64,000 bases of DNA from Acidobacteriota bacterium. GTDB taxonomy: Bacteria > Acidobacteriota > Polarisedimenticolia > J045. The position numbers were made by a program, and so were the translations under genes. The notes under the pieces were generated by a model. That model did no database searches. It was given only the letters and a program-made list of their open reading frames with translations, and was not told where the DNA came from. Location of the stretch: contig JANTFM010000001.1 of NCBI GenBank assembly GCA_024763475.1, positions 7,879 through 71,878 on the forward strand. The letters are read 5' to 3'. Below are positions 1-64,000 of this stretch, one piece after another (the stretch's first letter is position 1; every line of letters begins with the position of its first letter).

Positions 1-417
1 GGCCTGCAACCGCACAATCTCGTCGGGCAAGTCCTGGGGGAGACAGGTCTCCTGGGAGTTCTCTCGTTCGGCATAATGGTTTTCGCGACCTTCCTCGCTC
101 TCGTCAGGATTCGTCGCCGGGGCAAAGACAACGAGGACCCGGCCCTCCTGGCGATGGGCCAGGGCGGGCTCCTCGTCCTCTTCTTCCTGTTCATCGCGGG
201 GACCTTCGGGCACAACCTCTACCGCTACAACTGGATCTGGTTGACAGCTCTGACCGCCGCGGCATGGAACGCTGCGGACCTTGTGTATCCGCCGAAGCAG
301 CGGGGAGTCCTCAAGGTGAACACGATCAAGCTGGGCGGCGACAGAGGAGTTCCCCAGTGCCCCCCGTCAGAACTCAGCGGCGGCGAGGGTTGTCGAGAGC
401 TCCCGTCCAGAACTTGA
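1..417 (+). CDS. O-antigen ligase / Wzy_C family membrane protein, C-terminal part (5' end outside window; 3' end reads into the tandem repeat)
   Basis: Frame 1 is open from base 1. The translation GLQPHNLVGQVLGETGLLGVLSFGIMVFATFLAL matches the conserved HN-YLQvlaE-Gi-Gl loop and helix of Wzy_C. A hydrophobic segment follows. The exact stop is uncertain because the last ~55 nt lie inside the 40-bp repeat array. Confidence 0.45.
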   Translation, partial: GLQPHNLVGQVLGETGLLGVLSFGIMVFATFLALVRIRRRGKDNEDPALLAMGQGGLLVLFFLFIAGTFGHNLYRYNWIWLTALTAAAWNAADLVYPPKQRGVLKVNTIKLGGDRGVPQCPPSELSGGEGCRELPSRT

Positions 418-600
418 AGGCGGCGAGAGTCATCCAGAGCTCCCGTCCAGAACTTGAAGGCGGCGAGAGTCATCCAGAGCTCCCGTCCAGGACTTGACGG
501 CGGCGAGAGTCATCCAGAACTCCCGTCCGGAACATTGCGGCGGTGAGAGTCATCCAGGGCTTTCGGTCAGAACTCAGCGGGTGATGAGGGTCGTCCAGTG
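362..600. repeat. Tandem direct repeat, 40-bp unit x ~6 (consensus CCGTCCAGAACTTGAAGGCGGCGAGAGTCATCCAGAGCTC). Copies 2 and 3 are identical and the outer copies are degenerate. The array lies in a convergent intergenic region.
   Basis: Read directly from the sequence: units begin at ~364, 403, 443, 483, 523 and 563. Confidence 0.85.
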
Positions 601-1125
601 ACCCGCGCCATCTTCCTGGCTGTGGATCCGGAAGTCTGAGCTCTTCAGTTCATCGATCAGCGGGATCGGCTGGAACTCGCTCTCGAGACGAACGGCCTGG
701 CCCGGAGCCGCATCGTTCAGCAGGCCCCTGACCTTCGCCAAGGGGTGCTGACCCTCCGCGAGCAGCGCCTCGACGGCAAGGGTCTCGAGGATCTCTGCCG
801 TGGTGACCCACGCCGGGGTTTCATCGGCGCGTTTCCTCCCGTTCGCTTCTTTGCCCTCACCCTCGCCGAGGCCCTCAGGTTCGTTGTCATGGCCCTCGAG
901 CAGGTCCTGCCCCACGTCCTTCCGGAGGCGCATGACGAGGTCCTTGGTCTCGATCCCTGCAATCCCGGCGGCCTTCTCGAGAGTGGCGAGCTTCGCGACC
1001 GTCTTGCGGAGCATCGGGACGCGCAGCTTCTCGAAGATCGGTGCGATCTCGATCAGGGTTTCTTCCAGCTGCGGATAGGCATCGAGCAGTTCGCCGACGC
1101 GGGTGAGCGGGGTGATTGGCAGCAT
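574..1125 (-). CDS. DUF1858 domain protein (DUF438-associated) with an acidic C-terminal extension
   Basis: The internal ATG at 1125 is preceded by GGAGGAAGG and lies 2 nt after the upstream gene's stop. The N-terminus MLPITPLTRVGELLDAYPQLEETLIEIAPIFEKLRVPMLRKTVAKLATLEKAAGIAG is typical of DUF1858. The longer ORF beginning at 1632 overlaps the upstream gene and is rejected. Confidence 0.6.
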   Translation of the reverse strand: MLPITPLTRVGELLDAYPQLEETLIEIAPIFEKLRVPMLRKTVAKLATLEKAAGIAGIETKDLVMRLRKDVGQDLLEGHDNEPEGLGEGEGKEANGRKRADETPAWVTTAEILETLAVEALLAEGQHPLAKVRGLLNDAAPGQAVRLESEFQPIPLIDELKSSDFRIHSQEDGAGHWTTLITR

Positions 1126-1127
1126 GC

Positions 1128-2378
1128 CTAGCCTTCCTCCCCTGTGTCGACCCAAGCCAGCAGGCGCCGCTCGCCCTCGAGCGCGCGCAGCCGGGTCAAG
1201 TCCTGGGTCACTTCGAGGCAGCCGAGATAGTCCTTCTGCGGATTGCGTACCGCGAAGTAGCGAATGTGCACGAAGCGAGGACCCATCTGGATCCAGAACT
1301 CCGCCACGTCTTCCTTCTGGCTCCTGAAGTCGGCGAGGATGCGCTCGACGATGTGCACGCTGTGCGGGGGATGGCAGTTGTGCACTTTCCGCCCGATGAT
1401 CGAGTTGGTGCGCGGGAAGACCCGGTCCGGACCTTCCGAAAAGAAGCCCACGCGATCGTCGGCGTCGACGAAGGTCATATCGAAGGGCAGGATGCCGAGG
1501 ATGCTCTTCAGCTGCTCTGGAGTGACCTGTCCCGTGCCCAGCGCCACGGCCGCTGCAGCCGCCGACTCTGCGCTCGGGTCCGGCGTGGCGGGCTCGGCTG
1601 GCGAGTAGCCAAGATTCGGCTTCACCAGGCAATAGCCGTAGCGCTTACCCTCCCGGTAGATAGCCCCCCACTCGTCAGGCTCGAGCAGATCGAGGGCCGC
1701 CGGGAGGAGAATCTTCTCCTCCTTGAAGATCATCTCCAGCATCGCCGCGAGGAGGGGGGTGGCGACGTGCTCTCCGACGAGCTGCCATTCCCCGAGCCCC
1801 GCGCTCTCCTCCGCGAGGGCCTGTCGCAGCGCTCGGAGCATCTCGCGGACGTCATCGTCCTTGGCCCACATCACCTGGGACGGCCCGGCCACGCCGTGCT
1901 GCTCGAGGTGGGGGAAGACGAGGTTCTCCTTGCGGGCGTAGTGCTTCTCGATCTCCAGCAGCTTCTCGGTGCTCTGCCGCCAGCGATCGATCAGGCTCTC
2001 GAGTCCGTCCGTCGATTCCCGTCCGCTGAGCTCATCGAGGAGCTCCTGCATCTCGTCGATCGCGTGAGTGATCGCGGTGTTCTCCCGTCGGAAGGTGTCC
2101 ACCGGGTGTCCCAGAGGGATCGGCGGATCGACGGGTGCGCTGAGCACCTCCCTCACGACCTCGGAGTGCAGGTCGCACATGGCCTTGATCTCGGAGGGAT
2201 CCATGCCCTCCTCAATCAGCTGATGTTCCATGGCGACGATCTCGTCACTTGTCGTCTCGCTCACCAGCGCGCTGAGGCGCGCCTTGACAAATTCCGGGGT
2301 TTCTCCCGTGTGGAGGCCGGTGATGACCTGCTTGAGCTGTTCGATGCGTTTCTGACGGTTGTTGATCAGTTCGGACAT
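1128..2378 (-). CDS. DUF438 family protein (hemerythrin-like cation-binding + PAS-like sensor domains)
   Basis: 416-aa ORF. The N-terminal region (EIVAMEHQLIEEGMDPSEIKAMCDLH), the hemerythrin-like H/E-rich core and the C-terminal PAS-like region match DUF438 architecture. It sits immediately upstream of a DUF1858 gene, a known pairing. Confidence 0.65.
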   Translation of the reverse strand: MSELINNRQKRIEQLKQVITGLHTGETPEFVKARLSALVSETTSDEIVAMEHQLIEEGMDPSEIKAMCDLHSEVVREVLSAPVDPPIPLGHPVDTFRRENTAITHAIDEMQELLDELSGRESTDGLESLIDRWRQSTEKLLEIEKHYARKENLVFPHLEQHGVAGPSQVMWAKDDDVREMLRALRQALAEESAGLGEWQLVGEHVATPLLAAMLEMIFKEEKILLPAALDLLEPDEWGAIYREGKRYGYCLVKPNLGYSPAEPATPDPSAESAAAAAVALGTGQVTPEQLKSILGILPFDMTFVDADDRVGFFSEGPDRVFPRTNSIIGRKVHNCHPPHSVHIVERILADFRSQKEDVAEFWIQMGPRFVHIRYFAVRNPQKDYLGCLEVTQDLTRLRALEGERRLLAWVDTGEEG

Positions 2379-2538
2379 ATTGGCTCTCCATCGTGGGAGG
2401 GATTCGAGTGCGGATGGTCGTGAGCTTCATGCGATGTTGTCGCGCTTTGTCGGGAAGATGCACCCGATCACTATCCGTACCGGCCAAATATTGTGGATTG
2501 CCATGCGTGCCGGGAGCGCGCGCGGTACCTTCCGCAGC

Positions 2539-4758
2539 ATGACGCCTTACAGAAAAACGGCCTGCCGCGCCGCTATTGTGCTCTTCCTGCTATCAACCTG
2601 GGTGGTTTCGACCCAGGCCCAGATCCGCGTGCTCTTCGATGCCTCACACCGCGAGAATGCCGCGAACGCGGACTGGGTGATCGATGCGGACTCCTGGGAT
2701 CTCAACCAGGAGCACTATCCTTGCGGCCAGTGGGCGAACGAGGCCCACGCACAGCGTCACCCGACGCCGAGCCAGTACCTGGTGGAGCCCGACGACGCCG
2801 AGACGATCTGGACGGGCGCCTTCTCGGCCTTCGGTATCGACCTGGTCAAGCTGGGATACGAGCTCGAGTCCCTGCCGGTCGAGGGCCGCGTGAGCTACGA
2901 AGATCCCACGAACGAACAGGATCTCTCGCTCTACGACATCCTCGTTCTCCCGGAGCCCAACCTACCGTTTAGCGGGGAGGAGATCCTGGCGATCCGGGAC
3001 TTCGTCCAGGACGGGGGCGGGCTCTTCTTTATCGCCGACCACCAGAGCTCCGACCGGGACTGCGACGGCCATGATTCGCCGCACATCGGAAACGATCTGA
3101 TGGGGGTCGTCATCAGCGGCGGCGTGATCACCGACGCCGGGCTTTTTGGAATCGTTTTCAACGTCGAGGAGATCGCCGGGCTCGGGGATGCTGACTACTG
3201 GTTCACGGATGGCGTGGACGACAACGTGTCGCCGGACCTCGACGATCCGATCATCCACGGGCCCCACGGGGATGGAAGCGGGGGACTCGGCCTCTTCGGC
3301 TCGACGGCAATGACCCTCGACAGCGGTGCTAACGCCACCGTACACGCGCACATTTGGAAGAGCGATGCACCCGAGCAGGGCGATCAGAGAGTGACCTTTG
3401 CCACGGCATGGTACGGACTCGGACGCATCGCCTGCATCGGGGACTCGTCTCCCGCCGACGACGGTACCGGCGACACCGGCGACAGCCTCTACGACGGTTG
3501 GGACAAGGCCTCCGGCGGCGTCGCCAACCGTGAGATCCACCTGAACGCGATCGCGTTTCTCGCCGACGCGCCCGCGGACGAGACGCCCCCCGCCAAGGTC
3601 CAGGACCTCCTCGCAACACCCCTGAGTGGAAGCAGCGTCCGGCTGGAGTGGACGGCGCCGGGTGACGACGGCAACAGCGGCCGCTCCCAGAGCTACGACA
3701 TCCGCCGCTCATCCTGGCCGATCCTCACGGACGCCGAGTTCGAGGTGGCCACAGCCCTCGACGGCGAGCCGTCTCCCTCGGTTGCCGGTACCCCAGAGAG
3801 CTGGACGGTCACCGGTCTCGACCCGGAGACGAGCTACTGGTTCGCCCTCGTGGCCCTCGATGATTTCTCGAACGTTTCGGAACTCTCGAACTCCAGCGCA
3901 GCCACCACCGGAGACGCGGGAAGCGGCGGAGCTCCCGGGGCGGATCACCTCGTGATCAGCGAGGTGCAGACGCGGGGCGTCTCCGACCACAACGACGAGT
4001 TCATCGAGCTGTTCAACCCCACGGACCATGCGGTGGATCTCTCCACCTGGAGCGTGCAATACAAGAGTTCGAGCGGCACGACCTACTTGAAGTTCGATCT
4101 TCCTGTGGCGGCATCGATCGCAGCCTACGGCTACTACTTGGTCGCGCGCCCCGAGTACACCGGCAGCGTGACGCCCGATGCCGAGCAGAGCGTCTTCTTG
4201 ATGGGGGCCTCCGGCGGCCACGTCTTCCTCGTGGATGAGCAGCAGGGCCTCGGCAGCTGTACCGACTCGTCGATCATCGACAAGGTCGCTTGGGGATCGG
4301 GCAACTGCCCGGAGGGCCGTACGGCCATCGCGCATGGAGCAGGGGAGTCCATCGAGCGCGCCCCGGGTGCCACGGATCCGGAGTGTGGCAACGGAGAGGA
4401 CAGCGATGATAACGAGGCGGACTTCGACGTGCGGCAGCCGGCCGACCCGCAGAACAGCAGCCAGAGCGAGGGACCCTGCGGGCCAGGCGGACTTGGCCCC
4501 GTGGGCGACTCGCTCGTTCTCGGGAGCTCCGGAGAGGACTCCCTCGACTGGGCCTCCTCTGTCGGCGCGGCGACCTACAAGCTTCGCCGCTCACCACAGG
4601 CCGACTTCATGCAAACCCACCCCGTCCCCGACGACACCTGGCTCCTCGAGCAGCTCCCGGGCACGCACACCGTAGATCTCGCCCAGCCAGATCCCGACGG
4701 CGCGTTCTACTACTTCGTCAACGCGGTGGGCACCGAAGGCGCCGAGTCTGCGAACTAG
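2539..4758 (+). CDS. Secreted multidomain protein: N-terminal domain of unknown function, fibronectin type III domain, lamin-tail domain (LTD)
   Basis: Start is placed at MTPYRKTACRAAIVLFLLSTWVVSTQAQ (signal peptide); the 5' extension back to 2359 is rejected. The FN3-like segment is SSVRLEWTAPGDDGNSGRSQSYDIRRS...TSYWFALVALDD. The LTD-like segment is LVISEVQTRGVSDHNDEFIELFNPTDHAVDLSTWSV...YYLVARPEY. Confidence 0.65.
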   Translation: MTPYRKTACRAAIVLFLLSTWVVSTQAQIRVLFDASHRENAANADWVIDADSWDLNQEHYPCGQWANEAHAQRHPTPSQYLVEPDDAETIWTGAFSAFGIDLVKLGYELESLPVEGRVSYEDPTNEQDLSLYDILVLPEPNLPFSGEEILAIRDFVQDGGGLFFIADHQSSDRDCDGHDSPHIGNDLMGVVISGGVITDAGLFGIVFNVEEIAGLGDADYWFTDGVDDNVSPDLDDPIIHGPHGDGSGGLGLFGSTAMTLDSGANATVHAHIWKSDAPEQGDQRVTFATAWYGLGRIACIGDSSPADDGTGDTGDSLYDGWDKASGGVANREIHLNAIAFLADAPADETPPAKVQDLLATPLSGSSVRLEWTAPGDDGNSGRSQSYDIRRSSWPILTDAEFEVATALDGEPSPSVAGTPESWTVTGLDPETSYWFALVALDDFSNVSELSNSSAATTGDAGSGGAPGADHLVISEVQTRGVSDHNDEFIELFNPTDHAVDLSTWSVQYKSSSGTTYLKFDLPVAASIAAYGYYLVARPEYTGSVTPDAEQSVFLMGASGGHVFLVDEQQGLGSCTDSSIIDKVAWGSGNCPEGRTAIAHGAGESIERAPGATDPECGNGEDSDDNEADFDVRQPADPQNSSQSEGPCGPGGLGPVGDSLVLGSSGEDSLDWASSVGAATYKLRRSPQADFMQTHPVPDDTWLLEQLPGTHTVDLAQPDPDGAFYYFVNAVGTEGAESAN

Positions 4759-4813
4759 CCGGATCAGCCCGGGATCCCCTGGAATTCATTGACCCACGGC
4801 CCAGTTGTTTTGG

Positions 4814-5009
4814 GAATATGCTCGAATTATCGGTGGCGCGAGACGGGTTCTCCGTTCGCGAGCTTCGTGTGTCCATGGGCTCCGGGACCATCACCCAGGT
4901 TGATTAACGTTCCCGAGAATATGCTCGAATTATCGGTGGCGCGAGACTGGTTTCTCCGTTCGCGAGCTTCGTGTGTTCATGGGCTCCGGGACCATCACCC
5001 AGGTTGATT
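4814..5009. repeat. Two direct copies (~93 bp each; 4814-4905 and 4917-5009; ~97% identical with one 1-nt indel) of an intergenic element
   Basis: Read directly: GAATATGCTCGAATTATCGGTGGCGCGAGAC(G/T)GG(T)TTCTCCGTTCGCGAGCTTCGTGTGT(C/T)CATGGGCTCCGGGACCATCACCCAGGTTGATT. Located between the LTD gene and the XRE regulator. Confidence 0.85.
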
Positions 5010-5095
5010 GACCTTCCCGGCGCACCCATGTGGGCAAAGTGGCAAATAACCACTCCACAGGCTCCCCGACGCATAATTTTTGCGCTACACTGACG

Positions 5096-5113
5096 TGTCC
5101 ATATCTGTGGACA
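5096..5113. promoter_or_regulatory. Inverted repeat TGTCCA-N6-TGGACA in the promoter region of the HTH_XRE regulator (candidate operator)
   Basis: Sequence gtgTGTCCAtatctgTGGACAtatg lies ~30 nt upstream of the GTG start at 5140 in a locally AT-richer stretch. Confidence 0.25.
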
Positions 5114-5139
5114 TATGATGCGAACCCTGTGAGCTACCT

Positions 5140-6336
5140 GTGGACCGATCTCCTACCAGCCAATCCTTGAGCGAGTGCCCCCGTGATCGGGCGGGCTCTT
5201 ATCTGCGGGGTCTTCGCAACGACCGCGGGCTTAGTGTGCGCAGGCTGGCAGGATCTTCGAGGGACACGTCGTCCGGATTCGAGAAGAGTTATGTAGCCAA
5301 GCTCGAGGCGGGGAACATTCCTGTCCAGGTGCAGAAGTTCCTTACCTACATGCGCTTGGTGGGCGCCAGTGTCGATTACCTCAGCGAGTGCCTTGAAACG
5401 GCTGTCCCTGTCTCGCCTCAGGTCGTGGAACTCGGAGTAGACGAGCTTCTCTCTCATGTGAAGGAATGTGTCAGGACAGGGGATCACGAGCAGGCGATGA
5501 GGTGGGTTTTCTCGGCTCTTGAGCGCTTCGAGCCGGATGATGTTTCTTCGGAGAAGGTGACCCTCCTCAGGGCCGGCGGAATCGTGGCCAAGCACATGAG
5601 TCTCTGGGAACTCGCGAAACGATTTGCGGAGGATTCCCTTAACGTACCGGGGATCACGCGTCTCGAGCGCGCGAAGACACTCCTTCTCTTGGCCGAGGTC
5701 TACTCGGCGATGGGCCAGCCGGAAAGCGCGAAGATTCATCTCCAGCAGATTGGAGAGGCAGAACTCCGAGCCAACCAGAAGCTCCGCCGAGGCTTTCATC
5801 ATAATTATGGCCTCGTCCTGCTGGACTCGGCGCGACCGGAAGACAGGCAGGAGGCGGAGCTTTCGCTGCGCCTGGCTCTGGAGGAGTACGAGAAGAGTCA
5901 GGAGAACTTGCCCGATCACGTCTGTGTGCTGGTGGTGCTGAGCCGGGCCAGTCTCGAAGCGGGTCAGCTCGACCAGGCTAAGAGCTACATCGAAGACGCT
6001 CTTGAGCGTGCAGATGCTGCAAATGATGAACGAGGCTGGCAGCGTGTGCTGATTGCGCAGGGACGGGTTTGTGCGGCGCGCTTGCGGATGGACGAGGCCT
6101 ACGCTCATCTGAGCGAGGCAGTGAAGCGCTCGCGTCGGGCGAACAACACGACCAACTGCTTCGAGGCGCAGCTCGAATTGCTTGCGGTCTGTATCTCGCT
6201 CGGACGCCAGAGCGAGGCGGAGCGCCTGCGTGCAACGCTTCGTCGGCAACAGCATCGCGTTCGACTGGATGCGGCATCCATGCAGAAGTCCCGTCGTCTC
6301 TTGGGCGATGGCGGCGCAACAGGAGGGAGCGTATGA
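5140..6336 (+). CDS. Transcriptional regulator: N-terminal HTH_XRE (Cro/C1-type) + C-terminal TPR-like domain (RRNPP-like architecture)
   Basis: GTG start. The HTH is YLRGLRNDRGLSVRRLAGSS...SGFEKSYVAKLEAGNIPVQVQKFLTYMRLVGASVDYL. The remaining ~300 aa are alpha-helical TPR-like repeats (AELRANQKLRRGFHHNYGLVLL, LEAGQLDQAKSYIEDALERA, etc.). Confidence 0.65.
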   Translation: MDRSPTSQSLSECPRDRAGSYLRGLRNDRGLSVRRLAGSSRDTSSGFEKSYVAKLEAGNIPVQVQKFLTYMRLVGASVDYLSECLETAVPVSPQVVELGVDELLSHVKECVRTGDHEQAMRWVFSALERFEPDDVSSEKVTLLRAGGIVAKHMSLWELAKRFAEDSLNVPGITRLERAKTLLLLAEVYSAMGQPESAKIHLQQIGEAELRANQKLRRGFHHNYGLVLLDSARPEDRQEAELSLRLALEEYEKSQENLPDHVCVLVVLSRASLEAGQLDQAKSYIEDALERADAANDERGWQRVLIAQGRVCAARLRMDEAYAHLSEAVKRSRRANNTTNCFEAQLELLAVCISLGRQSEAERLRATLRRQQHRVRLDAASMQKSRRLLGDGGATGGSV

Positions 6337-7091
6337 GGGGCACTCCTCTGCTGTCGCGCGTTTCCCTTCTCCTCCTGCTCGTCAGCCTGTTTTCTTTGCT
6401 GTCCCCGGTGCAGGCTGACACTCAGGCGGCCATCGCGACGAATCCCGAAACCGGGAGGGTCGAGAAGGTCTGGCCCGAGTGGGACGGCAACGACTACGAG
6501 ATTCACTGGGCCGAACACATCAACGGTGAGTGGGCCCATGAGGCGGTTCTCACCGACAACGACGTCGACGACGTCGCTCCGCACCTTAGTCACAACGCGG
6601 GCGGTGCGACGGCCGTCGTCTGGAAGCAGGGCGGTACGGTATCGCGCATCTACTACCGCGCGAGAAAGCAGGTCTCAGGGACGTGGACGTGGCAGAGTGC
6701 CGCGACCCCGATCAGCGGCACAACCTACAACGCGTCCGCGCCCTGGATCTGCTTCGATTCCTCAGGCGATCCTTTCGTCGCCTATCGCGAGACAGGATCT
6801 GGCAGCAGCACACGGGTGATGAGTGGCGGTGGGGATGGGACGGACCCCTGGGATCCGGGATTTGCGCCGGTCTTGGTCTCAACGACGAGCTACACCGACA
6901 ATCTCCACCTCTCGGTACGTGCAGAGACTACTCATGTCTGGGTCGATTGGGTCGATTCGAGTACGCAACTCGCCTACTCGGAATGGGACACAACCAACGG
7001 CTCTTGGGGAACTCTCGCGTCCGAGAACTACTCCGGTGCGTCCGACATTCAGCCAGGAAAGGAACGCATCAGGAGCGCTATCACAGAGTGA
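6333..7091 (+). CDS. Secreted protein of unknown function (signal peptide; W/Y/T-rich, probably beta-rich), translationally coupled to the regulator
   Basis: The ATG at 6333 overlaps the regulator's TGA (ATGA), with AGGAGGGAG 6 nt upstream. The N-terminus MRGTPLLSRVSLLLLLVSLFSLLSPVQA is a signal peptide. The long 5' extension (from 6069) is antisense-free but overlaps the regulator and is rejected. Confidence 0.5.
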   Translation: MRGTPLLSRVSLLLLLVSLFSLLSPVQADTQAAIATNPETGRVEKVWPEWDGNDYEIHWAEHINGEWAHEAVLTDNDVDDVAPHLSHNAGGATAVVWKQGGTVSRIYYRARKQVSGTWTWQSAATPISGTTYNASAPWICFDSSGDPFVAYRETGSGSSTRVMSGGGDGTDPWDPGFAPVLVSTTSYTDNLHLSVRAETTHVWVDWVDSSTQLAYSEWDTTNGSWGTLASENYSGASDIQPGKERIRSAITE

Positions 7092-7298
7092 AGACGCTGC
7101 GGGCGCGCCCAAAGGGGGGGCGCAGTGGCTCGGAGAAACGGACCGTGGCCCCGAGTCACGTCTTCGGTTGCGGTCCATTCATTCGACGTCCGGGCTCCCC
7201 TGGGAGGGATGGTTCCCTCCCGACAGGTCTTGAGAGCCCTTCGGCCGACATCCCTTGACGACGAGGGACATGAGTCTCTCGGCGCGTCTCGAACGCGG

Positions 7299-7950
7299 TC
7301 ACTTCGTCTCGCGCCGTCGAGCCGTCACGAGTGGCGCCGGCAGAGTCGTCGCGAGGCGTCGGATGGGTGGGGGACTGGTCTCACTCTTCCGGGGTAGAGA
7401 CAGCGCTATGACCCCGAAGAGCGGGAGGACTGCGACGCCCGGTTTCTTGGAGAAGAGGATGCCCGCAAGGAAGAGTGCGGATCCTGCCAGAGCGATCCAG
7501 GATCCCGATCGGAGCTGACGAGCGAAGGCGATCAGGCTGGCCAGCAGAAAGGCGGGCATCATCAGATCGGAACGCCCCGAGGCCCAGGTGACGGACTCAA
7601 CACGAACCGGGTGCAAGGCGAAGAGCAGGCCGCTGGCGCCGCCCATGGCAAGTGCGCGGGCCGGGTCGAAGGAAGCGAATCCACTCAGGAGGACGGTGAG
7701 TCCTGCAAAGAAGGCGCTGACGAGGGCGTGCAGCCCCACGCTTGTCCGGAAAGAACGCGGGAGTTCCGACTCCAGCTCGAGGCCACCCGCCTCGAGCGCT
7801 CCGCCGTGGCCGCCCCCCCACGAGCAGGCCGACGAGGATCGCAGCGACGAGCATCACAGGTGGCGAGTGAACAGAGAGCTTCAACGCGGACCTCCGAGGA
7901 CCTTGCACAGGGATTCCAAGCTCGACAATGGACTCCGTGAGTTTCCCTTG
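7299..7950 (-). pseudogene. Fragment of a TMTC/DUF1736-type (PMT-like, GT39-related) membrane glycosyltransferase gene; N-terminal ~150-200 aa only, frameshifted and truncated
   Basis: ORF 7299-7739 encodes ...FALHPVRVESVTWASGRSDLMMPAFLLASL..., matching the HP-H-ESVAW-s-R-D motif of DUF1736/TMTC N-terminal domains. An upstream TM helix (VMLVAAILVGLLVGG) is in a different frame (ORF 7597-7908), with a C7 run at ~7812-7819. The remaining ~400 aa expected downstream are absent. Confidence 0.35.
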
Positions 7951-8259
7951 CCACCAACGCTGCCGCTCCCCCGGACGCTCGGGGCTGGTAGCAGAGGCTC
8001 GTCAAGAATAACGACAAACTAGGGTCTGAGCAGAGTAATAGTTCGCAATAGCCTGGGACTATCCGGAGTGATTCAGATGTGACTCAAGGACTGGCTTCTT
8101 GTCAATGTACACGTATGATCCCGACTTGCCGTTCCGTCTGTAGGGAACAGATTCCACCACAGGGAAGCAATGGAACACACCGGGAGCTGCTGCGGGGGCG
8201 CTTCGGGCGTGAGATGTCCCGTTCTGTCGTGTTGGACGAGAGAGCGGCCCACGAGGGGT

Positions 8260-11200
8260 ATGCAAGCCATGATGAAGATCGCAAACGCCGTTCTGCTGTC
8301 CGCAATCCTGCTCACAAGCGTGGGCTTCGCTACGCCCGCCCTGGCCCAGGTCGGAATCACGATCACGAGCCCCGCGGATTACGTCGAAGGAACGCTCGAG
8401 CTGTCCCCGGCGACCATGCCCTACATCGACCGCTCCTATCCCTATACAGCCGCGCCCGAGTTCTACCTTTCGTTGCAGACGGTCCGCACGGCCAATCGGG
8501 ACCGCTGGGACGAGAGCGAAGATTACCTGGTCTTCGAGGTTGACCGTCCGGTGACGGTTTACCTGCTCTACAGTTCCGAGGCGGCGAGTGCGCCAAACTG
8601 GGTGGCGAGCACCTTCACCCAGAACGGTGATCAGATTTCCCGGAACTACCACACCTGGAACGTCTGGCAGCGGGACTACCCCGCGGGCCAGGTCATCCTC
8701 GGCGGGAACATGGCCCCCGGCGCGGTGGCCATCGAGGGCGGCAGCATCGCAATGTTCAGTGTCGTGGTGGCCGAAGCCGACGAAGCGCCTGGGAATCGCC
8801 CGCCCGCCATCACCTCCGTCCCGGTGACCACGGCGACCGAGGGCGTGCTCTACACCTATGACGTGGAGGCCAGTGATCCCGACGCGGGTGATGTCCTCAC
8901 CTACTCCCTCGACACGGCACCCAGCGGCATGATCATCGATGGCGCGAGCGGCCTGATCGAATGGACACCGGACGCCAGCCAGGTTGGAGATCACGCGGTA
9001 ACCGTCCGCGTCGAGGATGGCGAGCCCCTCGCGGACACCCAGTCCTACAACGTGACGGTCTCTCCCGATACACCCGTGGATGACCTGGTGATCACGATCA
9101 CCGCCCCCGCCGACTACACGGAGGGCACGCTGGAGATTTCTCCTGCGACACGCCCCTATATCGACCGTTCCTACGTCTACATCGCGGCGCCCGGCCACTA
9201 CCTGGGACTACCGACCGTCCAGACCGCGAACCGCGACCGTGCGGAGACGACGACCGACTACCTGCACTTCGAGATCAACAAGGCCTGCATCGTCTACGTC
9301 CTCTACAGCTCGGAGGCTGCCAGCGTACCCGCCTGGCTCTCAGGCAGCTTCACGCAGAACGGCGACCAGGTCTCCCGCAACTACCACACCTGGAATGTCT
9401 GGCAGCGCCGTTACCCGGTGGGCGAGGTCGTCCTCGGTGGCAACCGGGCACCCGGCGCCGAAGCCATCGCCGGTGGTGCGCTCGGCATGTTCAGCGTGGT
9501 CGTCGAGGAGGCGCTTGGCCCGGCAGCAGAGTTCAGCGCCACACCCCGGAGCGGAGATTTGCCTCTCGAAGTGAGCTTCACCGACGAGTCCGATGGGAAC
9601 GTGACGACCTGGTCCTGGACCTTCGGCGATGGCGAGATGAGTACCGAACAGAACCCGGTGCACAGCTACGCCGAGGCTGGCAGCTATACCGTGACGCTCG
9701 AGGTCAGCGATGCCGACGGGAGCGACACCGTCACGAAGACGGATTACATCAGCGTCGTGGATCCCGCGCTCAACCAGCCGCCGGTCATCAGCTCGACTCC
9801 GGTCACGACCGCCGAGGTGGATAGCGCCTACAGCTATGACGTGGAGGCGGACGATCCAAACGCGGGGGATACGCTGACCTACTCTCTCGACATCTCACCG
9901 AGCGGCATGGTGATTGATTCGGTGAGTGGCCTGATCAGCTGGACTCCCACCGCGAGCCAGGTGGGAGACCACGCCGTCACGGTACGCGTCGAGGACCAGG
10001 AGGCCGCGGCCGACACGCAGAGTTACACGGTCACCGTCACCGACGATTCAACCCCCGTCGCTCTGGAGATCACGATCCTCAGCCCCGCCGACTACGTCGA
10101 AGGGACGCTCGATCTGCATCCCGCGAGTCGACCCTACGTGGATCGCTCCTACGTCTTCACCGCGGCTCCGGAACGCTATATCGGCCTGCCGACCGTGCGG
10201 ACGGCAAACGCGGATCGTGGCGAGACCAGCTTGGATTACCTGCGCTTCGAGGTGAACAAGACTGTCAACGTTCTCGTCTGCTACAGCACCCAGGCGGCGA
10301 GCGTGCCGGACTGGCTCAGCAGCCGCTTCACGCAGAACGGCGACCAGATCTCTCGCAACTACCACGACTGGAATGTCTGGGAGGCGCGCTTCGCGCCGGG
10401 TGAGATTGTTCTCGGTGGAAACAGCGCCCCTGGAGCGAGCGCGGTGGCGGGCGGTACGATCGCGATGTTCGCTGTCGTCGTGGAAGAGAGCAGCGGCCCG
10501 GCCGCGGCCTTCTCGGGAACGCCGCGAAGTGGAAACCTGCCCCTCGAGGTGAGCTTCACGGATAGTTCTACCGGCCCGGTGGACAGCTGGTCCTGGACCT
10601 TCGGCGACGGCGGGATGAGCACCGAGCAGAACCCGGTCCACAGCTACGCCGCCGCGGGCCTCTACACGGTGACGCTTGACGTCACAGGAGCCGAAGGATC
10701 TAACACCAAGACCGAGACCGACTACATCGAGGTGATCGATCCGAACGTGAACCAGGCGCCCGAGATCACCTCGGCTCCGATTCTCTCGGCCGTCGTCGAC
10801 ACGCTCTACAGCTACGACGTGGACGCCGAGGATCCGGACGCCGGTGATGTGCTGACCTACTCGCTGGATACGGCGCCGGTGGGCATGGTCATCGATCCGG
10901 CGAGCGGCTTGATCGAGTGGACTCCCGATCTCTCCCAGGTCGGTGACAACGATGTCGTGGTTCGCGTCGAGGACCAGGATCTCGCGGCGGATACCCAGAG
11001 CTTCACGATCAGCGTGAGCGATGGCTCTGAGCCGCTACCTCTCGAGATCACCATCCTCACCCCGGCAGACTACGCCGAGTCGGAGCTCAGGCTCGCGCCG
11101 GGCGCGTCGAAGACCTACATCGACCGCTCCTATGTCTTCACCGCAGCCCCCGAGCGTTTCGTCGGCATGGCGGTGATCCAGACGGCGAATCGCGACCGGC

Positions 11201-14200
11201 ATGAGAGCTCCGAGAACTACCTGAGCTTCGAGGTCAACCAGGCCGTCAACGTCTACGTGGCCTACAGCACCCAGGCCGCGAGCGCCCCGGACTGGCTGAG
11301 CGCGAGCTTCACCCAAATCGGCGAGCAGGTCTCGCGGACCTACCACAGCTGGAACCTCTGGCAGGCGCGCTACGGCGCGGGCACCATTGTCCTTGGTGGC
11401 AACGAGGCCCCCGGATACGAGGCCGTCTCCGGCGGATCCATCGGGATGTTCGTGGTGCTCGTCGAGCCGGCGGGCGGCCCGGCTGCGGACTTCTCGGCGA
11501 CGCCGCTGAGCGGATCGACCCCGCTCGAGGTGAGCTTCACCGATCTTTCCGATGGCAACATCTCGAGTTGGGCCTGGGACTTCGGGGATGGTGGAAGCAG
11601 TGACCTGCAAAACCCGACCCATACCTACTCCAGCGAGGGAAGCTACACCGTCACGCTGAGCGTGGACGGGGCTGACGGAGCGGATTCGCTCGTGCGGACG
11701 GACTATATCCACGCAACCGACCCCGCGAACAACGAAGCACCGACGATCACCTCGACACCGGTCACCTCGGCGATCGTCGGCGAGCTCTATACCTACGATG
11801 CCGAGGCGACGGATCCGAACGGTGACACCCTGACCTGGTCGCTGGATACGGCGCCGGTTGGGATGAACATCGATTCGGTGACGGGAGTCATCGACTGGCG
11901 TCCCGACGCAGGACAGGTCGGCGACCATCAGGTCGTCGTGCGGGTGGAGGATCCGCTGGCTGCCGCAGACACCCAGAGCTACACCGTCACGGTCAGTGAG
12001 GCGTCCTCCAGCCAGGAGCTGACGATCACGATCCTCACACCGGCGGACTACCTCGAGTCGACCCTCGAGATCGACCCCGCGACCAACCCCTACATGGATC
12101 GCGCCTATCCCTTCACCGCCGCGGGGGAGCACTACATCGGCCTGCCCGTGGTGCAGACGGCGAATCGCGATCGCTACGAGGATTCCGAAGACTACTGTAC
12201 CTTTGAGGTCAACAAGCCGGTGTGGGTCTATGTCCTCTACAGCACCGAGGCGGAGACGGCTCCCGACTGGCTGGAGCTCAACTTCACCAAGACCAACGAC
12301 CAGATCAGCCGCCGTTATCACACCTGGAATGTCTGGAAGCGCCAGTATCCTGCCGGGGTGGTAACCCTCGGGGGCAACGAAGCTCCGGGCCTGGTCATCC
12401 AGGAGGGCGGCTCGATCGGCATGTTCAGTGTGGTCCTCGAGGAGCTCGAGGTCCCGTTCGCTGACTTCAATGCGGTCCCCGTGGCGGGAGCCCCACCGCT
12501 TGCCGTGGCCTTCGAGGACAGGTCGACCGGTGGGATCAACAGCTGGCTTTGGACCTTCGGTGATGGAGAAACCAGCAGCGAGCAGAACCCCGTACACACC
12601 TACAACGAGCTCGGGCTCTACACCGTGACCCTCGACGTGAGTGGCTACGCCGGTTCGGACAGCCGCACGCGCACGGAATACATCAACGTCACCAACGATG
12701 AGATCAACGAGTCACCGCAGATCACGTCATCGCCGATCACCCAGGCCATCGCAGACGAGCTCTACAGCTACGACGTGGAGGCCACGGATCCGAACGCCGG
12801 GGATCTTCTCGAGTACTCTCTCGACAGCTCGCCTTCGGGCATGACGATCGACAGTGCGTCCGGCCTGATCCAATGGACGCCGAATTCCGGGCAGGTCGGC
12901 TCCCACGAAATCGTCGTGCGGGTCCAGGATGGTGGAGGGCTCTACGACACCCAGGCCTACTCGATTCTCGTCGATGTGGCGCGCGTGCCTTGGATGCACG
13001 CCTTCTGGGACCATCGCCAGATGCTCACGATCGACAATCCCTGCGGGGAGGTTCAGAGCGGGAAGCCTGTCCGTATCGATCTGGACTCGACTTTCGATTT
13101 CTCACGTGTCGCCGCGGACGGTCATGACCTGCGCGCGACCCTCGATGACGAAATCACCGAGATTCCCCTGTGGATCGAACACTGGAACGCCGACGCGCAG
13201 AGTGCGACGGTCTGGGTGCGCCTGCCGACGCTGCCTGCGGACGGCACCTCGATCTACTTCTACTCCGGATACGAGGAGGCCCAGGCGCGCGTCCGGGCTG
13301 CGAGCGTCTTCGATCTCTACGATGGCTTCGAGACCGATCCTCTCGGCCGCGTGGCGGCCGGCGAGCGAGACAATCCCGGCCAGTGGTCCCGGGTGGGCGA
13401 GGCCTCGCTCATTGAGTCCGGCGCTCCGGGTAGCTGGGATGCCTCCGGCGTGCGGGTCACCAGCGTCATCTGGGACGAGGATGAACTCGAGTATCGTGCC
13501 TACTACGAAGGTGTCTCGGACAGTGGCGATCAGCGCATCGGCGTCGCCTTCTCGCCGGACGGCGAGCGCTGGACCACCTGGCGCGATGGCTACCTGCTCG
13601 CTCCCGATGCGGGCAGCTGGGACGAGAGCGGCCTCTACGCACCGGTGGTCTGGCGGGAAGGTCCCGCGGACTACCGCATGCTCTACACCGGTGCTGGAAG
13701 CTCCGGGCGCCAGATCGGCCTGGCCACATCGCCGGACGGCCTGGTCTGGACGAAGAGCGTGGACAACCCGGTCTTCAACGATCCTGACTGGGCGCACGGC
13801 GACACGAACGGTGGCGGTGTCATCCGCGTCGACGGCGAGTACCTGATGTGGTACGCAACCGGCGGCTCTGGTGAGTCGGGAATCGCCGTGTCGACGGATC
13901 TCGTCAGCTGGAGCCCGTACCAGCCGGCGCCGATCTTCCCCAGCGGCGGCCTGCCGCAGGAGCGGAGCTGGTCCCGGGTGGCGTCGCAGACGTTCCGCCA
14001 TGGCAGCGACTACTACGTCTTCGTGAACGCCAGCGACGAGAGTGGCGCCCACGGCGAAGTCGATCTCTACCGCTCCTCGAGTCCCTACTTCCCGGATGCG
14101 GATCGCCACTTCGTGCGCACCGTGCACGTTCCGGGCCCGGAAGGCGAGTGGGACTCGTCTCACAGCGGCCCCTTGATGGTCGTCACTACGGGTATCGAGG

Positions 14201-15339
14201 CGCTCGCACTCCACGACGGACAACTTCGCGCGTACTACGCGGGCCGGAGTCCTGCCGGCATCTGGAGCTCAGGCCAGCTGAGCGAGGGCGATCTCGATGT
14301 GGCGCTTTCCGACGCTGCCGCCGCGACGACCTCCCTGGGCTGGGTGTTCAGCGCGAACGCCGCGACAACTCAGCTCGAAGCGCGGGGCGGGACGAAGTCC
14401 GTACGCCTCGCCGACGCGGATCCAGCCCTGAGCGAGGACGCTGTGGCCACCTTTGCCGGCCAAGGCGAGGGCCGGGTCGCTGCGTGGATGAGGCGTTCGG
14501 GTGCGAGCAACGGAGCGTTCGACCTGCGTCTCTTCGACGGCAACGACTTTGCCGCGTCTGCAGGTTTCGGAGCGGACGGCTACTTCCAGTTCTGGAACGG
14601 GTCGAACTTCTCCACCACCATTCCCTGGTCCAGTGATGAGTGGTACCTGGTGGAGATCTTCTTCGACACGCTGATGAGCACCTACGACGTCACGATCTTC
14701 GATGCCAACATGGTGGAGCTGGGGAGCTACACCGATATCGGCTTCGAACTGCCGGTCACCAGCATCAACAAGGCGTCGCTCTGGACCAGCGAGGGTCTCG
14801 TCGAGGATGTCTTCTTCGATGACTTCCGCGTGGAGGCCTTCTGCGGAGCCGACCCGGCGGGGACCCTGGGTATCGAGGAGGATCAGCCGCCGCTCGAGTT
14901 CGCGCTCACGCTGCTCGACTTCCCCGAGGGGTACTACACGAGCACGGTCTCACTCTCCCCGGACAACAAGTACACCTACTTCGATCGATCCTACATCTTC
15001 GAGGCTGCGCCGCCCGAGTATCTCGGTCTGCCATATATCGCGACCGCGGTGCGCGATGACCTTGCGGACGACGAGGAATGGATCACCTTCCACGTCAACC
15101 GTCCGGTGACGGTCTATGTCGGCTACTCCAACACCCAGGTGGCGAAGGCCCCGAACTGGATCAACCATCACTATCAGGAAAACGGCAAGGAGGTCAGCCG
15201 CACCTTCTGGACCTGGCAGGTCTGGGAGCGGGAGTTCCCCGCGGGTCGCATCGTCCTCGGCAGCAACGCTGCGGCAGGAACCGTGGAAGGGCACATCACC
15301 AACTACACGGTGATCATCGAGGAGCGCACGAAGCCATGA
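8260..15339 (+). CDS. Giant secreted multidomain surface/adhesin-like protein (2359 aa): 6 copies of an uncharacterised ~150-aa module, 4 PKD domains, 5 cadherin-like (dystroglycan-type) Ig domains, DUF2341, GH43/GH32-like five-bladed beta-propeller, LamG/ConA-like region
   Basis: Start is at MQAMMKIANAVLLSAILLTSVGFATPALAQ (signal peptide); the upstream extension from 8170 is rejected. The PKD domains have the form PLEVSFTD-S-G-V-SWSWTFGDGE-S-EQNPVHSY. The cadherin-like domains have the form Y-YDVEA-DPDAGD-LTYSLD-AP-GM-ID-SGLI-WTP. The DUF2341-like segment is IPLWIEHWNADAQSATVWVRLPTLPADGTSIYFYSG. The propeller-like blades have the form IGVAFSPDGERWT...YAPVVW...GLATSPDGLVWT...YLMWYATGGSG. A long open frame with no internal stops over 7 kb at ~68% GC supports a real gene. 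Confidence 0.8.
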   Translation: MQAMMKIANAVLLSAILLTSVGFATPALAQVGITITSPADYVEGTLELSPATMPYIDRSYPYTAAPEFYLSLQTVRTANRDRWDESEDYLVFEVDRPVTVYLLYSSEAASAPNWVASTFTQNGDQISRNYHTWNVWQRDYPAGQVILGGNMAPGAVAIEGGSIAMFSVVVAEADEAPGNRPPAITSVPVTTATEGVLYTYDVEASDPDAGDVLTYSLDTAPSGMIIDGASGLIEWTPDASQVGDHAVTVRVEDGEPLADTQSYNVTVSPDTPVDDLVITITAPADYTEGTLEISPATRPYIDRSYVYIAAPGHYLGLPTVQTANRDRAETTTDYLHFEINKACIVYVLYSSEAASVPAWLSGSFTQNGDQVSRNYHTWNVWQRRYPVGEVVLGGNRAPGAEAIAGGALGMFSVVVEEALGPAAEFSATPRSGDLPLEVSFTDESDGNVTTWSWTFGDGEMSTEQNPVHSYAEAGSYTVTLEVSDADGSDTVTKTDYISVVDPALNQPPVISSTPVTTAEVDSAYSYDVEADDPNAGDTLTYSLDISPSGMVIDSVSGLISWTPTASQVGDHAVTVRVEDQEAAADTQSYTVTVTDDSTPVALEITILSPADYVEGTLDLHPASRPYVDRSYVFTAAPERYIGLPTVRTANADRGETSLDYLRFEVNKTVNVLVCYSTQAASVPDWLSSRFTQNGDQISRNYHDWNVWEARFAPGEIVLGGNSAPGASAVAGGTIAMFAVVVEESSGPAAAFSGTPRSGNLPLEVSFTDSSTGPVDSWSWTFGDGGMSTEQNPVHSYAAAGLYTVTLDVTGAEGSNTKTETDYIEVIDPNVNQAPEITSAPILSAVVDTLYSYDVDAEDPDAGDVLTYSLDTAPVGMVIDPASGLIEWTPDLSQVGDNDVVVRVEDQDLAADTQSFTISVSDGSEPLPLEITILTPADYAESELRLAPGASKTYIDRSYVFTAAPERFVGMAVIQTANRDRHESSENYLSFEVNQAVNVYVAYSTQAASAPDWLSASFTQIGEQVSRTYHSWNLWQARYGAGTIVLGGNEAPGYEAVSGGSIGMFVVLVEPAGGPAADFSATPLSGSTPLEVSFTDLSDGNISSWAWDFGDGGSSDLQNPTHTYSSEGSYTVTLSVDGADGADSLVRTDYIHATDPANNEAPTITSTPVTSAIVGELYTYDAEATDPNGDTLTWSLDTAPVGMNIDSVTGVIDWRPDAGQVGDHQVVVRVEDPLAAADTQSYTVTVSEASSSQELTITILTPADYLESTLEIDPATNPYMDRAYPFTAAGEHYIGLPVVQTANRDRYEDSEDYCTFEVNKPVWVYVLYSTEAETAPDWLELNFTKTNDQISRRYHTWNVWKRQYPAGVVTLGGNEAPGLVIQEGGSIGMFSVVLEELEVPFADFNAVPVAGAPPLAVAFEDRSTGGINSWLWTFGDGETSSEQNPVHTYNELGLYTVTLDVSGYAGSDSRTRTEYINVTNDEINESPQITSSPITQAIADELYSYDVEATDPNAGDLLEYSLDSSPSGMTIDSASGLIQWTPNSGQVGSHEIVVRVQDGGGLYDTQAYSILVDVARVPWMHAFWDHRQMLTIDNPCGEVQSGKPVRIDLDSTFDFSRVAADGHDLRATLDDEITEIPLWIEHWNADAQSATVWVRLPTLPADGTSIYFYSGYEEAQARVRAASVFDLYDGFETDPLGRVAAGERDNPGQWSRVGEASLIESGAPGSWDASGVRVTSVIWDEDELEYRAYYEGVSDSGDQRIGVAFSPDGERWTTWRDGYLLAPDAGSWDESGLYAPVVWREGPADYRMLYTGAGSSGRQIGLATSPDGLVWTKSVDNPVFNDPDWAHGDTNGGGVIRVDGEYLMWYATGGSGESGIAVSTDLVSWSPYQPAPIFPSGGLPQERSWSRVASQTFRHGSDYYVFVNASDESGAHGEVDLYRSSSPYFPDADRHFVRTVHVPGPEGEWDSSHSGPLMVVTTGIEALALHDGQLRAYYAGRSPAGIWSSGQLSEGDLDVALSDAAAATTSLGWVFSANAATTQLEARGGTKSVRLADADPALSEDAVATFAGQGEGRVAAWMRRSGASNGAFDLRLFDGNDFAASAGFGADGYFQFWNGSNFSTTIPWSSDEWYLVEIFFDTLMSTYDVTIFDANMVELGSYTDIGFELPVTSINKASLWTSEGLVEDVFFDDFRVEAFCGADPAGTLGIEEDQPPLEFALTLLDFPEGYYTSTVSLSPDNKYTYFDRSYIFEAAPPEYLGLPYIATAVRDDLADDEEWITFHVNRPVTVYVGYSNTQVAKAPNWINHHYQENGKEVSRTFWTWQVWEREFPAGRIVLGSNAAAGTVEGHITNYTVIIEERTKP
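8356..13002 (+). repeat. In-frame tandem coding repeats inside the giant gene: unit 1 of 735 bp (8356-9090) then four units of exactly 978 bp (9091, 10069, 11047, 12025), each encoding [unknown module + PKD + cadherin-like]
   Basis: Each unit begins with a recurring (V/E)ITI(T/L)(S/A/T)PADY codon block. The starts were located by hand at 8356, 9091, 10069, 11047 and 12025, giving a period of 978 bp = 326 codons. Units are ~60-75% identical at protein level, i.e. diverged rather than recently duplicated. Confidence 0.8.
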
Positions 15340-15370
15340 TCCCCGATTCTAGCCGCGGATCCCGCTAGAC

Positions 15371-16861
15371 GTGAGTTCCGGCATCAAGGGGGAGGTGAAG
15401 CTCCTCGCGAAGCACTCTGCGATCTACGGGGTCGCGCGGATCCTCGATCGCGCGATCGGTTTCTTCATGATCCCGGTCTACACGCGCTTCCTCGCGCCCG
15501 CCGACTACGGCGTGCTCGAGTTGATCTACATGACGGTCAGCCTGATCGGGATGGTCGTCGGCGTCGGCATCACCTCGGCCGTCACACGCTTCTACTTCGA
15601 CCACAAGGACGAAGAGAAGCGGAACGTCGTGATCTCGACGGCGATCATCGCCTACGGCGGCATGGTCGGTTTGATCGTGCTCCTGCTCCTGCCGTTCGGG
15701 GGCTTCGTCGGGCGCGTCGTCTTGCAGTCCGACGATGGATCCCGCTTGATCCTCGTCGCGCTGATCACGATGGCGGCGGACATCGTGTTCTCGATCGTCC
15801 TCGCCTACCTGCGCGCGCAGCATGCGTCACTCAAGGTTACCGGGATCACCCTGACCAAGACTGTTCTCACGCTGAGCCTGAACATCTACTTCCTCGTCTT
15901 CCTCGAGATGGGCGTGTTTGGGATCCTGCTGGCCTCTCTGGTGGCCAACCTGCTCTTCGCCACGGGGATGGTCATCGATACGCTGCGCCGCACAGGAATG
16001 CGCATCGATTTTCCGCTGATGGTGGAAATGCTGCGTTTCGGTGGGCCCCTGATCCCGTCCAACGTCGCGGCGTACCTGGTGCACAGTTCGGACCGCTACT
16101 TCATCGGGCACTACGTTGCGGTCTCCCAGGTCGGGATCTACTCGCTGGGTTACAAGTTCGGCTCGCTGATCAACCAGCTCGTCAATGCGCCGTTCACCCA
16201 AATCTGGAATCCGCGGCGCATCGAGAAGTTCGATCAGGGTGATGTCGAGAAACACTTCGCGAAGATTTTCACCTACTTCTGCACGCTGAACGTTTTTGCG
16301 GCGCTGATGCTCTCGCTGCTCTCGAGAGAGCTGATCCAGGTCATGGCGGCGCCAGAGTACTGGGATGCCTACAAGGTCGTGCCGATCATCGCGCTGTCCT
16401 ACGTCATCTTCTCGTTCCACTACCACTTCAACATCGGCATCCTCGCCAAGAAGAAGACGAAGTTTATCGCCTATACCAACGTCCTCAACGGCGGCTTGAA
16501 TCTCGTCTTGAATATCGCACTGATCCCGAGATTCGGTGTCTGGGGTGCCGCCTGGGCGACGCTCTTCTGTTTCACTTTCAAGATCACGCTGACCTACATC
16601 TTCTCGAACCGCCTCCACCCGATCCTGGTGGAGTGGCGTCGCGTGATCACGGTCTTCCTCGTCGGAGGCGTGGTCTACGGGGCTGGCGTCCAGATCGACT
16701 TGGGCTCGATTTGGCTCAACGCTCCCGCCCACGCGGCTGCAGGACTTGGTATGCCGTTGCTGCTGGTCGTGGCGCGTTTCTTCTCCCAGGAAGAGCTGGC
16801 GTTGGGCCGACGTCTCCTGTTCTCCAAGCTGGGCCGTGGTGCGGCGGGGCAGGGTGCGTAA
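15371..16861 (+). CDS. wzx: Polysaccharide/oligosaccharide flippase, Wzx-like (MOP/MATE superfamily, Polysacc_synt family)
   Basis: 496 aa with ~12-14 predicted TM helices. It has the Polysacc_synt hallmarks: N-terminal LLAKHSAIYGVARILDRAIGFFMIPVYTRFLAPADYGV and C-terminal GVWGAAWATL. The GTG start at 15371 lies 32 nt after the giant gene's stop. Confidence 0.7.
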   Translation: MSSGIKGEVKLLAKHSAIYGVARILDRAIGFFMIPVYTRFLAPADYGVLELIYMTVSLIGMVVGVGITSAVTRFYFDHKDEEKRNVVISTAIIAYGGMVGLIVLLLLPFGGFVGRVVLQSDDGSRLILVALITMAADIVFSIVLAYLRAQHASLKVTGITLTKTVLTLSLNIYFLVFLEMGVFGILLASLVANLLFATGMVIDTLRRTGMRIDFPLMVEMLRFGGPLIPSNVAAYLVHSSDRYFIGHYVAVSQVGIYSLGYKFGSLINQLVNAPFTQIWNPRRIEKFDQGDVEKHFAKIFTYFCTLNVFAALMLSLLSRELIQVMAAPEYWDAYKVVPIIALSYVIFSFHYHFNIGILAKKKTKFIAYTNVLNGGLNLVLNIALIPRFGVWGAAWATLFCFTFKITLTYIFSNRLHPILVEWRRVITVFLVGGVVYGAGVQIDLGSIWLNAPAHAAAGLGMPLLLVVARFFSQEELALGRRLLFSKLGRGAAGQGA

Positions 16862-16906
16862 CGCGGGGAGGCGATGGGCCGCTCGAAAGCGGCGAAGGAG
16901 CGAGCC

Positions 16907-17686
16907 ATGACACCCGATGGCGACAAGATGCTGGGAATTTTTGGCGGAATGGGAGCGGAGGCGGGTGCCATGACCTACCAGCGCCTCGTCCGCAGCACGG
17001 CAGCCGCGACCGATCAGGAGCACATCCCCACGGTGGTCTACGGGGCGACGACGGTGCCGGACCGCACCCAGGCCATCCTGGGGAGCGGCAAGCCCTGTGT
17101 TGACGCTCTCGTCGACGGTGTCCGCTTTCTCGAGCGCTGTGGCGCAGACGTTGTCATCGTCGGTTGCATCACCGCCCACCACTACATCGAAGAGATGCGC
17201 GGCGCGGTGTCCTGCGAGATCCTCTCCGCCGTCGAGGAGACGGTGCAGGTCATCCGTGAGCGAGCACCGGACGCGCAACGCATCGGTCTTCTGGCGACCA
17301 CGGGCACGATCGCCAGCCGGATCTTCCAGTCCGCCCTGGAGCGCGAGGGACTCACGCCGGAGATTCTCGACCCGCGCGATCAGGCGCGCTGGGTCATGGA
17401 AGCGATCTACGGCGAGCACGGCATCAAGAGCGGGGAGGAGGGGCCCGGCCGTCAGCTGATGCTCAAGGCGGCAGCGGAGCTGATGGATCGTGATGTCGAC
17501 GGTCTGATCGCCGGCTGCACCGAGATCCCTCTCGCGCTATTCCCCGAGGACTGTAGCGTCCCGCTCTTCGATCCTCTGGACGCCCTGATCGCCGCGGCGG
17601 TCAGGGCCTGTGGCCGCAAGCTGCGGGATTCGGCCGGGGGAGGCCCCGCGTTAAACTGCTGTCAACACTCCTCGGTAAAAAATTAA
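16907..17686 (+). CDS. Aspartate/glutamate racemase family protein (Asp_Glu_race)
   Basis: The ATG at 16907 is preceded by AAGGAG (spacer 6). Conserved motifs are the GIFGGMG N-terminal loop and the two catalytic-Cys motifs VIVGCITAHHY and LIAGCTEIPL. Confidence 0.75.
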   Translation: MTPDGDKMLGIFGGMGAEAGAMTYQRLVRSTAAATDQEHIPTVVYGATTVPDRTQAILGSGKPCVDALVDGVRFLERCGADVVIVGCITAHHYIEEMRGAVSCEILSAVEETVQVIRERAPDAQRIGLLATTGTIASRIFQSALEREGLTPEILDPRDQARWVMEAIYGEHGIKSGEEGPGRQLMLKAAAELMDRDVDGLIAGCTEIPLALFPEDCSVPLFDPLDALIAAAVRACGRKLRDSAGGGPALNCCQHSSVKN

Positions 17687-17757
17687 CTAGAAGTGCCGTG
17701 GAGTTATTGGTCCTTGCGCGATCCTAAGTTCCAGCGTATCTATAGATTGCTACAGGA

Positions 17758-17771
17758 ACTGACATGTCAGT
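17758..17771. promoter_or_regulatory. Perfect 14-bp palindrome ACTGACATGTCAGT upstream of the TetR gene (candidate TetR operator)
   Basis: Read directly; it lies in an AT-richer 140-bp intergenic region 55 nt upstream of the TetR start. Confidence 0.35.
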
Positions 17772-17825
17772 CTAGAGGGGCGCGGCATCTCGGTTTCCGG
17801 CTCATGCGTGGGGAGGGCGCCGAGG

Positions 17826-18500
17826 ATGAGGAGGGGTCATCGTCGTCAGGCTGTGCTGGATGCTGCCCGGGTTGTGTTCGCCGAGCGCGGCTATCACGCG
17901 GCCTCCGTTGCGAACATCATTGAGGAAGCACGGATCGCCAGGGGTACCTTCTACCTCTACTTTGAAAGCAAGAGGGCCGTCTTCAGCGAACTGGTGGACC
18001 AGTTCCTGGCGGCTCTGCGGAACTCCGTCAAGGGCCTGAAGATCGGTCGCGAGGAGAATCCGCCCCATGAGCAGCTCCGCGCCAACTTCTCCCGCGTGCT
18101 TGCCCTGCTGGGGGAGGAACCGGAGATGGCGGTCATCCTCCTCGACCATGCCCATGGGTTAGATGAGGAAAGCGACCGGAAGCTGCTCGAGTTCTACGAC
18201 CAGATGGCTCACGGTCTCGAGCGGGCCCTCGAGGCGGGACGCGCTCTCGGCCTGGTCAGCATCGAAGACACCGAAATCGCCGCTCGCGCCGTCCTTGGTG
18301 GGCTCAAGGAGGTTGTTCGTTTCCTGACGATCCATGGGGGAGAGCCCCGTGATCACGAGCGCCTGGTTGACGATCTACTCCGGGTGACTTTGCGCGGCGT
18401 GCTCGATGGCCCGATGAAGCAACTGCTCGAGCCGGTTCTCTCGCCCCTGCCATCGTTGGACGTGGAAGACGAGGAGACGGGCGCCGGAGACGAACGATGA
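17826..18500 (+). CDS. TetR/AcrR family transcriptional regulator
   Basis: The N-terminal TetR_N HTH is RRQAVLDAARVVFAERGYHAASVANIIEEARIARGTFYLYFESKRAVF. Start is chosen at MRRGHRRQ (17826). Confidence 0.75.
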   Translation: MRRGHRRQAVLDAARVVFAERGYHAASVANIIEEARIARGTFYLYFESKRAVFSELVDQFLAALRNSVKGLKIGREENPPHEQLRANFSRVLALLGEEPEMAVILLDHAHGLDEESDRKLLEFYDQMAHGLERALEAGRALGLVSIEDTEIAARAVLGGLKEVVRFLTIHGGEPRDHERLVDDLLRVTLRGVLDGPMKQLLEPVLSPLPSLDVEDEETGAGDER

Positions 18501-20293
18501 GCGTTCGGCCCGAGCCTCCGCCCCGAGCTCACGGGGGAATGCCGCCTCCTCCGGATAGCGTGATCGATGCCCATCTCGAGCGAGAGCGGCAGCGTCTGCT
18601 GCGGGAGGCGGGTCTCGCCTCGTCGCCTCCCCAGCACTTGCGTAAGCTCGCCGAACACCCCTTTCTCGAGGAGGAACGCGATTCGGTCACGATCCTGACC
18701 GGGGGGTTCTCGCGGCATCATGACCTCTTTCTGCGCGCCGGTTTCCAGGGCCTCGGCTACACCAGGACCGAGCTCGTTCCAACGCCGACCAAGGCCGACT
18801 TTCAAGCAGGCAAGGAGTACGGCAACAACGGCCAGTGCAGCCCGACCTACTTCACCGTGGGTGCCCTGGTGAACTACCTGAAGCGGCTCAGGGACGAGGA
18901 AGGCCTGTCCACCGAGACGATCGTGAGGGACTACGTCTTCGTCACGATGGGGGCCTGCGGCCCCTGCCGCTTCGGCATGTACGAGTCGGAGTATCGCCTC
19001 GCCCTGCGCAATGCGGGCTTCGAGGGATTCCGCATCGTGCTGTTCCAGATCAAGGGCGGTGTGCACCAGGTCAACGGCCAGAAGCCGGGGATCGCGTTCG
19101 ACCTCGACTTCTTCCTCACCTTCGGCAACCTGGTCATGCTTGCCGACCTCGTCAACGAGGTGGCGCGCCAGATTCGCCCCTACGAAGTGGTCCCGGGCCG
19201 GACGGATCGCGTCTTCGAAAAGGTGCAGGAGAAGATCCAGGCCGGGCTCCGTGAGCTCAGCCTTCATGTCGAGCGCCCGAGTGCCCCCGCGCGACTCCTC
19301 GCCCCGCTTCTCCCGCTCAAGGACTCCGCTGAGGTCGATAAGTTCCTGGCGCAGCTGCGCTCACAACACTTCGTTTCGATCCTCGAAGAGTGTGCACGCC
19401 TGATCGACGAAGAGATCGAGGTCGACTACACGAGGCCGCGTCCCAAGGTAAAAGTCACTGGTGAATTCTGGGCCACGCTGACAGAGGGTGACGGGAACTA
19501 CAACATGTACCGCTACCTCGAGAGCCAGGGTGCGGAGGTGGCAGCCGAGCCGATCACGACCTGGATCACCTTCCTGGTTTCCCAAGCCCGGGTCTACGCA
19601 AAGGACGCCAAGGGTCTCGCCAGTGCCGAGGTCGAAGGGGGTTTCGCTCGTCTTCGCGCACGGGCGGGGGAAGAGCTCCAGCACCACAAGCGCATGCTCG
19701 TTCTTGGAGTCACAGAGAGGATCCTCAAGCGTGAGTACGATCGCCTGCGCGCCGCCCTTGGCGGCACCGCGAACCAAAGCGCGGATCACGACGAACTCCG
19801 GCGTCTCGCCCACTCCTTCTACAACTCGCGCTCGCAGGGCGGGGAGGGGCACATGGAGGTCGCCAAGACCATCTACTACTCGAGTCGCGGCCTGGCGCAC
19901 ATGGTGCTCAGTCTCAAACCCTTCGGTTGCCTGCCATCCACGCAGTCGGACGGCGCACAGGTCGCCGTGCTGGCCCAGTATCCACAGGCGACCTTCCTGC
20001 CGGTCGAAACCTCCGGCGAAGGGGATATCAACGCCTACAGCCGGGTCCAGATGGTGCTCGCGGAGGCCAAGACGAAGAGCCGGGACGAGTTCCAGGAGTC
20101 CATCGCGAAGACCGGTTTCTCCCTCGAGGAGATCCGGGACTATGCAGCGGGGAGGCGGGAGCTCAGACGCCCCCTGCAGCAGGTCCCGAAGATCGAGGGT
20201 GTCGCGGGCCGGGCGGCACGTTTCGTCCAGTACGTTGCCGGCTTGATGCGCGAGGACGGCCTGCGCCCGGATCCCGCGCCATGCCCGAGATAG
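18497..20293 (+). CDS. CoA-enzyme-activase-associated protein (DUF2229 / 2-hydroxyacyl-CoA dehydratase-related; conserved Cys motif ACGPCRFG)
   Basis: 598 aa. The ATGA start overlaps the TetR stop. The segment MGACGPCRFGMYESEYRLALRNAGFEGFRIVLF and the overall composition resemble the DUF2229 component that partners with BadF/BadG/BcrA/BcrD-type activases. Assignment is by motif recollection, not by search. Confidence 0.5.
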   Translation: MSVRPEPPPRAHGGMPPPPDSVIDAHLERERQRLLREAGLASSPPQHLRKLAEHPFLEEERDSVTILTGGFSRHHDLFLRAGFQGLGYTRTELVPTPTKADFQAGKEYGNNGQCSPTYFTVGALVNYLKRLRDEEGLSTETIVRDYVFVTMGACGPCRFGMYESEYRLALRNAGFEGFRIVLFQIKGGVHQVNGQKPGIAFDLDFFLTFGNLVMLADLVNEVARQIRPYEVVPGRTDRVFEKVQEKIQAGLRELSLHVERPSAPARLLAPLLPLKDSAEVDKFLAQLRSQHFVSILEECARLIDEEIEVDYTRPRPKVKVTGEFWATLTEGDGNYNMYRYLESQGAEVAAEPITTWITFLVSQARVYAKDAKGLASAEVEGGFARLRARAGEELQHHKRMLVLGVTERILKREYDRLRAALGGTANQSADHDELRRLAHSFYNSRSQGGEGHMEVAKTIYYSSRGLAHMVLSLKPFGCLPSTQSDGAQVAVLAQYPQATFLPVETSGEGDINAYSRVQMVLAEAKTKSRDEFQESIAKTGFSLEEIRDYAAGRRELRRPLQQVPKIEGVAGRAARFVQYVAGLMREDGLRPDPAPCPR

Positions 20294-23200
20294 CCTCGGG
20301 ACACAGGCGCCCGTACAGCGAGGTCCTGGTCATCGGGCTCGATGTCGGGAGCACGACGGTCAAGGCCGTCGTCGTCGAACCCGGCCAACAGGTCGTGATC
20401 TATCGGAACTACCGTCGGCACGAGGCGCGTCAGACCGAGCTATGTCTCGAGTTTCTCGAGCAGATAGAAAAGGAACTCTCGCCCCACGCTGAAGCAGGAT
20501 TCCGGATCGCCGTCACGGGCTCGGGTGGCAACGAGATCGCGGAGCGTCTCGGCGCCCCCTTCGTCCAGGAGGTCAGCGCCATCAGCCTGGCCGTGACGAG
20601 GCTTTATCCCGAGGTTCGGAGTGTCGTCGAACTCGGCGGCCAGGATGCGAAGATCATCATCTTCAAGGAGGACCCGGCGACCGGTCGTAAGAAGACCTAT
20701 CCCTCGATGAATGACAAGTGTGCCGGCGGCACGGGATCGGTGATCGACAGGATCAGTGCCCGGCTGAACGTCCCTCCCGGGGACGTCGCCACCATGCGCT
20801 ACGAGGGCGTGCGTCTGCATCCCGTGGCGGGCAAGTGTGGTGTCTTCGCCGAGACCGACATCAATAGCCTGGTCAAGCAGGGCATCCCCACGGACCAGCT
20901 CGTTGCCTCTCTCTTCGAGAGCATCGTTCAGCAGAATCTTTCGGTTCTGACCCGGGGGCATACGCTGATGCCCCAGGTGCTCCTGCTCGGCGGCCCCAAC
21001 CACTACATTCGCGGGCTCGTCGAGTGTTGGAGGCACAACATCCCCCTGCTCTGGAAGGAGCGAAAGGTCACGCTGCCCGCGGGCCAGAGCATCCGTGAGC
21101 TGATCGTCGTCCCGGAAAACGCCCACTACTTTGCTGCATTGGGCGCCGCAGAGACGGCCGAGGAGGAAGCGAACGATGATCCATCGTTCGGGATCTACCA
21201 CGGGTGTAAGGTGCTGCGCAGCAGCTTGGCGCGGGACGAGGGGGCCGCTCGGCTCAGAACGGGACTGAGCCCTCTCTGCCAGAGTGAGGAAGAGCAGGCC
21301 CGCTTCGAAGAGCAGTATCGCCCGCCGCCATGGGAGCCGGTGCGCTTCGAGGCGGGCACCCGAGTCGAGGCCTACCTCGGCCTCGACGGCGGATCAACGA
21401 GCACCAAGGCCGTACTCCTCGACCCCCGGATGCGGGTTCTCGCCAAGGCCTACCAGCTGAGCCGTGGGAATCCGATTCAGGACGCCAAGGAGATGTTCGC
21501 GTCGCTCGAGTCGCAGATCCTCGAGCAGGACTGCACGCTCGAGATCCTGGGGCTGGGAACGACCGGGTACGCCAAGGACATCCTCAAGGATGTCTTCCGA
21601 GCCGACGTGGCTCTCGTGGAGACCGTGGCCCACACCCAGGCGGGACTGCACTACTTCTCAGGATCGGATGTGATCATCGACGTGGGTGGTCAGGACATTA
21701 AGCTGATCTTCCTCAAGAACGACGCGGTCCACGATTTCAAGTTGAATACCCAGTGCTCGGCGGGAAATGGCTACTTCCTGCAGGGAACCGCCGAGGCCCT
21801 CGGCTTCCGCGTCGAGGACTACGCGGACATCGCCTTCTCAGCCCGTGCGATGCCCGAATTCGGCTACGGGTGTGCGGTGTTCATGCAGACCGACATCGTG
21901 GATTTCCAGCGCCAGGGATGGAGTGCCGAGGAGATCATGGCGGGGCTCGCCGCCGTGCTGCCGAAGAACATCTGGCTCTATGTCGCCAAGATTTCCAACC
22001 TGCCCAAGCTCGGCCGGAAGTTCATCCTGCAGGGTGGGACCCAGCACAATCTCGCTGCGGTCAAGGCTCAGGTCGACTTCATTTCCTCGCGTTTCGTCGG
22101 TTCCGGCGTAGAGCCCGAGGTGATCGTCCATCCGCACTGCGGGGTGTCGGGGGCGATTGGTTGTGCGCTCGAGGTGCACCGTCTTCACGAGGAGCAGGGG
22201 CAGGAGACTCGTTTCATCGGCCTCGCGGCGGCCCAGGACATCGGCTATCACGCGATACGGGGAGAAGAAACCCGCTGCGGCTTCTGCAAGAACAAGTGTC
22301 TGAGGACCTTCATCGATCTCTCGGGCGGGGAACGCATCATCATCGCGACCTGTGAGAAGGGCTCGGTGGAAGAGCTTGCTGACATGAAGCGGATCAAGAA
22401 GGGACTCGATGCCGCGAAGCGGGCCAACCCCAATCTGGCGGAGATCTCGGCCCGTGAGGTGTTTCGTCCCGTAGAGGTTCTCCAGAGTCGTTCTGGCCCC
22501 GTGGAACGACGTCGTGCAGCCCTGCCCTTCGTGAAAGGGAGAGCAGCTCGGCGGGCGGAACGTGTCGAGAGACGTGAGCGTGTGCGGATCGGCATGCCTC
22601 GCGTCATGAATCTTTACTCGATGGCGCCGGTGTTCATGGGCTACTTCCAGAGTCTGGGCGTAGCGGCGGAGAACCTCGTCTGGTCCGACTACAGCTCCGA
22701 GGAGCTCTACCGCGGCGGGGCGAAACGTGGAAGCATCGACCCCTGTTTCCCGAGCAAACTGGGCATTCCCCATCTTCACAACCTGATGGAGAAGAAGCAC
22801 ACGGCGGACAGGCCGCTTTCCCACATCTTCTTCCCGATGATCGACACGCTCCCCACGGTGCTCGTCGGGACGATTGCCAACCGTGCCTGTCCCACCGTCT
22901 GCAACACGCCCGAAGCCGTGGGTGCGGCCTTCATCAAGGAGGGCGATCTCTTCGCGGAACAGGGCATCGTCTTCAAGAAGACCTTCTGCAACATCGACAA
23001 CCCGCTCCTCCTCGCGCGACAGCTCTTTCTCGACTGGAAGGACGAGATCGGCGTCACCGAAGAAGAGTCCCGTTTCGCGGTTCGCCAGGGTCTTGCCGCC
23101 CTCGAGGCCTTCGAGGCGGCGCGGCGCGCTGAGTCCCGCAAGATCATCGATCGTCTTGAGCGGGAGGGCGGCATTGGGCTCGTGCTGCTCGCGAGGCCCT

Positions 23201-23757
23201 ACCACAACGACCCGGGGATCAACCACGAGATCTGCGCCGAATTCCCCAAGCTCGGCTACCCGGTACTGACCCAGTCCAGCCTGCCGCTGGACGAGGACCT
23301 GCTCCTACGCCTTTTTGGCGATGAGATCGACAGGGGCGAGGTGGCGCACCCGATGGATATCGGCGAGGTGTGGAAGAACTCCTACTCGGAGAACTCCTCC
23401 CGCAAGATCTGGGCGGCCCGCTTCGTGGCCCGCCATCCCAACCTCGTCGCCCTTGAGCTGTCCAACTTCAAGTGTGGCCACGATGCGCCGATCTACAGCC
23501 TGGTGGAAGAGATCATCGGCCGCTCAGGAACCCCTTACTTCTCTTTCAAGGACATCGACGAGAACCGTCCCGCCGGATCGATCAAGATCCGCGTCGAGAC
23601 CATCGCCTACTTCCTCGAGCGCTACCACCAGAAACTCAAGCAGGAGCTTGCCACCCGGAGGGCGATCGCCCTTCACCTGGAGAAACTCCAGCGGGAGCTG
23701 CGTGGCGGGGGGCACGGGACGAACGCCAACAGCTCGGGGTTTCCTTCGCGGGGATAG
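20281..23757 (+). CDS. Acyl-CoA dehydratase activase-related protein: two tandem BadF/BadG/BcrA/BcrD-type ATPase (ASKHA) domains + C-terminal HgdB/2-hydroxyglutaryl-CoA dehydratase D-component-like domain
   Basis: Start is at MPEIASGHRRPYSEVLVIGLDVGSTTVKAVVVEP (20281, 13-nt overlap with the upstream gene); the extension from 19927 is rejected. A second activase domain begins at AYLGLDGGSTSTKAVLLDP. The C-terminal part contains the Cys-rich segment IANRACPTVCNTPEA typical of the dehydratase D-component. Confidence 0.65.
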   Translation: MPEIASGHRRPYSEVLVIGLDVGSTTVKAVVVEPGQQVVIYRNYRRHEARQTELCLEFLEQIEKELSPHAEAGFRIAVTGSGGNEIAERLGAPFVQEVSAISLAVTRLYPEVRSVVELGGQDAKIIIFKEDPATGRKKTYPSMNDKCAGGTGSVIDRISARLNVPPGDVATMRYEGVRLHPVAGKCGVFAETDINSLVKQGIPTDQLVASLFESIVQQNLSVLTRGHTLMPQVLLLGGPNHYIRGLVECWRHNIPLLWKERKVTLPAGQSIRELIVVPENAHYFAALGAAETAEEEANDDPSFGIYHGCKVLRSSLARDEGAARLRTGLSPLCQSEEEQARFEEQYRPPPWEPVRFEAGTRVEAYLGLDGGSTSTKAVLLDPRMRVLAKAYQLSRGNPIQDAKEMFASLESQILEQDCTLEILGLGTTGYAKDILKDVFRADVALVETVAHTQAGLHYFSGSDVIIDVGGQDIKLIFLKNDAVHDFKLNTQCSAGNGYFLQGTAEALGFRVEDYADIAFSARAMPEFGYGCAVFMQTDIVDFQRQGWSAEEIMAGLAAVLPKNIWLYVAKISNLPKLGRKFILQGGTQHNLAAVKAQVDFISSRFVGSGVEPEVIVHPHCGVSGAIGCALEVHRLHEEQGQETRFIGLAAAQDIGYHAIRGEETRCGFCKNKCLRTFIDLSGGERIIIATCEKGSVEELADMKRIKKGLDAAKRANPNLAEISAREVFRPVEVLQSRSGPVERRRAALPFVKGRAARRAERVERRERVRIGMPRVMNLYSMAPVFMGYFQSLGVAAENLVWSDYSSEELYRGGAKRGSIDPCFPSKLGIPHLHNLMEKKHTADRPLSHIFFPMIDTLPTVLVGTIANRACPTVCNTPEAVGAAFIKEGDLFAEQGIVFKKTFCNIDNPLLLARQLFLDWKDEIGVTEEESRFAVRQGLAALEAFEAARRAESRKIIDRLEREGGIGLVLLARPYHNDPGINHEICAEFPKLGYPVLTQSSLPLDEDLLLRLFGDEIDRGEVAHPMDIGEVWKNSYSENSSRKIWAARFVARHPNLVALELSNFKCGHDAPIYSLVEEIIGRSGTPYFSFKDIDENRPAGSIKIRVETIAYFLERYHQKLKQELATRRAIALHLEKLQRELRGGGHGTNANSSGFPSRG

Positions 23758-23871
23758 AGCGGGTTGTGCCCGCATGCCGGTGGGTCAAGGGCAGGAAAGC
23801 GGAGTCGGACCTTCGTGCCTGCACGCGCGGGCACGGCCAGCTGTGCCCTTGAGATCCGGTGGAAGGAGGGC

Positions 23872-25887
23872 CTATCCATACTCCTTCCAGATTGGTCTGA
23901 CCTTGCCAGTAGGCGCCTCGATCGTACAGAAAAGCCCGCGCACCAGGAAGTAGCACGCCAGGGCCAGGGGCAGGTTGCCCAACCAGAGCAGGGGGACGGC
24001 AAGGGGGATCGCGCGGGCGAGCCGCCTCAAGAGGATCATCGGCAGCACCAGGAGGGCCTCCGAGAAGCCGGAGATGTCTTCGATAATGGTTGCCAGGTAG
24101 TAGGCGGCAACAAGGCCGAAAAGGCCGAGGTAGCAGGTCGTGGCGATCCAGCGGGCGACCCGGGGGTGCTGCCGGAGAAGATTGAGAGACCAGAGGAGTG
24201 TGACAAGCAGGATGGCGACGCCACAGCCAACGGCGTAGAGGCCCGTCCTGGAGGTGGCCGCGTCTCCCTCGAAGCCGGGGACAAGGAAGGTCGAACCCTG
24301 GGCGGGTTCTTGGCGGAGGCCTTTCCATATCGGATTGTCATCGTCGGGGTCCGTGAATGCCTCGTCTGCGAACAAGGCTCTCCCGTGAACGGCCCGGACC
24401 GCACGATTGGCCTGCAGGGCACGAAAACGGTCGGAGCTGTCCGCCCCGGATTCATACGGATTGTAGACGGCGCTTGAGCTTCCCGGGTAGAGCCGGTGCT
24501 CCCGCGGAGTGTAGGCCTCGCCCCAGGGAGCGGTCACCGTCGGCACGGGCGCATCGGTCAGAATCTCCCAGGTTTCGGGAGGGACATGCAGGCGCCGCTG
24601 TGAGGACCGGACGTGGGATGCGGGATCAGAATCCAGCAGGCCGAGCCCGCCAAGACTCCCCCCAACCACCATCGGGATCAGCAGGGTGAGGGCCACGTAA
24701 GCGAAGATCCGTCCGCGCGGAATCGGCAGATGGTCGATCCTGTGAAGGCGGATCACCGCCTGCTCAAGGATGCTTACGGGCCAAAGCAGGCTGATAAACA
24801 GATGGGGCATCGGGTTCCCGCCCGAGCCATAGCTCAAGACCGTCGCAAGTCCGATGAAGGTGCAACCCCCTGCAATCATCCAGTTTAGCCAGTGATTGAT
24901 CAGGGTCGAGAAGATCGTTCGGTGCAGAATCCAGCGGTCGTCGACACCAACCTGGGTGAGTGCGGCTGAATCAACCTGGGAGAGTTGGTCCGGATCGAGA
25001 AGGGGAGCCGGATCAACCTGGGTCGGGTGTTGGGGGACACCGTTTTGGGTGAGTGCGGCTGGGCTGTCGACACCAACCTGGGTGAGTGCTGCTGAATCAA
25101 CCTGGGAGAGTTTGTCCGGATCGAGGAGTGGAGCCGAATCAACCTGGGTCGGGCGTTGGGGGACACCGTCTTGGGTGAGTGCTGCTGAATCAACCTGGGA
25201 GAGTTGGTCCGGATCGAGAGGGGGAGCTGAATCAACCTGGGTGAGGGGGGGAAGCTGTGTGGGGGCGAGCAGGTAGGCCAGGGGCGTGTGGGCGTGGATG
25301 AAGGCGCCGGCGGCGAGGGCGGCGAGCGCCGGGAGCAGGACGCTGATCCAGGAGAGAGGGACCAGGCCGACGTAGAGCACCGCTGCACAGGAGAGGCTCG
25401 CGACGTAGATCAGGTAGTGCGGTCCGGTCTGCACCATGTGGAGATCGGAATCGAGGCATTGGAAGAGGAACGCGACCAGCATCAGCACTGTGCAGCCACG
25501 CAAGCCGGCGATAAGCAGCAGCTCCCCAACCTCTCCACGGGCTCCACTAGCTGCGATGAGGGTCGCGAGGGAGAGCGGAAGCACGCTGGCGAGAAGAATG
25601 GACAGGATTCTCACCCGCCAGAGGGTAGGTGCCGCGATGGGAAGGGCCAGGGCCATTCGGCTCGCACGGGTCATGAAGTTCTGCTGGAACAAGATCGTGA
25701 GCGAGCTAAACACCACGAGGGTCGTGGCGAAGAAGATCCAGCCCCTCGTGCTTCCCGAGAGCGCTTCTGTCGACGCGGGAAGAGTGCTCGCGAGGGAGCG
25801 AAAGAGAAGGCCGACCAGGCCTCCGCCCAGCAGGAGCAGGCCAAGTCCGCGACATGCCGGATCCTGCCTGAAGAGCGTGACGATCAT
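23872..25887 (-). CDS. ABC transporter permease-like polytopic membrane protein (partner of the upstream ATPase) with an internal repetitive insertion
   Basis: Start is at MIVTLFRQ (25887); the extension to 26190 overlaps the ATPase gene and is rejected. There are multiple hydrophobic helices. A cytoplasmic or periplasmic low-complexity repeat LTQVDSAPLLDPDQLSQVDSAA x3 interrupts the protein. Confidence 0.5.
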   Translation of the reverse strand: MIVTLFRQDPACRGLGLLLLGGGLVGLLFRSLASTLPASTEALSGSTRGWIFFATTLVVFSSLTILFQQNFMTRASRMALALPIAAPTLWRVRILSILLASVLPLSLATLIAASGARGEVGELLLIAGLRGCTVLMLVAFLFQCLDSDLHMVQTGPHYLIYVASLSCAAVLYVGLVPLSWISVLLPALAALAAGAFIHAHTPLAYLLAPTQLPPLTQVDSAPPLDPDQLSQVDSAALTQDGVPQRPTQVDSAPLLDPDKLSQVDSAALTQVGVDSPAALTQNGVPQHPTQVDPAPLLDPDQLSQVDSAALTQVGVDDRWILHRTIFSTLINHWLNWMIAGGCTFIGLATVLSYGSGGNPMPHLFISLLWPVSILEQAVIRLHRIDHLPIPRGRIFAYVALTLLIPMVVGGSLGGLGLLDSDPASHVRSSQRRLHVPPETWEILTDAPVPTVTAPWGEAYTPREHRLYPGSSSAVYNPYESGADSSDRFRALQANRAVRAVHGRALFADEAFTDPDDDNPIWKGLRQEPAQGSTFLVPGFEGDAATSRTGLYAVGCGVAILLVTLLWSLNLLRQHPRVARWIATTCYLGLFGLVAAYYLATIIEDISGFSEALLVLPMILLRRLARAIPLAVPLLWLGNLPLALACYFLVRGLFCTIEAPTGKVRPIWKEYG
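24930..25260. repeat. Imperfect tandem repeats (~93-123 bp period, ~3.3 copies) inside the permease CDS
   Basis: Read directly: recurring GGGTGAGTGC(G/T)GCTGAATCAACCTGGGAGAGTT(G/T)GTCCGGATCGAG...GAATCAACCTGGGTCGGG(T/C)GTTGGGGGACACCGT. Confidence 0.8.
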
Positions 25888-25972
25888 CGCTGGCCTCCCA
25901 TGACCTCGATGAAGATCTCCTCGAGCGTGACGATCATCGCTGACCTCCCATGACCTCGATGAAGATCTCCTC
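25873..25972. repeat. Near-perfect 50-bp tandem duplication (2 copies, 1 mismatch) spanning the ABC-ATPase stop / permease start junction
   Basis: Read directly: AGCGTGACGATCATCGCTG(G/A)CCTCCCATGACCTCGATGAAGATCTCCTCG x2. On the coding (minus) strand this yields ...LEEIFIEVMGGQR* (ATPase end, ATGA), a 17-codon mini-ORF MIVTLEEIFIEVMGGQR* (ATGA), then the permease MIVTLFRQ... Confidence 0.85.
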
Positions 25973-26830
25973 GAGCGGGATCGGCTGGCAGCGGGCGGCG
26001 CTGACTCCCAGGGAGTCTCGGAGGAGCTTGATGCTGGAGTCGGGTTCGAGCTGGAGGATGGCGTGGAGTGAGTCGACTCGATCGCGGACAGCAAGGCAGC
26101 CATCGAGTGCGAGAAGCCGCTCGGGAGTTGCTCCCGAGTCGTGGGGTATGAGCGCGAGCGAGTACTGCTCGTGCAGCTGGTCGAGATCACTGTCGATCAG
26201 GACACGGCCGTCCTCCAGCATCACGACTCGGTTGGCCATGCGCTCCACATCTCCCATGTAGTGGGAAGAGAAGAGGATCGACGAGCCGGAGTCCGCCAGG
26301 TAGCGAATAGAGGTCTCGAGAAACTCCCGCCGGACGGCTGGGTCGAGTCCACCGCCGGGTTCGTCGAGGAGCAGCAGCGGAGGGCGGTGGGACATTGCGC
26401 AAACCAGCGCGACTTGGCGTGCTTGTCCCTTGCTGAGGGTCTTGATCTTCGCGTTGTGAGAGATCCGGAACTGATCCAGCAGCTGCTCCTCGAACGCTCG
26501 GTCCCAGGTTGGGAAGAGCTTCCGGTGCAACTGGATCACCTCCTTTACGCGCAGGAAGTCGGGGAGGACCTGCTCCTCGGCGACGTAGCCCACCTGTCGC
26601 TTGACCTCTAGCGGCTTCCTGCGGGGGTCCAGCCCCAGGACCCTCACCTGGCCGGCTTGAGGGGCGAGCAGGCCCATCGCGATGCGAACCAGGGTCGTTT
26701 TTCCCGCACCGTTTCTGCCCAGAAGGCCGAGGACTTCCCCCTGCTCCACGGAAAAGGAGACCGAGTCCAAGACCGTGACCCCACGCTGGAACGAACGCTG
26801 GATGTTGTTGAATTCTATGATCTTGCTCAT
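25934..26830 (-). CDS. ABC transporter ATP-binding protein
   Basis: Walker A is GRNGAGKTT, the ABC signature is LSKGQARQ, and Walker B is LLLLDEPGGGLD. The start overlaps the GntR stop (ATGA). Confidence 0.85.
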   Translation of the reverse strand: MSKIIEFNNIQRSFQRGVTVLDSVSFSVEQGEVLGLLGRNGAGKTTLVRIAMGLLAPQAGQVRVLGLDPRRKPLEVKRQVGYVAEEQVLPDFLRVKEVIQLHRKLFPTWDRAFEEQLLDQFRISHNAKIKTLSKGQARQVALVCAMSHRPPLLLLDEPGGGLDPAVRREFLETSIRYLADSGSSILFSSHYMGDVERMANRVVMLEDGRVLIDSDLDQLHEQYSLALIPHDSGATPERLLALDGCLAVRDRVDSLHAILQLEPDSSIKLLRDSLGVSAARCQPIPLEEIFIEVMGGQR

Positions 26831-27228
26831 GGTGTCTCACTTTTCGAGAGCAGGTCCTCGAAGAGGGCCACGGCTTGGCGGGGCTCGACTCCGAGTTGCC
26901 GGACGAGATGAACGGCCTTGTTGAGCTCTTCACTCAAGCGCTCGAGCCGCTGCGTTTCGAGAGGCTTGGAGTCGAAGGGCCGCACCACCAGGGGCAGGCC
27001 GGGCCGGCGTTGGACGATCCCTTCTTGTTCCAGGAGCCCGTACGCCTTGCTGATCGTCATCGGATTGATTCCGAGCTGAGCAGACAGGCTGCGGGTCGAT
27101 GGCAGCGCATCCCCGGGATGAATCGCTCCGCCGGCGACCAGCAGCCGGACCTGTTCGATCAGCTGCCGGTAGACCGGGATCCCGGACGAGGGGTCGATCA
27201 GGATCAGGAGCTTGGCGGGTTCGGACAT
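26827..27228 (-). CDS. GntR family transcriptional regulator, YtrA-like subfamily (short C-terminal domain)
   Basis: 133 aa. The GntR wHTH is IYRQLIEQVRLLVAGGAIHPGDALPSTRSLSAQLGINPMTISKAYGLLEQEGIV. It is first in a GntR-ABC ATPase-permease operon, typical of ytrA-type modules. Confidence 0.75.
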   Translation of the reverse strand: MSEPAKLLILIDPSSGIPVYRQLIEQVRLLVAGGAIHPGDALPSTRSLSAQLGINPMTISKAYGLLEQEGIVQRRPGLPLVVRPFDSKPLETQRLERLSEELNKAVHLVRQLGVEPRQAVALFEDLLSKSETP

Positions 27229-27244
27229 GGGGTGCTGACTCCAG

Positions 27245-27310
27245 AGTGTATTAGTTGTCTAATGCACTATGACGTTAAGCCCTTGAGGTGTATCTGTCAA
27301 CTAATACACC
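27245..27310. promoter_or_regulatory. Operator-like inverted repeats in the divergent promoter region upstream of the GntR operon: AGTGTATTAG-TTGT-CTAATGCACT (27245-27268) and GTGTATTAGTTGTC / GTCAACTAATACAC (27246-27259 vs 27296-27309)
   Basis: Read directly. The motif GTGTATTAGTTGAC and its reverse complement GTCAACTAATACAC occur 36 bp apart with 1 mismatch, starting 18 nt upstream of the GntR start codon. Confidence 0.4.
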
Positions 27311-27427
27311 TGCCACGCTGGACTCACGGAGCTTCTTTCCCCGGGGGGCAGCACCCTGTCCCGCCGCAAGAGGAACGGTAGACGCAGGTCCTCTTGCGCG
27401 GAATAATCGGGCGGAAGGGGGACTTCG

Positions 27428-28768
27428 GTGCGTCGCAGAATCATCCTCGAGAGCGTCTTGTTGTGTGTTGCTCTCGCAGCTCCGGTCGTTGCCGTGATCC
27501 CTTCCGACGAGTGCGTGTTGCTGGAACGTCGCTCGCGCATCGCGAAGCGCCGGGGTGACGAAACCGGCAGTCTTGCCTTGCTCGAGGAGGCGTCCGGCGT
27601 GTGCCGCGAGAACATCGCGCTGCTTCTCGAACTCGAACACGTCTACCGCTGGAAGGATGGTTTCGCGGAGCAACTTGCCGCGGTGCACAAGCGCCTGGTC
27701 CGGAGCGTCGAGCAGAAAGACTCGCCGGTCTCGATGGCCCTGGTCGATCGCTTCGTCGGTAATTCGCGCACGACGGACGAGGATCTGGAGTTCCTGCTCC
27801 ACGTGACCCAGACCTGGCTGGAACGCGACCCGGAGTCACCGCGCCTACTCGAGGCGCTGGCAACGATCCATGCCCGTAGGAGTGAGACGGAGTCCGCACG
27901 GGAGGTCTTGGATCGCCTGATCGCCATCGAGGACAAGCCCATCTACCGGCGTAACGCCTACTACCTCGATCTCGCTCTCGAGCACTGGGATCCCGCGTTG
28001 GACTACCTGCTCAAGCGGGTCGCTGCGGGCCACGACGATATCCTCACGCGTATCGGTCTGATCCGCCTGCTCGCCAAGACCGGCCGCTATGCAGAGCTGC
28101 TCGAGTTGACCCAGCCCCTCCTTGGCACCTCTGTCGGGGGTGCCAGCCTGCCCGGGGGCTACCACGAACTCGCTGCCACGGTACTGATTCCGGCGGCGTG
28201 GTCGCTCTATGACGCTGGGAAGGTCGAGGAGGCCGAGGCTTACTTCCGACTCCTTCTCGAGAAGTCACCCGACAACGCCGAACTGCAGCAGACCGTCCTC
28301 CAGCTCTTTGCGGGCGAAGCGGAACAGGCGGAGGGGCGCGAGCGGATAGAGCGTCGCTGGGCCAGCGAGCAGAACCCTCTCAAGCTGCTGAAGGAGGGCT
28401 CTGCGAGGCTCGGTGCGGGAGATGCTGCCGGCGCGTACGAGCTCATCCGGCGGGCGACGACAATCGATCCCCGCTCCGAGGTCGGCTGGTTCAACCTGGG
28501 CCTGGCCGCCAGTAAGCTCGAACACTGGCAGGAGGCCGACGATGCGTTCTCGCGCCTGATAGAACTCGCTCCCTCCATGACCGACGCCTACTACAACCGC
28601 GGTATCGCCCGGATCCAGCTCGCTCGTCATGTCGAGGCACTCGCCGACCTCAAGCACTACGTCGCCGAGCGACCGGATCAGAAGGGCGCCTGGTACTACA
28701 TCTATTCCTGCTACAAGGCACTGGGGAAGATGAAACTCGCGGGTGAGGCGCTCCAGCACTACAAGTGA
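27428..28768 (+). CDS. TPR repeat-containing protein with N-terminal signal peptide/anchor
   Basis: GTG start. The N-terminal hydrophobic segment is ILESVLLCVALAAPVVAV. Multiple TPR-like helices follow (AYYNRGIARIQLARHVEALADLKHYVAERPDQKGAWYYIYSCYKALGK). Confidence 0.6.
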   Translation: MRRRIILESVLLCVALAAPVVAVIPSDECVLLERRSRIAKRRGDETGSLALLEEASGVCRENIALLLELEHVYRWKDGFAEQLAAVHKRLVRSVEQKDSPVSMALVDRFVGNSRTTDEDLEFLLHVTQTWLERDPESPRLLEALATIHARRSETESAREVLDRLIAIEDKPIYRRNAYYLDLALEHWDPALDYLLKRVAAGHDDILTRIGLIRLLAKTGRYAELLELTQPLLGTSVGGASLPGGYHELAATVLIPAAWSLYDAGKVEEAEAYFRLLLEKSPDNAELQQTVLQLFAGEAEQAEGRERIERRWASEQNPLKLLKEGSARLGAGDAAGAYELIRRATTIDPRSEVGWFNLGLAASKLEHWQEADDAFSRLIELAPSMTDAYYNRGIARIQLARHVEALADLKHYVAERPDQKGAWYYIYSCYKALGKMKLAGEALQHYK

Positions 28769-28792
28769 GCGAACGGGATCTGCAGGCAGGAC

Positions 28793-30133
28793 TCAGAAGG
28801 ACATGATGTAGTTGCGGTAGGCGTCTTCGAGCGCTTCCGGCGGCGCGCCGTAGACATGTTGGAAGACGTCGCGTACCGGGTAGCCCTCGGCGACGAGGAG
28901 CATGAAGCGGGGGAAGAGTTCTTCGGCCCAGTCGCTTTCCCCATGGCGGAGGAAGTGCACGAGCATCCAGGACTGTGGATAGAAGAGGGCGATCTTCTCG
29001 CCGTAGAAGTCCCGGGGAGAGGCATCGACCAACTCGACGATGCTGAGCGCCCGCTTCTCCTTAACGGCTTGCTTGACCGCCTTCGTATTGGCACGGGAGC
29101 TGGTGTCCGTCTTGTAGGCCAGGGGGTAGTTGCCTGCGAGGCGCCAGCCCGTAATGCGCTGCTTGTGACCACCCGGGATCAGCTTTCCCTTCCTGATATC
29201 CGAGCAGCCCATGTACTCGGCGAAACCCTCGCCGAGCCACCGCGGCTGTTGTGCCCGGATAGCAAAGAGATGACGGTCCATCAGGGCGTGGGTTGCCTCG
29301 TGGATCAGGGTGGAGAGCAGCGCCTCCGGAGTAATCCGCTCGACATGGAAGGCGATGATGCCGGAGCTATCATAGAACCCTACCGAGGCCTCGAGGCCGC
29401 CCACGATTTGTACGAGCGTCCGGTACTGATCCGCCGACCTGTAGATAAAGACAAGCACCTTGCCTCGGGCCGGCAGACTGGGGATCTGTTGGTTGAAGAC
29501 CTTGTAGCTTGCCGCCCAGGCCGCCGCGAGATTGTTGGCGATGCCTCGGGCCGCCTCCTCTGTGCCGACGTCCATGTAGACGCCGAAGTACTCGTTTTCG
29601 CCGAAGACCGTCTTCTCGGTATCGAGCAGTCCCTTCGCCTTGGTCGCATTGCGGGCCTGCAACTGCCGTAGCTGCTTGTAGGGAAGCTCCAGTATCTCCC
29701 GCCGCTGGCGGAAGTAGGGATCCTGTGCACGCTCGAAGTCCAGTTGGATCTTTCGCCGTCGCAACGGCGAAGCGACACGCTCGGGAAAGCGCACCTTCCA
29801 GGAGACGGTGGTGGCCACGGCCTTGTCGGCCTGCCTGGCGGGGGCGAATCGCCAGCCGCGCATCTCCTCGATAGCGGCCTGCTTGAACAGGTCGTCGAAC
29901 TCGCTCTTCGGCTCGATCGACAAGACGCGCGCTTCGTGCACGATGCCTCGTTCATCGAGCACCAGTTCGACCTCGACCAGCGGAGTCAACCCCGTGCCAA
30001 CGGTCGCCACCGGCGTCTCGGGAAGAGGCGTGTGCAGGGGGACCGGATCCGTTGCGACCGGGTCCTCGCCGAGGCTGGGGGGATGGGGGGCGAGGATCAG
30101 GATCCCCACCAACAGGAATTCAAGGAGTCGCAT
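28793..30133 (-). CDS. Fusion protein: signal peptide + TonB C-terminal-like domain + DUF1570-like putative metallopeptidase domain (HExxH: LIHEATHAL)
   Basis: The N-terminal region (proline-rich, then VEVELVLDERGIVHEARVLSIEPKSEFDDLFKQAAIEEMRGWRFAPA) resembles TonB_C. The C-terminal 300 aa contain HEATH and a profile resembling DUF1570. Assignment is from motif recollection. Confidence 0.45.
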   Translation of the reverse strand: MRLLEFLLVGILILAPHPPSLGEDPVATDPVPLHTPLPETPVATVGTGLTPLVEVELVLDERGIVHEARVLSIEPKSEFDDLFKQAAIEEMRGWRFAPARQADKAVATTVSWKVRFPERVASPLRRRKIQLDFERAQDPYFRQRREILELPYKQLRQLQARNATKAKGLLDTEKTVFGENEYFGVYMDVGTEEAARGIANNLAAAWAASYKVFNQQIPSLPARGKVLVFIYRSADQYRTLVQIVGGLEASVGFYDSSGIIAFHVERITPEALLSTLIHEATHALMDRHLFAIRAQQPRWLGEGFAEYMGCSDIRKGKLIPGGHKQRITGWRLAGNYPLAYKTDTSSRANTKAVKQAVKEKRALSIVELVDASPRDFYGEKIALFYPQSWMLVHFLRHGESDWAEELFPRFMLLVAEGYPVRDVFQHVYGAPPEALEDAYRNYIMSF

Positions 30134-30299
30134 GGGGCTATCTTATCCCGGAGATTCTCGAGAGGGGCCTACCCATCTTGATGAGCGGGGACGGGATCCA
30201 GATGCTCCCGGACCGCCGCGAGCCCTCGCCCTCCTCCCCGACACGACCCGCAGAATTCTACTGAAGCCCTCGGTCAATTCGGGATAAGCACTTGTCTAA

Positions 30300-30314
30300 A
30301 CACAGAATCTGTGT
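30300..30314. promoter_or_regulatory. Perfect 15-bp palindrome ACACAGAATCTGTGT ~150 nt upstream of actA (candidate regulator site for the ACIII operon)
   Basis: Read directly; it lies in a relatively AT-rich 330-bp intergenic region. Confidence 0.3.
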
Positions 30315-30462
30315 AAGACATATGCCGCAACTGGACGAAGTGACGACCCATTACGCAGTTTCTCGGCCCCGCAGGCACCGGTGTGGTGTTGTGCGAAGTG
30401 TGGGAGCTGTCCGATTACGCGGCGGTTCCCGTGCTCATTAGTTAGGGACGGATCCACGGATA

Positions 30463-31122
30463 ATGGAACCCGAAAAGCGATTTTTCTTTCCCCGTTGGTT
30501 TAACCTCCTGCTGCCTGCTCTGGGCGTCGTGCTTGTGGGTGGACCGCTCTACCTCATCGTCGTGGTCTGGCTCGGATTCTCTCCGATGGCGGTTAGCGTC
30601 GGGTATGCTCCCGAGCAGCCCGTTCCCTATTCCCACGCCCTCCACGCGGGAGAACTGGGGATCGACTGCCTCTACTGTCACAACACGGTCGAGGAAAGCG
30701 GAAGAGCTGCGATACCTCCGTCTGCGACCTGCATGAACTGTCACGAGCGGATCAAGGCGAAGAGTGAGGCGCTTGCGCCGATCAGGGAGAGCATGGAGAC
30801 TGGCGAGCCAGTCAAGTGGGTGAGGGTGCACGACTTGCCGGACTTCGTCTACTTCAACCACAGCGCTCATGTCTCGCGAGGTGTGGGCTGCGTCGAGTGT
30901 CATGGCCGGGTGGATCGCATGGAGGTCGTCACCCAAGTCAAGCCCCTGAGCATGGGATGGTGCCTTGCTTGCCATCGCGATCCCGACGCCCGGCTTCGGC
31001 CCTTGGATCGGATCACCGATCTCGGCTGGGAGCCGGATGGAGATCGACTCGAGATCGGTCGTAAGGTACGAGAAGAAAACAACATCCAACCCTCCACGGA
31101 CTGTTCCACATGTCATCGATGA
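30463..31122 (+). CDS. actA: Alternative complex III subunit ActA, membrane-anchored pentaheme cytochrome c
   Basis: There are five CxxCH motifs (CLYCH, CMNCH, CVECH, CLACH, CSTCH). An N-terminal TM helix is present. It is first in an act operon. Confidence 0.8.
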   Translation: MEPEKRFFFPRWFNLLLPALGVVLVGGPLYLIVVVWLGFSPMAVSVGYAPEQPVPYSHALHAGELGIDCLYCHNTVEESGRAAIPPSATCMNCHERIKAKSEALAPIRESMETGEPVKWVRVHDLPDFVYFNHSAHVSRGVGCVECHGRVDRMEVVTQVKPLSMGWCLACHRDPDARLRPLDRITDLGWEPDGDRLEIGRKVREENNIQPSTDCSTCHR

Positions 31123-34100
31123 AAAAGCCTGTATCGGGAAAGGCGTTCTGGCGTTCCCTCGAGGACTACGCCGAGGCCCCGGAGTTCATGCGCTGGGCCA
31201 AGGCGGAGTTTCCTGCTCTGCTTGAGCCGATGAGTCCCCCGTCGCGCCGGTCCTTCCTGCGCCTGATGGGAGCCTCGGCGGCTCTCGCGGGGCTGGCGGC
31301 TTGCCGTTGGCCCAAGGAGACCATTCTCCCGTTCTCCCAGCGGCCGGAAGACCTCGTCCCCGGGGTTCCCCAGCGCTTCGCCACGGCCTTCGATTACGGT
31401 GGCCACGCCCAGGGACTGCTCGTCACGAGCTACGACGGCCGCCCGATCAAGATCGAGGGCAACCCGGAGCATCCCCTGTCGCGGGGGGCCAGCAACTCCT
31501 TCGCCCAGGCGTCGGTGCTGAGCCTCTACGACCCGGATCGCTCACGGGTCCCCTATTCCGGGGGCAAGAAGAGTTCTTGGGCGGACTTCGATGCCGCGTT
31601 CGGCGCGCAGACAACGGCTCTTGCCGCGTCCGGTGGAGCGGGTTTCGCCGTGCTGGCCGAGGCGAGTTCGTCGCCCAGCCGCGCGCGCTTGCAGGCTGAG
31701 ATAGAGTCCGCCTGGCCCAACGCCCGCTGGTTCGAGTACGAAGCGATCTCCCGGGACAACGAGCGGGAGGGTACGCGGCTCGCCTTCGGGAAGCCCCTGC
31801 GGCCCCAGTACGACTTCTCCAAAGCCGAGCTTGCCGTCTGCCTCGATGCCGACCTCCTGGGAGAGCATCCGGCGTCCCTCGCCCATGCCCGGGGCTTCGC
31901 GGTGTCCCGGCGCCGGATCGACGAGGGCCGACTCGGTCGCCTCTACGCGATCGAGAGCTGCTATTCGATCACCGGAGCCGCAGCCGACGAGCGTTTCCCG
32001 ATGCCCAGCGGCCGGATTCCCGCACTCCTCGTTGCCATCGCTCAAGGCCTCGAGGCGGCTGGAGTTGCCCTGCCCTCGGGTGTGCTCCGCGCCGCCGTGT
32101 CCGCATTTCCGCCTGGCGAGAGCCTGCCCCTCGTGGCCACGATCATCGAGGATCTGCTGCGCCATCGCGGCCACGGCTTCGTGGCCGTTGGTGCCCAGCA
32201 CCTGGCGGAAGCCCACGCTCTGGCGTTCGCCATCAACGATGCCCTCGCGAACACGGGCCATACGGTCTCTTACCTTCCCTGTCCTGATCCGGAACGGGTG
32301 TCTCACTCGACCGCGATTGCCAGCCTGGCAAGGAAGATCGAGGCGGGAGAGCTCACCACGCTCCTCGTTCTCGGTGCGAACCCGGTCTACAACGCCCCTG
32401 CGGACTTCGATTTCGGTGCTTTGCTGGCCAAGGTCGGCCAGACGATTCATCTCGGGCAGTACCGCGATGAGACCGCCGAGAAGTGCCTCTGGCACCTCCC
32501 CGAAGCGCACTATCTCGAATCCTGGGGTGATGCCCGCTCCTGGGATGGAAGCGTCAGCGTCGTCCAGCCGCTGATCGAGCCCTTGCACGGATCGCGCAGC
32601 GCCCTCGAGATCCTCGCCGGTGTTCTCGGTCGCCAGCCGGCGGACGGACATGGGATCGTCCGAGAGACGATCACCGGACTCGCTGGCGACAAGGGAGACA
32701 AGGCGTGGCGCCGCACCTTGCATGACGGTCTGCTTGCCGGCAGTGCGCCTGCGCCCGTCCATCCCCGGATCGATGGCTCATCGGTCGCCGCGTCCCTGGC
32801 TTCGGCGAAGCCCAAGGCTGCTGGTGATCTGGAACTCGTCTTCACCACGGCTCCGGACGTCTACGACGGACGCTTCGCGAACAACGCCTGGTTACAGGAG
32901 ACGCCCGATCCGCTGACGAAACTCACCTGGGACAACGCACTGCTCGTGGGACCCGCCACGGCGGACAAGCTGGGTGTGCGCCATGGCGAGCTGGCGAAGG
33001 TGGAGGCTGGCGGCCGCTCGATCGAGGCCCCGGTGTTCATCGCTCCGGGCCAGGCCCTCGGGTCGATTGCCCTCGGCCTCGGTTACGGCCGGACCGCGGC
33101 CGGCAGGGTCGGCAGCGGCGTGGGTATCAGCGCCTACCCCCTGAGAACTCTCGCGGACGCCGGTTGGTCCAGCGGCATCACGGTGACAGGCACCGGACAG
33201 GTCTTCAAGTTGGCGACGACCCAGGATCATTTCGCGATCGATGTGGGGGGCCGCGAGGAGACGGAGCGCCGCCGACCCGAGCTCGTGCGCGAGGCGAATC
33301 TCGAGGAGTTCAAGCGGGTCCCCGACTTCGTTCGCCACCGCAGCCACGACATAGAGCTCTTTTCCCTCTGGGAGGAGTTCACCTACGAAGGTCACAGCTG
33401 GGGCATGTCGATCGACCTGAACACCTGCATCGGCTGCAACTACTGCGCGGTGGCCTGTCAAGCCGAGAACAATGTCCCGGTCGTCGGCAAGGAGCAGGTG
33501 TACAACGGCCGCGAGATGGCCTGGCTGCGCGTGGATCGCTACTACGGGGGGGATCCTGAGGATGCAAGCATCGCGTTCCAGCCCCTCGCCTGTCAGCAGT
33601 GCGAGATGGCGCCCTGCGAAGAGGTCTGCCCGGCATCAGCGACCGTTCATGACGACGAAGGCCTCAATACGATGGTCTACAACCGCTGTATCGGGACGCG
33701 CTACTGTTCCAACAACTGCCCTTACAAGGTGCGTCGTTTCAACTTCTTCAACTACCACAAGAATCTGACGGAACTCGAGTCGCTGGGGATGAATCCCGGT
33801 GTCTCCGTTCGATCGCGTGGTGTGATGGAAAAGTGTACCTACTGCACGCAGCGCATCGCCCAGGTAAAGATCCTGGCCAAGAACGAGGGGCGTCCCATCG
33901 AGGACGGCGAGATCACGCCCGCCTGCGCCCAGGCCTGTCCGACGCAGGCCATCACCTTCGGCGACCTCAACGATGAGAAGAGTCGCGTCCGCGAGCTGCA
34001 CCAGGACAAGCGGGCCTACTCGCTCCTGGGCGAACTGAACATCAAGCCGCGCACGAAATATCTGGGGCGGATAAAGAACCCATCCTCCATGGGACACACG

Positions 34101-34127
34101 GAGCACAGCTCCGAGGAGCATCACTGA
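31110..34127 (+). CDS. actB: Alternative complex III subunit ActB (fused B1 molybdopterin-oxidoreductase-like + B2 4Fe-4S ferredoxin-like), Tat signal
   Basis: The twin-arginine signal is SRRSFLRLMGASAALAGLAA. There are four Cys clusters: CIGCNYCAVACQAEN, CQQCEMAPCEEVCP, CIGTRYCSNNCPY and CTYCTQRI...CAQACP. 1005 aa, the expected ActB size. Confidence 0.85.
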   Translation: MSSMKKPVSGKAFWRSLEDYAEAPEFMRWAKAEFPALLEPMSPPSRRSFLRLMGASAALAGLAACRWPKETILPFSQRPEDLVPGVPQRFATAFDYGGHAQGLLVTSYDGRPIKIEGNPEHPLSRGASNSFAQASVLSLYDPDRSRVPYSGGKKSSWADFDAAFGAQTTALAASGGAGFAVLAEASSSPSRARLQAEIESAWPNARWFEYEAISRDNEREGTRLAFGKPLRPQYDFSKAELAVCLDADLLGEHPASLAHARGFAVSRRRIDEGRLGRLYAIESCYSITGAAADERFPMPSGRIPALLVAIAQGLEAAGVALPSGVLRAAVSAFPPGESLPLVATIIEDLLRHRGHGFVAVGAQHLAEAHALAFAINDALANTGHTVSYLPCPDPERVSHSTAIASLARKIEAGELTTLLVLGANPVYNAPADFDFGALLAKVGQTIHLGQYRDETAEKCLWHLPEAHYLESWGDARSWDGSVSVVQPLIEPLHGSRSALEILAGVLGRQPADGHGIVRETITGLAGDKGDKAWRRTLHDGLLAGSAPAPVHPRIDGSSVAASLASAKPKAAGDLELVFTTAPDVYDGRFANNAWLQETPDPLTKLTWDNALLVGPATADKLGVRHGELAKVEAGGRSIEAPVFIAPGQALGSIALGLGYGRTAAGRVGSGVGISAYPLRTLADAGWSSGITVTGTGQVFKLATTQDHFAIDVGGREETERRRPELVREANLEEFKRVPDFVRHRSHDIELFSLWEEFTYEGHSWGMSIDLNTCIGCNYCAVACQAENNVPVVGKEQVYNGREMAWLRVDRYYGGDPEDASIAFQPLACQQCEMAPCEEVCPASATVHDDEGLNTMVYNRCIGTRYCSNNCPYKVRRFNFFNYHKNLTELESLGMNPGVSVRSRGVMEKCTYCTQRIAQVKILAKNEGRPIEDGEITPACAQACPTQAITFGDLNDEKSRVRELHQDKRAYSLLGELNIKPRTKYLGRIKNPSSMGHTEHSSEEHH

Positions 34128-34130
34128 TCC

Positions 34131-35597
34131 ATGAGCACAGGACTATCTGAAAACCTGAGCCAGGATCCACGGCAGCGGCCCACGCTGGTGCTGGGGGGCA
34201 AGGGCTTCACCGAGGTGACGGACACGGTCTGTGCCGTGTCCGAGCGGCGCAAGTGGCCGGCGATCTGGTATATCGCTTTCGCCTGTTCCCTGGTTCTCCT
34301 GGGCGTGCTTGGCGCCTGCCTGACCTACCTGATCAGCACGGGTATCGGGGTGTGGGGCAACAACATGCCCGCTGCCTGGGGATTCCCGATCGTCAACTTC
34401 GTGTTCTGGGTCGGCATCGGACACGCAGGTACGCTGATCTCGGCGGTGCTCTTCCTCTTTCGCCAGAAATGGCGGACGAGTATCAACCGCTCCGCGGAGG
34501 CGATGACGATCTTCGCAGTGGCCTGTGCCGGCATCTTCCCGGCGGTGCATGTCGGGAGGGTCTGGCTGGCCTACTGGCTCTTTCCCATTCCCAACCAAAT
34601 GTCCATGTGGCCGAATTTCCGTTCGCCGCTGCTCTGGGACGTATTCGCCGTGAGCACCTACGCCACCGTGTCCAGCATGTTCTGGTACATGGGTATGATC
34701 CCGGATCTGGCGACCCTTCGAGACAGGGCGACTGGCAAGGCGAAGCAGTTCTTCTACGGCCTCTTTTCCCTGGGTTGGTCCGGGTCCAATCGCCACTGGC
34801 TTCGTTTCGAGCGGGCCTACTTGCTGCTTGCGGCGCTCGCGACCCCGCTGGTGCTCAGCGTGCACTCGATCGTGTCCTTCGACTTCGCGGTCTCGATCCT
34901 GCCGGGCTGGCACACGACGATCTTTCCGCCCTACTTCGTCGCTGGGGCGATCTTCAGCGGGTTCGGGATGGTGATGACGATTCTCATTCCCTGCCGTTCG
35001 GCCTTCGGGCTGCAAGATCTGATCACGACGCGCCACGTAGAGAACATGGCCAAGGTGATCCTCGTGACCGGCTCGATGGTGGGCTACTCCTATACGATGG
35101 AGTTCTTCATCGCCTGGTACAGCGGCAACCTGGTTGAGCAGTTCGCCTTCGTCAACCGCTCCTTCGGACCCTACGCTTGGGCCTACTGGACCATGTTCAG
35201 CTGCAACGCCTTCATTCCTCAGCTCTTCTGGTTCAAGAAGGTCCGCCAGACGATGCTTCTCGCCTGGATTGTCAGCATTCTCGTCAACGTGGGGATGTGG
35301 TTCGAGCGATTCGTGATCGTCGTCACCTCGCTGACGCGGGACTACCTCCCCTCGAGTTGGGGCATGTTTCGGCCGACCTCTATCGACTTTCTGACCTTCC
35401 TCGGCAGCTTCGGTTTGTTCTTCACGCTCTTCCTGCTCTTCGTTCGTTTCCTGCCGATGGTCGCGATGGCCGAGGTGCGGAGCGTGATGCCGCAGGCCCA
35501 TGGCATCGTCGGTGAAGGACACCGTCCCTTCGGTGACTACTGGCCCGACTCTGTTCATCCGGAGCGGCAGCGAAAGCCGTCGCCGGAGGAAGAGTGA
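34131..35597 (+). CDS. actC: Alternative complex III subunit ActC (NrfD/PsrC-like polytopic quinol-interacting membrane subunit)
   Basis: 488 aa with ~10 TM helices. NrfD-family motifs include [25 protein letters not shown]. Position in operon also fits. Confidence 0.8.
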
Positions 35598-36142
35598 TGA
35601 ACCACGACACGGCGCCCCTGTGGGGCATGATGGCCGAATTCGACAACGTCAGCGATACCCTCGCCGCCGCGGAGAAGACCCGCGACGCCGGCTTCAAGCA
35701 CTGGGACACGCACACTCCCTTCCCAGTGCACGGGCTGTGTGATGCGATGGGCATGCGGGATACGCGTCTGCCATGGGTCGTGCTCACGGCAGGAATCACC
35801 GGGGCCCTCTTCGGCCTGGCGCTGCAATACTTCACCAATGCCGTGGACTATCCGTTCGTGATCAGCGGCAAGCCGTTGTTCAGCCTGCCTGCGAATATTC
35901 CGGTGGTCTTCGAGTGCACGATCCTCTTCGCCGCGCTGACGGCCTTCAAGGCCATGCTCGTGGCGAATCGTCTGCCGCAGCATCATCGGCCACTCTTCAA
36001 GAAGGAGCGCTTCCGGCGGGCCACGCAGGACCGCTTCTTCATCGTGATCGAGGCGGCGGATCCCAAGTTTGATGCGGACAGGACGCGCGCCTTTCTCGAG
36101 TCGCTTGGCGGGCTCTCCGTTGAGGAGGTAGAGGATCGATGA
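35594..36142 (+). CDS. actD: Alternative complex III subunit ActD (DUF3341 membrane protein)
   Basis: 182 aa with a single TM segment; ATGA-coupled to actC. Size and position fit ActD. Confidence 0.65.
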
Positions 36143-36792
36143 GGGTACCGAGGGGAGTCATCTACCTGCTCATTGTGGCGGTTGCGCTGACGCTGCTACC
36201 GCTGGCAGTGATCGCACTGGCGCGCACCTCGACGTCGTCCAAGCCGCGGATTCACATCGTTCCCGACATGGATAGCCAGGAGTCCTTCAAGGCGCAACAG
36301 GGTTCCACGCTCTTCAGCGACGGCCGTGCGGCGCGCCTGGCGCCGGCCGGAACGGTCGCCCGAGGCCAGCTCAAAGAGGACGACCACTACTATCGGGGCA
36401 AGATCGCAGACGCGTATGCGACCGAGTTCCCCAAGCAGGTTCAGGTCACGGAAGAACTCCTCCTGCGGGGCAAGAACCGATTCCAGGTATTCTGCGCCCC
36501 TTGCCACGGTCGTGCCGGCTACGGAGACGGTATGGTGGCCCGGCATGCGGACGCACTGGCCGAGGGCACCTGGACCCAGCCAGCGGACTTCCACACGGAC
36601 GCCATCCGGCAGCGGCCGGTCGGCGAGATCTTTGATATCTTGACCAACGGGGTACGCAACATGCCGGCCCATGGTCGCCAGATCAAAGTACATGATCGCT
36701 GGGCGATCGTGGCTTACGCCAAGGCGCTGCAACTCAGCCAGGAGGTCGACGTTGAATCCCTCCCGGCCGAGTTCCGCCAAGGCCTGCGCTAA
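36139..36792 (+). CDS. actE: Alternative complex III subunit ActE, monoheme cytochrome c
   Basis: There is a single CAPCH heme-binding motif and an N-terminal signal/lipobox-like segment. ATGA-coupled to actD. Confidence 0.75.
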   Translation: MRVPRGVIYLLIVAVALTLLPLAVIALARTSTSSKPRIHIVPDMDSQESFKAQQGSTLFSDGRAARLAPAGTVARGQLKEDDHYYRGKIADAYATEFPKQVQVTEELLLRGKNRFQVFCAPCHGRAGYGDGMVARHADALAEGTWTQPADFHTDAIRQRPVGEIFDILTNGVRNMPAHGRQIKVHDRWAIVAYAKALQLSQEVDVESLPAEFRQGLR

Positions 36793-36798
36793 GCGAGG

Positions 36799-38022
36799 TT
36801 GGGGATGCATACCCATCTGATCGATATCACGAAGGAAAAACGCTTTCTGGGTTCTCTTGGGCAGCGGTTGACTCTCGGGGGTGGTGTGGCCGGTATCGTG
36901 GGCCTGGCCGTGTCCTTCGGCCTGGCATCGACCTCTGAAGACGGTATTCATCGTCTGTGGTGGTCCTACCTCCACAACTGGACCTTCTTCCTGACGATTG
37001 CTCTCGGCGCACTCTTCTTCGTGCTGGTCGAGCACCTGGCCAAGGCGGGTTGGAGCGTTGTTCTAAGGAGGCTCTCCGAGGGCGTCTCGATGACGCTCGT
37101 CTTGCTGGCGATCCTCTTCGTGCCGCTGATTTTCGGCCTGCATGACCTGTATCACTGGCTGCACGCGGATCTCGTGGCCCAGGACCATGTGCTACAGCAC
37201 AAGGCGTCCTACCTGAACCAGACCTTCTTCCTGGTCCGCGTCGCGGTCTACTTCCTCTTCTGGATCGGGGCGGCGTTCCTGATGCACCGCAACTCGGTCA
37301 AGCAGGACCAGAGCGGCGATCACTTGCTGACGGGGAAGATGGAAGCCCTCAGCGCGCCTTTCATGATGATCTTTGCACTGACGACGACCTTCGCATCCTT
37401 CGACCTGCTGATGTCCCTCGATCCGCACTGGTTCTCGACGATCTTTGGCGTCTATTTCTTTGCCGGGTCCTTCATGTCTTTCCTGGCCTTCCTGTCCGTG
37501 ATCATCGTCGGCTTGCAGCGAAGTGGCCGGTTGACGGGTGCCATCACCGACCAGCACCTGCATGATGTCGGAAAGTTCCTGTTCGCGATGCTCGTCTTCT
37601 GGGCTTACATCGCGTTCTCACAGTACCTGCTGATCTGGTATGGCAACCTTCCAGAAGAGACCGGATGGTACCTGCGGCGGCAGACGGGGACTTGGTCCAG
37701 CCTCGGGATCGTGATGATCTTCGGGCACTTCCTGATCCCCTTTCTGTTCTTGCTCTCGCGGCACATCAAGCGGCGGCCTCTGCTGCTCTCCCTGGGCGCG
37801 TTGTGGCTGCTGGTGATGCACTGGCTCGATCTTTATTGGTTGATCATGCCCGAGTATGACCACGCTCTCACCGCGATCCCGTTCAGCCTGCTAGACCTGA
37901 GTTGCCTGGTGGGTATCGGGGGCTTCTTCATCGCCGCCTGGGCGTGGTTCCTCAGGCGTTGCTCGTTGATCGCCGAGAAAGACCCGCGTCTCGCGGAATC
38001 GCTCACCTTTGAGAACGCGTGA
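36799..38022 (+). CDS. actF: Alternative complex III subunit ActF (second NrfD-like membrane subunit)
   Basis: 407 aa polytopic membrane protein paralogous to ActC (WYGNLPEETGWY). Operon position fits. Confidence 0.75.
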   Translation: MGMHTHLIDITKEKRFLGSLGQRLTLGGGVAGIVGLAVSFGLASTSEDGIHRLWWSYLHNWTFFLTIALGALFFVLVEHLAKAGWSVVLRRLSEGVSMTLVLLAILFVPLIFGLHDLYHWLHADLVAQDHVLQHKASYLNQTFFLVRVAVYFLFWIGAAFLMHRNSVKQDQSGDHLLTGKMEALSAPFMMIFALTTTFASFDLLMSLDPHWFSTIFGVYFFAGSFMSFLAFLSVIIVGLQRSGRLTGAITDQHLHDVGKFLFAMLVFWAYIAFSQYLLIWYGNLPEETGWYLRRQTGTWSSLGIVMIFGHFLIPFLFLLSRHIKRRPLLLSLGALWLLVMHWLDLYWLIMPEYDHALTAIPFSLLDLSCLVGIGGFFIAAWAWFLRRCSLIAEKDPRLAESLTFENA

Positions 38023-38044
38023 CAAGCGGAGAGGACACACGCAG

Positions 38045-38365
38045 ATGGAACAGGAATCTGGCAAGGGCAAGCCCGATACAGGCTACAGGGGCATGACCGT
38101 GGTTCTCGTGGTCGTACTGACACTCGTGCTGGCGACTGCGCTATCGCTCTCCGGCATCGCCTACCTGAACCACCTCTCCTCCCTGCAGCTCAAGGAGCAG
38201 CTCGTCGAGGTCAAGAACCAGGCGTTGGAGGAGATGGTGACCGCTCAGGAGCGGGCTCTTTCTCGCCGGGAGTGGGTTGATCAGGAGAAGGGTAAGGCGC
38301 GCATACCCATCGAGGATGCCATGAAGGTCATGGCGCGCGGCTTCGCTGAGAAGGACGGACGCTAA
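38045..38365 (+). CDS. Small single-TM membrane protein, probable ActG-like accessory subunit
   Basis: The ATG at 38045 is preceded by GGAGAGG. It has a TM helix (TVVLVVVLTLVLATALSLSGIAYL) followed by a charged coiled region. It is located between actF and the cox-like genes. Start is uncertain; the alternative is 38093. Confidence 0.45.
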   Translation: MEQESGKGKPDTGYRGMTVVLVVVLTLVLATALSLSGIAYLNHLSSLQLKEQLVEVKNQALEEMVTAQERALSRREWVDQEKGKARIPIEDAMKVMARGFAEKDGR

Positions 38366-38367
38366 TC

Positions 38368-39363
38368 ATGAATCCTGCACCCTCGTGGATGCCCCCCCAG
38401 GCCGCGGATATCGCGAAGAGCGTGGATTGGAGCTTCGAGGTCACGCTGTTTATCGCACTCTTCCTTGCGGTGACGGTGGTCGGTCTGCTTGCGCTCTTTG
38501 TCTCGACCAGCCGTCCCCAGGACAAGCAGTCGGCTGGGCGTGACGGTGCGGGCTGGGTGGTCCAGGCTTTCTGGGTCCTGGCCCCGCTGTTGATTTGCGG
38601 CTATCTGTTCACGCTGGGTCTTCCGGGCTATGTGTCCAATACGCGCCAGAGAAGCGAATCGTACACGGTGGTCGCTGCGGTCCAGCCCTGGACGGCGGAC
38701 GAGTCCAAGGAGCGGTCCGAGGGTGAGCTTCCGATCGCCGATTGGTCGTTTACCTACCCCAACGGTTTCGTCGCTCGGGACCTGCGCTTGCCAGCGCATA
38801 AGAAGATTCATCTCGTGGTTCAGGGCAGCCAAGGCGCTCAGACACTCTACGCGCCGGCCCTGCGCATCGAGGGCAAGGCCGCCTTCGGAGAAAAAGAGGA
38901 TTTTTGGTTCGAGACCTCGGATCCGGGAAGCTACCCGCTTTTCAACACGGTCTATAGCGGGGGCGAGTTCCTGGGCATGGGTGCCGAACTCATGATCAGC
39001 GACGCGGCGGAGTTCGACACCTGGCTCCAGGAAGTCTCGAACGATCTCTCGGGGCTTCCGCCCGCCGAGGCCGGCCAGGTCGTCTTCCAGCGCAACGGAT
39101 GTGTGGCTTGCCATTCGATCAACGGAACGCCGCTGGTCGGGCCGAGCTTCCAGGGATTGTGGGGCCGGTCCGAGACGCTTGCCGATGGAAGCAGCGTCGT
39201 CGTGGATGCGGACTATGTCGCGGAGTCGATCTTCAATCCGACAGCTAAAGTGGTCAAGGGCTTCCAGCCCGTGATGCCCCCGTTCGCCGGGCGCATTTCC
39301 GACGAGCACGTCGGCTTCCTCATCGAGTACATGAAGTCCCTGAACGGGGAGGGTGCCAAATGA
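38368..39363 (+). CDS. Heme-copper oxidase subunit II-like protein lacking the CuA ligands, with a C-terminal monoheme cytochrome c domain (caa3-type architecture, degenerate)
   Basis: Two N-terminal TM helices plus a cupredoxin-like periplasmic domain are typical of CoxB. The CuA motif H-x34-CxExCGxxHxxM is absent: the corresponding region reads LYAPALRIEGKAAFGEKEDFWFETSDPGSYPLFNTVYSGGEFLGMGAELM with no Cys or His. The C-terminal heme c site is CVACH, with a downstream Met. Confidence 0.6.
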   Translation: MNPAPSWMPPQAADIAKSVDWSFEVTLFIALFLAVTVVGLLALFVSTSRPQDKQSAGRDGAGWVVQAFWVLAPLLICGYLFTLGLPGYVSNTRQRSESYTVVAAVQPWTADESKERSEGELPIADWSFTYPNGFVARDLRLPAHKKIHLVVQGSQGAQTLYAPALRIEGKAAFGEKEDFWFETSDPGSYPLFNTVYSGGEFLGMGAELMISDAAEFDTWLQEVSNDLSGLPPAEAGQVVFQRNGCVACHSINGTPLVGPSFQGLWGRSETLADGSSVVVDADYVAESIFNPTAKVVKGFQPVMPPFAGRISDEHVGFLIEYMKSLNGEGAK

Positions 39364-40928
39364 GCGCCACGCATGCAGCTGCTGCCCCATCCGGCACCCA
39401 GGGGAGCTGGCTCTTCAGCCTGGATCACCGCCGCATCGGCGTCCTCTACCTGTGGGTCTCCTGTTTCGCAATCCTCGTGGCCGCCTTCCTCGGCTGGTTG
39501 ACGGCCGTGGAGACGGCCTATCCAGGGCAGACCTTCGTTGGTGAGCAGGACCTCCACCTGCTCGGTGCCGGCCGGGGCCTCTTCCTTGTGTTTTTCTTCC
39601 TGCTGCCGGCCATCCCGGCTGGTCTCGGCAATTTCATTCTGCCGCTGCAGGTCGGCGCAGAGAATGTCTTCCATCCGTCGATGAATCGCCTGGCGCTTCA
39701 TACCTTCCTGCTGGGCCTTCTCGCCGCCGTGGTGGCGGCGTTACTCGGTGGAGCGGATGCGTGGTGGGCCCCGCTGACGCCCTATGACTTGGGGCCCGGT
39801 GCGGTCGTGACCTGGTCGATGGCCGCCGCCGCACTCGTCGTATTCTCGATGATGATGACCAGTCTCAATTTCATCGGGACGGTTCATCTGCGCCGGGCTC
39901 CCGGTATGAGCCTGTCCCGGCTCCCGGTGAGTGTCTGGGCGATCTACATCTACTCCTGGGTTCACATCGTGGCTGCGCCGGCGGCGACTCTCGCCTATGG
40001 CGCGATGTTGATGAGTCGCGGCAAGGAGATGCCCTTCACCAATCCCGAGACGGGTTTCGCCTTCTCGCAGATCGAGATGCTCTTCTGGTTCTTCGCGGCT
40101 CCCGTGCTCCTGGCCACGATCCTGCCCGTGATCGGCGTCGTGACGGAGGTCCTTTCGGCGCAGACCCGCCGACGGCCTGCGGCGCCAGGACTCCTGGTCT
40201 ACGCGATGGCCGCAATCGGCGTCATGTCCTTCATGGTGTGGGGACGGGAACTTTTCTCGATCGGCGCGCATGAACGACTGGCGATCGTCGGCAGTGTTGC
40301 GTCCTTCCTGGTCTACGCCCTCGTCTTGACGATCATCTTCGCCTGGATCGGCACCCTGTCCCAGCGTGGCAGTGGTTTCCAAGTGGATGCTGCCTTGCTC
40401 TACGCGGTCTTCGCGATCGCTTTCCTCGCGATCGGCGCTCTTGCCGGTTGTTTTACGGCCTCCATGGCCCTCGGCCCTTACCTCGGCCCGTCGCTCTTTG
40501 CCTCCGGCCGCTTCGAACTCCTCGTGGTGAGCCCGGTGGTCATGGGGCTTCTGGCGGGGCTGCACTACTGGTGGCCCAAGCTCAGGGGGTGCAGCTGCCG
40601 GGGCACGGCCGCGAGCCTGGGAGCTTGGGCGGTCTTCCTGGGATTGCTTCTCTCCGGACTGGGCAAGCTGGCGCTGGGCATCATGGGTGTTCCTGCGCGA
40701 GCGTATTCCGCAGGTGGGCCTCACCTGGCCGCTTACCTTGCGGAGCTGGGGGCGACCCTCGTGCTCTGCGGTCTCTTCGTAGTGGTGACGGTGCTTGCGC
40801 GCGCCGAGAAGGGAAGCGACGAGGGGATCGAGGGCGCGGGCCTCGAATGGCAGGCCGGCTCCTTCAACGACGCCGAGAACTTCTCGACAGTTCCGGATGG
40901 CCACATCGACCCCTACGACTTCCGCTGA
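39360..40928 (+). CDS. Heme-copper oxidase subunit I-like protein with all canonical CuB/heme a3/heme a His ligands substituted (pseudo-oxidase subunit I)
   Basis: The N-terminus WLFSLDHRRIGVLYL matches COX1 (WLFSTNHKDIGTLY), and HYWWPK matches HYWFPK. However FWFFGHPEVY is replaced by FWFFAAPVLL, WAHHMF by WGRELF, and the HDTYYVVAHFHY region by ASGRFELLVVSP. 522 aa with ~12 TM helices. Confidence 0.6.
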   Translation: MSATHAAAAPSGTQGSWLFSLDHRRIGVLYLWVSCFAILVAAFLGWLTAVETAYPGQTFVGEQDLHLLGAGRGLFLVFFFLLPAIPAGLGNFILPLQVGAENVFHPSMNRLALHTFLLGLLAAVVAALLGGADAWWAPLTPYDLGPGAVVTWSMAAAALVVFSMMMTSLNFIGTVHLRRAPGMSLSRLPVSVWAIYIYSWVHIVAAPAATLAYGAMLMSRGKEMPFTNPETGFAFSQIEMLFWFFAAPVLLATILPVIGVVTEVLSAQTRRRPAAPGLLVYAMAAIGVMSFMVWGRELFSIGAHERLAIVGSVASFLVYALVLTIIFAWIGTLSQRGSGFQVDAALLYAVFAIAFLAIGALAGCFTASMALGPYLGPSLFASGRFELLVVSPVVMGLLAGLHYWWPKLRGCSCRGTAASLGAWAVFLGLLLSGLGKLALGIMGVPARAYSAGGPHLAAYLAELGATLVLCGLFVVVTVLARAEKGSDEGIEGAGLEWQAGSFNDAENFSTVPDGHIDPYDFR

Positions 40929-40934
40929 GCCCGA

Positions 40935-41482
40935 TGGTTGACCGGGAGACATCGAATCCCGTTCGGGCGGCCATCTCCCACTGGACGGAGCCTGTCTTCG
41001 GGCTCGCGGGTCTCGCGCTTGTCGCGGTGGTGCTGCTATTCATCGTCAGAGGTTGGGTCCCCAGGGAGCGGCCTCATCCGGGGTCCCCAGAGATCGGAAG
41101 ACTCGCCGTCCTGCCCTTCGATGAGATCGGTGACGAAGCTGCCGCCGCCCCAGACAGCGGGTCAATCCTGGAGGCGCTGACCAGCGAGTTCTCCCACTAC
41201 CTGGCCGTGATCCCGTCCGAGCAGAGCCAGCTCCAGGGGCGGAGCAAAAAGACCCTGCGGGAGATTGCGGAAGACCTCGGCGCCGACTCGCTCCTGGTGG
41301 GTAGCATCATCGCCGGAGACAGCGGCACCCGCGTGCGCGCACGCCTCGTGCGAGCCGAGCAGAGCCGCGAGCTGTTTGCCGTCCGTGTGCTCGGAGAGGA
41401 TCCTGCGCGCCTCGCGGCGCAAATGCGGACGACGATTCTTGGGGAAGATGCGCCGCGAAGGACGGCTGAAGAGACGCGGTGA
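40935..41482 (+). CDS. Hypothetical membrane-anchored protein (N-terminal TM helix; periplasmic/cytoplasmic alpha/beta domain)
   Basis: ATG at 40935. A TM segment (FGLAGLALVAVVLLFIV) is followed by a ~140-aa soluble region. No family recognised. Confidence 0.4.
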
Positions 41483-41567
41483 TGCGACGGACACAAGGAG
41501 CCAAGGGCAAACCAAGAGCGTTCGAGCAGAGATGTCAGGCCCGCACGAACCGGAGGCTAGAGGGTCA

Positions 41568-42227
41568 ATGCAGTCGCCGCAAGAGGTCCTGAAGCGCCTC
41601 CAGGCAGGAAATCGTCGCTTCGTTTCGGAGCGTCCTACTTGCGCCATCCTCAGCACTGAGGCGCGCCGCCGCGAGCTACTGGAGGGCCAGGAGCCCTGCG
41701 CCATCATCCTCGGTTGTTCCGATTCGCGGGTTCCGCCGGAGATCGTCTTCGATCAGGGCCTGGGCGACCTCTTCGTCATTCGTGTCGCGGGGAACACCGC
41801 CGGCCCATCTCAAGTCAGTAGCATCGAGTTCGCCGTGAAGAAGCTCGGTGCGCGGCTCGTCGTGGTTCTGGGTCACTCGAGCTGTGGTGCCGTGCTCGCG
41901 GCCCTGGAGGATCTCGAACTCCCGCCTCGGCACCGGTCTCCGAGCCTCGCGCCGATCGTTGCTTCGTTCGAAGACTCGGTGAAATCCTTGCCAGAGACGG
42001 AGCGTCTGCAGGACTCGGCCACGCTGGTGCGCTACGCCGTTCGGGAGAATATCCGGAGGGTAGTGGATCAGCTGCGAAGCGACTTTGGGGTTTTCGGGCG
42101 ACAGGTCCGGCGAGACGAACTCCTCATCGTCGGAGCGGAGTATTCGCTCGAGACCGGATGCGTAGATTTCTTCGATGATCCGGTGCAGCCGACCGGAACC
42201 GAAGTCGCTCGTCCCCAGGATCCATGA
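41568..42227 (+). CDS. Beta-class carbonic anhydrase
   Basis: Zn-ligand motifs are CSDSRV and HSSCGAV, with the N-terminal LKRLQAGNRRF motif. Start is at MQSPQEV (41568); the alternative ATG is at 41532. Confidence 0.85.
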   Translation: MQSPQEVLKRLQAGNRRFVSERPTCAILSTEARRRELLEGQEPCAIILGCSDSRVPPEIVFDQGLGDLFVIRVAGNTAGPSQVSSIEFAVKKLGARLVVVLGHSSCGAVLAALEDLELPPRHRSPSLAPIVASFEDSVKSLPETERLQDSATLVRYAVRENIRRVVDQLRSDFGVFGRQVRRDELLIVGAEYSLETGCVDFFDDPVQPTGTEVARPQDP

Positions 42228-42540
42228 GTCTTTCGGGTCCGTGTCGAGTACCCCTGAGTGCTGCTCTTCGAGGTGTCTCGTATCCTTCTTGGCCAGTGCA
42301 GGTGAGATGGAGTCTCGCAGCTCGACGGATCTCGAGAGAGAGTCGTCGTCCGTCTCGATTCGTCGAGATGACGGGGTTCTGTCTGAACGCGCTCTGGTGC
42401 TGAACTCGGTGTTGAGTGGCGTGCCGGGCTAGACATCATCGATGGACCGGTCCATCCGCAGAGTCGTGGGTTACGCTCGGTTCTTCTCAAACCAACTGTG
42501 GTGCAGAGCTACATACGGAGGACCGGTCAATCCACGATGT

Positions 42541-43413
42541 CTAGTGCCGGTGCCTCGATTTCTTCTTTTTGTGAGATGTTGCGGGCCTCGTCGTCTTCGT
42601 CGCCGCGGGCTTGGCTGCTTGCCAGTCCGGCTCGCCGGTGTTCCGGTGTTGCCGAGCGAGGAGGAAGAGCGCCGTGGCGGCCACGGCAAAAATGATAATG
42701 CCGAGGAACTGGGAGGTACTGAGGATGTCTTCGATGACATAGCCGCGGCCTCGGTCGCCGCGGACGTACTCGATGAAGAATCGGGCAAAGGTGTAGAGCA
42801 TCAGGTACAGCATCAGGATCTGGCCGTGGAAGCGTTTCTTCCTGTAGAGCAGCATGAGCAGGCCAAAGATGATCAGCGAGTTGATGGAGAGGTAGATCTG
42901 CGTGGGATGAACGGGCACGGCCGGCAATCCGGCGTGCATGTGGCGTGCGAGCGGAGGGAAGGTCACACCCCAGGGAAGATCCGTTGGCTTGCCGAAGCAG
43001 CAGCCGGAGAAGAAGCAGCCCCAGCGGGCGATGCCCATCGAGAGGGCGCCGACCAGAGCGAGAATGTCCAGGCCCTGGAGAAGCGGAATCTTCTGACGGT
43101 GGAACCAGTAGATGCCGAAAGGAACGGCCGTGATCACCGCTCCGAGGTAGGGACCAGCCGAGAACACCAGGTTTCCCGCTTGTGAGGGATCGGCCAGAAT
43201 GTCGTCGGCAATCACGATGAACTGCGCGGCGCGGGCTCCGAGGAATCCGACAAAACAGGTGAACACGATCGCGTCGGTGACGGTCCGCGGATCGAGACCC
43301 TCCCTCTTTGCGAAGCGCGGCAGCATCAGGATGCAGGTGACGGTCGCAAGGACGCCCATGACTCCATACATGCCGATCTGGAGTGATCCAATCTGGAACA
43401 GAATGGGATACAT
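42541..43413 (-). CDS. lgt: Prolipoprotein diacylglyceryl transferase
   Basis: Seven TM helices. It carries the Lgt signature VHPTQIYLSINS (HPTQLYE) and a basic C-terminal tail. Confidence 0.75.
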   Translation of the reverse strand: MYPILFQIGSLQIGMYGVMGVLATVTCILMLPRFAKREGLDPRTVTDAIVFTCFVGFLGARAAQFIVIADDILADPSQAGNLVFSAGPYLGAVITAVPFGIYWFHRQKIPLLQGLDILALVGALSMGIARWGCFFSGCCFGKPTDLPWGVTFPPLARHMHAGLPAVPVHPTQIYLSINSLIIFGLLMLLYRKKRFHGQILMLYLMLYTFARFFIEYVRGDRGRGYVIEDILSTSQFLGIIIFAVAATALFLLARQHRNTGEPDWQAAKPAATKTTRPATSHKKKKSRHRH

Positions 43414-43549
43414 CGGTCCTCCCCCGAGGAAGCCACAATCGTACGCTCGTCCCCTTACGGCGTCTTTTGCAGCTCATTTGTTTCCTATATGATACGACCT
43501 TCCCGGAAACAAGTGGGGGGAATTCTCGCCGGACCCGCAAGACCCGGTG

Positions 43550-45403
43550 TTACGAATCGATATGGACGCGGTGGAAGAGCTCGAAGGATGCGAGCCAGGA
43601 AAGCAGGTAAAAGCCCTTGCCTCCGCGGCGCTGCCAGCGCAGCATCTTCTCGATTCCCGCTCGATCGTAGTAGCCGCGATCGAGAGCTTTCCGGCTGAGC
43701 AGCAGATCCTCGAAGTAGGATCTCACGCGGGTGTTGGTCCGGAACCACTGGTCGAAATGGTGATAGTTTCTCGAGTCGTAGAAGTTGTAGCGCCCGTGGC
43801 TCATCCGTTCGAGCTTGTAGCCGAAGGCCTTCATGGACCGCCGGATCCTGGTCATCAGCGCAGAGGGTTTGCGGTAGAGGCTCGCACCGGTGTACTGGTA
43901 CGCAATGGCCGCGAGTTCGGGGAACCTCTCCTTGAAGTACTCGTAGAAGAAGGTGCGCCCCAGCTTCAGCCTGGCGGGCAGGCGGAGGTAGAAGTCGATC
44001 AGGCGGTCATCGTAGAGCACGAAGTGATCGTGCCAGAGATAGCGGTTGCTGTCGGCCTGGTTCATGAAGCGCACGAGGCGGTTGCGGATGAAGAACGCGT
44101 CCTTCTGGTGGGCGAAATCATCGGAGACCGTCAGAAAGCGCCGGAACTCCTCGTCGAGGACGGGCTCATAACTGTTTTTCATCCGCTGGCGGAACTCTCC
44201 GGAGAACATCCCGAGGAAGCCTTCGTCGACCACATCGCCGAAGAGGGCGCGCCTGAGGTTCCGCAGCTTCTCCTCGTGAGTGAACTTACGACTGAGGTCT
44301 CCCGCGCGGAAGTAGCCTGAGCCGAAATTGCCCGGTCCACCGAAGATGCCGTTGAGCAACGAGGTCGACTGTGGGGGCAGTCCGTAGTGCTCCCCGATCG
44401 CGAGCAGCAGGCCATGGTGGACTCCCCCCATGCCGTCCGCGAGGTGGTTGAACTCCTCCGCCTTGTCGATCAGCCAATCCGGCTGCGTCTCGATCAGGTG
44501 GTAGTTCTTGATTCCGAGCGTTGTCGCCACCTGCTGGCCGATCCGGTGGTCATCGCAACCACGACGTCCATGACTGAAGCAGTGGGGCTCGACGCCCGCG
44601 CGCACCAGCTGCCCGACGATGAAGCGGCTGTCTAGACCACCGGAGAGCGGCACCAGGGTCTGTCCGCCGTAGCTCAAGATGCGATCGAGCACGCCGCGGT
44701 AGATCTCGTCCGCCTCTTCGATCAGCTCGGATGTCGTGGCCTGGGATTCCTCGCCGAAACAGAACTCCCAGTACTGGTGCGTCGTGATCTCGGGACGGCG
44801 GAGGCGAATCGTCTGCGCTCCTCGCAGCAGGCGGACACCCCTGATGAAGGTCTTGTCGCCGAGGACGTAGCCGAAGTTGAAGTAGCGCGCGGCTCCATCC
44901 AGATCGACCTCGCGCCGCAGGCCGGGATAGGCCAGCAGGGCTTTCACCTCGCAGGAGAAGAGAAAGCGCTCATCGTCCTCGTACACGTAGAGTTGACGGT
45001 GACCAAGGCGATCGTTGAAGACCACGCCTTCGCCTTCCCTGCGGGAAAAGACGACGGCGTCGAAACAGCCATCGATCTTCTTCGGCGTTTCGAGCCGGAA
45101 CTGTTTCTGCAATTCGACCAGGCGCGTCGTCTTCTGCGTTGTCTTTGTGGCGAGTTCACCGGGAAGATCCTTGAACCCGTAGATGTATCCGGAGAAGGCT
45201 GCGGCCGTGTCGCCGGTCACGGCAAAACGCTCCTCACCCGCTACCGGCAGGCCAATGTTGCCGAGGGCGAAGTACTCGTCCGCATGGGTCTCGCAGACAT
45301 AGAGCGGGTTGTGGGAGAGACGCTGGGCCATCGCATCAATCAGTCGACGGTTTTCTTCGAGCTGCGGCCCCTTCTTGGAGAAGACTCCAAAGATCCCTGG
45401 CAT
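43550..45403 (-). CDS. Asparagine synthetase B family amidotransferase-like protein, EPS-locus type, lacking the N-terminal catalytic Cys (MPGIFG instead of MCGI)
   Basis: Start is at MPGIFGVFSKKG (45403, preceded by AGGAGC); the extension to 45661 is rejected. The Asn_synthase domain includes the PP-loop LSGGLDSRFIV. Codon 2 is CCA (Pro), verified on the reverse strand. Confidence 0.7.
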   Translation of the reverse strand: MPGIFGVFSKKGPQLEENRRLIDAMAQRLSHNPLYVCETHADEYFALGNIGLPVAGEERFAVTGDTAAAFSGYIYGFKDLPGELATKTTQKTTRLVELQKQFRLETPKKIDGCFDAVVFSRREGEGVVFNDRLGHRQLYVYEDDERFLFSCEVKALLAYPGLRREVDLDGAARYFNFGYVLGDKTFIRGVRLLRGAQTIRLRRPEITTHQYWEFCFGEESQATTSELIEEADEIYRGVLDRILSYGGQTLVPLSGGLDSRFIVGQLVRAGVEPHCFSHGRRGCDDHRIGQQVATTLGIKNYHLIETQPDWLIDKAEEFNHLADGMGGVHHGLLLAIGEHYGLPPQSTSLLNGIFGGPGNFGSGYFRAGDLSRKFTHEEKLRNLRRALFGDVVDEGFLGMFSGEFRQRMKNSYEPVLDEEFRRFLTVSDDFAHQKDAFFIRNRLVRFMNQADSNRYLWHDHFVLYDDRLIDFYLRLPARLKLGRTFFYEYFKERFPELAAIAYQYTGASLYRKPSALMTRIRRSMKAFGYKLERMSHGRYNFYDSRNYHHFDQWFRTNTRVRSYFEDLLLSRKALDRGYYDRAGIEKMLRWQRRGGKGFYLLSWLASFELFHRVHIDS

Positions 45404-45413
45404 CTCGCAGCTC

Positions 45414-46397
45414 CTAGCTTCGCGCGGGAACGAGCGAGCGGGCGGCACCCTTGGCGCGCGCTTCGAGTTCGTGAATGAAGAGGGAGAGCTTCTCGCGGGA
45501 GGTGGCGTGGCCGTTCTCCTCGAGTTGCTCGCGAAGCCACTGCACATCGTCCCATTGCCGCTGATCGAGCGCTTCGAGGAGGCGCCGGTACATGCCGAGA
45601 GCCTTGCGCCGGGCGACGGGCAGGGGCAACGAGATGCCCTCCTTCTCGGCCGCCTGGGCACAGAAGTCGTAGGAGAGCCAGTCGTACTTCATCGTTCGCC
45701 GGATGTCTGCTCTCGAGGTGAGGGATCCCGCGTGAATCCGGCGAATGGCCAGGGGTTCTGCGATACAGGAAACGGCGTAGAGCATCGTCATCCGCAGCCA
45801 GAGTTCGAAGTCCTGCGCCTTGCGCATCTCGACGTTAAACAGGCCGACATGCCGCAGCGCCTTCCTTCGTGCGACGACCGTCGAGGGCGGCATCGTGAAG
45901 GACTCCATGTAGAGTTCCTCGAACACCCGCTGGTTCGAGCGCGTGGGGACAACTCGCGGCGGGCCGATCGCCTGCCACTCGAAGTCGGTGTCCTGGGATC
46001 CGCTGTAGCAGAGGCCGAGTTCGGGGTACTTCTCGAACTCCGGGACCTGCCGCTCGAGCTTTTCGGGAAGCCACTTGTCGTCCGCATCGAGGAAAGCGAC
46101 CAGCGGTGAGCCAGCGGCCTCGATTCCCGTGTTGCGGGCAATGTTTCCTCCCCGGTTTTCGGGGAAGAGGATCGGCTGGATCGAATCGCCCATCGAGAGG
46201 AGGAGATCCGCCGTACCATCGCTCGAGCCGTCATCAACCACGAAGATCGTTGTCGGGGGCAGCGTCTGCGCCAGAACAGATTCCACCGCGTCTCCGACAC
46301 AGTCAGCGGCGTTGTAGGCAGGTATAACTACGTCGTAACACAAGCGCTGGGACACAGACCACCTCGCGAGTTCCGTACAAACTCCAAGGCCCAACAT
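45414..46397 (-). CDS. Glycosyltransferase family 2
   Basis: Motifs YDVVIPAYNAADCVGDAVESVLAQT, FVVDDGSSDGT, and the DXD FLDADDKW. Confidence 0.75.
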   Translation of the reverse strand: MLGLGVCTELARWSVSQRLCYDVVIPAYNAADCVGDAVESVLAQTLPPTTIFVVDDGSSDGTADLLLSMGDSIQPILFPENRGGNIARNTGIEAAGSPLVAFLDADDKWLPEKLERQVPEFEKYPELGLCYSGSQDTDFEWQAIGPPRVVPTRSNQRVFEELYMESFTMPPSTVVARRKALRHVGLFNVEMRKAQDFELWLRMTMLYAVSCIAEPLAIRRIHAGSLTSRADIRRTMKYDWLSYDFCAQAAEKEGISLPLPVARRKALGMYRRLLEALDQRQWDDVQWLREQLEENGHATSREKLSLFIHELEARAKGAARSLVPARS

Positions 46398-46454
46398 AGC
46401 CGTCTCTTCCGAAAGAATCGAGTCCCTATCGATCGCGGCCGGAGGACCTGCGGG

Positions 46455-47378
46455 CTACTTGGGTTGGAGGCGCAGATCATCGAGAAAGAGCACGCGCTCC
46501 TGGGTCAATTCCTTGAGAAGGAAGACCACCGTCTTGATTCGTGATGTGTCGATCTTCCGATGTTGTCCCCCGACAACGAGATTCTCGAGTTCGATATGGA
46601 GGGTGTTGGGCCCGGGTGCAAGATCTACGCGCTTCAGGAATCGCTCCTTGGGGTCCCGGTAGGCGAGTTCGTCCGTGATCTTCACGAAGAAGGGTAGTGG
46701 ATCCTCTCCGGCGACGAAGACCTGCAGGTCGAGCCGGTGATAGGCGCTCCAGTCGTGGGGGGGATCGCTGAAGACGACTGCCGGCCGGGTGCCCGGCGAG
46801 AACCTGCACTTGAGCGAGTAACTTCCGGAATGCGGGTGTTCCGTTGCCAGGCGAAGGGCACAGCCGCCGCTGCCCTGCCAGGGCAGCAGGTCTCCCGCGC
46901 CCTCGAAGTCGGCGAGGACGGGAAGGCGCAGGGCTCGCGCGTGTTCTTCACCAAAAACCCAGAGCGTTCGGGCCACGGGCCAGGCGCTCAGAAGCACGAG
47001 TGCGAGAACGACGAGAACGATTCGCCTCGGTGTGGGGTCGTCCAGGGCAGCCATGAGCGCGAGGGCCGCAGCGATGCCAGCCAAGTCGACAGCGAGGTCT
47101 CCAAGGGAAGCTTCTCCCGTTCCCAGGAGCGCCTGCAGGCCCTCGATGGCGACACAGATCGCGAGGGTCAAAGCGGCTGCGGGCACGAGATGGCGCAGGA
47201 GGCGGGTGAGAAGCCAGCAAAGGAGTGCGGCCAGGGGCAAGTGTGCGAGGTCCATCAACGCGGAGGCCCGAGGGACGCCGTCCAGCTGCGGCGTCGGGAG
47301 CAGGGGGATCGCGGCCAGCCCAAGGAGGGCCGCCGAGAGCAGCAACCGGCTACTTCGCGTGGACGGCGCCTGGTCCAT
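46455..47378 (-). CDS. VanZ-like membrane protein with a C-terminal extracytoplasmic beta-rich domain
   Basis: VanZ-like core AIEGLQALLGTGEASLGDLAVDLAGIAAALAL, ~4 TM helices, and a C-terminal 170-aa soluble domain. Confidence 0.45.
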   Translation of the reverse strand: MDQAPSTRSSRLLLSAALLGLAAIPLLPTPQLDGVPRASALMDLAHLPLAALLCWLLTRLLRHLVPAAALTLAICVAIEGLQALLGTGEASLGDLAVDLAGIAAALALMAALDDPTPRRIVLVVLALVLLSAWPVARTLWVFGEEHARALRLPVLADFEGAGDLLPWQGSGGCALRLATEHPHSGSYSLKCRFSPGTRPAVVFSDPPHDWSAYHRLDLQVFVAGEDPLPFFVKITDELAYRDPKERFLKRVDLAPGPNTLHIELENLVVGGQHRKIDTSRIKTVVFLLKELTQERVLFLDDLRLQPK

Positions 47379-48411
47379 AGGTCCTGACCTTGCCTCGCTT
47401 CAGAAACGACGAGAGGAAGCCAACCCCAAGCCCGGCGTGAATCGTGGGGAAAATCGCCAGGTAGCGCAGGAGATGCGCGAAGGATGTGCCCCGTGCCAAC
47501 GCGAAGGAGGCGATGACAACGAGCAGGGCGTAAAAGGAGACGCATCCCGCTGCGAAGAGGAACAGCGGCCAGGACAGGAACGGCAGGAAAGGCAGCGCGA
47601 CGAGCCCCAGGACGAAGAGCGGAGGGATCAGCTGCCCAACGCTGATCTCCGAGGGGTGCTGACGCAGGTACTTGTAACGGCCGTAGCCGTAGCGGTGCAT
47701 TTGCCTGAAGAGGCCGCGCAAGCTGTCCCGCGCGTAGTAGAGCACGGTCAGCGAGGGGCTGGTGAAGCAGGTCATTCCGGCTTCGTCGACGCGCGTGTTG
47801 AACTCGAGATCTTCACCGGCGTCGAACTCCTCGTTGACGTAACCAATCTCCTCGAAGACCTCTTTGCGGTACGCCGCCCCCATGCTTGCCGCGGGAGCGA
47901 AACCCTCGAAGTCGCTGTGAATGAACGAGCTCGGCGAATGACCCAGGCGAGAAGCGCGGGCGTTGGAGATCGCCTCGGACATCGATCCGGGATGCGTGGC
48001 AAGCAGCGGCTGTGGCCGGCCGAGGCAGGCCGCCTTCGACACGAAGAAGCAGCGCGCGATACTCGCGAGAAGCTGATCATCCGGCAGGCGAACATGTCCG
48101 TCGATGACAACGGATACCTCTCCCCGGGCCGCCTTGAAGCCCACGTTGCGTCCGACGGAAGATCGGCGCCCCGGGTTGTCGATCAGGCGTACGCGCGGAT
48201 CTTCCTCCGAGAGGCGTCGGACGATCTCACGCGTGGAATCATCACTCATCCCGTCACAGACCAGGATCTCGAGGAGACTCCCGGGGTAGTCCTGGTCGAG
48301 GATCTGGCGAATCGTCCCCTCGAGGAAGCGCTCCTCGTTGCGTACGGGCATCACGACCGTGATGAACGGCTGCGCGTCAAGTGGTGGCCAGCGATCCTCT
48401 CGAGCGGTCAT
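47350..48411 (-). CDS. Glycosyltransferase family 2 with a C-terminal membrane domain
   Basis: Motifs ITVVMPVRNEERFLEGTIRQILDQDYP, the DXD CDGMSDDST, and a C-terminal ~4 TM helices. Confidence 0.75.
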   Translation of the reverse strand: MTAREDRWPPLDAQPFITVVMPVRNEERFLEGTIRQILDQDYPGSLLEILVCDGMSDDSTREIVRRLSEEDPRVRLIDNPGRRSSVGRNVGFKAARGEVSVVIDGHVRLPDDQLLASIARCFFVSKAACLGRPQPLLATHPGSMSEAISNARASRLGHSPSSFIHSDFEGFAPAASMGAAYRKEVFEEIGYVNEEFDAGEDLEFNTRVDEAGMTCFTSPSLTVLYYARDSLRGLFRQMHRYGYGRYKYLRQHPSEISVGQLIPPLFVLGLVALPFLPFLSWPLFLFAAGCVSFYALLVVIASFALARGTSFAHLLRYLAIFPTIHAGLGVGFLSSFLKRGKVRTYGPGAVHAK

Positions 48412-49529
48412 CGTGGCCCGGCTCCGTCATAAAGAGACATCAGCCGGTCGGCCTGGGCCTCGAAGGTGAACTCACCTTCGACATGTTGCCGGGCGGCGTC
48501 GGCCATGGCGTGGACCGCTGCAGGATCCCCGAGGGCACGCTCGATGGCTCCTGCGAGAGCCGCCGCATCACCGGAGGGCACCAGCAGCCCGGTGCGCGAG
48601 TCTTCGATCAGCTCCGGAACGCCGCCGACCGCCGTCGCGATGACCGGCGTCTCGGCCACGAAGGCTTCGAGCACGACGTTGGGGAGGCCTTCGGTATACG
48701 AGGGATTCACGACGAGGGTACTCGCCGCGAGGCAGCCGAGAACGTCTCGCCGAAAGCCCGCCAGGTGAATGCGCTCGCGCCCTGCCTGGTGTGCGGCCTG
48801 GTGCTCAAGAGCCGCGGCGAGTGGTCCGTCGCCGAGAATGAGTAGGTGGAGATCCCCGTGTTTCGACGCGAGCCTGCCGAAGGCGTCGATCAGGATCGCG
48901 TGGCCCTTCTCCGGGCTGAGCCTTCCCGCAGCCACGAGAATTCTGGCGTCAGCCGGGATAGCGAAAGCCTCGTGGAGATCAACGGCGGAGAGTTCCTTCG
49001 TCACATGGACGGCGTTATGTACGGTGTGTGCACGGCGCGCATCGATCCCGCGATCGATCAGGAATTGGCGTGTCCCCTCCGAGACGCAGATCACGCCTGG
49101 CACGCGGCGCAGCACCGCAAGATCAAGACGCTCGTAGAGCTTGACCTTCCAGTCCTCGCCGGTGAAGCCCCGCATGTGCACGAAGTGTGGAATCGTCCGT
49201 CCCCATCCCGCAAGGAGGCCGACCAGGTCTGACTTGTATCCGTGGGTGACGAGAACATCGATGCTGCGGGTCGCGAGCTCGGAGCGAAGCAGGGAGATGG
49301 CCCCGGGACTGAAGGAGGAACGGGTTTCGATCTGGAAGGTCTCGAGTCCCGCGTCCCTCGCACGGGTGTCGAGTTCCACCGCGCTGCGTCCCTCGCGAAA
49401 GGTCGCGACGACACCGGCCCAGCGGCTCGTGTCGAGGCAGCGGCAGTGCTCGAGGATCTGTTTTTCCGGGCCGCCGAAGAAGTTCGTGGCCCGAAGGTGG
49501 CAGACCTTACGCGGACCTGCCGAATTCAC
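48408..49529 (-). CDS. Glycosyltransferase family 4 (Glycos_transf_1)
   Basis: The GTG start at 49529 (VNSAGPRKVCHL) overlaps the upstream acetyltransferase stop (GTGA). The GT4 C-terminal motif is EGLPNVVLEAFVAETPVIATAVGGVPELIED. The long 5' extension to 49994 is rejected. Confidence 0.7.
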   Translation of the reverse strand: MNSAGPRKVCHLRATNFFGGPEKQILEHCRCLDTSRWAGVVATFREGRSAVELDTRARDAGLETFQIETRSSFSPGAISLLRSELATRSIDVLVTHGYKSDLVGLLAGWGRTIPHFVHMRGFTGEDWKVKLYERLDLAVLRRVPGVICVSEGTRQFLIDRGIDARRAHTVHNAVHVTKELSAVDLHEAFAIPADARILVAAGRLSPEKGHAILIDAFGRLASKHGDLHLLILGDGPLAAALEHQAAHQAGRERIHLAGFRRDVLGCLAASTLVVNPSYTEGLPNVVLEAFVAETPVIATAVGGVPELIEDSRTGLLVPSGDAAALAGAIERALGDPAAVHAMADAARQHVEGEFTFEAQADRLMSLYDGAGPR

Positions 49530-50116
49530 GCGGGCGTCTCCTGGCCACGGTCCTTGATCTTCTTTGCGGGGTTTCCCGCCGCGATGGCCATCTCGCCAAT
49601 GGGCTTGACGACAACGGAGCCAGCGCCGATGACCGAGGCTCGCCCGACGTCCGCCATGATGACACTGCCTTCTCCGATCCAGGACTGCGCGCCGATCGAG
49701 ACGCACTCGAAGACGCCTTCTTGCTGGTTGATGGCCTCGTCGGTACCGGTTCCGTGCTGCCGGCGGCCCGAGAGGATGCTCACCCGCGAAGCGAGAAGCG
49801 TGTCGTCGCCTAGAATGCAGGTGCCAAGAATGCAGTAGAGCCCGACCCAAACCCGCGCGCCGATCCGCGCCGTCGGCTGCGTGATTACCGAGCCGAAGTG
49901 CATATCGAAGTCCCAGGGGCACTCGGGGAGGACGAGGCAGTAGAAGGCCCGCCGGATGTAGCGCCCGAAGTATCCCGGAATCAACGCCATACATTGTGCA
50001 GCGGTCCCGTAGGGAATCTCCGTGCCGAGAGCCAGGCCGAGGCGGGCGTAGATCACCAGTGGGGCCGCGAGGATGGCTGCGAGACCGTTGAGCAAGCCCT
50101 TGATCAGCGTCTTCAT
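49526..50116 (-). CDS. Hexapeptide-repeat (left-handed beta-helix) sugar O-acetyltransferase, WcaF/WcaB-like
   Basis: The C-terminal half has imperfect hexapeptide repeats (IGAQSWIGEGSVIMADVGRASVIGAGSVVV). It also has an N-terminal TM helix. Confidence 0.65.
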   Translation of the reverse strand: MKTLIKGLLNGLAAILAAPLVIYARLGLALGTEIPYGTAAQCMALIPGYFGRYIRRAFYCLVLPECPWDFDMHFGSVITQPTARIGARVWVGLYCILGTCILGDDTLLASRVSILSGRRQHGTGTDEAINQQEGVFECVSIGAQSWIGEGSVIMADVGRASVIGAGSVVVKPIGEMAIAAGNPAKKIKDRGQETPA

Positions 50117-51312
50117 GACCAGTTCAACTCCGGGCCAACACGGGTCTGTTGAGTGAAGTATTCGTACCAGGTTTCGAGTACGGCAGCCATCGAGAAACGC
50201 TGTTCGACCTGCTCTCGAGCCATCCGGCCCATGCGGGTCCGGCTGAGCTCACTGGCGCAGAGCGAGCGCATGGCTTCGGCCAGAGCCTCGGGGTCGTCCG
50301 CTGCGACGAGATGCCCGTTCGCTCCCTCCGTCACAAGTTCCCCATTGCCTCCGACATCGGTGGCTATCGAGGGAAGGCCACTGGCCAGGTACTCGAGGAG
50401 CGAATTGCTCAGGCTCTCGGCCTTCGATGGCAGAACGCCGATGTCGAAGCTGCGCAGGAGCTCTGGGCCGTCCGTGCGGGAGCCGAGGAAGCTGATTTGT
50501 CCTTCTATCTCGAGCGCGCGCGCCTGGGCAACAAGGGCGTCGTGCTCGGACCCTCCGCCGACCAGAACGAGCCGGGCTTGCGGCAGGTCGCGGGTCATGA
50601 GGGCAAAAGCGTCGAGTAGCCCCGGGTGGCCCTTGATCGGCCGCAGGTTGGCAACACAGCCGATGAGCAGCTCGTTCCGTGAGAATCCCAGCTGTGTCCG
50701 CAGAGCCTGCTTCTCGCCTTCTCGGGGTGGCCGAAAAAGATCGGTGTCAATGGCGTTGGGAATGACCTTGATCCGGGAGGGATCGACCTTTTCCGCTCGA
50801 GCCGTATACTCGGCGACCGCGGAAGAATTCGCGACGAAAGCCCGCGTCATTCGATTGAGCCAGCGCAGCTTCCTGAGTTCCCAGGGTGTGTGCCAGTAGC
50901 CCAGGCCCAGGTTGCGGCGGCTGGAGATCACCGGCGTGCCAGTGGACCAAGCCGCGAGGGTCCCGGCGAAGTTGGCGTCCCGGAAGAAGGTCACGACAAG
51001 ATCGAGCATTTCGCGGCGAATCCAGTGCCGCATCCGCTGCAGGCCCCGCAGCCCTTCCGGGGAATAGAGCCGATGGAAACCGAGCAGCTCGCTGCGACAG
51101 CCGCAATCCAGGCTGCTGAGCGCGGGATTGTCCCAGAGACAGCAGAGGGCAGGGATGACACTCTTTCGGTCGAAATGACGCAACAGCAGAAGGAGTTGAT
51201 TCTCTGTCCCGCTGCCTGGCTGGAGGGTGTCGATGACGAAGCCGACCCGCACGGGACGTCCGGGATGCACGAGCTGATGTGGCGCGCTGCTCATGAACTG
51301 GCTTCGTGCCAC
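50113..51312 (-). CDS. Glycosyltransferase family 4
   Basis: Motif ESLSNSLLEYLASGLPSIATDVGGNGELV. 399 aa; the start may instead be at 51294. Confidence 0.7.
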   Translation of the reverse strand: MARSQFMSSAPHQLVHPGRPVRVGFVIDTLQPGSGTENQLLLLLRHFDRKSVIPALCCLWDNPALSSLDCGCRSELLGFHRLYSPEGLRGLQRMRHWIRREMLDLVVTFFRDANFAGTLAAWSTGTPVISSRRNLGLGYWHTPWELRKLRWLNRMTRAFVANSSAVAEYTARAEKVDPSRIKVIPNAIDTDLFRPPREGEKQALRTQLGFSRNELLIGCVANLRPIKGHPGLLDAFALMTRDLPQARLVLVGGGSEHDALVAQARALEIEGQISFLGSRTDGPELLRSFDIGVLPSKAESLSNSLLEYLASGLPSIATDVGGNGELVTEGANGHLVAADDPEALAEAMRSLCASELSRTRMGRMAREQVEQRFSMAAVLETWYEYFTQQTRVGPELNWS

Positions 51313-52538
51313 AGCGCGGCCTGCAGGCGCGCGATCTGCGGCCAGCTATAGCTGTCGTGGACGAGCTTGCGGCCGGCCTCACCGAGAAGGCGGCGCCGCT
51401 CCGCGTTTGCACGCAGTGCGAGGATCGCCTGGACGAAGTCATCCGCCTGGTCGGCGAGTAGCAGGTGCTCGCCGTCACGCACGTTGAGGCCTTCCGCACC
51501 CACGCGGGTCGAGACGACGGCCCGCCGCATGGAGAAGGCCTCGAGAATTTTCAGCCGGCTGCCGCCCCCGATGCGCAGGGGGACGACGAATACCGCGCCG
51601 CGGGCCATGAAAGGCCGTACGTCATCGACGGTTCCCGTCAACTCGATCTGGGGCTTGTCGCGGCAGCTCTCTTCGAGCCATGCCGGAGGATTGCGCCCTA
51701 CGACCAAGAGCTTGAAGTTGCCGTGCTGTTCGAGGCGGGGCAGGATCTCCTCCAGGAAGAAGACGACGGCATCCTGGTTCGGGCGCCAGTCCATCGAGCC
51801 GGTAAAGACCAGCGTATGGGGCTCCTCCGGTGTCCTATCTTGTCCGCCGGGATCCTGGAAGAAGTCGATATCGACGCCGTTGGGAACCACCTCGATCCGT
51901 CGGCAACCGAAGCCCCTCAAGGTCGTCGCATCCTCTTCGCTGACTGCGGTGGACCAGCGGGCACGGGCGAAGGTCTGCTTCTCGAAGCGGAGCATGCGCC
52001 GCGCCTGCATGGCGATGAAGGCACGCTTTGGCGCGAAGCTCTCTTGTTCGGCCATTCGGGTCCAGATCTGGGATTCCACGTTGTGCGCGGAGACGATCCA
52101 TGGCATGGAGACTCCGCGAAGGTAGTGGGCGTAGGGGGACCACTCCACATGAGCGAGATCGTAGGGGCGTTCCGCGACGAGTTCCCCGAGGCGGGTTCGG
52201 TACCCTGCACGGTAGTGGCTGTCTACGGAATAGGGGAGACTCGAGAAGAGGTTCATCGCGACCCTCAGGGGAAAGCCGAGGCCCGACTTGTCGGGCACCG
52301 AGCTCTCGGCGACGAGGACGCGAATCCCTCGTTTCTCGATCTCGGCGATGCCCCTGGATGTTGCGCCGTTCGAGTGAACCAGGAGGTCGATCTCGAACTC
52401 TTCGCTCAGGTTGGCCAGGAGGTTCAGCGTGCGGATTCGCTTGCCCGTGTTGACCGGAAACGGAATCTCCTCGTCGAGGACGAGGACACGTTTCCTCGGC
52501 CGACTTGCTTTGCCATCCATGGCCACTGTGCTTCCCAT
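51291..52538 (-). CDS. Glycosyltransferase family 4
   Basis: Motif GGSRLKILEAFSMRRAVVSTRVGAEGL. There is an alternative start at 52520. Confidence 0.65.
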   Translation of the reverse strand: MGSTVAMDGKASRPRKRVLVLDEEIPFPVNTGKRIRTLNLLANLSEEFEIDLLVHSNGATSRGIAEIEKRGIRVLVAESSVPDKSGLGFPLRVAMNLFSSLPYSVDSHYRAGYRTRLGELVAERPYDLAHVEWSPYAHYLRGVSMPWIVSAHNVESQIWTRMAEQESFAPKRAFIAMQARRMLRFEKQTFARARWSTAVSEEDATTLRGFGCRRIEVVPNGVDIDFFQDPGGQDRTPEEPHTLVFTGSMDWRPNQDAVVFFLEEILPRLEQHGNFKLLVVGRNPPAWLEESCRDKPQIELTGTVDDVRPFMARGAVFVVPLRIGGGSRLKILEAFSMRRAVVSTRVGAEGLNVRDGEHLLLADQADDFVQAILALRANAERRRLLGEAGRKLVHDSYSWPQIARLQAALWHEASS

Positions 52539-52561
52539 TCAGGACTCCGGGCGAGAGCGGA

Positions 52562-53398
52562 TCACTGCTTCTTGCGGTAATAGTCGTAGTAGTAGCTGCC
52601 CTCGTGATGCCCCTTGTCCAGGAAGTTCTTCGAGGCGCCGTTGAGCACGGTTCCGAGGATCGGAGCCGACTGCATCGACTCGAGGGCTCGGATATACAGG
52701 TGCTTCGGCGTCTTGCGCGAACGAAGCACCAGGATCGATCCATCCACCAGCGATCCGAGGGCGTCAGCGTCCGGGAAGGGAACGATCGGAGGCGTATCGA
52801 TCAACACGCGAGAATAGCTTTGCTTGATGACCGAGAGGAGCTGTGAGAAGCGTGAGGATGTGAGCGTCCTCACCGGGTCTGAAATTCCGTGGGTTGTCGG
52901 CAGAATGTGCAGGCTCGAGCCGGCCACCCTGTGCAATGCCGACGTGAGCGGATACTCGCCGTCCAGCACGCCCAAGAGGCCGCGCTTGGGGTAAGGGCGC
53001 ATCCACTGCCTCAGGGAAGGTCGTCTCAGATCGCAGTCGATCAGAATCGTCGGCGCTTCGGCATTTGTCGCGAACGCCAGCGCGAGATTCATCGAGACCG
53101 TGGATTTTCCGTCTCCCGGGATGGGACTGGTCACGATGAGCGTCTTGAAGGATGCCAGTTGCCCATGCGAGAGTTTGGTCTTGAGCCGAAGAAAGTTCTC
53201 GACGACCGGATCGTCAGCGCCATCGAGCAGAACGAGCTCGCCGGCATGCTCCAGCTTGACCGAATTCTCTGTATGCGCCGAATTTTCTGTGTGCGCCGAA
53301 TTCTCTGTGTTCGCCGACTCGTTGCTGAGCGCGGTTCTCGAAGAGGCACTCGTCGGCTTCTGATTCCTGGTCGAGGTCTTTCCATGGGAGCGGCTCAT
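52562..53398 (-). CDS. Cytoplasmic BY-kinase (tyrosine autokinase) catalytic subunit, CpsD/EpsB-type, with a C-terminal Tyr cluster
   Basis: Walker A is IPGDGKST and the C-terminal tail is YYYDYY. A low-complexity N-terminus (NTENSAHTENSAHTENS) is encoded by a 3 x 21-bp tandem repeat (53261-53314). Confidence 0.75.
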   Translation of the reverse strand: MSRSHGKTSTRNQKPTSASSRTALSNESANTENSAHTENSAHTENSVKLEHAGELVLLDGADDPVVENFLRLKTKLSHGQLASFKTLIVTSPIPGDGKSTVSMNLALAFATNAEAPTILIDCDLRRPSLRQWMRPYPKRGLLGVLDGEYPLTSALHRVAGSSLHILPTTHGISDPVRTLTSSRFSQLLSVIKQSYSRVLIDTPPIVPFPDADALGSLVDGSILVLRSRKTPKHLYIRALESMQSAPILGTVLNGASKNFLDKGHHEGSYYYDYYRKKQ

Positions 53399-54915
53399 CC
53401 GAGAATCCCCCCGTAGATGATGAGCACAGCCGCCAGGGCGGCCCCCGCGATGAGCGATGCGGCGAGGTTGGCCAAGGTCTTTGTTCGGCGTTCCTTGCGT
53501 GCGGCCGGTGTTCCGAGAAGGTCGATGTTGGCCAGGACCGTGACCTCGGAGAGGGCCTCGACGCCCACGGCGGAATGGATTCGCGGCGAGAAGAGACTGC
53601 GCAGCAGGAGAGGAGCAACGAAGAGGAGGAGTCCCGCGAGGGCAGACCCGCCATAGATCATGTTCTTCTGGGGGCTGATCGGGTTCTTCGCCGGGACCGC
53701 CTTTTCCACGACATCGAACTGGGATCCCTTGCGGGATTCCTCGACGCGCAACGAACCCTTCGCTTCCTGGTAGTTCCCTTCGAGCTTGTCGTAGCGCTGC
53801 TGGAGGACCTCGTAGCCCTTGGTCAACTCCGCGAGCTGCTGCTGAACCCTTGGAGAGGCTTCAACGCGGGACCGGTACAGGTCGACGTCCGCCCGCCACT
53901 TGCGCTCGAGATTCTCGAGCCGTGCGATCTCCTGCTCAACACTCTCGATCTCGACGTCAATCTCGCTGGATTGATTCGTCCTCTCTGGCGTGCTCCCAAC
54001 GCTTCGAGAGGCGATCTGCTCCTTGAGATCGATGATCTGGTGTGTGAGCGCCTTGACCGCGGGGTGCTCTGTCGTGTAGCGCAACTGCGTTGCGTGGAGT
54101 TCGTCCTCCAGCGTATGGAGGCGCTGGACGAGCGGATCCTCGATGATCGTTGGTGTGCCCTGGTCGAGCTCGGTGGCCCCGCGAGCCTTTTCCTCGCGAA
54201 GGATGCGGAGCCGGTCGCGGGCTTGCCCGAGTCTCTGCTCGTTCGCCTCGAGATCCGCCTGCCTGCCGGAGAGCAGCCTGAGATTTGCGTCGGAGTTTTC
54301 TGCAAGCTCATAGAGATGGGCGGAACGGAACTCTGCGATCCGCCTCTCTTTCGTCTCGAGCTGATCTCGCATTTCTCCGGCCAGACTTTCCAGGGTTCCG
54401 GCCGTGGACTCGGCCTGCCGCGTGCGGAGCTTGAAGTTCTCCGAGATGTAGATTTCGGCCAGGCTGTTGACGACATCGGCCGCTCGCTGAGGATCCGTAT
54501 CGCGATAGGTTAGAACGAAGAGTCCTGCTCCGCGCCGTGAGTCGAACTCAGCCAGGCGGACCGTGACCCGTTGTTGCAGTCGGGAAACCACCTTGCTGTG
54601 TTCCGCCGTGCCCCTGGGGAGCTGGAACACTTGCTCCACGAGCTGCGTGAGGTATTCGCGGCTGAGAACGGCCTCCTCGAGGGATCGAAGGCGTACGGAC
54701 ATGTCTTCGGTCACGGTGCTGCGCACGAAGTCCTTGGGGATCTGGCCAGGCGAGACAAAGATCTTCGTCTCGGATTCGTAGAGCTTGTCCGCGAACTCGT
54801 AGATCACGATACCGCAGGCAAGACCCAGGCAGAGGCCCGCGACGAGGGTCCACCACCAACGCAACGGGATGTGCAGGGCCTCGACGATCTGGATCATCTG
54901 TGGGTTGTTGTTCAA
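53395..54915 (-). CDS. Polysaccharide co-polymerase (PCP/Wzz-GumC family) transmembrane modulator of the BY-kinase
   Basis: Two TM helices flank a ~400-aa periplasmic coiled-coil domain. The N-terminal Wzz-like motif is LYESETKIFVSPGQ. ATGA-coupled to the kinase gene. Confidence 0.7.
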   Translation of the reverse strand: MNNNPQMIQIVEALHIPLRWWWTLVAGLCLGLACGIVIYEFADKLYESETKIFVSPGQIPKDFVRSTVTEDMSVRLRSLEEAVLSREYLTQLVEQVFQLPRGTAEHSKVVSRLQQRVTVRLAEFDSRRGAGLFVLTYRDTDPQRAADVVNSLAEIYISENFKLRTRQAESTAGTLESLAGEMRDQLETKERRIAEFRSAHLYELAENSDANLRLLSGRQADLEANEQRLGQARDRLRILREEKARGATELDQGTPTIIEDPLVQRLHTLEDELHATQLRYTTEHPAVKALTHQIIDLKEQIASRSVGSTPERTNQSSEIDVEIESVEQEIARLENLERKWRADVDLYRSRVEASPRVQQQLAELTKGYEVLQQRYDKLEGNYQEAKGSLRVEESRKGSQFDVVEKAVPAKNPISPQKNMIYGGSALAGLLLFVAPLLLRSLFSPRIHSAVGVEALSEVTVLANIDLLGTPAARKERRTKTLANLAASLIAGAALAAVLIIYGGILG

Positions 54916-54939
54916 GGTGTTCGTCTCCCTCGACCAGAC

Positions 54940-55554
54940 TCAGTTCACCAGGACCACATCGCCCGGTTCGAGATAGATGTTCTTCGCGCCCGTGCGGGCG
55001 TTGAATATCTTCTTGAGATCAACGCGGAAGCGCTCCTCGTTCGACCCTTTCTTACGGATCACGGTCACATCCTCGGAGGAAAACTCCGTCAGTCCTCCCG
55101 CCGCAGCGAGAACCTGCAGGAGTCCTGGAGCCTCGGAGAAGGTGAAGACTCCCTGGTTGGTGACCCGGCCCAGGACATAGATCTTGAAGGAGTTGATCTC
55201 CTCGACCATGACGGTGACATCTGGGTCGCGCATGTAGGTCGAAAGAAGCGTGGAGATGTGCGAACTGAGCTCCCCGGGCGTACGCCCAGCCGCTTCGACA
55301 TCCTTGACCAGAGGAAGGCTGATGAAGCCATCGGGACGGACACGGAGCGTCAGGTCTAATCCATTCTCACCCCAGACAACGAGATGGAGGACATCGTCGA
55401 TGCCGATGTGGTAAGGGGTGGGCTTCGACTCTGCGCCGTGTGCGGCATCCTGGGCCATGGGCAGTCCCAGCATGGTGCCGAGGATCGCGAGCGCGATGAA
55501 CACTCTCATGAAATACAGTCTCCCTCCGGGAGGACGGGGGTCCGTCCGGTTCAT
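54940..55554 (-). CDS. Polysaccharide export protein, Wza-like (Poly_export + SLBB), short form
   Basis: The Poly_export core is YHIGIDDVLHLVVWGENGLDLTLRVRPDGFISLPLVKDVEAAGRTPGEL. It has a signal peptide. There is an alternative start at 55509. Confidence 0.7.
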   Translation of the reverse strand: MNRTDPRPPGGRLYFMRVFIALAILGTMLGLPMAQDAAHGAESKPTPYHIGIDDVLHLVVWGENGLDLTLRVRPDGFISLPLVKDVEAAGRTPGELSSHISTLLSTYMRDPDVTVMVEEINSFKIYVLGRVTNQGVFTFSEAPGLLQVLAAAGGLTEFSSEDVTVIRKKGSNEERFRVDLKKIFNARTGAKNIYLEPGDVVLVN

Positions 55555-55823
55555 TCCTCGAATCCCTCGGGAAACATCAGTTCCCGGCGGGGTGAATTCA
55601 ACTCGCAGCGAGCGAAAGGCTCTCTCTTCTCATGCATGAAGGAGCTTTTTCGGGAATACTCACTGCCGATCTCGGGCCACACGGTCGCCGAGGGGCTTGC
55701 GAAGGCGGGGTTTGCTTCGGCAAGTATCATAATAACAATGTGTTACGAATCAAGCCAAACAATCGGTTGGCGTGAAGGCTGGGGCGCGACCATGTTGTCC
55801 CTGTAAATAAGGAGGTTACATAG

Positions 55824-56081
55824 ATGTCGGAAGAAGCGAAGATCAGGGAGTTCCTCACAGATAGCTACCTCATCTCCGAAGAAGACAAGCTGCAGGATGG
55901 TGACTCGTTCATCGAGAAGGCGGTCCTCGACTCCACTGGCGTGCTCGAACTCGTCGCGTTTCTCGAGGAGTCCTTCTCGGTCAGCGTTGATGATACGGAA
56001 CTGACGCCCGAGAATCTCGATTCGATCAGCCTCGTCGCGGGTTTCGTGCGGCGCAAGATGGCCTCCGCGCCGGCCAGCTAA
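55824..56081 (+). CDS. Acyl carrier protein-like (phosphopantetheine attachment site LDSTG)
   Basis: 85 aa. The ATG at 55824 is preceded by AAGGAGG. Acidic four-helix composition with Ser in DSTGVLEL. Confidence 0.55.
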   Translation: MSEEAKIREFLTDSYLISEEDKLQDGDSFIEKAVLDSTGVLELVAFLEESFSVSVDDTELTPENLDSISLVAGFVRRKMASAPAS

Positions 56082-56101
56082 GCACCGGCAGCGGGACCGT
56101 C

Positions 56102-57043
56102 ATGGACTCCAGTCCCATCAATGCCTTCACGGTGGACGTGGAAGACTACTTCCAGGTCTCCGCGTTCGAGGAGCTCTTCCCGCGTACCCGCTGGGATGAG
56201 ATCCCTCTGCGCGTTGAGCTCGGTCTCGATCGGGTGCTGGAACTCCTCGAGGACGCCGGGGTCCATGGGACCTTCTACATCCTCGGATGGCTTGCCCGCC
56301 GCCGCCCTGATCTCGTACGAAAGATCAGAGAGGGAGGTCACGAACTCGGGTGCCATAGCTTGGAGCATCGCCTGGTCTACAGCATGGATCGGGGGGCCTT
56401 TCGAGCAGACCTGCGGGAGGCCCTGGACTCCCTTGAGCAGGCGGCCGGAGTGCGCGTGATCCACTACCGGGCTCCCAGCTTCTCGATCACCGCCAAGAGC
56501 CTTTGGGCGCTGGAGATCCTGGCCGAGGAAGGCATTCGGGTCGACAGCAGCATTTACCCGGTCTATCACGATCGCTACGGCATTGCGGGGGCGCCCCGTG
56601 GACCCTTCCGGCCGCTGGCCGGATTTCCGGAGTTCGTGGAAGTTCCCCCCTCGACCGTCAAGGTCTTTTCCGCCGTGTTGCCTTGCGCTGGCGGAGGTTA
56701 CCTGCGTCTGTATCCCCTCAGCCTGACACGGGCCGCGATTCGCCGGATCCAGCGCCAGGATGGACGGGGGGCCGTGGTCTACGTCCATCCTTGGGAGTTC
56801 GATCCCGGGCAGCCCGTCGTCCCCTCCTCGAGGATGAAGACCTTTCGCCACAGGGTCGGACTTTCGCGCAACCAGGCGAGGGCGCGTTCGCTGCTCAAGA
56901 CCTTCCGCTTCGGCACGATGAGTCACTTCGTTCAGGCGCGGGGCGGCGCGAAGGCTCTTCCCTTGGTTGAACTGGGCCCTGGCGAGGTACCGAAGGATCG
57001 GAACGAGTCTGAGCGAAGCGGGGTCCCTTCGGATCGGACATGA
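56102..57043 (+). CDS. Polysaccharide deacetylase family protein of the XrtA/PEP-CTERM-locus type (TIGR03006-like)
   Basis: The N-terminus FTVDVEDYFQVSAFEELFPRTRWDEIP and HGTFYILGWLARRRPDLVRKI are characteristic of the exosortase-locus deacetylase subfamily. Assigned from motif memory. Confidence 0.65.
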   Translation: MDSSPINAFTVDVEDYFQVSAFEELFPRTRWDEIPLRVELGLDRVLELLEDAGVHGTFYILGWLARRRPDLVRKIREGGHELGCHSLEHRLVYSMDRGAFRADLREALDSLEQAAGVRVIHYRAPSFSITAKSLWALEILAEEGIRVDSSIYPVYHDRYGIAGAPRGPFRPLAGFPEFVEVPPSTVKVFSAVLPCAGGGYLRLYPLSLTRAAIRRIQRQDGRGAVVYVHPWEFDPGQPVVPSSRMKTFRHRVGLSRNQARARSLLKTFRFGTMSHFVQARGGAKALPLVELGPGEVPKDRNESERSGVPSDRT

Positions 57044-57127
57044 CCTGGCGTGACGGAAGTCACGCGAATGTTCGCAAGGCGGGCGACGCGGCCCTGGGCG
57101 AGGGGTCTGTCGCGTCAGGGAAGCCCC

Positions 57128-58312
57128 TCAGCGACTTTCCGAAACGCCAAACAGTCGCTTGAGAAAGCGGGCGCTGCTGCGCACCGCGTCACCGCCCGTG
57201 GCCTCAACGATGGCCCCGAAGCGGCGCGCGATGTCGGGAGCGACCTTCTTGCTGACCATGCGAGCGAGGCGTCGTGAGGCTTCCCGCCAGGTGGCGGCGT
57301 CCCAGGGCTTGATGCCGACCCGCCGCGTGCGCAGTGCGCGGCAGCGATGAACTGCGGCGTCTCCCAGGCGAACGGTGATCAGGCCGTTGGCGACCCCCTG
57401 GCCAACGGGCCCGGCGAGCTTCGAAGTCCAGTTCCCCATGACATCCGCCGCCATTTCGCTTGCGGAGTCGGTGACGCGCTCGATCACCCCTGCGGCCGCT
57501 GCCACTGCCATCACGTCCCGCACGATGCGCGTCGTGCCGAGCAGGCCAGGCCGGCTGTAATAGAGGGTCGCGATGCGGACCATCAGCTCGATGTTCCTCA
57601 GCAGGGTGATCAGCACATCGAAGAGCGCCGAGGGCGTCATCGCCGTGAGCACGGCGACTTCGGTCGCCGCCCTCCAGACCACGTTGCGCGCGAGGCGGTC
57701 GAGCGGCTCGAGGGCTTCATCGATAGCTTTCTTGGTCTGTGCAACGACCTCGACGGGGTTCTTCAGCCGTGTCGCATCATCGATGGCAGCGAGGAGGGCG
57801 GGGAGGCGCTCTCGGGCTTCCTCGGGCAGCGACGGATTCCTTTCCTGCCGGGCAACATAGCGCCGGCAGAAGGCGAGATACGAGTTGAGCTGCCGCTGGT
57901 TCCACTCCTCGAGATCGGTCGGCAGGTCAGGAGGGAGGATGACTCGCGGGATCTTCGCCCAGCGCCAGGCTGCCCACGAGAGGAATCCCGCGACAGTCAT
58001 CAATAGCAATCCGGATACGGTCCACGCCAGGATGGGGTGGATCCCCGCCAGCAGGCTGTGAAGGTGGATTGCTTCGAGAAGAATCACTCCCCCGGCAACG
58101 AGGAGTCCCGCGATGAAGACTCGGCGCAGGAGGGTCCAGGCGCGGCCCAGGGTAGCGCTCAGGTGAGGAAAGCTGGAACTGCCTTCGCCCTGTTCGATTT
58201 CCGGATCCGTAGATCTACTCACGAGCACTCCTCCCGCGGCGGCGAAGATGGTGAACGAGCCAGGCGATGGACAGGCCGCAGGTCGCACCCGTCGAGTCGA
58301 TAAACGCATCAA
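57128..58312 (-). CDS. Hypothetical membrane protein (2-3 TM helices near the N-terminus, ~270-aa alpha-helical C-terminal domain)
   Basis: Long ORF with no recognised family. The start is uncertain (98-nt overlap with the upstream gene if 58312 is used). Confidence 0.35.
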   Translation of the reverse strand: MMRLSTRRVRPAACPSPGSFTIFAAAGGVLVSRSTDPEIEQGEGSSSFPHLSATLGRAWTLLRRVFIAGLLVAGGVILLEAIHLHSLLAGIHPILAWTVSGLLLMTVAGFLSWAAWRWAKIPRVILPPDLPTDLEEWNQRQLNSYLAFCRRYVARQERNPSLPEEARERLPALLAAIDDATRLKNPVEVVAQTKKAIDEALEPLDRLARNVVWRAATEVAVLTAMTPSALFDVLITLLRNIELMVRIATLYYSRPGLLGTTRIVRDVMAVAAAAGVIERVTDSASEMAADVMGNWTSKLAGPVGQGVANGLITVRLGDAAVHRCRALRTRRVGIKPWDAATWREASRRLARMVSKKVAPDIARRFGAIVEATGGDAVRSSARFLKRLFGVSESR

Positions 58313-59534
58313 AGAGGCGTGGTTCCCGGTTCACGACAGTGATCTGAAGCAGCTCGGTCGCGGCGGCGAAGAGCAGCAGGCCGCTGAGCAGCAAGACAAT
58401 ACTGCCGAAGGAGAGAGCCTCCGCGCGCGCGAGGGAGAGAAGGCCAAAGAGGCCGAGCACCGCAAAGAGGAGTCCGTGTCCGCTCTTCTTGAGTTGGTGG
58501 GAGATTGCATTGCGCGTCACCAACTGATCGGTCGTGAGCTTCTTTTTCTCCGGTTTTCTGGCTCTTTTTACGGTCTTCTGTGCGGCTCCCCGCTCCTCCG
58601 TCTTCGCCTCAGCCGTGACGGATTTTTTCTCCGCGACCTGAGGGGGTGTGGTCGTCAGCTTGGGTGGGGCGGCGAGTTCCTGCACGCTCGCCACGAGTTC
58701 CACCGGACCTTCGAGGGCGGCGCCCACCGTCGTCGCGGGCAATGCAACCCCTGCGACGATGATCAAGGTCGTCAGCACCAGAACCGTTCCCCAGGGTCGT
58801 TGCCAGAGGCGCAAGCGAAAGATGCAGTAGAGCAGCATGACGCCCCAAGCGGTGGCGAACAGCGTCTTCCAGGTGCCGACGGTCGACTTGGCGCGGACGG
58901 GTGTCAGGTGCAGGTCGTCCGCCCAGGCGGTGCCCGAACGAGCGGGGTTCTGCACGACGATCTGACCATGCTTGGCGTAGGATGGCACGACGAACGATGC
59001 TTCGTAGCGCTGCCACCCCTGGGTTCCGGTCAAGGAGCAGAGCGTATGCGGAAGGTCCCAGTGGGCCTTGCCCAGGTGGTCGGTGAAGAAGAGTAGGATG
59101 CGTGCGCTTCGCCAGGGATGACGGCCCATGACCACCCGCTCGACGCGCATGCGTCCACTGAGCCGCAGGGCCTCGTATTGCCGGGGATTCTCGATCACGA
59201 AGTCGACGCGGCCGCCCTTCTCGTCCCTGGTCTCGAGCCGCAGGCCTGCGCTGCCGCCGAAGCCCTCGCCTTCGGTCCAGTACAGGCGCGGGCTCAGTGT
59301 CTTCCAGCCGCTTCCCGGCTTGAGCGGGTTGGTCGTGAAGTCGCCACCAATCTCGATCTCAGGGCCCGCCACGAGATAGGGATCATAAGTCGAGTAAAAC
59401 AGGCCCATCAGTCCCAGGAAGAGCAGGGCAGGAATCAGGCAGGAGAGCAGCAGGGCTCCCGGAGAATCTCTCTGCTTTGGACTGCTCTGGCCCAAGGTCA
59501 CGCCATCCCTTTCGCGGAGAAACTCTACCCGCAA
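58215..59534 (-). CDS. Membrane protein with an N-terminal extracytoplasmic domain and a C-terminal VanZ-like domain
   Basis: C-terminal VanZ-like motifs are GHGLLFAVLGLF...ATELLQ...R...D...DSTGA. There is an N-terminal TM anchor plus a ~200-aa W/Y-rich domain. Confidence 0.45.
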   Translation of the reverse strand: MRVEFLRERDGVTLGQSSPKQRDSPGALLLSCLIPALLFLGLMGLFYSTYDPYLVAGPEIEIGGDFTTNPLKPGSGWKTLSPRLYWTEGEGFGGSAGLRLETRDEKGGRVDFVIENPRQYEALRLSGRMRVERVVMGRHPWRSARILLFFTDHLGKAHWDLPHTLCSLTGTQGWQRYEASFVVPSYAKHGQIVVQNPARSGTAWADDLHLTPVRAKSTVGTWKTLFATAWGVMLLYCIFRLRLWQRPWGTVLVLTTLIIVAGVALPATTVGAALEGPVELVASVQELAAPPKLTTTPPQVAEKKSVTAEAKTEERGAAQKTVKRARKPEKKKLTTDQLVTRNAISHQLKKSGHGLLFAVLGLFGLLSLARAEALSFGSIVLLLSGLLLFAAATELLQITVVNREPRLFDAFIDSTGATCGLSIAWLVHHLRRRGRSARE

Positions 59535-59546
59535 AGTGGGAGGGAA

Positions 59547-61091
59547 TCACGGGCAGCCGCTGAACTCCTGGGACCTGCAGGGACTACTGGAAGGTGGGCG
59601 CTCACCCCCATCGCTGGCTTGCCCGTAGGAGCCTTCTCTGCTGCCTCCCTGGGGGACGACGAGGAAGTAGAGGCTTCCACTCCCGGGAGTGATCCTGTCG
59701 TGGGTCAGGCCAAAGGTCGTGCAGGTCTTGGGCTGGTGGGAGTAGATTCCGGAGAGACTCCCCTGGTAGATGCTGTAGTCCGAGTCTCCCGCAAGACAGG
59801 ACGCATCCCAGACGAGATCCAGGTCGCTTCCTGTGGCCTTGCTCACGCTGAGTCCCTGTTCGCCAACCCCTTCACCATTCGGCACCTTGCCAGCGCCACC
59901 GAGGGCTATACGTTCCGTGTAGACGGAGTTTGCCCCCTTCCAGTACATGAACGGGATCGAGTTGGCACCTGCGGGTACTTTCCAGACGGGGTTGGGTTGC
60001 CGATTGTTGTTGTGGTCGAAGGTCAGCTGAACAGCGGGTCCCCAAGTGCTGTTCGCACCACTCCATTTGCGATACCAGATATCCGACTGAGTCGCCGAGT
60101 TGTTGCGGTCCAAAGCGGCAAAAACCCAGAGGTCGGTGCCCCGGTGGGTTGTCGCTGCACGGAAACCATAGCTGTTCTGCTCCGGGTGGTCGAAGACCGG
60201 GATGTAGGTCCAGGCCCCGGCCTCGCCCATCCGTTTGTGGGCATGCTGGACGCGCTCTCCCGTGCAGGACCAGATGACATGCAGCGTGTTGTCTTCGGTG
60301 ACGGAGAATGCGAATTCCCGGGTCAGAGCACTGGAATCACAGTTGTTCCCGTCGTCCGAATCCCAGACGAGGCTGTCCTCCGGTTGTGTGAAGGAGGAGC
60401 CGTTCCACCGGTAATACTCGATACGGGCGCCATCACACCAGGCGACGACGACAGGCCGACCGCTGGCATCGAGGGTCGAGCCAATCCGGATATTGGTATC
60501 TGACAAGTTCGCGACGAATCCGCTACCTTTTGGCGAACCGTCATGCCCGTAGCGGAAATAGCGGAGGTTTCCTCCCGCGTAATTCGAGGTCCGGGTGAAC
60601 ACGAAGATCTCGTCATCCGTTGCGACCACGTTGGAACGCTTGCTGCGGCCGCCATCCGTCGCGATCTCGACCTCGGGGCCGATCCGTGCCGTCGACGCCG
60701 CCGGGCTGCTGATCTTCTGCCAGTAGATCCGTGTTCCGTCGGGATAGCTGATCCACAGGTCTCGTCCGTTTCCTGTCAGCGACGCGTGATAGTCGACCCA
60801 GCCGTGGACCTGCCCACCGTGCTCGGTATCGTAAGTATTGGCTGCTGTATCGCTGAATGCGGTCCAGGTGGCACCACCATCCAAAGACTTGAAGATTTGG
60901 TCATGATTGTCTGCAATGACGAGCCAAAGCTCGTTGGGATCGGACGCGTTGGCGAACATTTTCCAGCGCGGAATATTCAGCGTGGGGTTCGAGGACGTGG
61001 TGTTCAGGATGTGCGTTTCCGCCCCTGCGCCGGAAAAGAGCGAAAGTACAAGAATAACCAAGAACAACTTCGTCAAGGATTCGGGGATCAC
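59547..61091 (-). CDS. Secreted protein of unknown function (signal peptide; W/Y/D/G-rich, probable beta-propeller-like repeats)
   Basis: The N-terminus MIPESLTKLFLVILVLSLFSGAGA is a signal peptide. There are recurring W-x-S/T-x-D/G blade-like segments. No confident family assignment. Confidence 0.45.
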   Translation of the reverse strand: MIPESLTKLFLVILVLSLFSGAGAETHILNTTSSNPTLNIPRWKMFANASDPNELWLVIADNHDQIFKSLDGGATWTAFSDTAANTYDTEHGGQVHGWVDYHASLTGNGRDLWISYPDGTRIYWQKISSPAASTARIGPEVEIATDGGRSKRSNVVATDDEIFVFTRTSNYAGGNLRYFRYGHDGSPKGSGFVANLSDTNIRIGSTLDASGRPVVVAWCDGARIEYYRWNGSSFTQPEDSLVWDSDDGNNCDSSALTREFAFSVTEDNTLHVIWSCTGERVQHAHKRMGEAGAWTYIPVFDHPEQNSYGFRAATTHRGTDLWVFAALDRNNSATQSDIWYRKWSGANSTWGPAVQLTFDHNNNRQPNPVWKVPAGANSIPFMYWKGANSVYTERIALGGAGKVPNGEGVGEQGLSVSKATGSDLDLVWDASCLAGDSDYSIYQGSLSGIYSHQPKTCTTFGLTHDRITPGSGSLYFLVVPQGGSREGSYGQASDGGERPPSSSPCRSQEFSGCP

Positions 61092-61270
61092 TGCGGCCTA
61101 CTCCTGTTGCGAACCTTCCAAGGTGAACGTGGGCCCAGCCTTCCGCGCCCGCAAGCGAGTGTACGGCAAAGACCTGAAAAAGCAGCCCCTTTCTTGGCGG
61201 GTCGCCGCAGGTCGGCGGCCTCCAGCGGCTGAACGCGCCGGGCCCAGGCTAAACGCGATCGAAACTCGGA

Positions 61271-62242
61271 TCAGCCGCGAAGGACGATAAACACGACATA
61301 GGCCAGGTAGGCGGCGAGCCCCAGGGCCCCCTCAAATCGCCCGATCCGCCGCCGATGCCCGACGAAGGTCACTACGAAGAGCGCGACCGTCACGCCGCAG
61401 AGGAGCAGGAGATCCGTATTGAGCATCGGATGGAAGCCGATGGGTGAGATCACCGAGGCAAGCCCCAGGATCCAGAAGATGTTGACGATGTTCGACCCGA
61501 CGACGTTGCCAATGGCGATGTCCGAATTTCCCTTGCGGGCGGCCATGATGGCGGCAGCCAGTTCGGGAAGCGAGGAGCCGACCGCGAGGATGGTCAGGCC
61601 GATCATCGCTTCGCTCAAGCCCGCCTGGCGTGCGAGGAGCACCGCGCCATCTACGATCCAGTCGCCGCCGAAGGTGAGTGAGACCACTCCACCGAAGATC
61701 ATGAGCAGGGACAGTGTCCACGAGAGGCTCCGGTCCGGGGGGGTGTCCAGCGAGACATCATTGTTGCCCTGGCGGGCAATAGAGAAGACGTAATACGAAA
61801 ACAGAACGAAAAAACCAAGGAGGACCAGGCCATCGCCCCGCCCCAGCCCGGCGTGATCGCTGCCCGTGCCCCCGAAGAAGCGGTCGTTGACCAGGACGCC
61901 CAGGATGAGCGTCGCGACCAGCATGAACGGGATCTCCTTGTAGAGCGTGTTCCGTTTGATCAGCAAGGGCCGGATCACCGCTGCTGTTCCGATGATGAGG
62001 AGTGTGTTGGAGATGTTGGAGCCGATGATGTTACCCATCGCAAGATCGTTCGAGCCGGAGAAGCTCGCGAGGATCGAGATCACGAGTTCTGGGGCTGAGG
62101 TTCCCAGGGACACGATCGTCAGGCCGACGACGATGTCCGAAATCTTCATCTTGCGGGCGATGGCGGCGGAACCTTCGACGAGGTAGTGCGCGCCTCCGAT
62201 GAGAAGCGGAAAACCCAGGGCAAATAGCAAATAAGTAAGCAT
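61271..62242 (-). CDS. Ca2+/cation antiporter, CaCA family (YrbG-like)
   Basis: Two alpha-repeat signatures: GNIIGSNISNTLLIIG and GNVVGSNIVNIFWILG. Start is at MLTYLLF (62242); the extension to 62539 is rejected. Confidence 0.8.
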   Translation of the reverse strand: MLTYLLFALGFPLLIGGAHYLVEGSAAIARKMKISDIVVGLTIVSLGTSAPELVISILASFSGSNDLAMGNIIGSNISNTLLIIGTAAVIRPLLIKRNTLYKEIPFMLVATLILGVLVNDRFFGGTGSDHAGLGRGDGLVLLGFFVLFSYYVFSIARQGNNDVSLDTPPDRSLSWTLSLLMIFGGVVSLTFGGDWIVDGAVLLARQAGLSEAMIGLTILAVGSSLPELAAAIMAARKGNSDIAIGNVVGSNIVNIFWILGLASVISPIGFHPMLNTDLLLLCGVTVALFVVTFVGHRRRIGRFEGALGLAAYLAYVVFIVLRG

Positions 62243-62609
62243 AGTCTCGTTTCGTACGCCTTCCGCGGGATGCCGTGGTAGAGGATAGCTGGGATCGACG
62301 GAGGAGGATACGCCACTTCTGTCCGCATGGTCCCGGAAACAGAGGGTTGCCGTTCGCCGAGCGCGTCCCATCTCGAACGAAACAAACAGTGTTTGTGGTT
62401 TCTTCAGCTTGACGCCCATGGGGGGCGTTGATACCATCCGCCATTCCCGTGCCGAAGATGGCGCGCAGGGTGCTTGTGTGCGGGTCAAGCGCAACGCGCC
62501 TGCGTTCTGTTCAACGGACGAGGCGAAACTCGTAGGCAAGACCGGTTCAAACCCTACTCCCAGGAGGCTCGGGAGGCCTCGGGATCGAGGGCAGGAGATC
62601 GTAGCTAAG

Positions 62610-63179
62610 ATGAGTGACGCCCACTTGGTGGCCAGCCGTTACGCTCAGGCCCTGTCCGATGCCGTGACCGAGATCGGAGAATTCGACCGGGTGAAACGGG
62701 AGCTTCGCGTGCTCTCAGATCTCGTGACGGCGGACGATGAGTTGCGCCACGCGTTGGCCAACCCGGTGATCGGGGTCGTTTCTAAGGGTCGCGTGCTTGC
62801 CGAGATCGTCAAGCGCTCGGAGTTTTCTCCCCGCACGGCGCGCTTCGTCGCCGTACTTGCCGAGCGCGAGCGCCTCGCCCTGCTTGGTGAGATCGCGAGC
62901 GCGGTCGAGGAAGTGTATGACCACCGCACCGATGTTCACGAGGTCGAGATCACCTCGGCCGCACCGCTCGCGGACGATCTTCGCGAGCGACTGACCAGCG
63001 CCTTGGGCAAGGTTGCCGGTGGGCGGATTCGTATCAGCGAGAGTGTGGATCCCGAATTGCTGGGCGGTGTGGTCGCCCGCGTCGGAAGTACGGTCTTTGA
63101 CGGCAGTCTCAAGACGAGACTTCAAGCTTTGCATTCGAAGATGACTGGCCGAGGCGCACGCGGCAACGCTGCAGGATGA
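62610..63179 (+). CDS. atpH: F0F1 ATP synthase subunit delta
   Basis: 189 aa. The OSCP/delta-like N-terminus is [13 protein letters not shown] and it carries the [19 protein letters not shown]-terminal motif. It lies directly upstream of atpA. Confidence 0.7.
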
Positions 63180-63219
63180 GGAGACGGGCCGCAGGACGGC
63201 CCGCTCAGGAGCAAATCGC

Positions 63220-64000
63220 ATGGAATTCAAGGTCGGCGAGATCAGCGAGATCCTCAAGAGGCAGATCGAAGGCTACGAGGAGACGATCGACGTAGCCGAG
63301 GTCGGCACGGTCACCAGCGTTGGTGATGGTGTAGCCCGGGTCTACGGGCTGGAGAACGCGGCATACATGGAAATGCTCGCGTTGCCCCATGATGTCTACG
63401 GCATCGCGCTCAACCTGGAGGAGGACAGCGTTGGCGTCGTCCTCTTTGGTGAAGTGCATAAAGTCAAGGAAGGCGACCAGGTCCGCCGCACGGGCAGGAT
63501 CATGTCTGTGCCGGTTGGGGAGGCGATGCTTGGCCGTGTCGTGGATGCCTTGGGTCGTCCGATTGATGGGCGCGGTCCGATCGAGACCAGCCAGGTCGCC
63601 CCGGTCGAGCGGATCGCACCTGGCGTGGTGTACCGCCAGCCGGTGAACGAGCCGCTGCAGACGGGCATCAAGGCCATCGACGCCATGATCCCGATCGGTC
63701 GCGGTCAGCGCGAGTTGATCATCGGCGACCGCCAGACCGGAAAGACCGCGGTGGCGATTGATACGATCATCAACCAGAAGAGTACGGATGTCATCTGCAT
63801 CTACGTCGCGATCGGCCAGAAGCAGTCGACCGTTGCCAACGTGGTGAAGACCCTGGAGGAAGCCGGCGCGATGGAGTACACCGTCGTCGTCGTGGCGGGC
63901 GCTTCCGACCCTGCGGCGATGCAATACATCTCGCCTTACTCCGGTGTCGCGATCGGTGAGTTCTTCCGCGATCGCGGCGGCCATGTCCTGACGATCTACG
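63220..64000 (+). CDS. atpA: F0F1 ATP synthase subunit alpha (N-terminal 260 aa; continues beyond window)
   Basis: The N-terminus [14 protein letters not shown]...[11 protein letters not shown] is typical of AtpA. Walker A is GDRQTGKT. Frame 1 stays open to the window end. Confidence 0.9.

Follow-up and report, generated by a model that had tools for sequence, protein, structure and literature searches.

The six His ligands are regarded as the defining, invariant mark of haem-copper oxidase (HCO) subunit I, and a single change of His to Asp was called the first exception in a 2024 survey (PMC11214002). The window, that is, the whole stretch of 64,000 nucleotides of an Acidobacteriota genome analysed here, contains an open reading frame (ORF) that resembles COX1 and appeared to have exchanged nearly all of these residues. 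What is such a protein: an enzyme with an altered site, a decaying relic, or an oxidase-shaped protein kept for another purpose?

Homology and Fold of the COX1-Like Protein

The ORF runs from ATG to TGA without internal stops and encodes 522 amino acids (Table 1). Residues 25–451 match Pfam COX1 (PF00115) with an E-value of 2.7e-59 and 201.6 bits (cut-off 34.8), and the CtaD/CoxA equivalog TIGR02891 is not reached (263.8 bits; cut-off 670.75). The AF2 model has a pLDDT of 87.4, a pTM of 0.91 and 12 TM helices, the same number as counted in the sequence-only reading, and Foldseek aligns it with solved COX1 structures at TM values of 0.88–0.91; aligned homologues with cofactors underlie the model, and the filling of the empty haem pockets is not readable from it. 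Every motif quoted in that reading is located in the ORF, namely WLFSLDHRRIGVLYL at residues 17–31, FWFFAAP at 242–248, WGRELF at 294–299, ASGRFELLVV at 381–390 and HYWWPK at 402–407. By sequence and fold, the protein is a member of the subunit I HCO superfamily, and the homology that had been called unmistakable is indeed so.

Table 1. Features of the alternative complex III (ACIII) operon and its oxidase-like tail, in positions of the window.
Feature	Position	Strand	Basis or remark
ActA, pentahaem cytochrome c, N-terminal TM helix	30463..31122	+	Pfam Cytochrome_C7 and c3; five CxxCH
ActB, molybdopterin-oxidoreductase-like domain fused to 4Fe-4S domain, Tat signal	31110..34127	+	Pfam Fer4 families, Molydop_binding; NCBIfam QrcC/QrcB-like; TAT-variant signal
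ActC, NrfD-like quinol-binding membrane subunit	34131..35597	+	Pfam NrfD, E 1.2e-20
ActD	35594..36142	+	Pfam ActD PF11821, E 5.8e-67
ActE, monohaem cytochrome c	36139..36792	+	Pfam Cytochrome_CBB3, Cytochrom_C; one CxxCH at residue 119
ActF, second NrfD-like membrane subunit	36799..38022	+	no Pfam match; 45–70% identical to ActF of other operons
ActG-like, 106 aa, single TM helix	38045..38365	+	position shared with 102–135 aa genes elsewhere
CoxII-like subunit: TM hairpin, CuA-less cupredoxin remnant with 16-aa insertion, C-terminal cytochrome c domain	38368..39363	+	
Haem c attachment motif C245-V-A-C-H249, CoxII-like subunit	39100..39114	+	
Candidate Met ligand M303, CoxII-like subunit	39274-39276	+	
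COX1-like 12-TM subunit without any haem or CuB ligand	39360..40928	+	Pfam, alignments, AF2
R72, helix II haem a His position	39573..39575	+	Gln in relative L001
F245-A246-A247...L251, in place of A2-type 'YS' motif, first CuB His and cross-linked Tyr	40092..40112	+	
R296-E297, in place of helix VII CuB His-His pair	40245..40250	+	
R384-F-E386, in place of haem a3 His and helix X haem a His	40509..40517	+	
orf182, conserved 182-aa single-TM protein, family unassigned	40934..41482	+	6 bp 3' of COX1-like gene

Ligand and Proton-Path Residues

Ligand columns were set by three independent comparisons, with yeast COX1, with 14 homologues and with 80 canonical ACIII-linked COX1 proteins. The three alignments are concordant, and an alignment artefact is thereby rejected. 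While the full HHYHHHH set is present in 80/80 canonical ACIII-linked homologues, none of the six His is retained by the COX1-like protein in any of the comparisons. The columns of the three CuB His are occupied by A247, R296 and E297, and that of the cross-linked Tyr in helix VI, a feature of the O2-reducing HCOs of the A, B and C families, by L251. The haem a3 His is replaced by R384, and the two haem a His by E386 in helix X and R72 in helix II. The sequence-only reading, which had proposed a multiple alignment as a check, listed the three CuB His, the Tyr, the haem a3 His and one haem a His as replaced, and all of these replacements are upheld. Its suggestion that the helix II His might persist in 'DLHLLGAGRG' does not hold: H66 of this motif, one of the 11 His left in the protein, is near the top of helix II and six residues ahead of the ligand column, in place of a conserved Asn. 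Being in the wrong column and having no conserved partner, H66 was rejected as a retained ligand, and the count is 0/6 rather than 1/6.

Residues for proton transfer have gone as well. A-family pumps are recognized by D132, E286 or the A2-type 'YS', and K362 (R. sphaeroides numbering); in the COX1-like protein, the D-channel Asp is N102, the K-channel Lys is I325 and 'YS' is F245-A246. Furthermore, PRR is changed to PAR, so that a single haem-propionate Arg out of two is left, and the Mg site has likewise lost its residues. Among the 170 columns conserved at 95% or more in the 80 canonical ACIII-linked proteins, 74 are kept, for the most part Gly, Pro and Trp, whereas the canonical minimum is 156.

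A nitric oxide reductase would have two haems and an FeB/CuB site containing two or more His together with a Glu, Asp or Asn. The protein has neither a haem ligand nor a His in the metal-site columns, and a NOR-type enzyme (cNOR, qNOR, eNOR, gNOR and others) was rejected on account of these absent ligands. All ligands of the binuclear centre are gone, in agreement with the earlier statement that such a centre cannot be assembled. Because no ligand is kept at all, the protein is predicted to accommodate no catalytic centre.

The ACIII Operon and the CoxII-Like Partner

The ACIII operon is complete, with ActA, ActB, ActC, ActD, ActE, ActF and ActG in this order, ActC and ActF being NrfD-like. 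Its ActC is 86% identical to that of locus L088 and 80% to that of L087, and the position of the small ActG-like gene is taken by a gene of 102–135 aa in L003, L087, L088, L090, L091 and L092. The CoxII-like and COX1-like genes form the tail of this operon; they share an ATGA start/stop overlap preceded by GGAGG, and GC3 (0.80) and codon-position GC are similar to those of the neighbouring genes. The 'caa3 operon position' claimed from the letters is imprecise: the pair closes an ACIII operon whose oxidase module is without CuA and accessory genes, and does not stand in a plain caa3 operon. COX3, COX4, SCO1 and CtaAB are absent after the COX1-like gene at this locus, where orf182 follows; this protein has no match in Pfam or NCBIfam and is also found in L001 with 85% amino acid identity. 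A tblastn search of the 64-kb window for cbb3, COX3, SCO1, CtaA and CtaB gave no match, and Pfam scans of its other large ORFs revealed no respiratory genes. There was no match in an Rfam search, and nothing in a scan for promoters and terminators exceeded the shuffled background.

The CoxII-like subunit has lost its metal site, too. Apart from its Met, which persists as M204, the CuA motif, H...C-x-E-x-C-x3-H-x2-M, is replaced by Q158, N193, V195, S197 and F201; the CoxB equivalog TIGR02866 is not reached (48.9 bits; cut-off 147.7). In contrast to CuA, the C-terminal part has the features of the class I cytochrome c domain of a caa3-type subunit IIc: matches to Pfam Cytochrom_C and CBB3 above their cut-offs, and the CxxCH motif and distal Met, with C245, C248, H249 and M303 invariant in alignments A5 and A8. 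An AF2 model (pLDDT 83.9) shows a hairpin, a beta-sandwich and a helical cytochrome c fold, and attachment of haem is predicted. Relative to canonical proteins, the cytochrome c domain is 47–50% identical and the cupredoxin 33–35%, whereas canonical CoxII pairs show the opposite order (61% versus 74%). The c-type haem, whose attachment is predicted, thus seems to be the only redox cofactor kept by the module.

Authenticity and Selection

Independent assembly of a second run gave this locus again with 99.97% identity across 6452 bp, and a third run yielded a 91%-identical variant. An assembly artefact is rejected by these three independent assemblies.

The sequence-only reading had noted clean substitutions without frameshifts or stops, and this is confirmed: both kinds of lesion are absent from the ORFs in two strains and from the CoxII-like gene that L088 carries. 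The start/stop overlap of the CoxII-like and COX1-like genes is kept, and R72 is Gln in L001. In a single pairwise comparison with a 91%-identical relative (dS about 0.33), the kind of estimate that the same reading had suggested, dN/dS of the COX1-like gene is 0.079 (Fisher p about 1e-41 for dN<dS), with 0.015–0.106 in each of its four quarters. The CoxII-like gene has 0.105 and the ActG-like gene 0.185. Genes of the same contig, the essential lgt (0.135), a beta-carbonic anhydrase (0.324) and orf182 (0.219), are all above the COX1-like and CoxII-like genes. A pseudogene is rejected on the intact ORFs in two strains and on these values. The earlier reading had gone further, to selection for a new function rather than decay; maintenance by selection, tighter than that of lgt, is what was found, and a new function may lie behind it.

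Origin and Parallel Cases

In a tree of ActB, ActC and ActF, the window groups with L088; L087 is the sister of this pair, and L090 branches outside them. Behind ACIII, L087 and L090 each have SCO1-COX2-COX1(HHYHHHH)-COX3-COX4, and sequence comparison indicates that the module of the window descended from such a canonical ACIII-caa3 operon. The subsequent change was extensive: canonical pairs with 65–70% ActC identity have a mean COX1 identity of 66% (minimum 57%), compared with 30–32% for the COX1-like protein. The lineage's next member, L088, is cut off where its COX1-like gene starts.

Close relatives are rare. Across 5.8 billion proteins, searched through a word index, and 1.84 billion representatives, searched exhaustively with HMMER, the only close matches were the window protein itself and a single relative of 95% identity, all remaining matches being 36% identical or less; among about 15 billion proteins, the COX1-like gene is represented by two sequences only. 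A scan of genome contigs gave 80 loci of about 30–35% identity, canonical except for L017 (Tyr to Phe). A metagenome scan with the CoxII-like alignment, which missed L088 itself, gave 31 loci, all canonical or fragments.

Degenerate modules behind ACIII are found elsewhere. In L091 (GCA_016714045.1) and L092 (GCA_044228975.1), ACIII is followed by a CuA-less CoxII-cytochrome c, a COX1-like protein with HHGVHQH and then directly CcoI/S/NO/P/G. L124 has ACIII and then degenerate CoxII and COX1 (RYFQEHQ) beside photosynthesis genes of crt/pucC/bchI-like type, and the module of L003 is degenerate in part. In the strongly degenerate lineages P0138 and P0161, the helix II His is again Arg and one other His is Glu or Gln. 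Every degenerate COX1 protein resembles canonical COX1 more closely than it resembles its degenerate counterparts, and CoxI/II have degenerated independently in at least three other ACIII lineages.

Comparison with Known Systems

The nearest known system is the A2-type caa3 oxidase behind ACIII, exemplified by the Rhodothermus marinus ACIII-caa3 supercomplex and the Thermus thermophilus caa3 (PDB 2YEV). ActA-G, a CoxII of the same architecture with a C-terminal cytochrome c, and a CoxI of 12-TM fold (TM 0.91 to 2yev_A) are shared, and L087 and L090, the closest ACIII relatives, encode exactly such an oxidase. Unlike caa3, the module of the window lacks the six His, the Tyr, 'YS', the K-channel Lys and the CuA Cys and His, its locus lacks COX3, COX4, SCO1 and CtaAB, and its COX1 identity reaches about 30%, against an expectation of about 66%.

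Cofactor-free structural relics are known in respiratory complexes. For example, ActB1 of ACIII is a homologue of CISM catalytic subunits without molybdopterin, subunit II of cytochrome bo3 has a CuA-less cupredoxin, and the core proteins of mitochondrial bc1 are inactive peptidase homologues. ActB of the present operon is itself such a relic, with a molybdopterin-like region far under the family cut-offs. These cases are similar in that a former catalytic module stays in the complex after cofactor loss, but each involves one domain or metal site, whereas here four redox centres have disappeared from an entire two-subunit enzyme core.

The Planctomycete-type ACIII-CoxII*/CoxI*-cbb3 clusters (L091 and L092), together with the CuA-less 'c-type cytochrome' family P0440-P0475, likewise combine ACIII, a CuA-less CoxII-cytochrome c and a degenerate COX1-like protein, with gene boundaries overlapping or nearly abutting. 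Their COX1-like protein, however, still has the two His of the low-spin haem and two of those for CuB and is only 27–28% identical to that of the window, and the clusters differ further by the lack of the 16-aa cupredoxin insertion, an ActD-ActE fusion and the adjacent cbb3 genes; they arose separately. Altered-site HCOs such as gNOR, nNOR and eNOR belong to the same superfamily with a non-canonical ligand set, some of them with a CuA-less cupredoxin subunit (Murali et al., 2024; PMC11214002), but they change one ligand or the Tyr and retain both haems and a metal site, none of which is retained in the window protein.

A Putative Metal-Free Scaffold and Its Alternatives

The reading that we favour, at a probability of roughly 60%, is that the module is the remnant of an A2-type caa3 oxidase behind ACIII and is now a metal-free scaffold tethering a seventh c-haem to ACIII. 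The oxidase would have been stripped in this lineage of haem a, haem a3, CuB, CuA, the Mg ligands, both proton pathways and COX3/COX4/SCO1, leaving the 12-helix COX1-like protein as a membrane scaffold. The Arg/Glu pairs now located where His-Fe-His and His-Cu stood before (R72...E386; R296/E297/R384) may replace the cofactors as salt bridges, and a strict requirement for the R72-E386 bridge is weakened by the Gln of the relative. In R. marinus, oxidase subunit I/III adjoins ActC, and subunit IIc's cytochrome c domain adjoins ActE, its direct electron donor (PMC5928083). Like that oxidase, the scaffold would hold the CoxII-like subunit's TM hairpin, docking it beside ActC, ActA and ActE; the cytochrome c domain would lengthen the haem wire of ActA (five) and ActE (one), and electrons from menaquinol would exit, or possibly enter, ACIII via this haem. 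The electron partner would not be an aa3 core and would be encoded beyond the window. The tight constraint on all 12 helices is not obviously explained by holding a hairpin alone. More generally, oxidase cores may have become cofactor-free structural pairs of ACIII subunits, with buried Arg/Glu for ligands and a tethered c-haem alone working, repeatedly and independently whenever ACIII was rewired to cbb3, to a photosynthetic chain or to an anaerobic acceptor; this wider proposal is tentative and falls a little short of even odds.

Constraint in every quarter of the gene (0.015–0.106) seems above the needs of a passive anchor, and with five charged residues inside the membrane core at the ligand sites and the recurrence of helix II Arg and of Glu/Gln in P0138 and P0161, it would suit a neofunctionalised membrane protein: a proton or ion conduit, a gated pore of buried Arg/Glu, or a sensor or regulator of ACIII, the cytochrome c domain being incidental. 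Such a role is nevertheless rather unlikely, given that the residues of the canonical D and K pathways have been destroyed and not adapted, that Pfam and equivalog models detect no known transporter family motif, that R72 changes to Gln between close relatives, and that the cytochrome c domain of the partner is best conserved relative to canonical relatives, which argues for electron transfer. A new catalytic centre, binding haem or metal through non-His residues, H66 or another His, has far less to recommend it. Altered-ligand HCO variants, for example gNOR with its His to Asp change, are thought to be active (PMC11214002), and 11 His remain, H66 included; yet Arg and Ala do not bind metals, each former site has changed in its two partners together, a haem-propionate Arg and the Mg-site residues are lost, H66 has no conserved partner and the loss of CuA removes the entry point for electrons into such a centre. 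We regard it as very improbable.

Alternatively, ACIII of this clade could have come to depend structurally on its oxidase, and the empty oxidase could be a pure assembly or stability factor of ACIII, with electrons leaving ActE or ActA directly and bypassing the CoxII-like haem. At least four lineages, which differ in the genes downstream, do retain degenerate modules behind ACIII; but CxxCH and Met are invariant in every degenerate lineage examined while the CuA ligands vary, which is hard to explain without use of the haem, and makes this role unlikely. Recent inactivation, the ORFs being intact by chance, would fit a COX1 identity of 30–32% versus the expected 66%, a divergence far beyond that of ACIII, the loss of COX3, COX4 and SCO1, and the two sequences among about 15 billion proteins. 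Decay is already largely refuted, however, by a dN/dS that departs from neutrality with p about 1e-41 and is lower than that of lgt, by the absence of stops and frameshifts, by the kept start/stop overlap and neighbour-like codon-position GC, and by the retention of equivalent modules in other lineages; there is little chance that it accounts for the locus.

Implications

In the full-text literature, with few subscription journals covered, no account of an HCO subunit I without ligands, or of oxidase modules that have degenerated on ACIII, was found, nor any text joining 'heme-copper oxidase' with 'pseudoenzyme'. A ligand-free subunit I under purifying selection as tight as that of housekeeping genes shows that the fold can be retained for a non-catalytic purpose. 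Domain-level annotation readily labels such genes 'cytochrome c oxidase', and strict models overlook them entirely; either error skews what is concluded on the aerobic capacity of metagenome-assembled genomes (MAGs). Phycisphaerae genomes, for instance, have been reported to have ACIII without a terminal oxidase. If oxidase cores have indeed become cofactor-free partners of ACIII, ACIII in this clade would need an oxidase-shaped partner for assembly or electron exit, and genomes with 'ACIII without a terminal oxidase' would conceal unannotated pseudo-oxidases. In addition, the locus is a natural experiment on the oxidase's contribution to ACIII supercomplexes beyond oxygen reduction, and on how the folding of a two-haem protein is kept without its haems.

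A COX1 Homolog without Cofactor Ligands

A complete operon for alternative complex III (ACIII) ends in genes for a CoxII-like and a COX1-like protein (see table). The start codon of the latter overlaps the stop codon of the former (ATGA) with GGAGG upstream, and GC3 (0.80) is similar to that of the Act genes. Homology of the second protein to COX1, as proposed from the sequence alone, holds: Pfam COX1 matches residues 25–451 with E 2.7e-59, phmmer aligns it end to end with PDB sequences of subunit I from yeast, Thermus caa3, and bovine enzymes, and also with those of E. coli bo3 and mycobacteria (E 1e-51 to 1e-35). The CtaD/CoxA equivalog gives only 264 bits against a cut-off of 671 bits. An AlphaFold2 model (61 sequences; pLDDT 87.4, pTM 0.91) has twelve long helices and a TM score of 0.88–0.91 against solved COX1 chains. 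This model, which was steered by cofactor-containing homologs and informs on the fold rather than on details of the emptied pocket, supports retention of the COX1 fold.

Ligand columns were taken from three alignments, i.e., a pairwise one with yeast COX1, a 15-sequence MAFFT alignment, and one with 80 canonical ACIII-linked COX1 proteins, and all columns agree across the three. With codon coordinates checked, the heme a ligands of helices II and X are replaced by R72 and E386, the heme a3 His by R384, the first CuB His by A247, the CuB His-His pair by R296-E297, and the cross-linked Tyr by L251. The sequence-only reading had described most of these losses, and its one possible survivor, the helix II His in DLHLLGAGRG, is H66; the ligand column is six residues farther downstream, and canonical proteins have a conserved Asn at the H66 position. 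Because H66 is off the ligand column, all six ligand His are gone. Furthermore, the A2-type YS motif has become F245 A246, the D-pathway Asp is N102, the K-pathway Lys is I325, one of the two heme-propionate Arg is lost (PRR to PAR), and the Mg-site HD is absent. At the 170 columns conserved in at least 95% of the 80 canonical relatives, the protein keeps 74 residues, compared with a minimum of 156 in canonical proteins. Most of the Gly (15/25), Pro (14/20), and Trp (9/11) columns are retained; few of the His (3/11), Thr (3/11), and Ser (2/9) columns and none of the Met columns (0/5) are. Read from sequence, this pattern is the signature of a fold kept and an active site abandoned. The former heme a axial ligands are now Arg and Glu and the a3/CuB cluster is Arg, Arg, and Glu, which is suggestive of salt bridges in place of the His-metal-His bridges. 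Two other proteins, P0138 and P0161, likewise combine Arg in helix II and Glu or Gln in helix X; position 72 is Arg in the window and Gln in a close relative.

An assembly artifact is excluded, as the locus is also present in an independent assembly (L002, SRR19843167; 99.97% identity over 6452 bp) and in an assembled variant of 91% identity (L001, SRR6014238). A pseudogene is rejected by the open frame and by dN/dS of the COX1-like gene in the one pair available for all such values, window versus L001 (dS 0.33; 27 changes, mostly conservative), where the gene lies below even Lgt; by gene quarter, the values are 0.064, 0.015, 0.098, and 0.106. By Fisher tests, dN = dS is rejected with p about 1e-41 for the COX1-like and about 1e-24 for the CoxII-like gene. 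The proposal that selection rather than decay accounts for the substitutions is thus supported in this pair.

Features of the window and related loci (dN/dS from the single comparison of the window with L001)
Feature	Position	Strand	Description	dN/dS
DUF438-hemerythrin-PAS protein	1128–2378	−		
Repeat protein	8170–15339		2389 aa; PKD, He_PIG, Big_9, MG2, DUF2341 repeats	
BcrAD/BadFG-DUF2229 fusion	19927–23757		1276 aa; two ATPase domains	
ActA	30463–31122		CxxCH x5	
ActB	31110–34127			
ActC	34131–35597			
ActD	35594–36142		Pfam ActD, E 6e-67	
ActE	36139–36792		CxxCH x1	
ActF	36799–38022			
ActG-like	38045–38365		106 aa, single TM	0.185
CoxII-like	38368–39363	+	TM hairpin, beta-sandwich, C-terminal cytochrome c domain; AlphaFold2 pLDDT 83.9	0.105
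Insertion in CoxII-like	38689–38745		16 aa, residues about 108–126	
COX1-like	39360–40928	+	522 aa, internal stops 0	0.079
orf182	40934–41482		182 aa, single TM; 6 bp after COX1-like	0.219
Beta-carbonic anhydrase			beyond orf182	0.324
Lgt			after the carbonic anhydrase	0.135
L006	2155–5657		Logan SRR32619195	
L017 COX1	10001–11527			
L091	2132–20799		GCA_016714045.1, planctomycete MAG	
L092	2168–20701		GCA_044228975.1, planctomycete MAG	
L124	71–15504		Logan SRR31272973	

The Partner Subunit and Neighboring Genes

In the CoxII-like protein, which reaches 48.9 bits against the CoxB cut-off of 147.7, the CuA ligands are swapped (H to Q158, C to N193, E to V195, C to S197, H to F201) and M204 is the sole survivor. 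The heme c site (C245-V-A-C-H249 and M303) is intact and invariant in all aligned relatives. Compared with the nearest canonical proteins, the cytochrome c domain is the best-conserved part (47–50%) and the cupredoxin domain shows 33–35%, whereas between canonical proteins the order is reversed (cupredoxin 74%, cytochrome c 61%), indicating that constraint is off the CuA domain and still on the heme c domain. The cupredoxin remnant is opened by a 16-aa insertion (TADESKERSEGELPIAD), common to the window and its relative L088 and found in no other aligned CoxII protein, for which a short, low-confidence helix is predicted.

None of COX3, COX4, SCO1, CtaA, CtaB, and cbb3 was found within the 64-kb window. 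The product of orf182, kept in L001 at 85% amino acid identity, contains a "LAVLPFDEIGDE...SLLVGSI" domain without a family match in Pfam or NCBIfam; it may be one more subunit, or its gene may be a neighbor with no link to the others. Elsewhere in the window, the repeat protein is likely a giant surface adhesin. The BcrAD/BadFG fusion resembles CoA-enzyme activases, and such proteins are typical of anaerobes; the DUF438-hemerythrin-PAS protein may be a sensor of O2 or redox state. These two give a hint of a low-oxygen lifestyle. Affinity with Planctomycetota is hinted at by a DUF1570 gene and by the best-named relatives of ActC.

Descent from a Canonical ACIII-caa3 System

Of the 80 best genome hits for the COX1-like protein, nearly all are in ActB-F, COX2, COX1 operons, from Myxococcota, Acidobacteriota, Rhodothermales, Verrucomicrobiota, and other phyla, and all but one of the 80 have canonical ligands (HHYHHHH, the six His columns and the cross-linked Tyr). 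At L017, whose ACIII is among those nearest to the window's (ActC 69% identical), the COX1 has Phe at the Tyr column (HHFHHHH) and is otherwise canonical. An ActC-based search provided nearer relatives. In L088 (Ga0115649_1031303, JGI 3300009008; ActC 86%), the CoxII-like gene lacks the CuA cysteines, and the contig stops where the COX1-like gene starts. L087 (80%) and L090 (77%) have full canonical sets of SCO1, COX2-cytochrome c, COX1 (HHYHHHH), COX3, COX4, and COX3, with a UbiA-family (CtaB-like) gene also near the L087 set. In a neighbor-joining tree of ActB+ActC+ActF, L087 is sister to the window and L088, with L089 and then L090 outside. Because of this placement and the canonical sets of L087 and L090, cofactor loss arose inside a clade otherwise with normal ACIII-caa3. 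For canonical pairs whose ActC proteins are 65–70% identical, COX1 identity averages 66% (minimum 57%), whereas the window and its neighbors share 69% in ActC and only 30–32% in COX1; strong acceleration of COX1 came after cofactor loss in the window lineage.

Parallel Degenerate Modules

There are further cases. Downstream of ACIII, L003 (GCA_053998595.1) has a CoxII without one CuA His and a COX1 without one CuB His (HHYTHHH), and two unrecognizable genes take the places of COX3 and COX4. In the planctomycete loci L091 and L092, ACIII is followed by a CuA-less CoxII-cytochrome c and a COX1-like gene (HHGVHQH and HHSVHQH) in which the low-spin heme His pair is kept and the a3 His, the Tyr, and one of the CuB His are missing. 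Directly beyond are DsbD_2, CcoI, CcoS, a CcoN-CcoO fusion, CcoP, and CcoG, so that a relic caa3 module may link ACIII and cbb3 in one assembly. Such CuA-less proteins form a sizeable family in Planctomycetes, annotated at source only as "c-type cytochrome" (including P0440, P0444, P0448, P0456, P0459, P0461, P0464, and P0469–P0475). In L124, and with the same genes in L125, an ACIII with an ActD-ActE fusion precedes a strongly degenerate pair of CoxII and COX1-like genes, the latter (RYFQEHQ) having both low-spin heme His replaced. A weak COX3 is next, and then crtI, crtB, crtD, crtC, pucC, and a Mg-chelatase-like gene. From crtI onward the genes resemble a cluster for photosynthesis, pointing to an ACIII with a pseudo-oxidase in a phototroph. 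Independent origins are argued for, because each degenerate COX1 is nearer to canonical than to other degenerate proteins (41–43% versus 29–38% for L124, 44–46% versus 30–39% for L003, and 29–32% versus 25–33% for the window).

In a ligand census of the best 149 representatives at 50% identity (within P0124–P0272), all seven columns aligned in 125: 55 depart from the canonical pattern, the a3 His is missing in 29, and both low-spin His are missing in 4, counts that are not superfamily frequencies because a degenerate query draws degenerate matches. None of the 125 outside the window lineage has a zero-His pattern. For this lineage, negatives from two of the search tools call for caution: the L088 protein, at 46% identity, was absent from the hits of a word-indexed protein search started with the CoxII-like sequence, and a metagenome pattern scan also missed L088. 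The a3 His is most often replaced by Gln and the second CuB His often by Gln, Thr, Gly, or Val, with the low-spin pair usually retained; the partly degenerate set may amount to a large group, as yet undescribed, of one-heme proteins similar to heme-copper oxidoreductases. Degeneration is not limited to ACIII-linked cases, as L006 encodes COX2, COX1 (HHMQHQH, a degenerate binuclear center), and COX3 on a 9.8-kb contig without ACIII.

Possible Role and Relation to Known Systems

By descent, the COX1-like protein is a member of the heme-copper oxidoreductase superfamily in the A2 caa3 clade. By functional criteria it is neither an oxidase nor a NOR, because all defining features tested failed. 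The identity of the locus as a cofactor-stripped caa3 core kept on ACIII is well supported. In the published geometry from R. marinus, oxidase subunit I/III adjoins ActC, and subunit IIc's cytochrome c domain adjoins ActE, its direct electron donor (PMC5928083). If this geometry is carried over, the COX1-like protein would dock on ActC and hold the CoxII-like hairpin, acting as a scaffold of 12 helices without metal, and the CoxII-like cytochrome c domain would sit beside ActE as a seventh heme. With no CuA or heme a behind it, this heme must exchange electrons, giving or taking, with another partner. The obvious candidate in L091 and L092 would be the adjacent cbb3 oxidase, and in L124 the photosynthetic chain. 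By this analogy, a scaffold with a tethered c-heme is plausible as an electron port of ACIII.

The His to Asp change in gNOR was described as the first replaced active-site His, with complete conservation of these His stated for all other cases (Murali et al., 2024; PMC11214002). Neither a ligand-less subunit I nor degenerate oxidase modules attached to ACIII were found described in a full-text literature search, with most subscription journals outside its scope. The closest analogies are other emptied modules retained as structure, among them the molybdopterin-less domain of ActB in the same ACIII, subunit II of bo3, which is without CuA, and the core proteins of bc1, which are inactive peptidases. 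In a genomic survey of Phycisphaerae, many genomes have ACIII and no recognized terminal oxidase, a gap of the kind that degenerate genes of the window type would leave.

Follow-up and report, generated by a model that had tools for sequence, protein, structure and literature searches.

Heme-copper oxidases (HCOs) are defined by six histidine ligands. A 2024 survey of the superfamily named gNOR as the first family in which even a single active-site His is replaced, and its subunit II retains a cupredoxin fold without CuA ligands (PMC11214002). E. coli CyoA and B. subtilis QoxA likewise have a cupredoxin fold without these ligands; CyoA, QoxA and gNOR subunit II carry no cytochrome c domain and pair with a subunit I that has its full set of cofactors and draws its electrons from quinol. 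In caa3 subunit IIc (R. marinus, Thermus thermophilus; PDB 1W2L, 2YEV_B), a transmembrane (TM) hairpin and a cupredoxin domain are followed by a C-terminal class I cytochrome c domain. In R. marinus, electrons enter the caa3 oxidase at this domain, to which ActE delivers them without an intermediate (PMC5928083). The hemes of alternative complex III (ACIII), which oxidizes quinol, can feed more than a single acceptor (PMC8552683), and an ACIII-A2 caa3 superoperon has been described in Acidobacteria (PMC8407424). A search of full-text literature (mostly open-access; absence is no proof) returned no description, beside ACIII, of either a CuA-less CoxB bearing a cytochrome c domain or a ligand-less COX1. 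Here we describe an oxidase-like subunit I/II pair in a 64,000-nucleotide stretch of acidobacterial DNA (the window), which has lost every ligand of its non-covalent hemes and of CuB and whose CuA site is reduced to Met204, yet which is under strong purifying selection in an intact ACIII operon.

The ACIII operon and its terminal gene pair

A complete actABCDEF set was located on the forward (+) strand, as were all other features reported below. ActA (30463..31122), the pentaheme cytochrome c of ACIII, was identified by five CxxCH motifs, matches to Cytochrome_C7/c3 and QrcA-like models, and homology to ActA in ~60 loci. ActB (31110..34127), the molybdopterin-like and Fe-S subunit with a Tat signal, was assigned by the NCBIfam QrcC, QrcB and DsrO-like models and the TAT-variant signal TIGR04519; its closest matches among the retrieved related loci were from Acidobacteriota. 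The NrfD-like quinol-binding membrane subunit ActC (34131..35597) was recognized by PF03916 (NrfD, 74.8 bits) and synteny, ActD (35594..36142) by PF11821 (ActD, 225 bits), and the monoheme cytochrome c ActE (36139..36792) by PF13442 (42.7 bits) and one CAPCH motif. ActF (36799..38022), a second NrfD-like membrane subunit, had no Pfam match and is homologous to the gene in the ActF position of all ACIII loci. The ActG position is occupied by a gene for a small single-TM protein of 106 aa (38045..38365; dN/dS = 0.185), which was also called in two related assemblies (L002 and L083); its homologues come after ActF in many canonical and degenerate loci, and profile searches of Pfam and NCBIfam gave no family match.

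The coxB-like gene (38368..39363, 331 aa, an ORF confirmed exactly) starts with an ATG 2 nt past the stop of the small gene, and its own stop overlaps the ATG of the cox1-like gene (ATGA; 39360..40928, 522 aa, 12 TM). From actA to cox1-like the genes are tightly packed on the same strand, the start and stop codons of neighbors overlapping or adjoining, and the coxB-like/cox1-like pair closes the operon. A protein of 182 aa, with a single TM helix plus a soluble domain, is encoded further downstream (40934..41482) and is conserved in L002 and L083; it matched no significant Pfam family and is not COX3-like, and its membership in the system is uncertain. A promoter and terminator scan returned no promoters, and terminator-like sites occurred at chance level.

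The order in which coxB and coxA directly follow actABCDEF and a small gene is shared with ~70 loci, and a canonical CuA-containing CoxB occupies the same position in 69 of 80 related loci from GTDB species genomes. The coxB-like gene thus stands where the ACIII-A2 caa3 superoperon has its coxB, after actABCDEF and the small gene and directly before cox1. Canonical loci encode a COX1 with six His ligands and the A2 motif YSHPAVY, with SCO1 upstream of coxB, COX3 downstream of coxA and often CtaA. Unlike these ACIII-linked A2 caa3 loci, the operon lacks SCO1, COX3 and CtaA, and phmmer and tblastn searches found none of the three in the whole 64 kb window.

Family, fold and cofactor sites of the oxidase-like proteins

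The ORF at 38368..39363 encodes a homologue of caa3-type HCO subunit II. Its best NCBIfam model was TIGR02866 (CoxB), at 48.9 bits far under the equivalog cut-off of 147.7, in contrast to ACIII-linked A2 caa3, and the CyoA and QoxA models scored 15-20 bits against cut-offs of 241-511. PF02790 (COX2_TM) matched weakly (18.2 vs cut-off 22.8) and a Pfam search gave no PF00116 match, while the cytochrome c domain exceeded its cut-off for PF00034 (28.5 vs 21.3) and also for PF13442. The closest solved relatives by sequence were 1W2L (R. marinus caa3 cytochrome c domain, E 3e-23) and 2YEV_B (Thermus caa3 subunit II), and the best sequence and fold matches overall were caa3 subunits IIc of ACIII-linked A2 oxidases (heme c domain 47% identical on average to canonical ACIII-linked proteins). 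In the AlphaFold2 (AF2) model (pLDDT 84.4) a pair of TM helices precedes a cupredoxin sandwich and a cytochrome c domain; Foldseek ranked 2YEV_B first for it, with aa3 subunit II chains also among the top matches, and the cytochrome c domain superposed on 1W2L with TM 0.93 and rmsd 1.3 Å.

Three parts could be delimited in this protein. The TM hairpin (38407..38643; helices at residues 14-47 and 63-92) was placed by AF2 secondary structure and the weak PF02790 match. The cupredoxin domain (38653..39033; residues 96-222) was placed by an AF2 beta-sandwich at residues 99-211 and by CyoA and CoxB cupredoxin matches (CyoA similarity over the domain at E ~3e-5); alignment showed a lineage-specific 16-residue insert at ~residues 109-124 that distinguishes it from ACIII-linked A2 caa3. 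The class I cytochrome c domain (39049..39351; residues 228-328) was placed by PF00034, PF13442 and 1W2L. All significant matches of the cupredoxin domain were HCO subunit II. The first-pass annotation had named a NosZ-like or nitrosocyanin-like identity as one that would refute its reading; no such family appeared among the Pfam, NCBIfam and PDB-sequence matches or among the top 50 Foldseek matches listed, and the protein belongs with CoxB and not with either of those cupredoxin types.

CuA and heme c ligands were read from the columns of an alignment of 82 ACIII-linked CoxB proteins, in which the CuA residues H, C, C, H and M are conserved in 70-72 of the 82. The window protein has Q158, N193, S197, F201 and M204 at these columns, so that four of the five side-chain ligands are replaced, and the bridging Glu is V195; ACIII-linked A2 caa3 differs in having all of them. 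The former CuA loop NTVYSGGEFLGM (38944..38979; residues 193-204) aligns ungapped to canonical C-x-E-x-C-x3-H-x2-M, with pLDDT <50 at residues 197-199. The earlier reading from sequence, that both Cys, both His and the Met of CuA were gone, therefore stands for the Cys and His and fails for the Met: M204 aligns ungapped to the CuA Met and is the sole side-chain ligand kept. No CuA motif lies elsewhere in the protein. The cupredoxin domain contains no Cys and two His, and the 92%-identical relative has Tyr in place of one of these (H144); because Cys is lacking and H144 is unconserved, an alternative site for copper or another metal in this domain was rejected.

The heme c site is complete, with C245, C248 and H249 (CVACH, nt 39100-39114) and the axial M303 (nt 39274-39276), each invariant in all relatives examined, which bears out the earlier description of the fused cytochrome c domain as intact. 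Taken with the CuA columns, these residues indicate a protein unable to hold CuA yet able to hold heme c.

The COX1-like protein matched PF00115 (201.6 bits) and TIGR02891 (264 bits vs cut-off 671), and its AF2 model (pLDDT 83.4) gave Foldseek TM ~0.9 to A-family subunit I. For both models the retention of the fold is partly built in, because the AF2 alignments are dominated by canonical oxidases. As the first-pass annotation had noted, this subunit I is ligand-less: the six His ligand positions are R72, A247, R296, E297, R384 and E386. The cross-link Tyr, the A2 'YS' motif, the D-channel Asp and the K-channel Lys are also replaced. A salt bridge between R72 and E386 in place of heme ligands was considered and rejected, as the L002 protein, which is 95% identical, has Gln at this first position. 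The alignment supports a subunit I now without the means to hold heme a, heme a3 or CuB, which again sets the pair apart from ACIII-linked A2 caa3. It differs from CyoA, QoxA and gNOR both in this ligand-free subunit I and in the presence of a cytochrome c domain. Because the CuA site is lost and subunit I has no ligands, the canonical path from heme c through CuA to heme a is impossible, in agreement with the annotation's view that electrons could not be passed on via CuA. Judged by gene content and alignment, the loss is coordinated, in that accessory genes are gone together with four of five CuA side-chain ligands and six of six COX1 His ligands.

That the pair still catalyzes with unconventional ligands or cofactors, such as a new Arg/Glu metal site or heme on non-His ligands, is in our judgment very improbable. 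The gNOR family shows that one active-site His is replaceable (PMC11214002), and an exhaustive protein search found, among the best 149 cluster representatives, ~60 ACIII-linked COX1 homologues with partly altered ligand sets; these suggest that many partly degenerate relatives occur in metagenomes, some of which may be active. In the window, however, the six His are lost together with the Tyr, the YS motif and both channel residues, the Gln at position 72 of the L002 protein means that the replacements are not a conserved new site, the cupredoxin domain is devoid of Cys, and SCO1 and CtaA have left the operon.

Selection, domain conservation and degenerate relatives

Selection was assessed as dN/dS against L002, whose proteins are 92-95% identical (dS ~0.33). 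The coxB-like gene gave 0.105 and the cox1-like gene 0.079, and the domains of the CoxB-like protein gave 0.126 (TM), 0.087 (cupredoxin) and 0.111 (cytochrome c); with dN/dS ~0.1, the two genes are not pseudogenes. Assembly error was excluded because the CoxB-like substitutions recur in the second, 92%-identical sequence from a different sequencing run (L002) and because the COX1-like protein is identical in a third assembly (L083). Scores far under curated family cut-offs and the rarity of the lineage, which is found in three assemblies only, would fit pseudogenes in decay or a functionless artefact of sequencing or assembly. We regard this explanation as scarcely credible: the ORFs are intact, overlapping and of equal length in independent assemblies, both AF2 models are confident, and dN/dS of 0.08-0.13 at dS 0.33 in effect refutes it.

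Conservation was unevenly distributed over the pair. Identity between window and canonical proteins was 0.47 in the cytochrome c domain (0.54 among canonical proteins), 0.28 in the cupredoxin domain (0.52), 0.23 in the TM region of the CoxB-like protein (0.40) and 0.29 in COX1 (0.66). By these identities, constraint is concentrated in the heme c domain, whose conservation almost reaches that of real oxidases, and the remainder is strongly diverged.

ACIII-linked pairs with partial or full ligand loss were found in nine Planctomycetota genomes and in L084, L086/L087, L089 and L091 (at least five other lineages). The degenerate lineages are 25-36% identical to each other, and CxxCH and the axial Met are kept in every one; the window pair has the most complete loss of cofactor sites among the degenerate pairs examined. 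In Planctomycetota, proteins labeled 'c-type cytochrome' (e.g., MBK7878314.1, MBK7644974.1) between the ACIII and cbb3 genes are CuA-less CoxB-like proteins with a complete heme c domain. As in the window, their genes follow ActF and a small gene and precede a COX1-like gene, with no SCO1 or COX3 nearby. They differ in being only ~35% identical to the window protein, in a COX1-like partner that keeps both low-spin heme His and two of three CuB His where the window partner keeps none, in a fusion of ActD and ActE, and in the cbb3 cluster that follows, which the window lacks.

Neighbor-joining bootstraps placed the window lineage as sister to the Planctomycetota clade in 84-90%. Its raw distances and pairwise identities to Planctomycetota are no higher than to canonical oxidases and its ACIII subunits are acidobacterial in similarity, and for these reasons the grouping is likely long-branch attraction. 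A single ancient clade of all degenerate pairs is thus a possible but doubtful reading of the trees. Searches for closer relatives gave nothing >37% identical in GTDB species genomes and no close relative in JGI metagenomes. A word-index search of 5.8 billion proteins returned only the 92%-identical relative for the CoxB-like query and only its own cluster for the COX1-like query, and an exhaustive search of 1.84 billion representatives with the COX1-like query alone likewise returned just its own cluster.

A tethered heme c as candidate electron outlet of ACIII

We propose, with roughly even confidence, that a dead A2-type caa3 oxidase survives in this pair, stripped of all redox sites but heme c and still under selection; that heme c would serve as the tethered cytochrome c of ACIII, with the acceptor lying elsewhere. 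The ancestral state would be an A2-type caa3 oxidase at the end of an ACIII-caa3 'superoperon', and the pair would have been kept as a non-catalytic module in which the c-type heme of subunit II is the sole redox cofactor site. The 12-TM COX1-like protein, together with the TM hairpin and cupredoxin domain of the CoxB-like protein, would form a membrane anchor or scaffold presumably associated with ACIII, and the heme c domain would act as a membrane-tethered monoheme cytochrome c. In this scheme ActC would oxidize menaquinol, the Fe-S clusters of ActB would carry the electrons to the heme wire of ActA and then to ActE, and the heme c of the CoxB-like protein would receive them and hand them on to a terminal oxidase or reductase whose genes stand at another place in the genome.

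Since the pair stands at the tail of the ACIII operon, ActA/ActE is the likely electron source, and this source makes a relay to a different acceptor the better of two possibilities raised by the first-pass annotation; the other, an electron sink, is unsupported. The relay is also favored by the conservation specific to the heme c domain, by purifying selection and by the repeated retention of the heme c site in other degenerate lineages; the cbb3 genes beside the pair in Planctomycetota relatives lend it indirect support. PMC8361435 lists an anchored-cytochrome precedent, cytochrome c_y of the R. capsulatus bc1-cbb3 supercomplex (PDB 6XKX/6XKZ). The proposed likeness is a membrane-held monoheme class I domain between a quinol:cytochrome c oxidoreductase and a terminal oxidase. 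The two proteins are homologous in the cytochrome c fold only, and the anchor of cytochrome c_y is a single helix with a linker, whereas the anchor in the window would be a dead-oxidase core (2 + 12 TM and a cupredoxin domain).

Several observations count against a tethered cytochrome. ActE is already able to reduce soluble carriers, so an extra tethered heme c may be redundant. In the F. johnsoniae ACIII-oxidase supercomplex, the one at high resolution, contact runs via subunit III according to the summary in PMC8361435, and the window has no subunit III. In addition, the strong purifying selection on the 522-aa, 12-TM COX1-like protein (dN/dS 0.08) seems to go beyond what a passive anchor would need, and this protein may do something more. 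A structural supernumerary module, in which the pair stabilizes or assembles ACIII or a supercomplex and heme c lies off the main path, redox-silent or buffering, would fit both the exit heme that ActE already supplies and the strong purifying selection on every part, even on COX1 and on the cupredoxin domain that has lost its cofactor. We consider such a module unlikely, as it does not account for near-canonical conservation in the heme c domain alone, and CxxCH and Met invariant in six divergent degenerate lineages are hard to explain without a redox role.

The direction of electron flow is not fixed by sequence. The ACIII heme wire is branched, with direction set by potentials (PMC5928083), and no terminal oxidase lies nearby, so the tethered heme c might instead take electrons from a periplasmic donor and pass them to the ActA/ActB wire (ACIII reversed, as a quinone reductase) or to ActE-linked partners. 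This reversed flow strikes us as distinctly unlikely: no genes for Fe(II), sulfur or nitrite oxidation were found within the 64 kb window, the ancestral role of the domain is to accept electrons from ActE (PMC5928083), and the neighbor in Planctomycetota relatives is an oxidase, that is, an acceptor. A search of the same 64 kb for an acceptor (cbb3, other oxidase, reductase or soluble carrier) also found none, which counts against the last step of the outward relay proposed above, whose acceptor would have to be encoded elsewhere.

More broadly, and tentatively enough that we lean slightly against it, ACIII-linked caa3 may have been converted repeatedly (at least six lineages, mutually ~25-36% identical) to cofactor-poor or cofactor-free 'pseudo-oxidase' modules selected within the ACIII machinery. 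Subunit II heme c would be their electron outlet, and the dead 12-TM subunit I would have taken on a novel task outside redox chemistry, such as that of a docking platform coupling ACIII to another terminal oxidase (cbb3 being one candidate). If so, these modules would be an undescribed class of respiratory pseudoenzymes and an exception to the conserved HCO active-site histidines. Annotation or metabolic reconstruction that counts 'COX1/COX2 next to ACIII' as aerobic respiration will over-call oxygen reduction in genomes with such pairs. The pair is a natural experiment in the use of an oxidase scaffold without its chemistry, and it points to a testable route for an open question about ACIII, that of electrons passing to partners other than caa3, such as cbb3. 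In Planctomycetota the acceptor of the modules is probably the cbb3 oxidase encoded directly downstream: in nine of nine loci the pair is followed by DsbD_2, CcoI, CcoNO, CcoP and CcoG. CcoS was seen only in L001, and every CcoP checked (seven loci) carries a single heme.

Fold and ligand content of the CoxB-like protein

The CoxB-like gene (38368-39363, + strand; 331 aa) starts with an ATG 2 nt past the stop codon of the preceding small gene, and its TGA shares an ATGA overlap with the ATG of the COX1-like gene. Family searches placed the product in the HCO subunit II family, yet under every curated subunit II threshold (TIGR02866 CoxB: 48.9 bits, cut-off 147.7; PF02790: weak match; PF00116: no match), and PF00034 and PF13442, both cytochrome c models, were above cut-off. 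Among solved structures, the C-terminal 100 residues matched the cytochrome c domain of Rhodothermus marinus caa3 (1W2L; E 3e-23), the entire protein matched Thermus caa3 subunit II (2YEV_B), and the cupredoxin part also matched E. coli CyoA. An AlphaFold2 (AF2) model computed from an alignment of 65 sequences (mean pLDDT 84.4) contained two transmembrane (TM) helices (residues 14-47 and 63-92), followed by a beta-sandwich (99-211) and, at 232-328, the helical cytochrome c domain; Foldseek ranked 2YEV_B first, and 1W2L superposed with a TM-score of 0.93. These matches identify it as a homologue of caa3-type subunit II, which rules out the NosZ- or nitrosocyanin-type cupredoxin identity that the first-pass annotation had named as one refuting outcome.

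CuA ligands were read from an alignment of 82 CoxB proteins, all from ACIII-linked loci, of which 70-72 show H, C, C, H and M at the CuA columns. The CoxB-like protein has Q158, N193, S197, F201 and M204 at these columns, and the bridging Glu is replaced by V195. The loss of both Cys and both His described in the first-pass annotation thus stands, and the Met, also listed there as lost, is kept in the alignment as M204. A substitute copper site was ruled out by the content of the cupredoxin domain, which holds no Cys and two His, one of which is Tyr in the closest relative. The heme c motif CVACH (nt 39100-39114), earlier described as intact, is present together with the axial Met303, and both are invariant across all relatives; the observation of ligand loss with heme c retention is solid. 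The cupredoxin domain also carries a lineage-specific 16-residue insert of acidic and basic residues (TADESKERSEGELPIA, residues about 109-124, window 38692-38739), which is found in no other relative and for which AF2 gives a low-confidence short helix.

The COX1-like partner, gene context and constraint

The next gene (39360-40928) encodes a COX1 homologue (PF00115, 201.6 bits; TIGR02891, 264 with a cut-off of 671). All functional positions examined, read from alignment to yeast COX1 and canonical ACIII-linked COX1, are replaced: the six His ligand positions are R72, A247, R296, E297, R384 and E386, in agreement with the ligand-less subunit I reported earlier; Leu stands for the cross-link Tyr, FAAPVLL where the A2-type motif YSHPAVY is expected, Asn for the D-channel Asp and Ile for the K-channel Lys. 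In the AF2 model (pLDDT 83.4, pTM 0.88), 12 TM helices are retained, and the TM-score against A-family subunit I is about 0.9. Rival readings of the pair are a structural-only module, which is less likely than the reading proposed below, and an enzyme with unconventional catalysis, which is unlikely.

A complete ACIII operon lies 5' of the CoxB-like gene, comprising ActA (five CxxCH motifs), ActB, ActC, ActD (PF11821, 225 bits), ActE (one CxxCH motif), ActF and a single-TM 106-aa protein in the ActG position. Scanning GTDB with a single genome for each species gave 80 related loci, nearly all with the order ActA-F, small gene, SCO1, CoxB, CoxA and COX3, often with CtaA further on, which is the ACIII-A2 caa3 superoperon known in Acidobacteria (PMC8407424). 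The CuA site is fully canonical in 69 of the 80, where COX1 has all six His ligands. SCO1 (copper chaperone), COX3 (subunit III) and CtaA (heme A synthase) were not found in the window and have been lost jointly with the ligands. The best-scoring loci for the window Act subunits are from Acidobacteriota, no close relative was found in GTDB species genomes or metagenome contigs, and, besides the window contig, only two Logan assemblies (L083 and L002) were found to contain the lineage. In all three, the COX1-like gene is followed by genes for a conserved 182-aa protein without family assignment, built of one TM helix and a soluble domain (40934-41482), and for a beta-carbonic anhydrase (41568-42227).

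Selection was assessed against L002 (amino-acid identity 92% for CoxB-like and 95% for COX1-like; dS about 0.33). The dN/dS ratio was 0.105 for the whole CoxB-like protein (TM, 0.126; cupredoxin, 0.087; cytochrome c, 0.111), 0.079 for COX1-like and 0.185 for the small gene. Both members of the pair are under strong purifying selection and are not relics, which argues strongly against a pseudogene or artefact. Mean identity to canonical proteins was 0.47 in the cytochrome c domain (canonical-canonical, 0.54), 0.28 in the cupredoxin domain (0.52), 0.23 in the TM hairpin (0.40) and 0.29 in COX1 (0.66). By these values, the heme c domain has kept the ancestral constraint, and the other regions have moved to new, still constrained sequence.

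Recurrence of degenerate pairs

CuA-less CoxB-like proteins occupy the same position in nine Planctomycetota genomes (L001/L025, L030, L040, L042, L045, L051, L053, L068 and L074), annotated by NCBI merely as 'c-type cytochrome'. In their COX1-like partners, two of the CuB His and both His of the low-spin heme remain and the heme a3 His is lost; these loci have neither SCO1 nor COX3. ActABC, a fused ActD-ActE, ActF and a small gene precede the pair, and DsbD_2, CcoI, CcoNO, CcoP and CcoG follow it in 9/9 (CcoS in L001 only), with a monoheme CcoP (211-227 aa, one CxxCH) in all seven loci checked. This arrangement suggests a three-part unit of ACIII, pseudo-oxidase and cbb3.

With the window COX1-like protein as query, HMMER was run exhaustively against 1.84 billion cluster representatives and found no relatives above 35% identity beyond the query's own cluster. 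Among the best 149 other representatives (P0243-P0391), about 60 have a non-canonical pattern at the positions of the six His and the Tyr, with column-level misalignment possible in the most divergent ones; altered A-family subunit I proteins are thus diverse in a way that is apparently undescribed, and their number is large. Seven variants were looked up in genomic context: the four with upstream genes on a long enough contig (L084, L086/L087, L089 and L091) all lie behind ACIII genes and adjoin a CoxB with CuA partly or wholly lost, and no ACIII was seen for L088, L090 and L092 (contigs of only 2.6-4.7 kb for L088 and L092; a different context for L090). In L084 (Logan SRR31272973; pair 2896-5504), the COX1 pattern is R,Y,F,Q,E,H,Q, and CoxB keeps C..C with both His and Met gone; the neighbours are carotenoid/bacteriochlorophyll-type genes (SQS_PSY, CrtC, PucC and Mg-chelatase), and the host is therefore probably a phototroph. 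A Fibrobacteraceae MAG (L032, about 9809-12427) carries what looks like an intermediate form, with the first CuA His changed to Tyr, one CuB His to Gln and the K-channel Lys lost; the remaining ligands are present, and SCO1 and COX3 were not detected.

Six degenerate lineages, all of which keep CxxCH and the axial Met, share 25-36% identity with each other and 27-43% with canonical oxidases. Being equally or more similar to canonical proteins than to each other points to ligand loss having arisen several times independently. Neighbour-joining trees joined the window lineage and the Planctomycetota clade (84-90% bootstrap), a grouping that may be long-branch attraction because the raw distances are equal.

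CuA-less subunit II proteins are already known from quinol oxidases and gNOR; there, unlike here, the partner subunit I is fully cofactored and the cytochrome c domain is missing. The literature covered (full text, incomplete coverage) did not describe a pair, encoded behind ACIII, in which subunit II is CuA-less and bears a cytochrome c domain and subunit I is ligand-less, and a 2024 survey found the active-site His conserved across HCO families with gNOR as the sole exception (PMC11214002).

Proposed role of the pair and remaining window content

For these ACIII-linked pairs, whose recurrence is unexpected for the field, we infer a function from the retained domain. In R. marinus, caa3 is reduced directly by ACIII through the cytochrome c domain (PMC5928083), and in F. 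johnsoniae the exit hemes of ACIII show partial redundancy, with ActE proposed to serve further acceptors (PMC8552683). The CoxB-like protein keeps the cytochrome c entry domain, with no cofactor site behind the heme c. We give an even chance to the pair being a non-catalytic remnant kept as the membrane-tethered cytochrome c of ACIII, resembling cytochrome c_y, which links bc1 and cbb3 in Rhodobacter. Electrons would pass from menaquinol via ActB, ActA and ActE, reach the heme c of the CoxB-like protein and continue to a terminal enzyme encoded elsewhere, in the Planctomycetota analogues probably the adjoining cbb3. The analysis establishes the ligand loss, the kept heme c site, the fold, the selection, the gene context and the recurrence; that the pair associates with ACIII, which way electrons flow and what accepts them are inferred. 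Electron entry with ACIII running in reverse is an unlikely rival with the opposite direction of flow.

Several points count against the tethered-cytochrome reading. No acceptor or other respiratory enzyme was found within the 64-kb window. The extra heme may be redundant given ActE. The window lacks subunit III, which makes the only well-resolved ACIII-oxidase contact (PMC8361435). The tight constraint on the 12-TM COX1-like protein also weighs against a plain tether and suggests a further role, likely beyond anchoring.

The remaining window holds polysaccharide-synthesis and unrelated genes. A DUF438, hemerythrin and PAS_10 protein (1128-2378, - strand), far from the ACIII operon, may sense O2, NO or iron. 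Adjoining the polysaccharide-export and glycosyltransferase region, a 2389-aa protein with PKD, He_PIG, Big_9, MG2 and DUF2341 repeats (8170-15339, + strand) is probably a giant adhesin or surface protein. In a 1276-aa protein (19927-23757, + strand), BadF/BcrA-type ATPase domains are fused to DUF2229, of the CoA-enzyme activase type, which hints at an anaerobic radical-enzyme activator.
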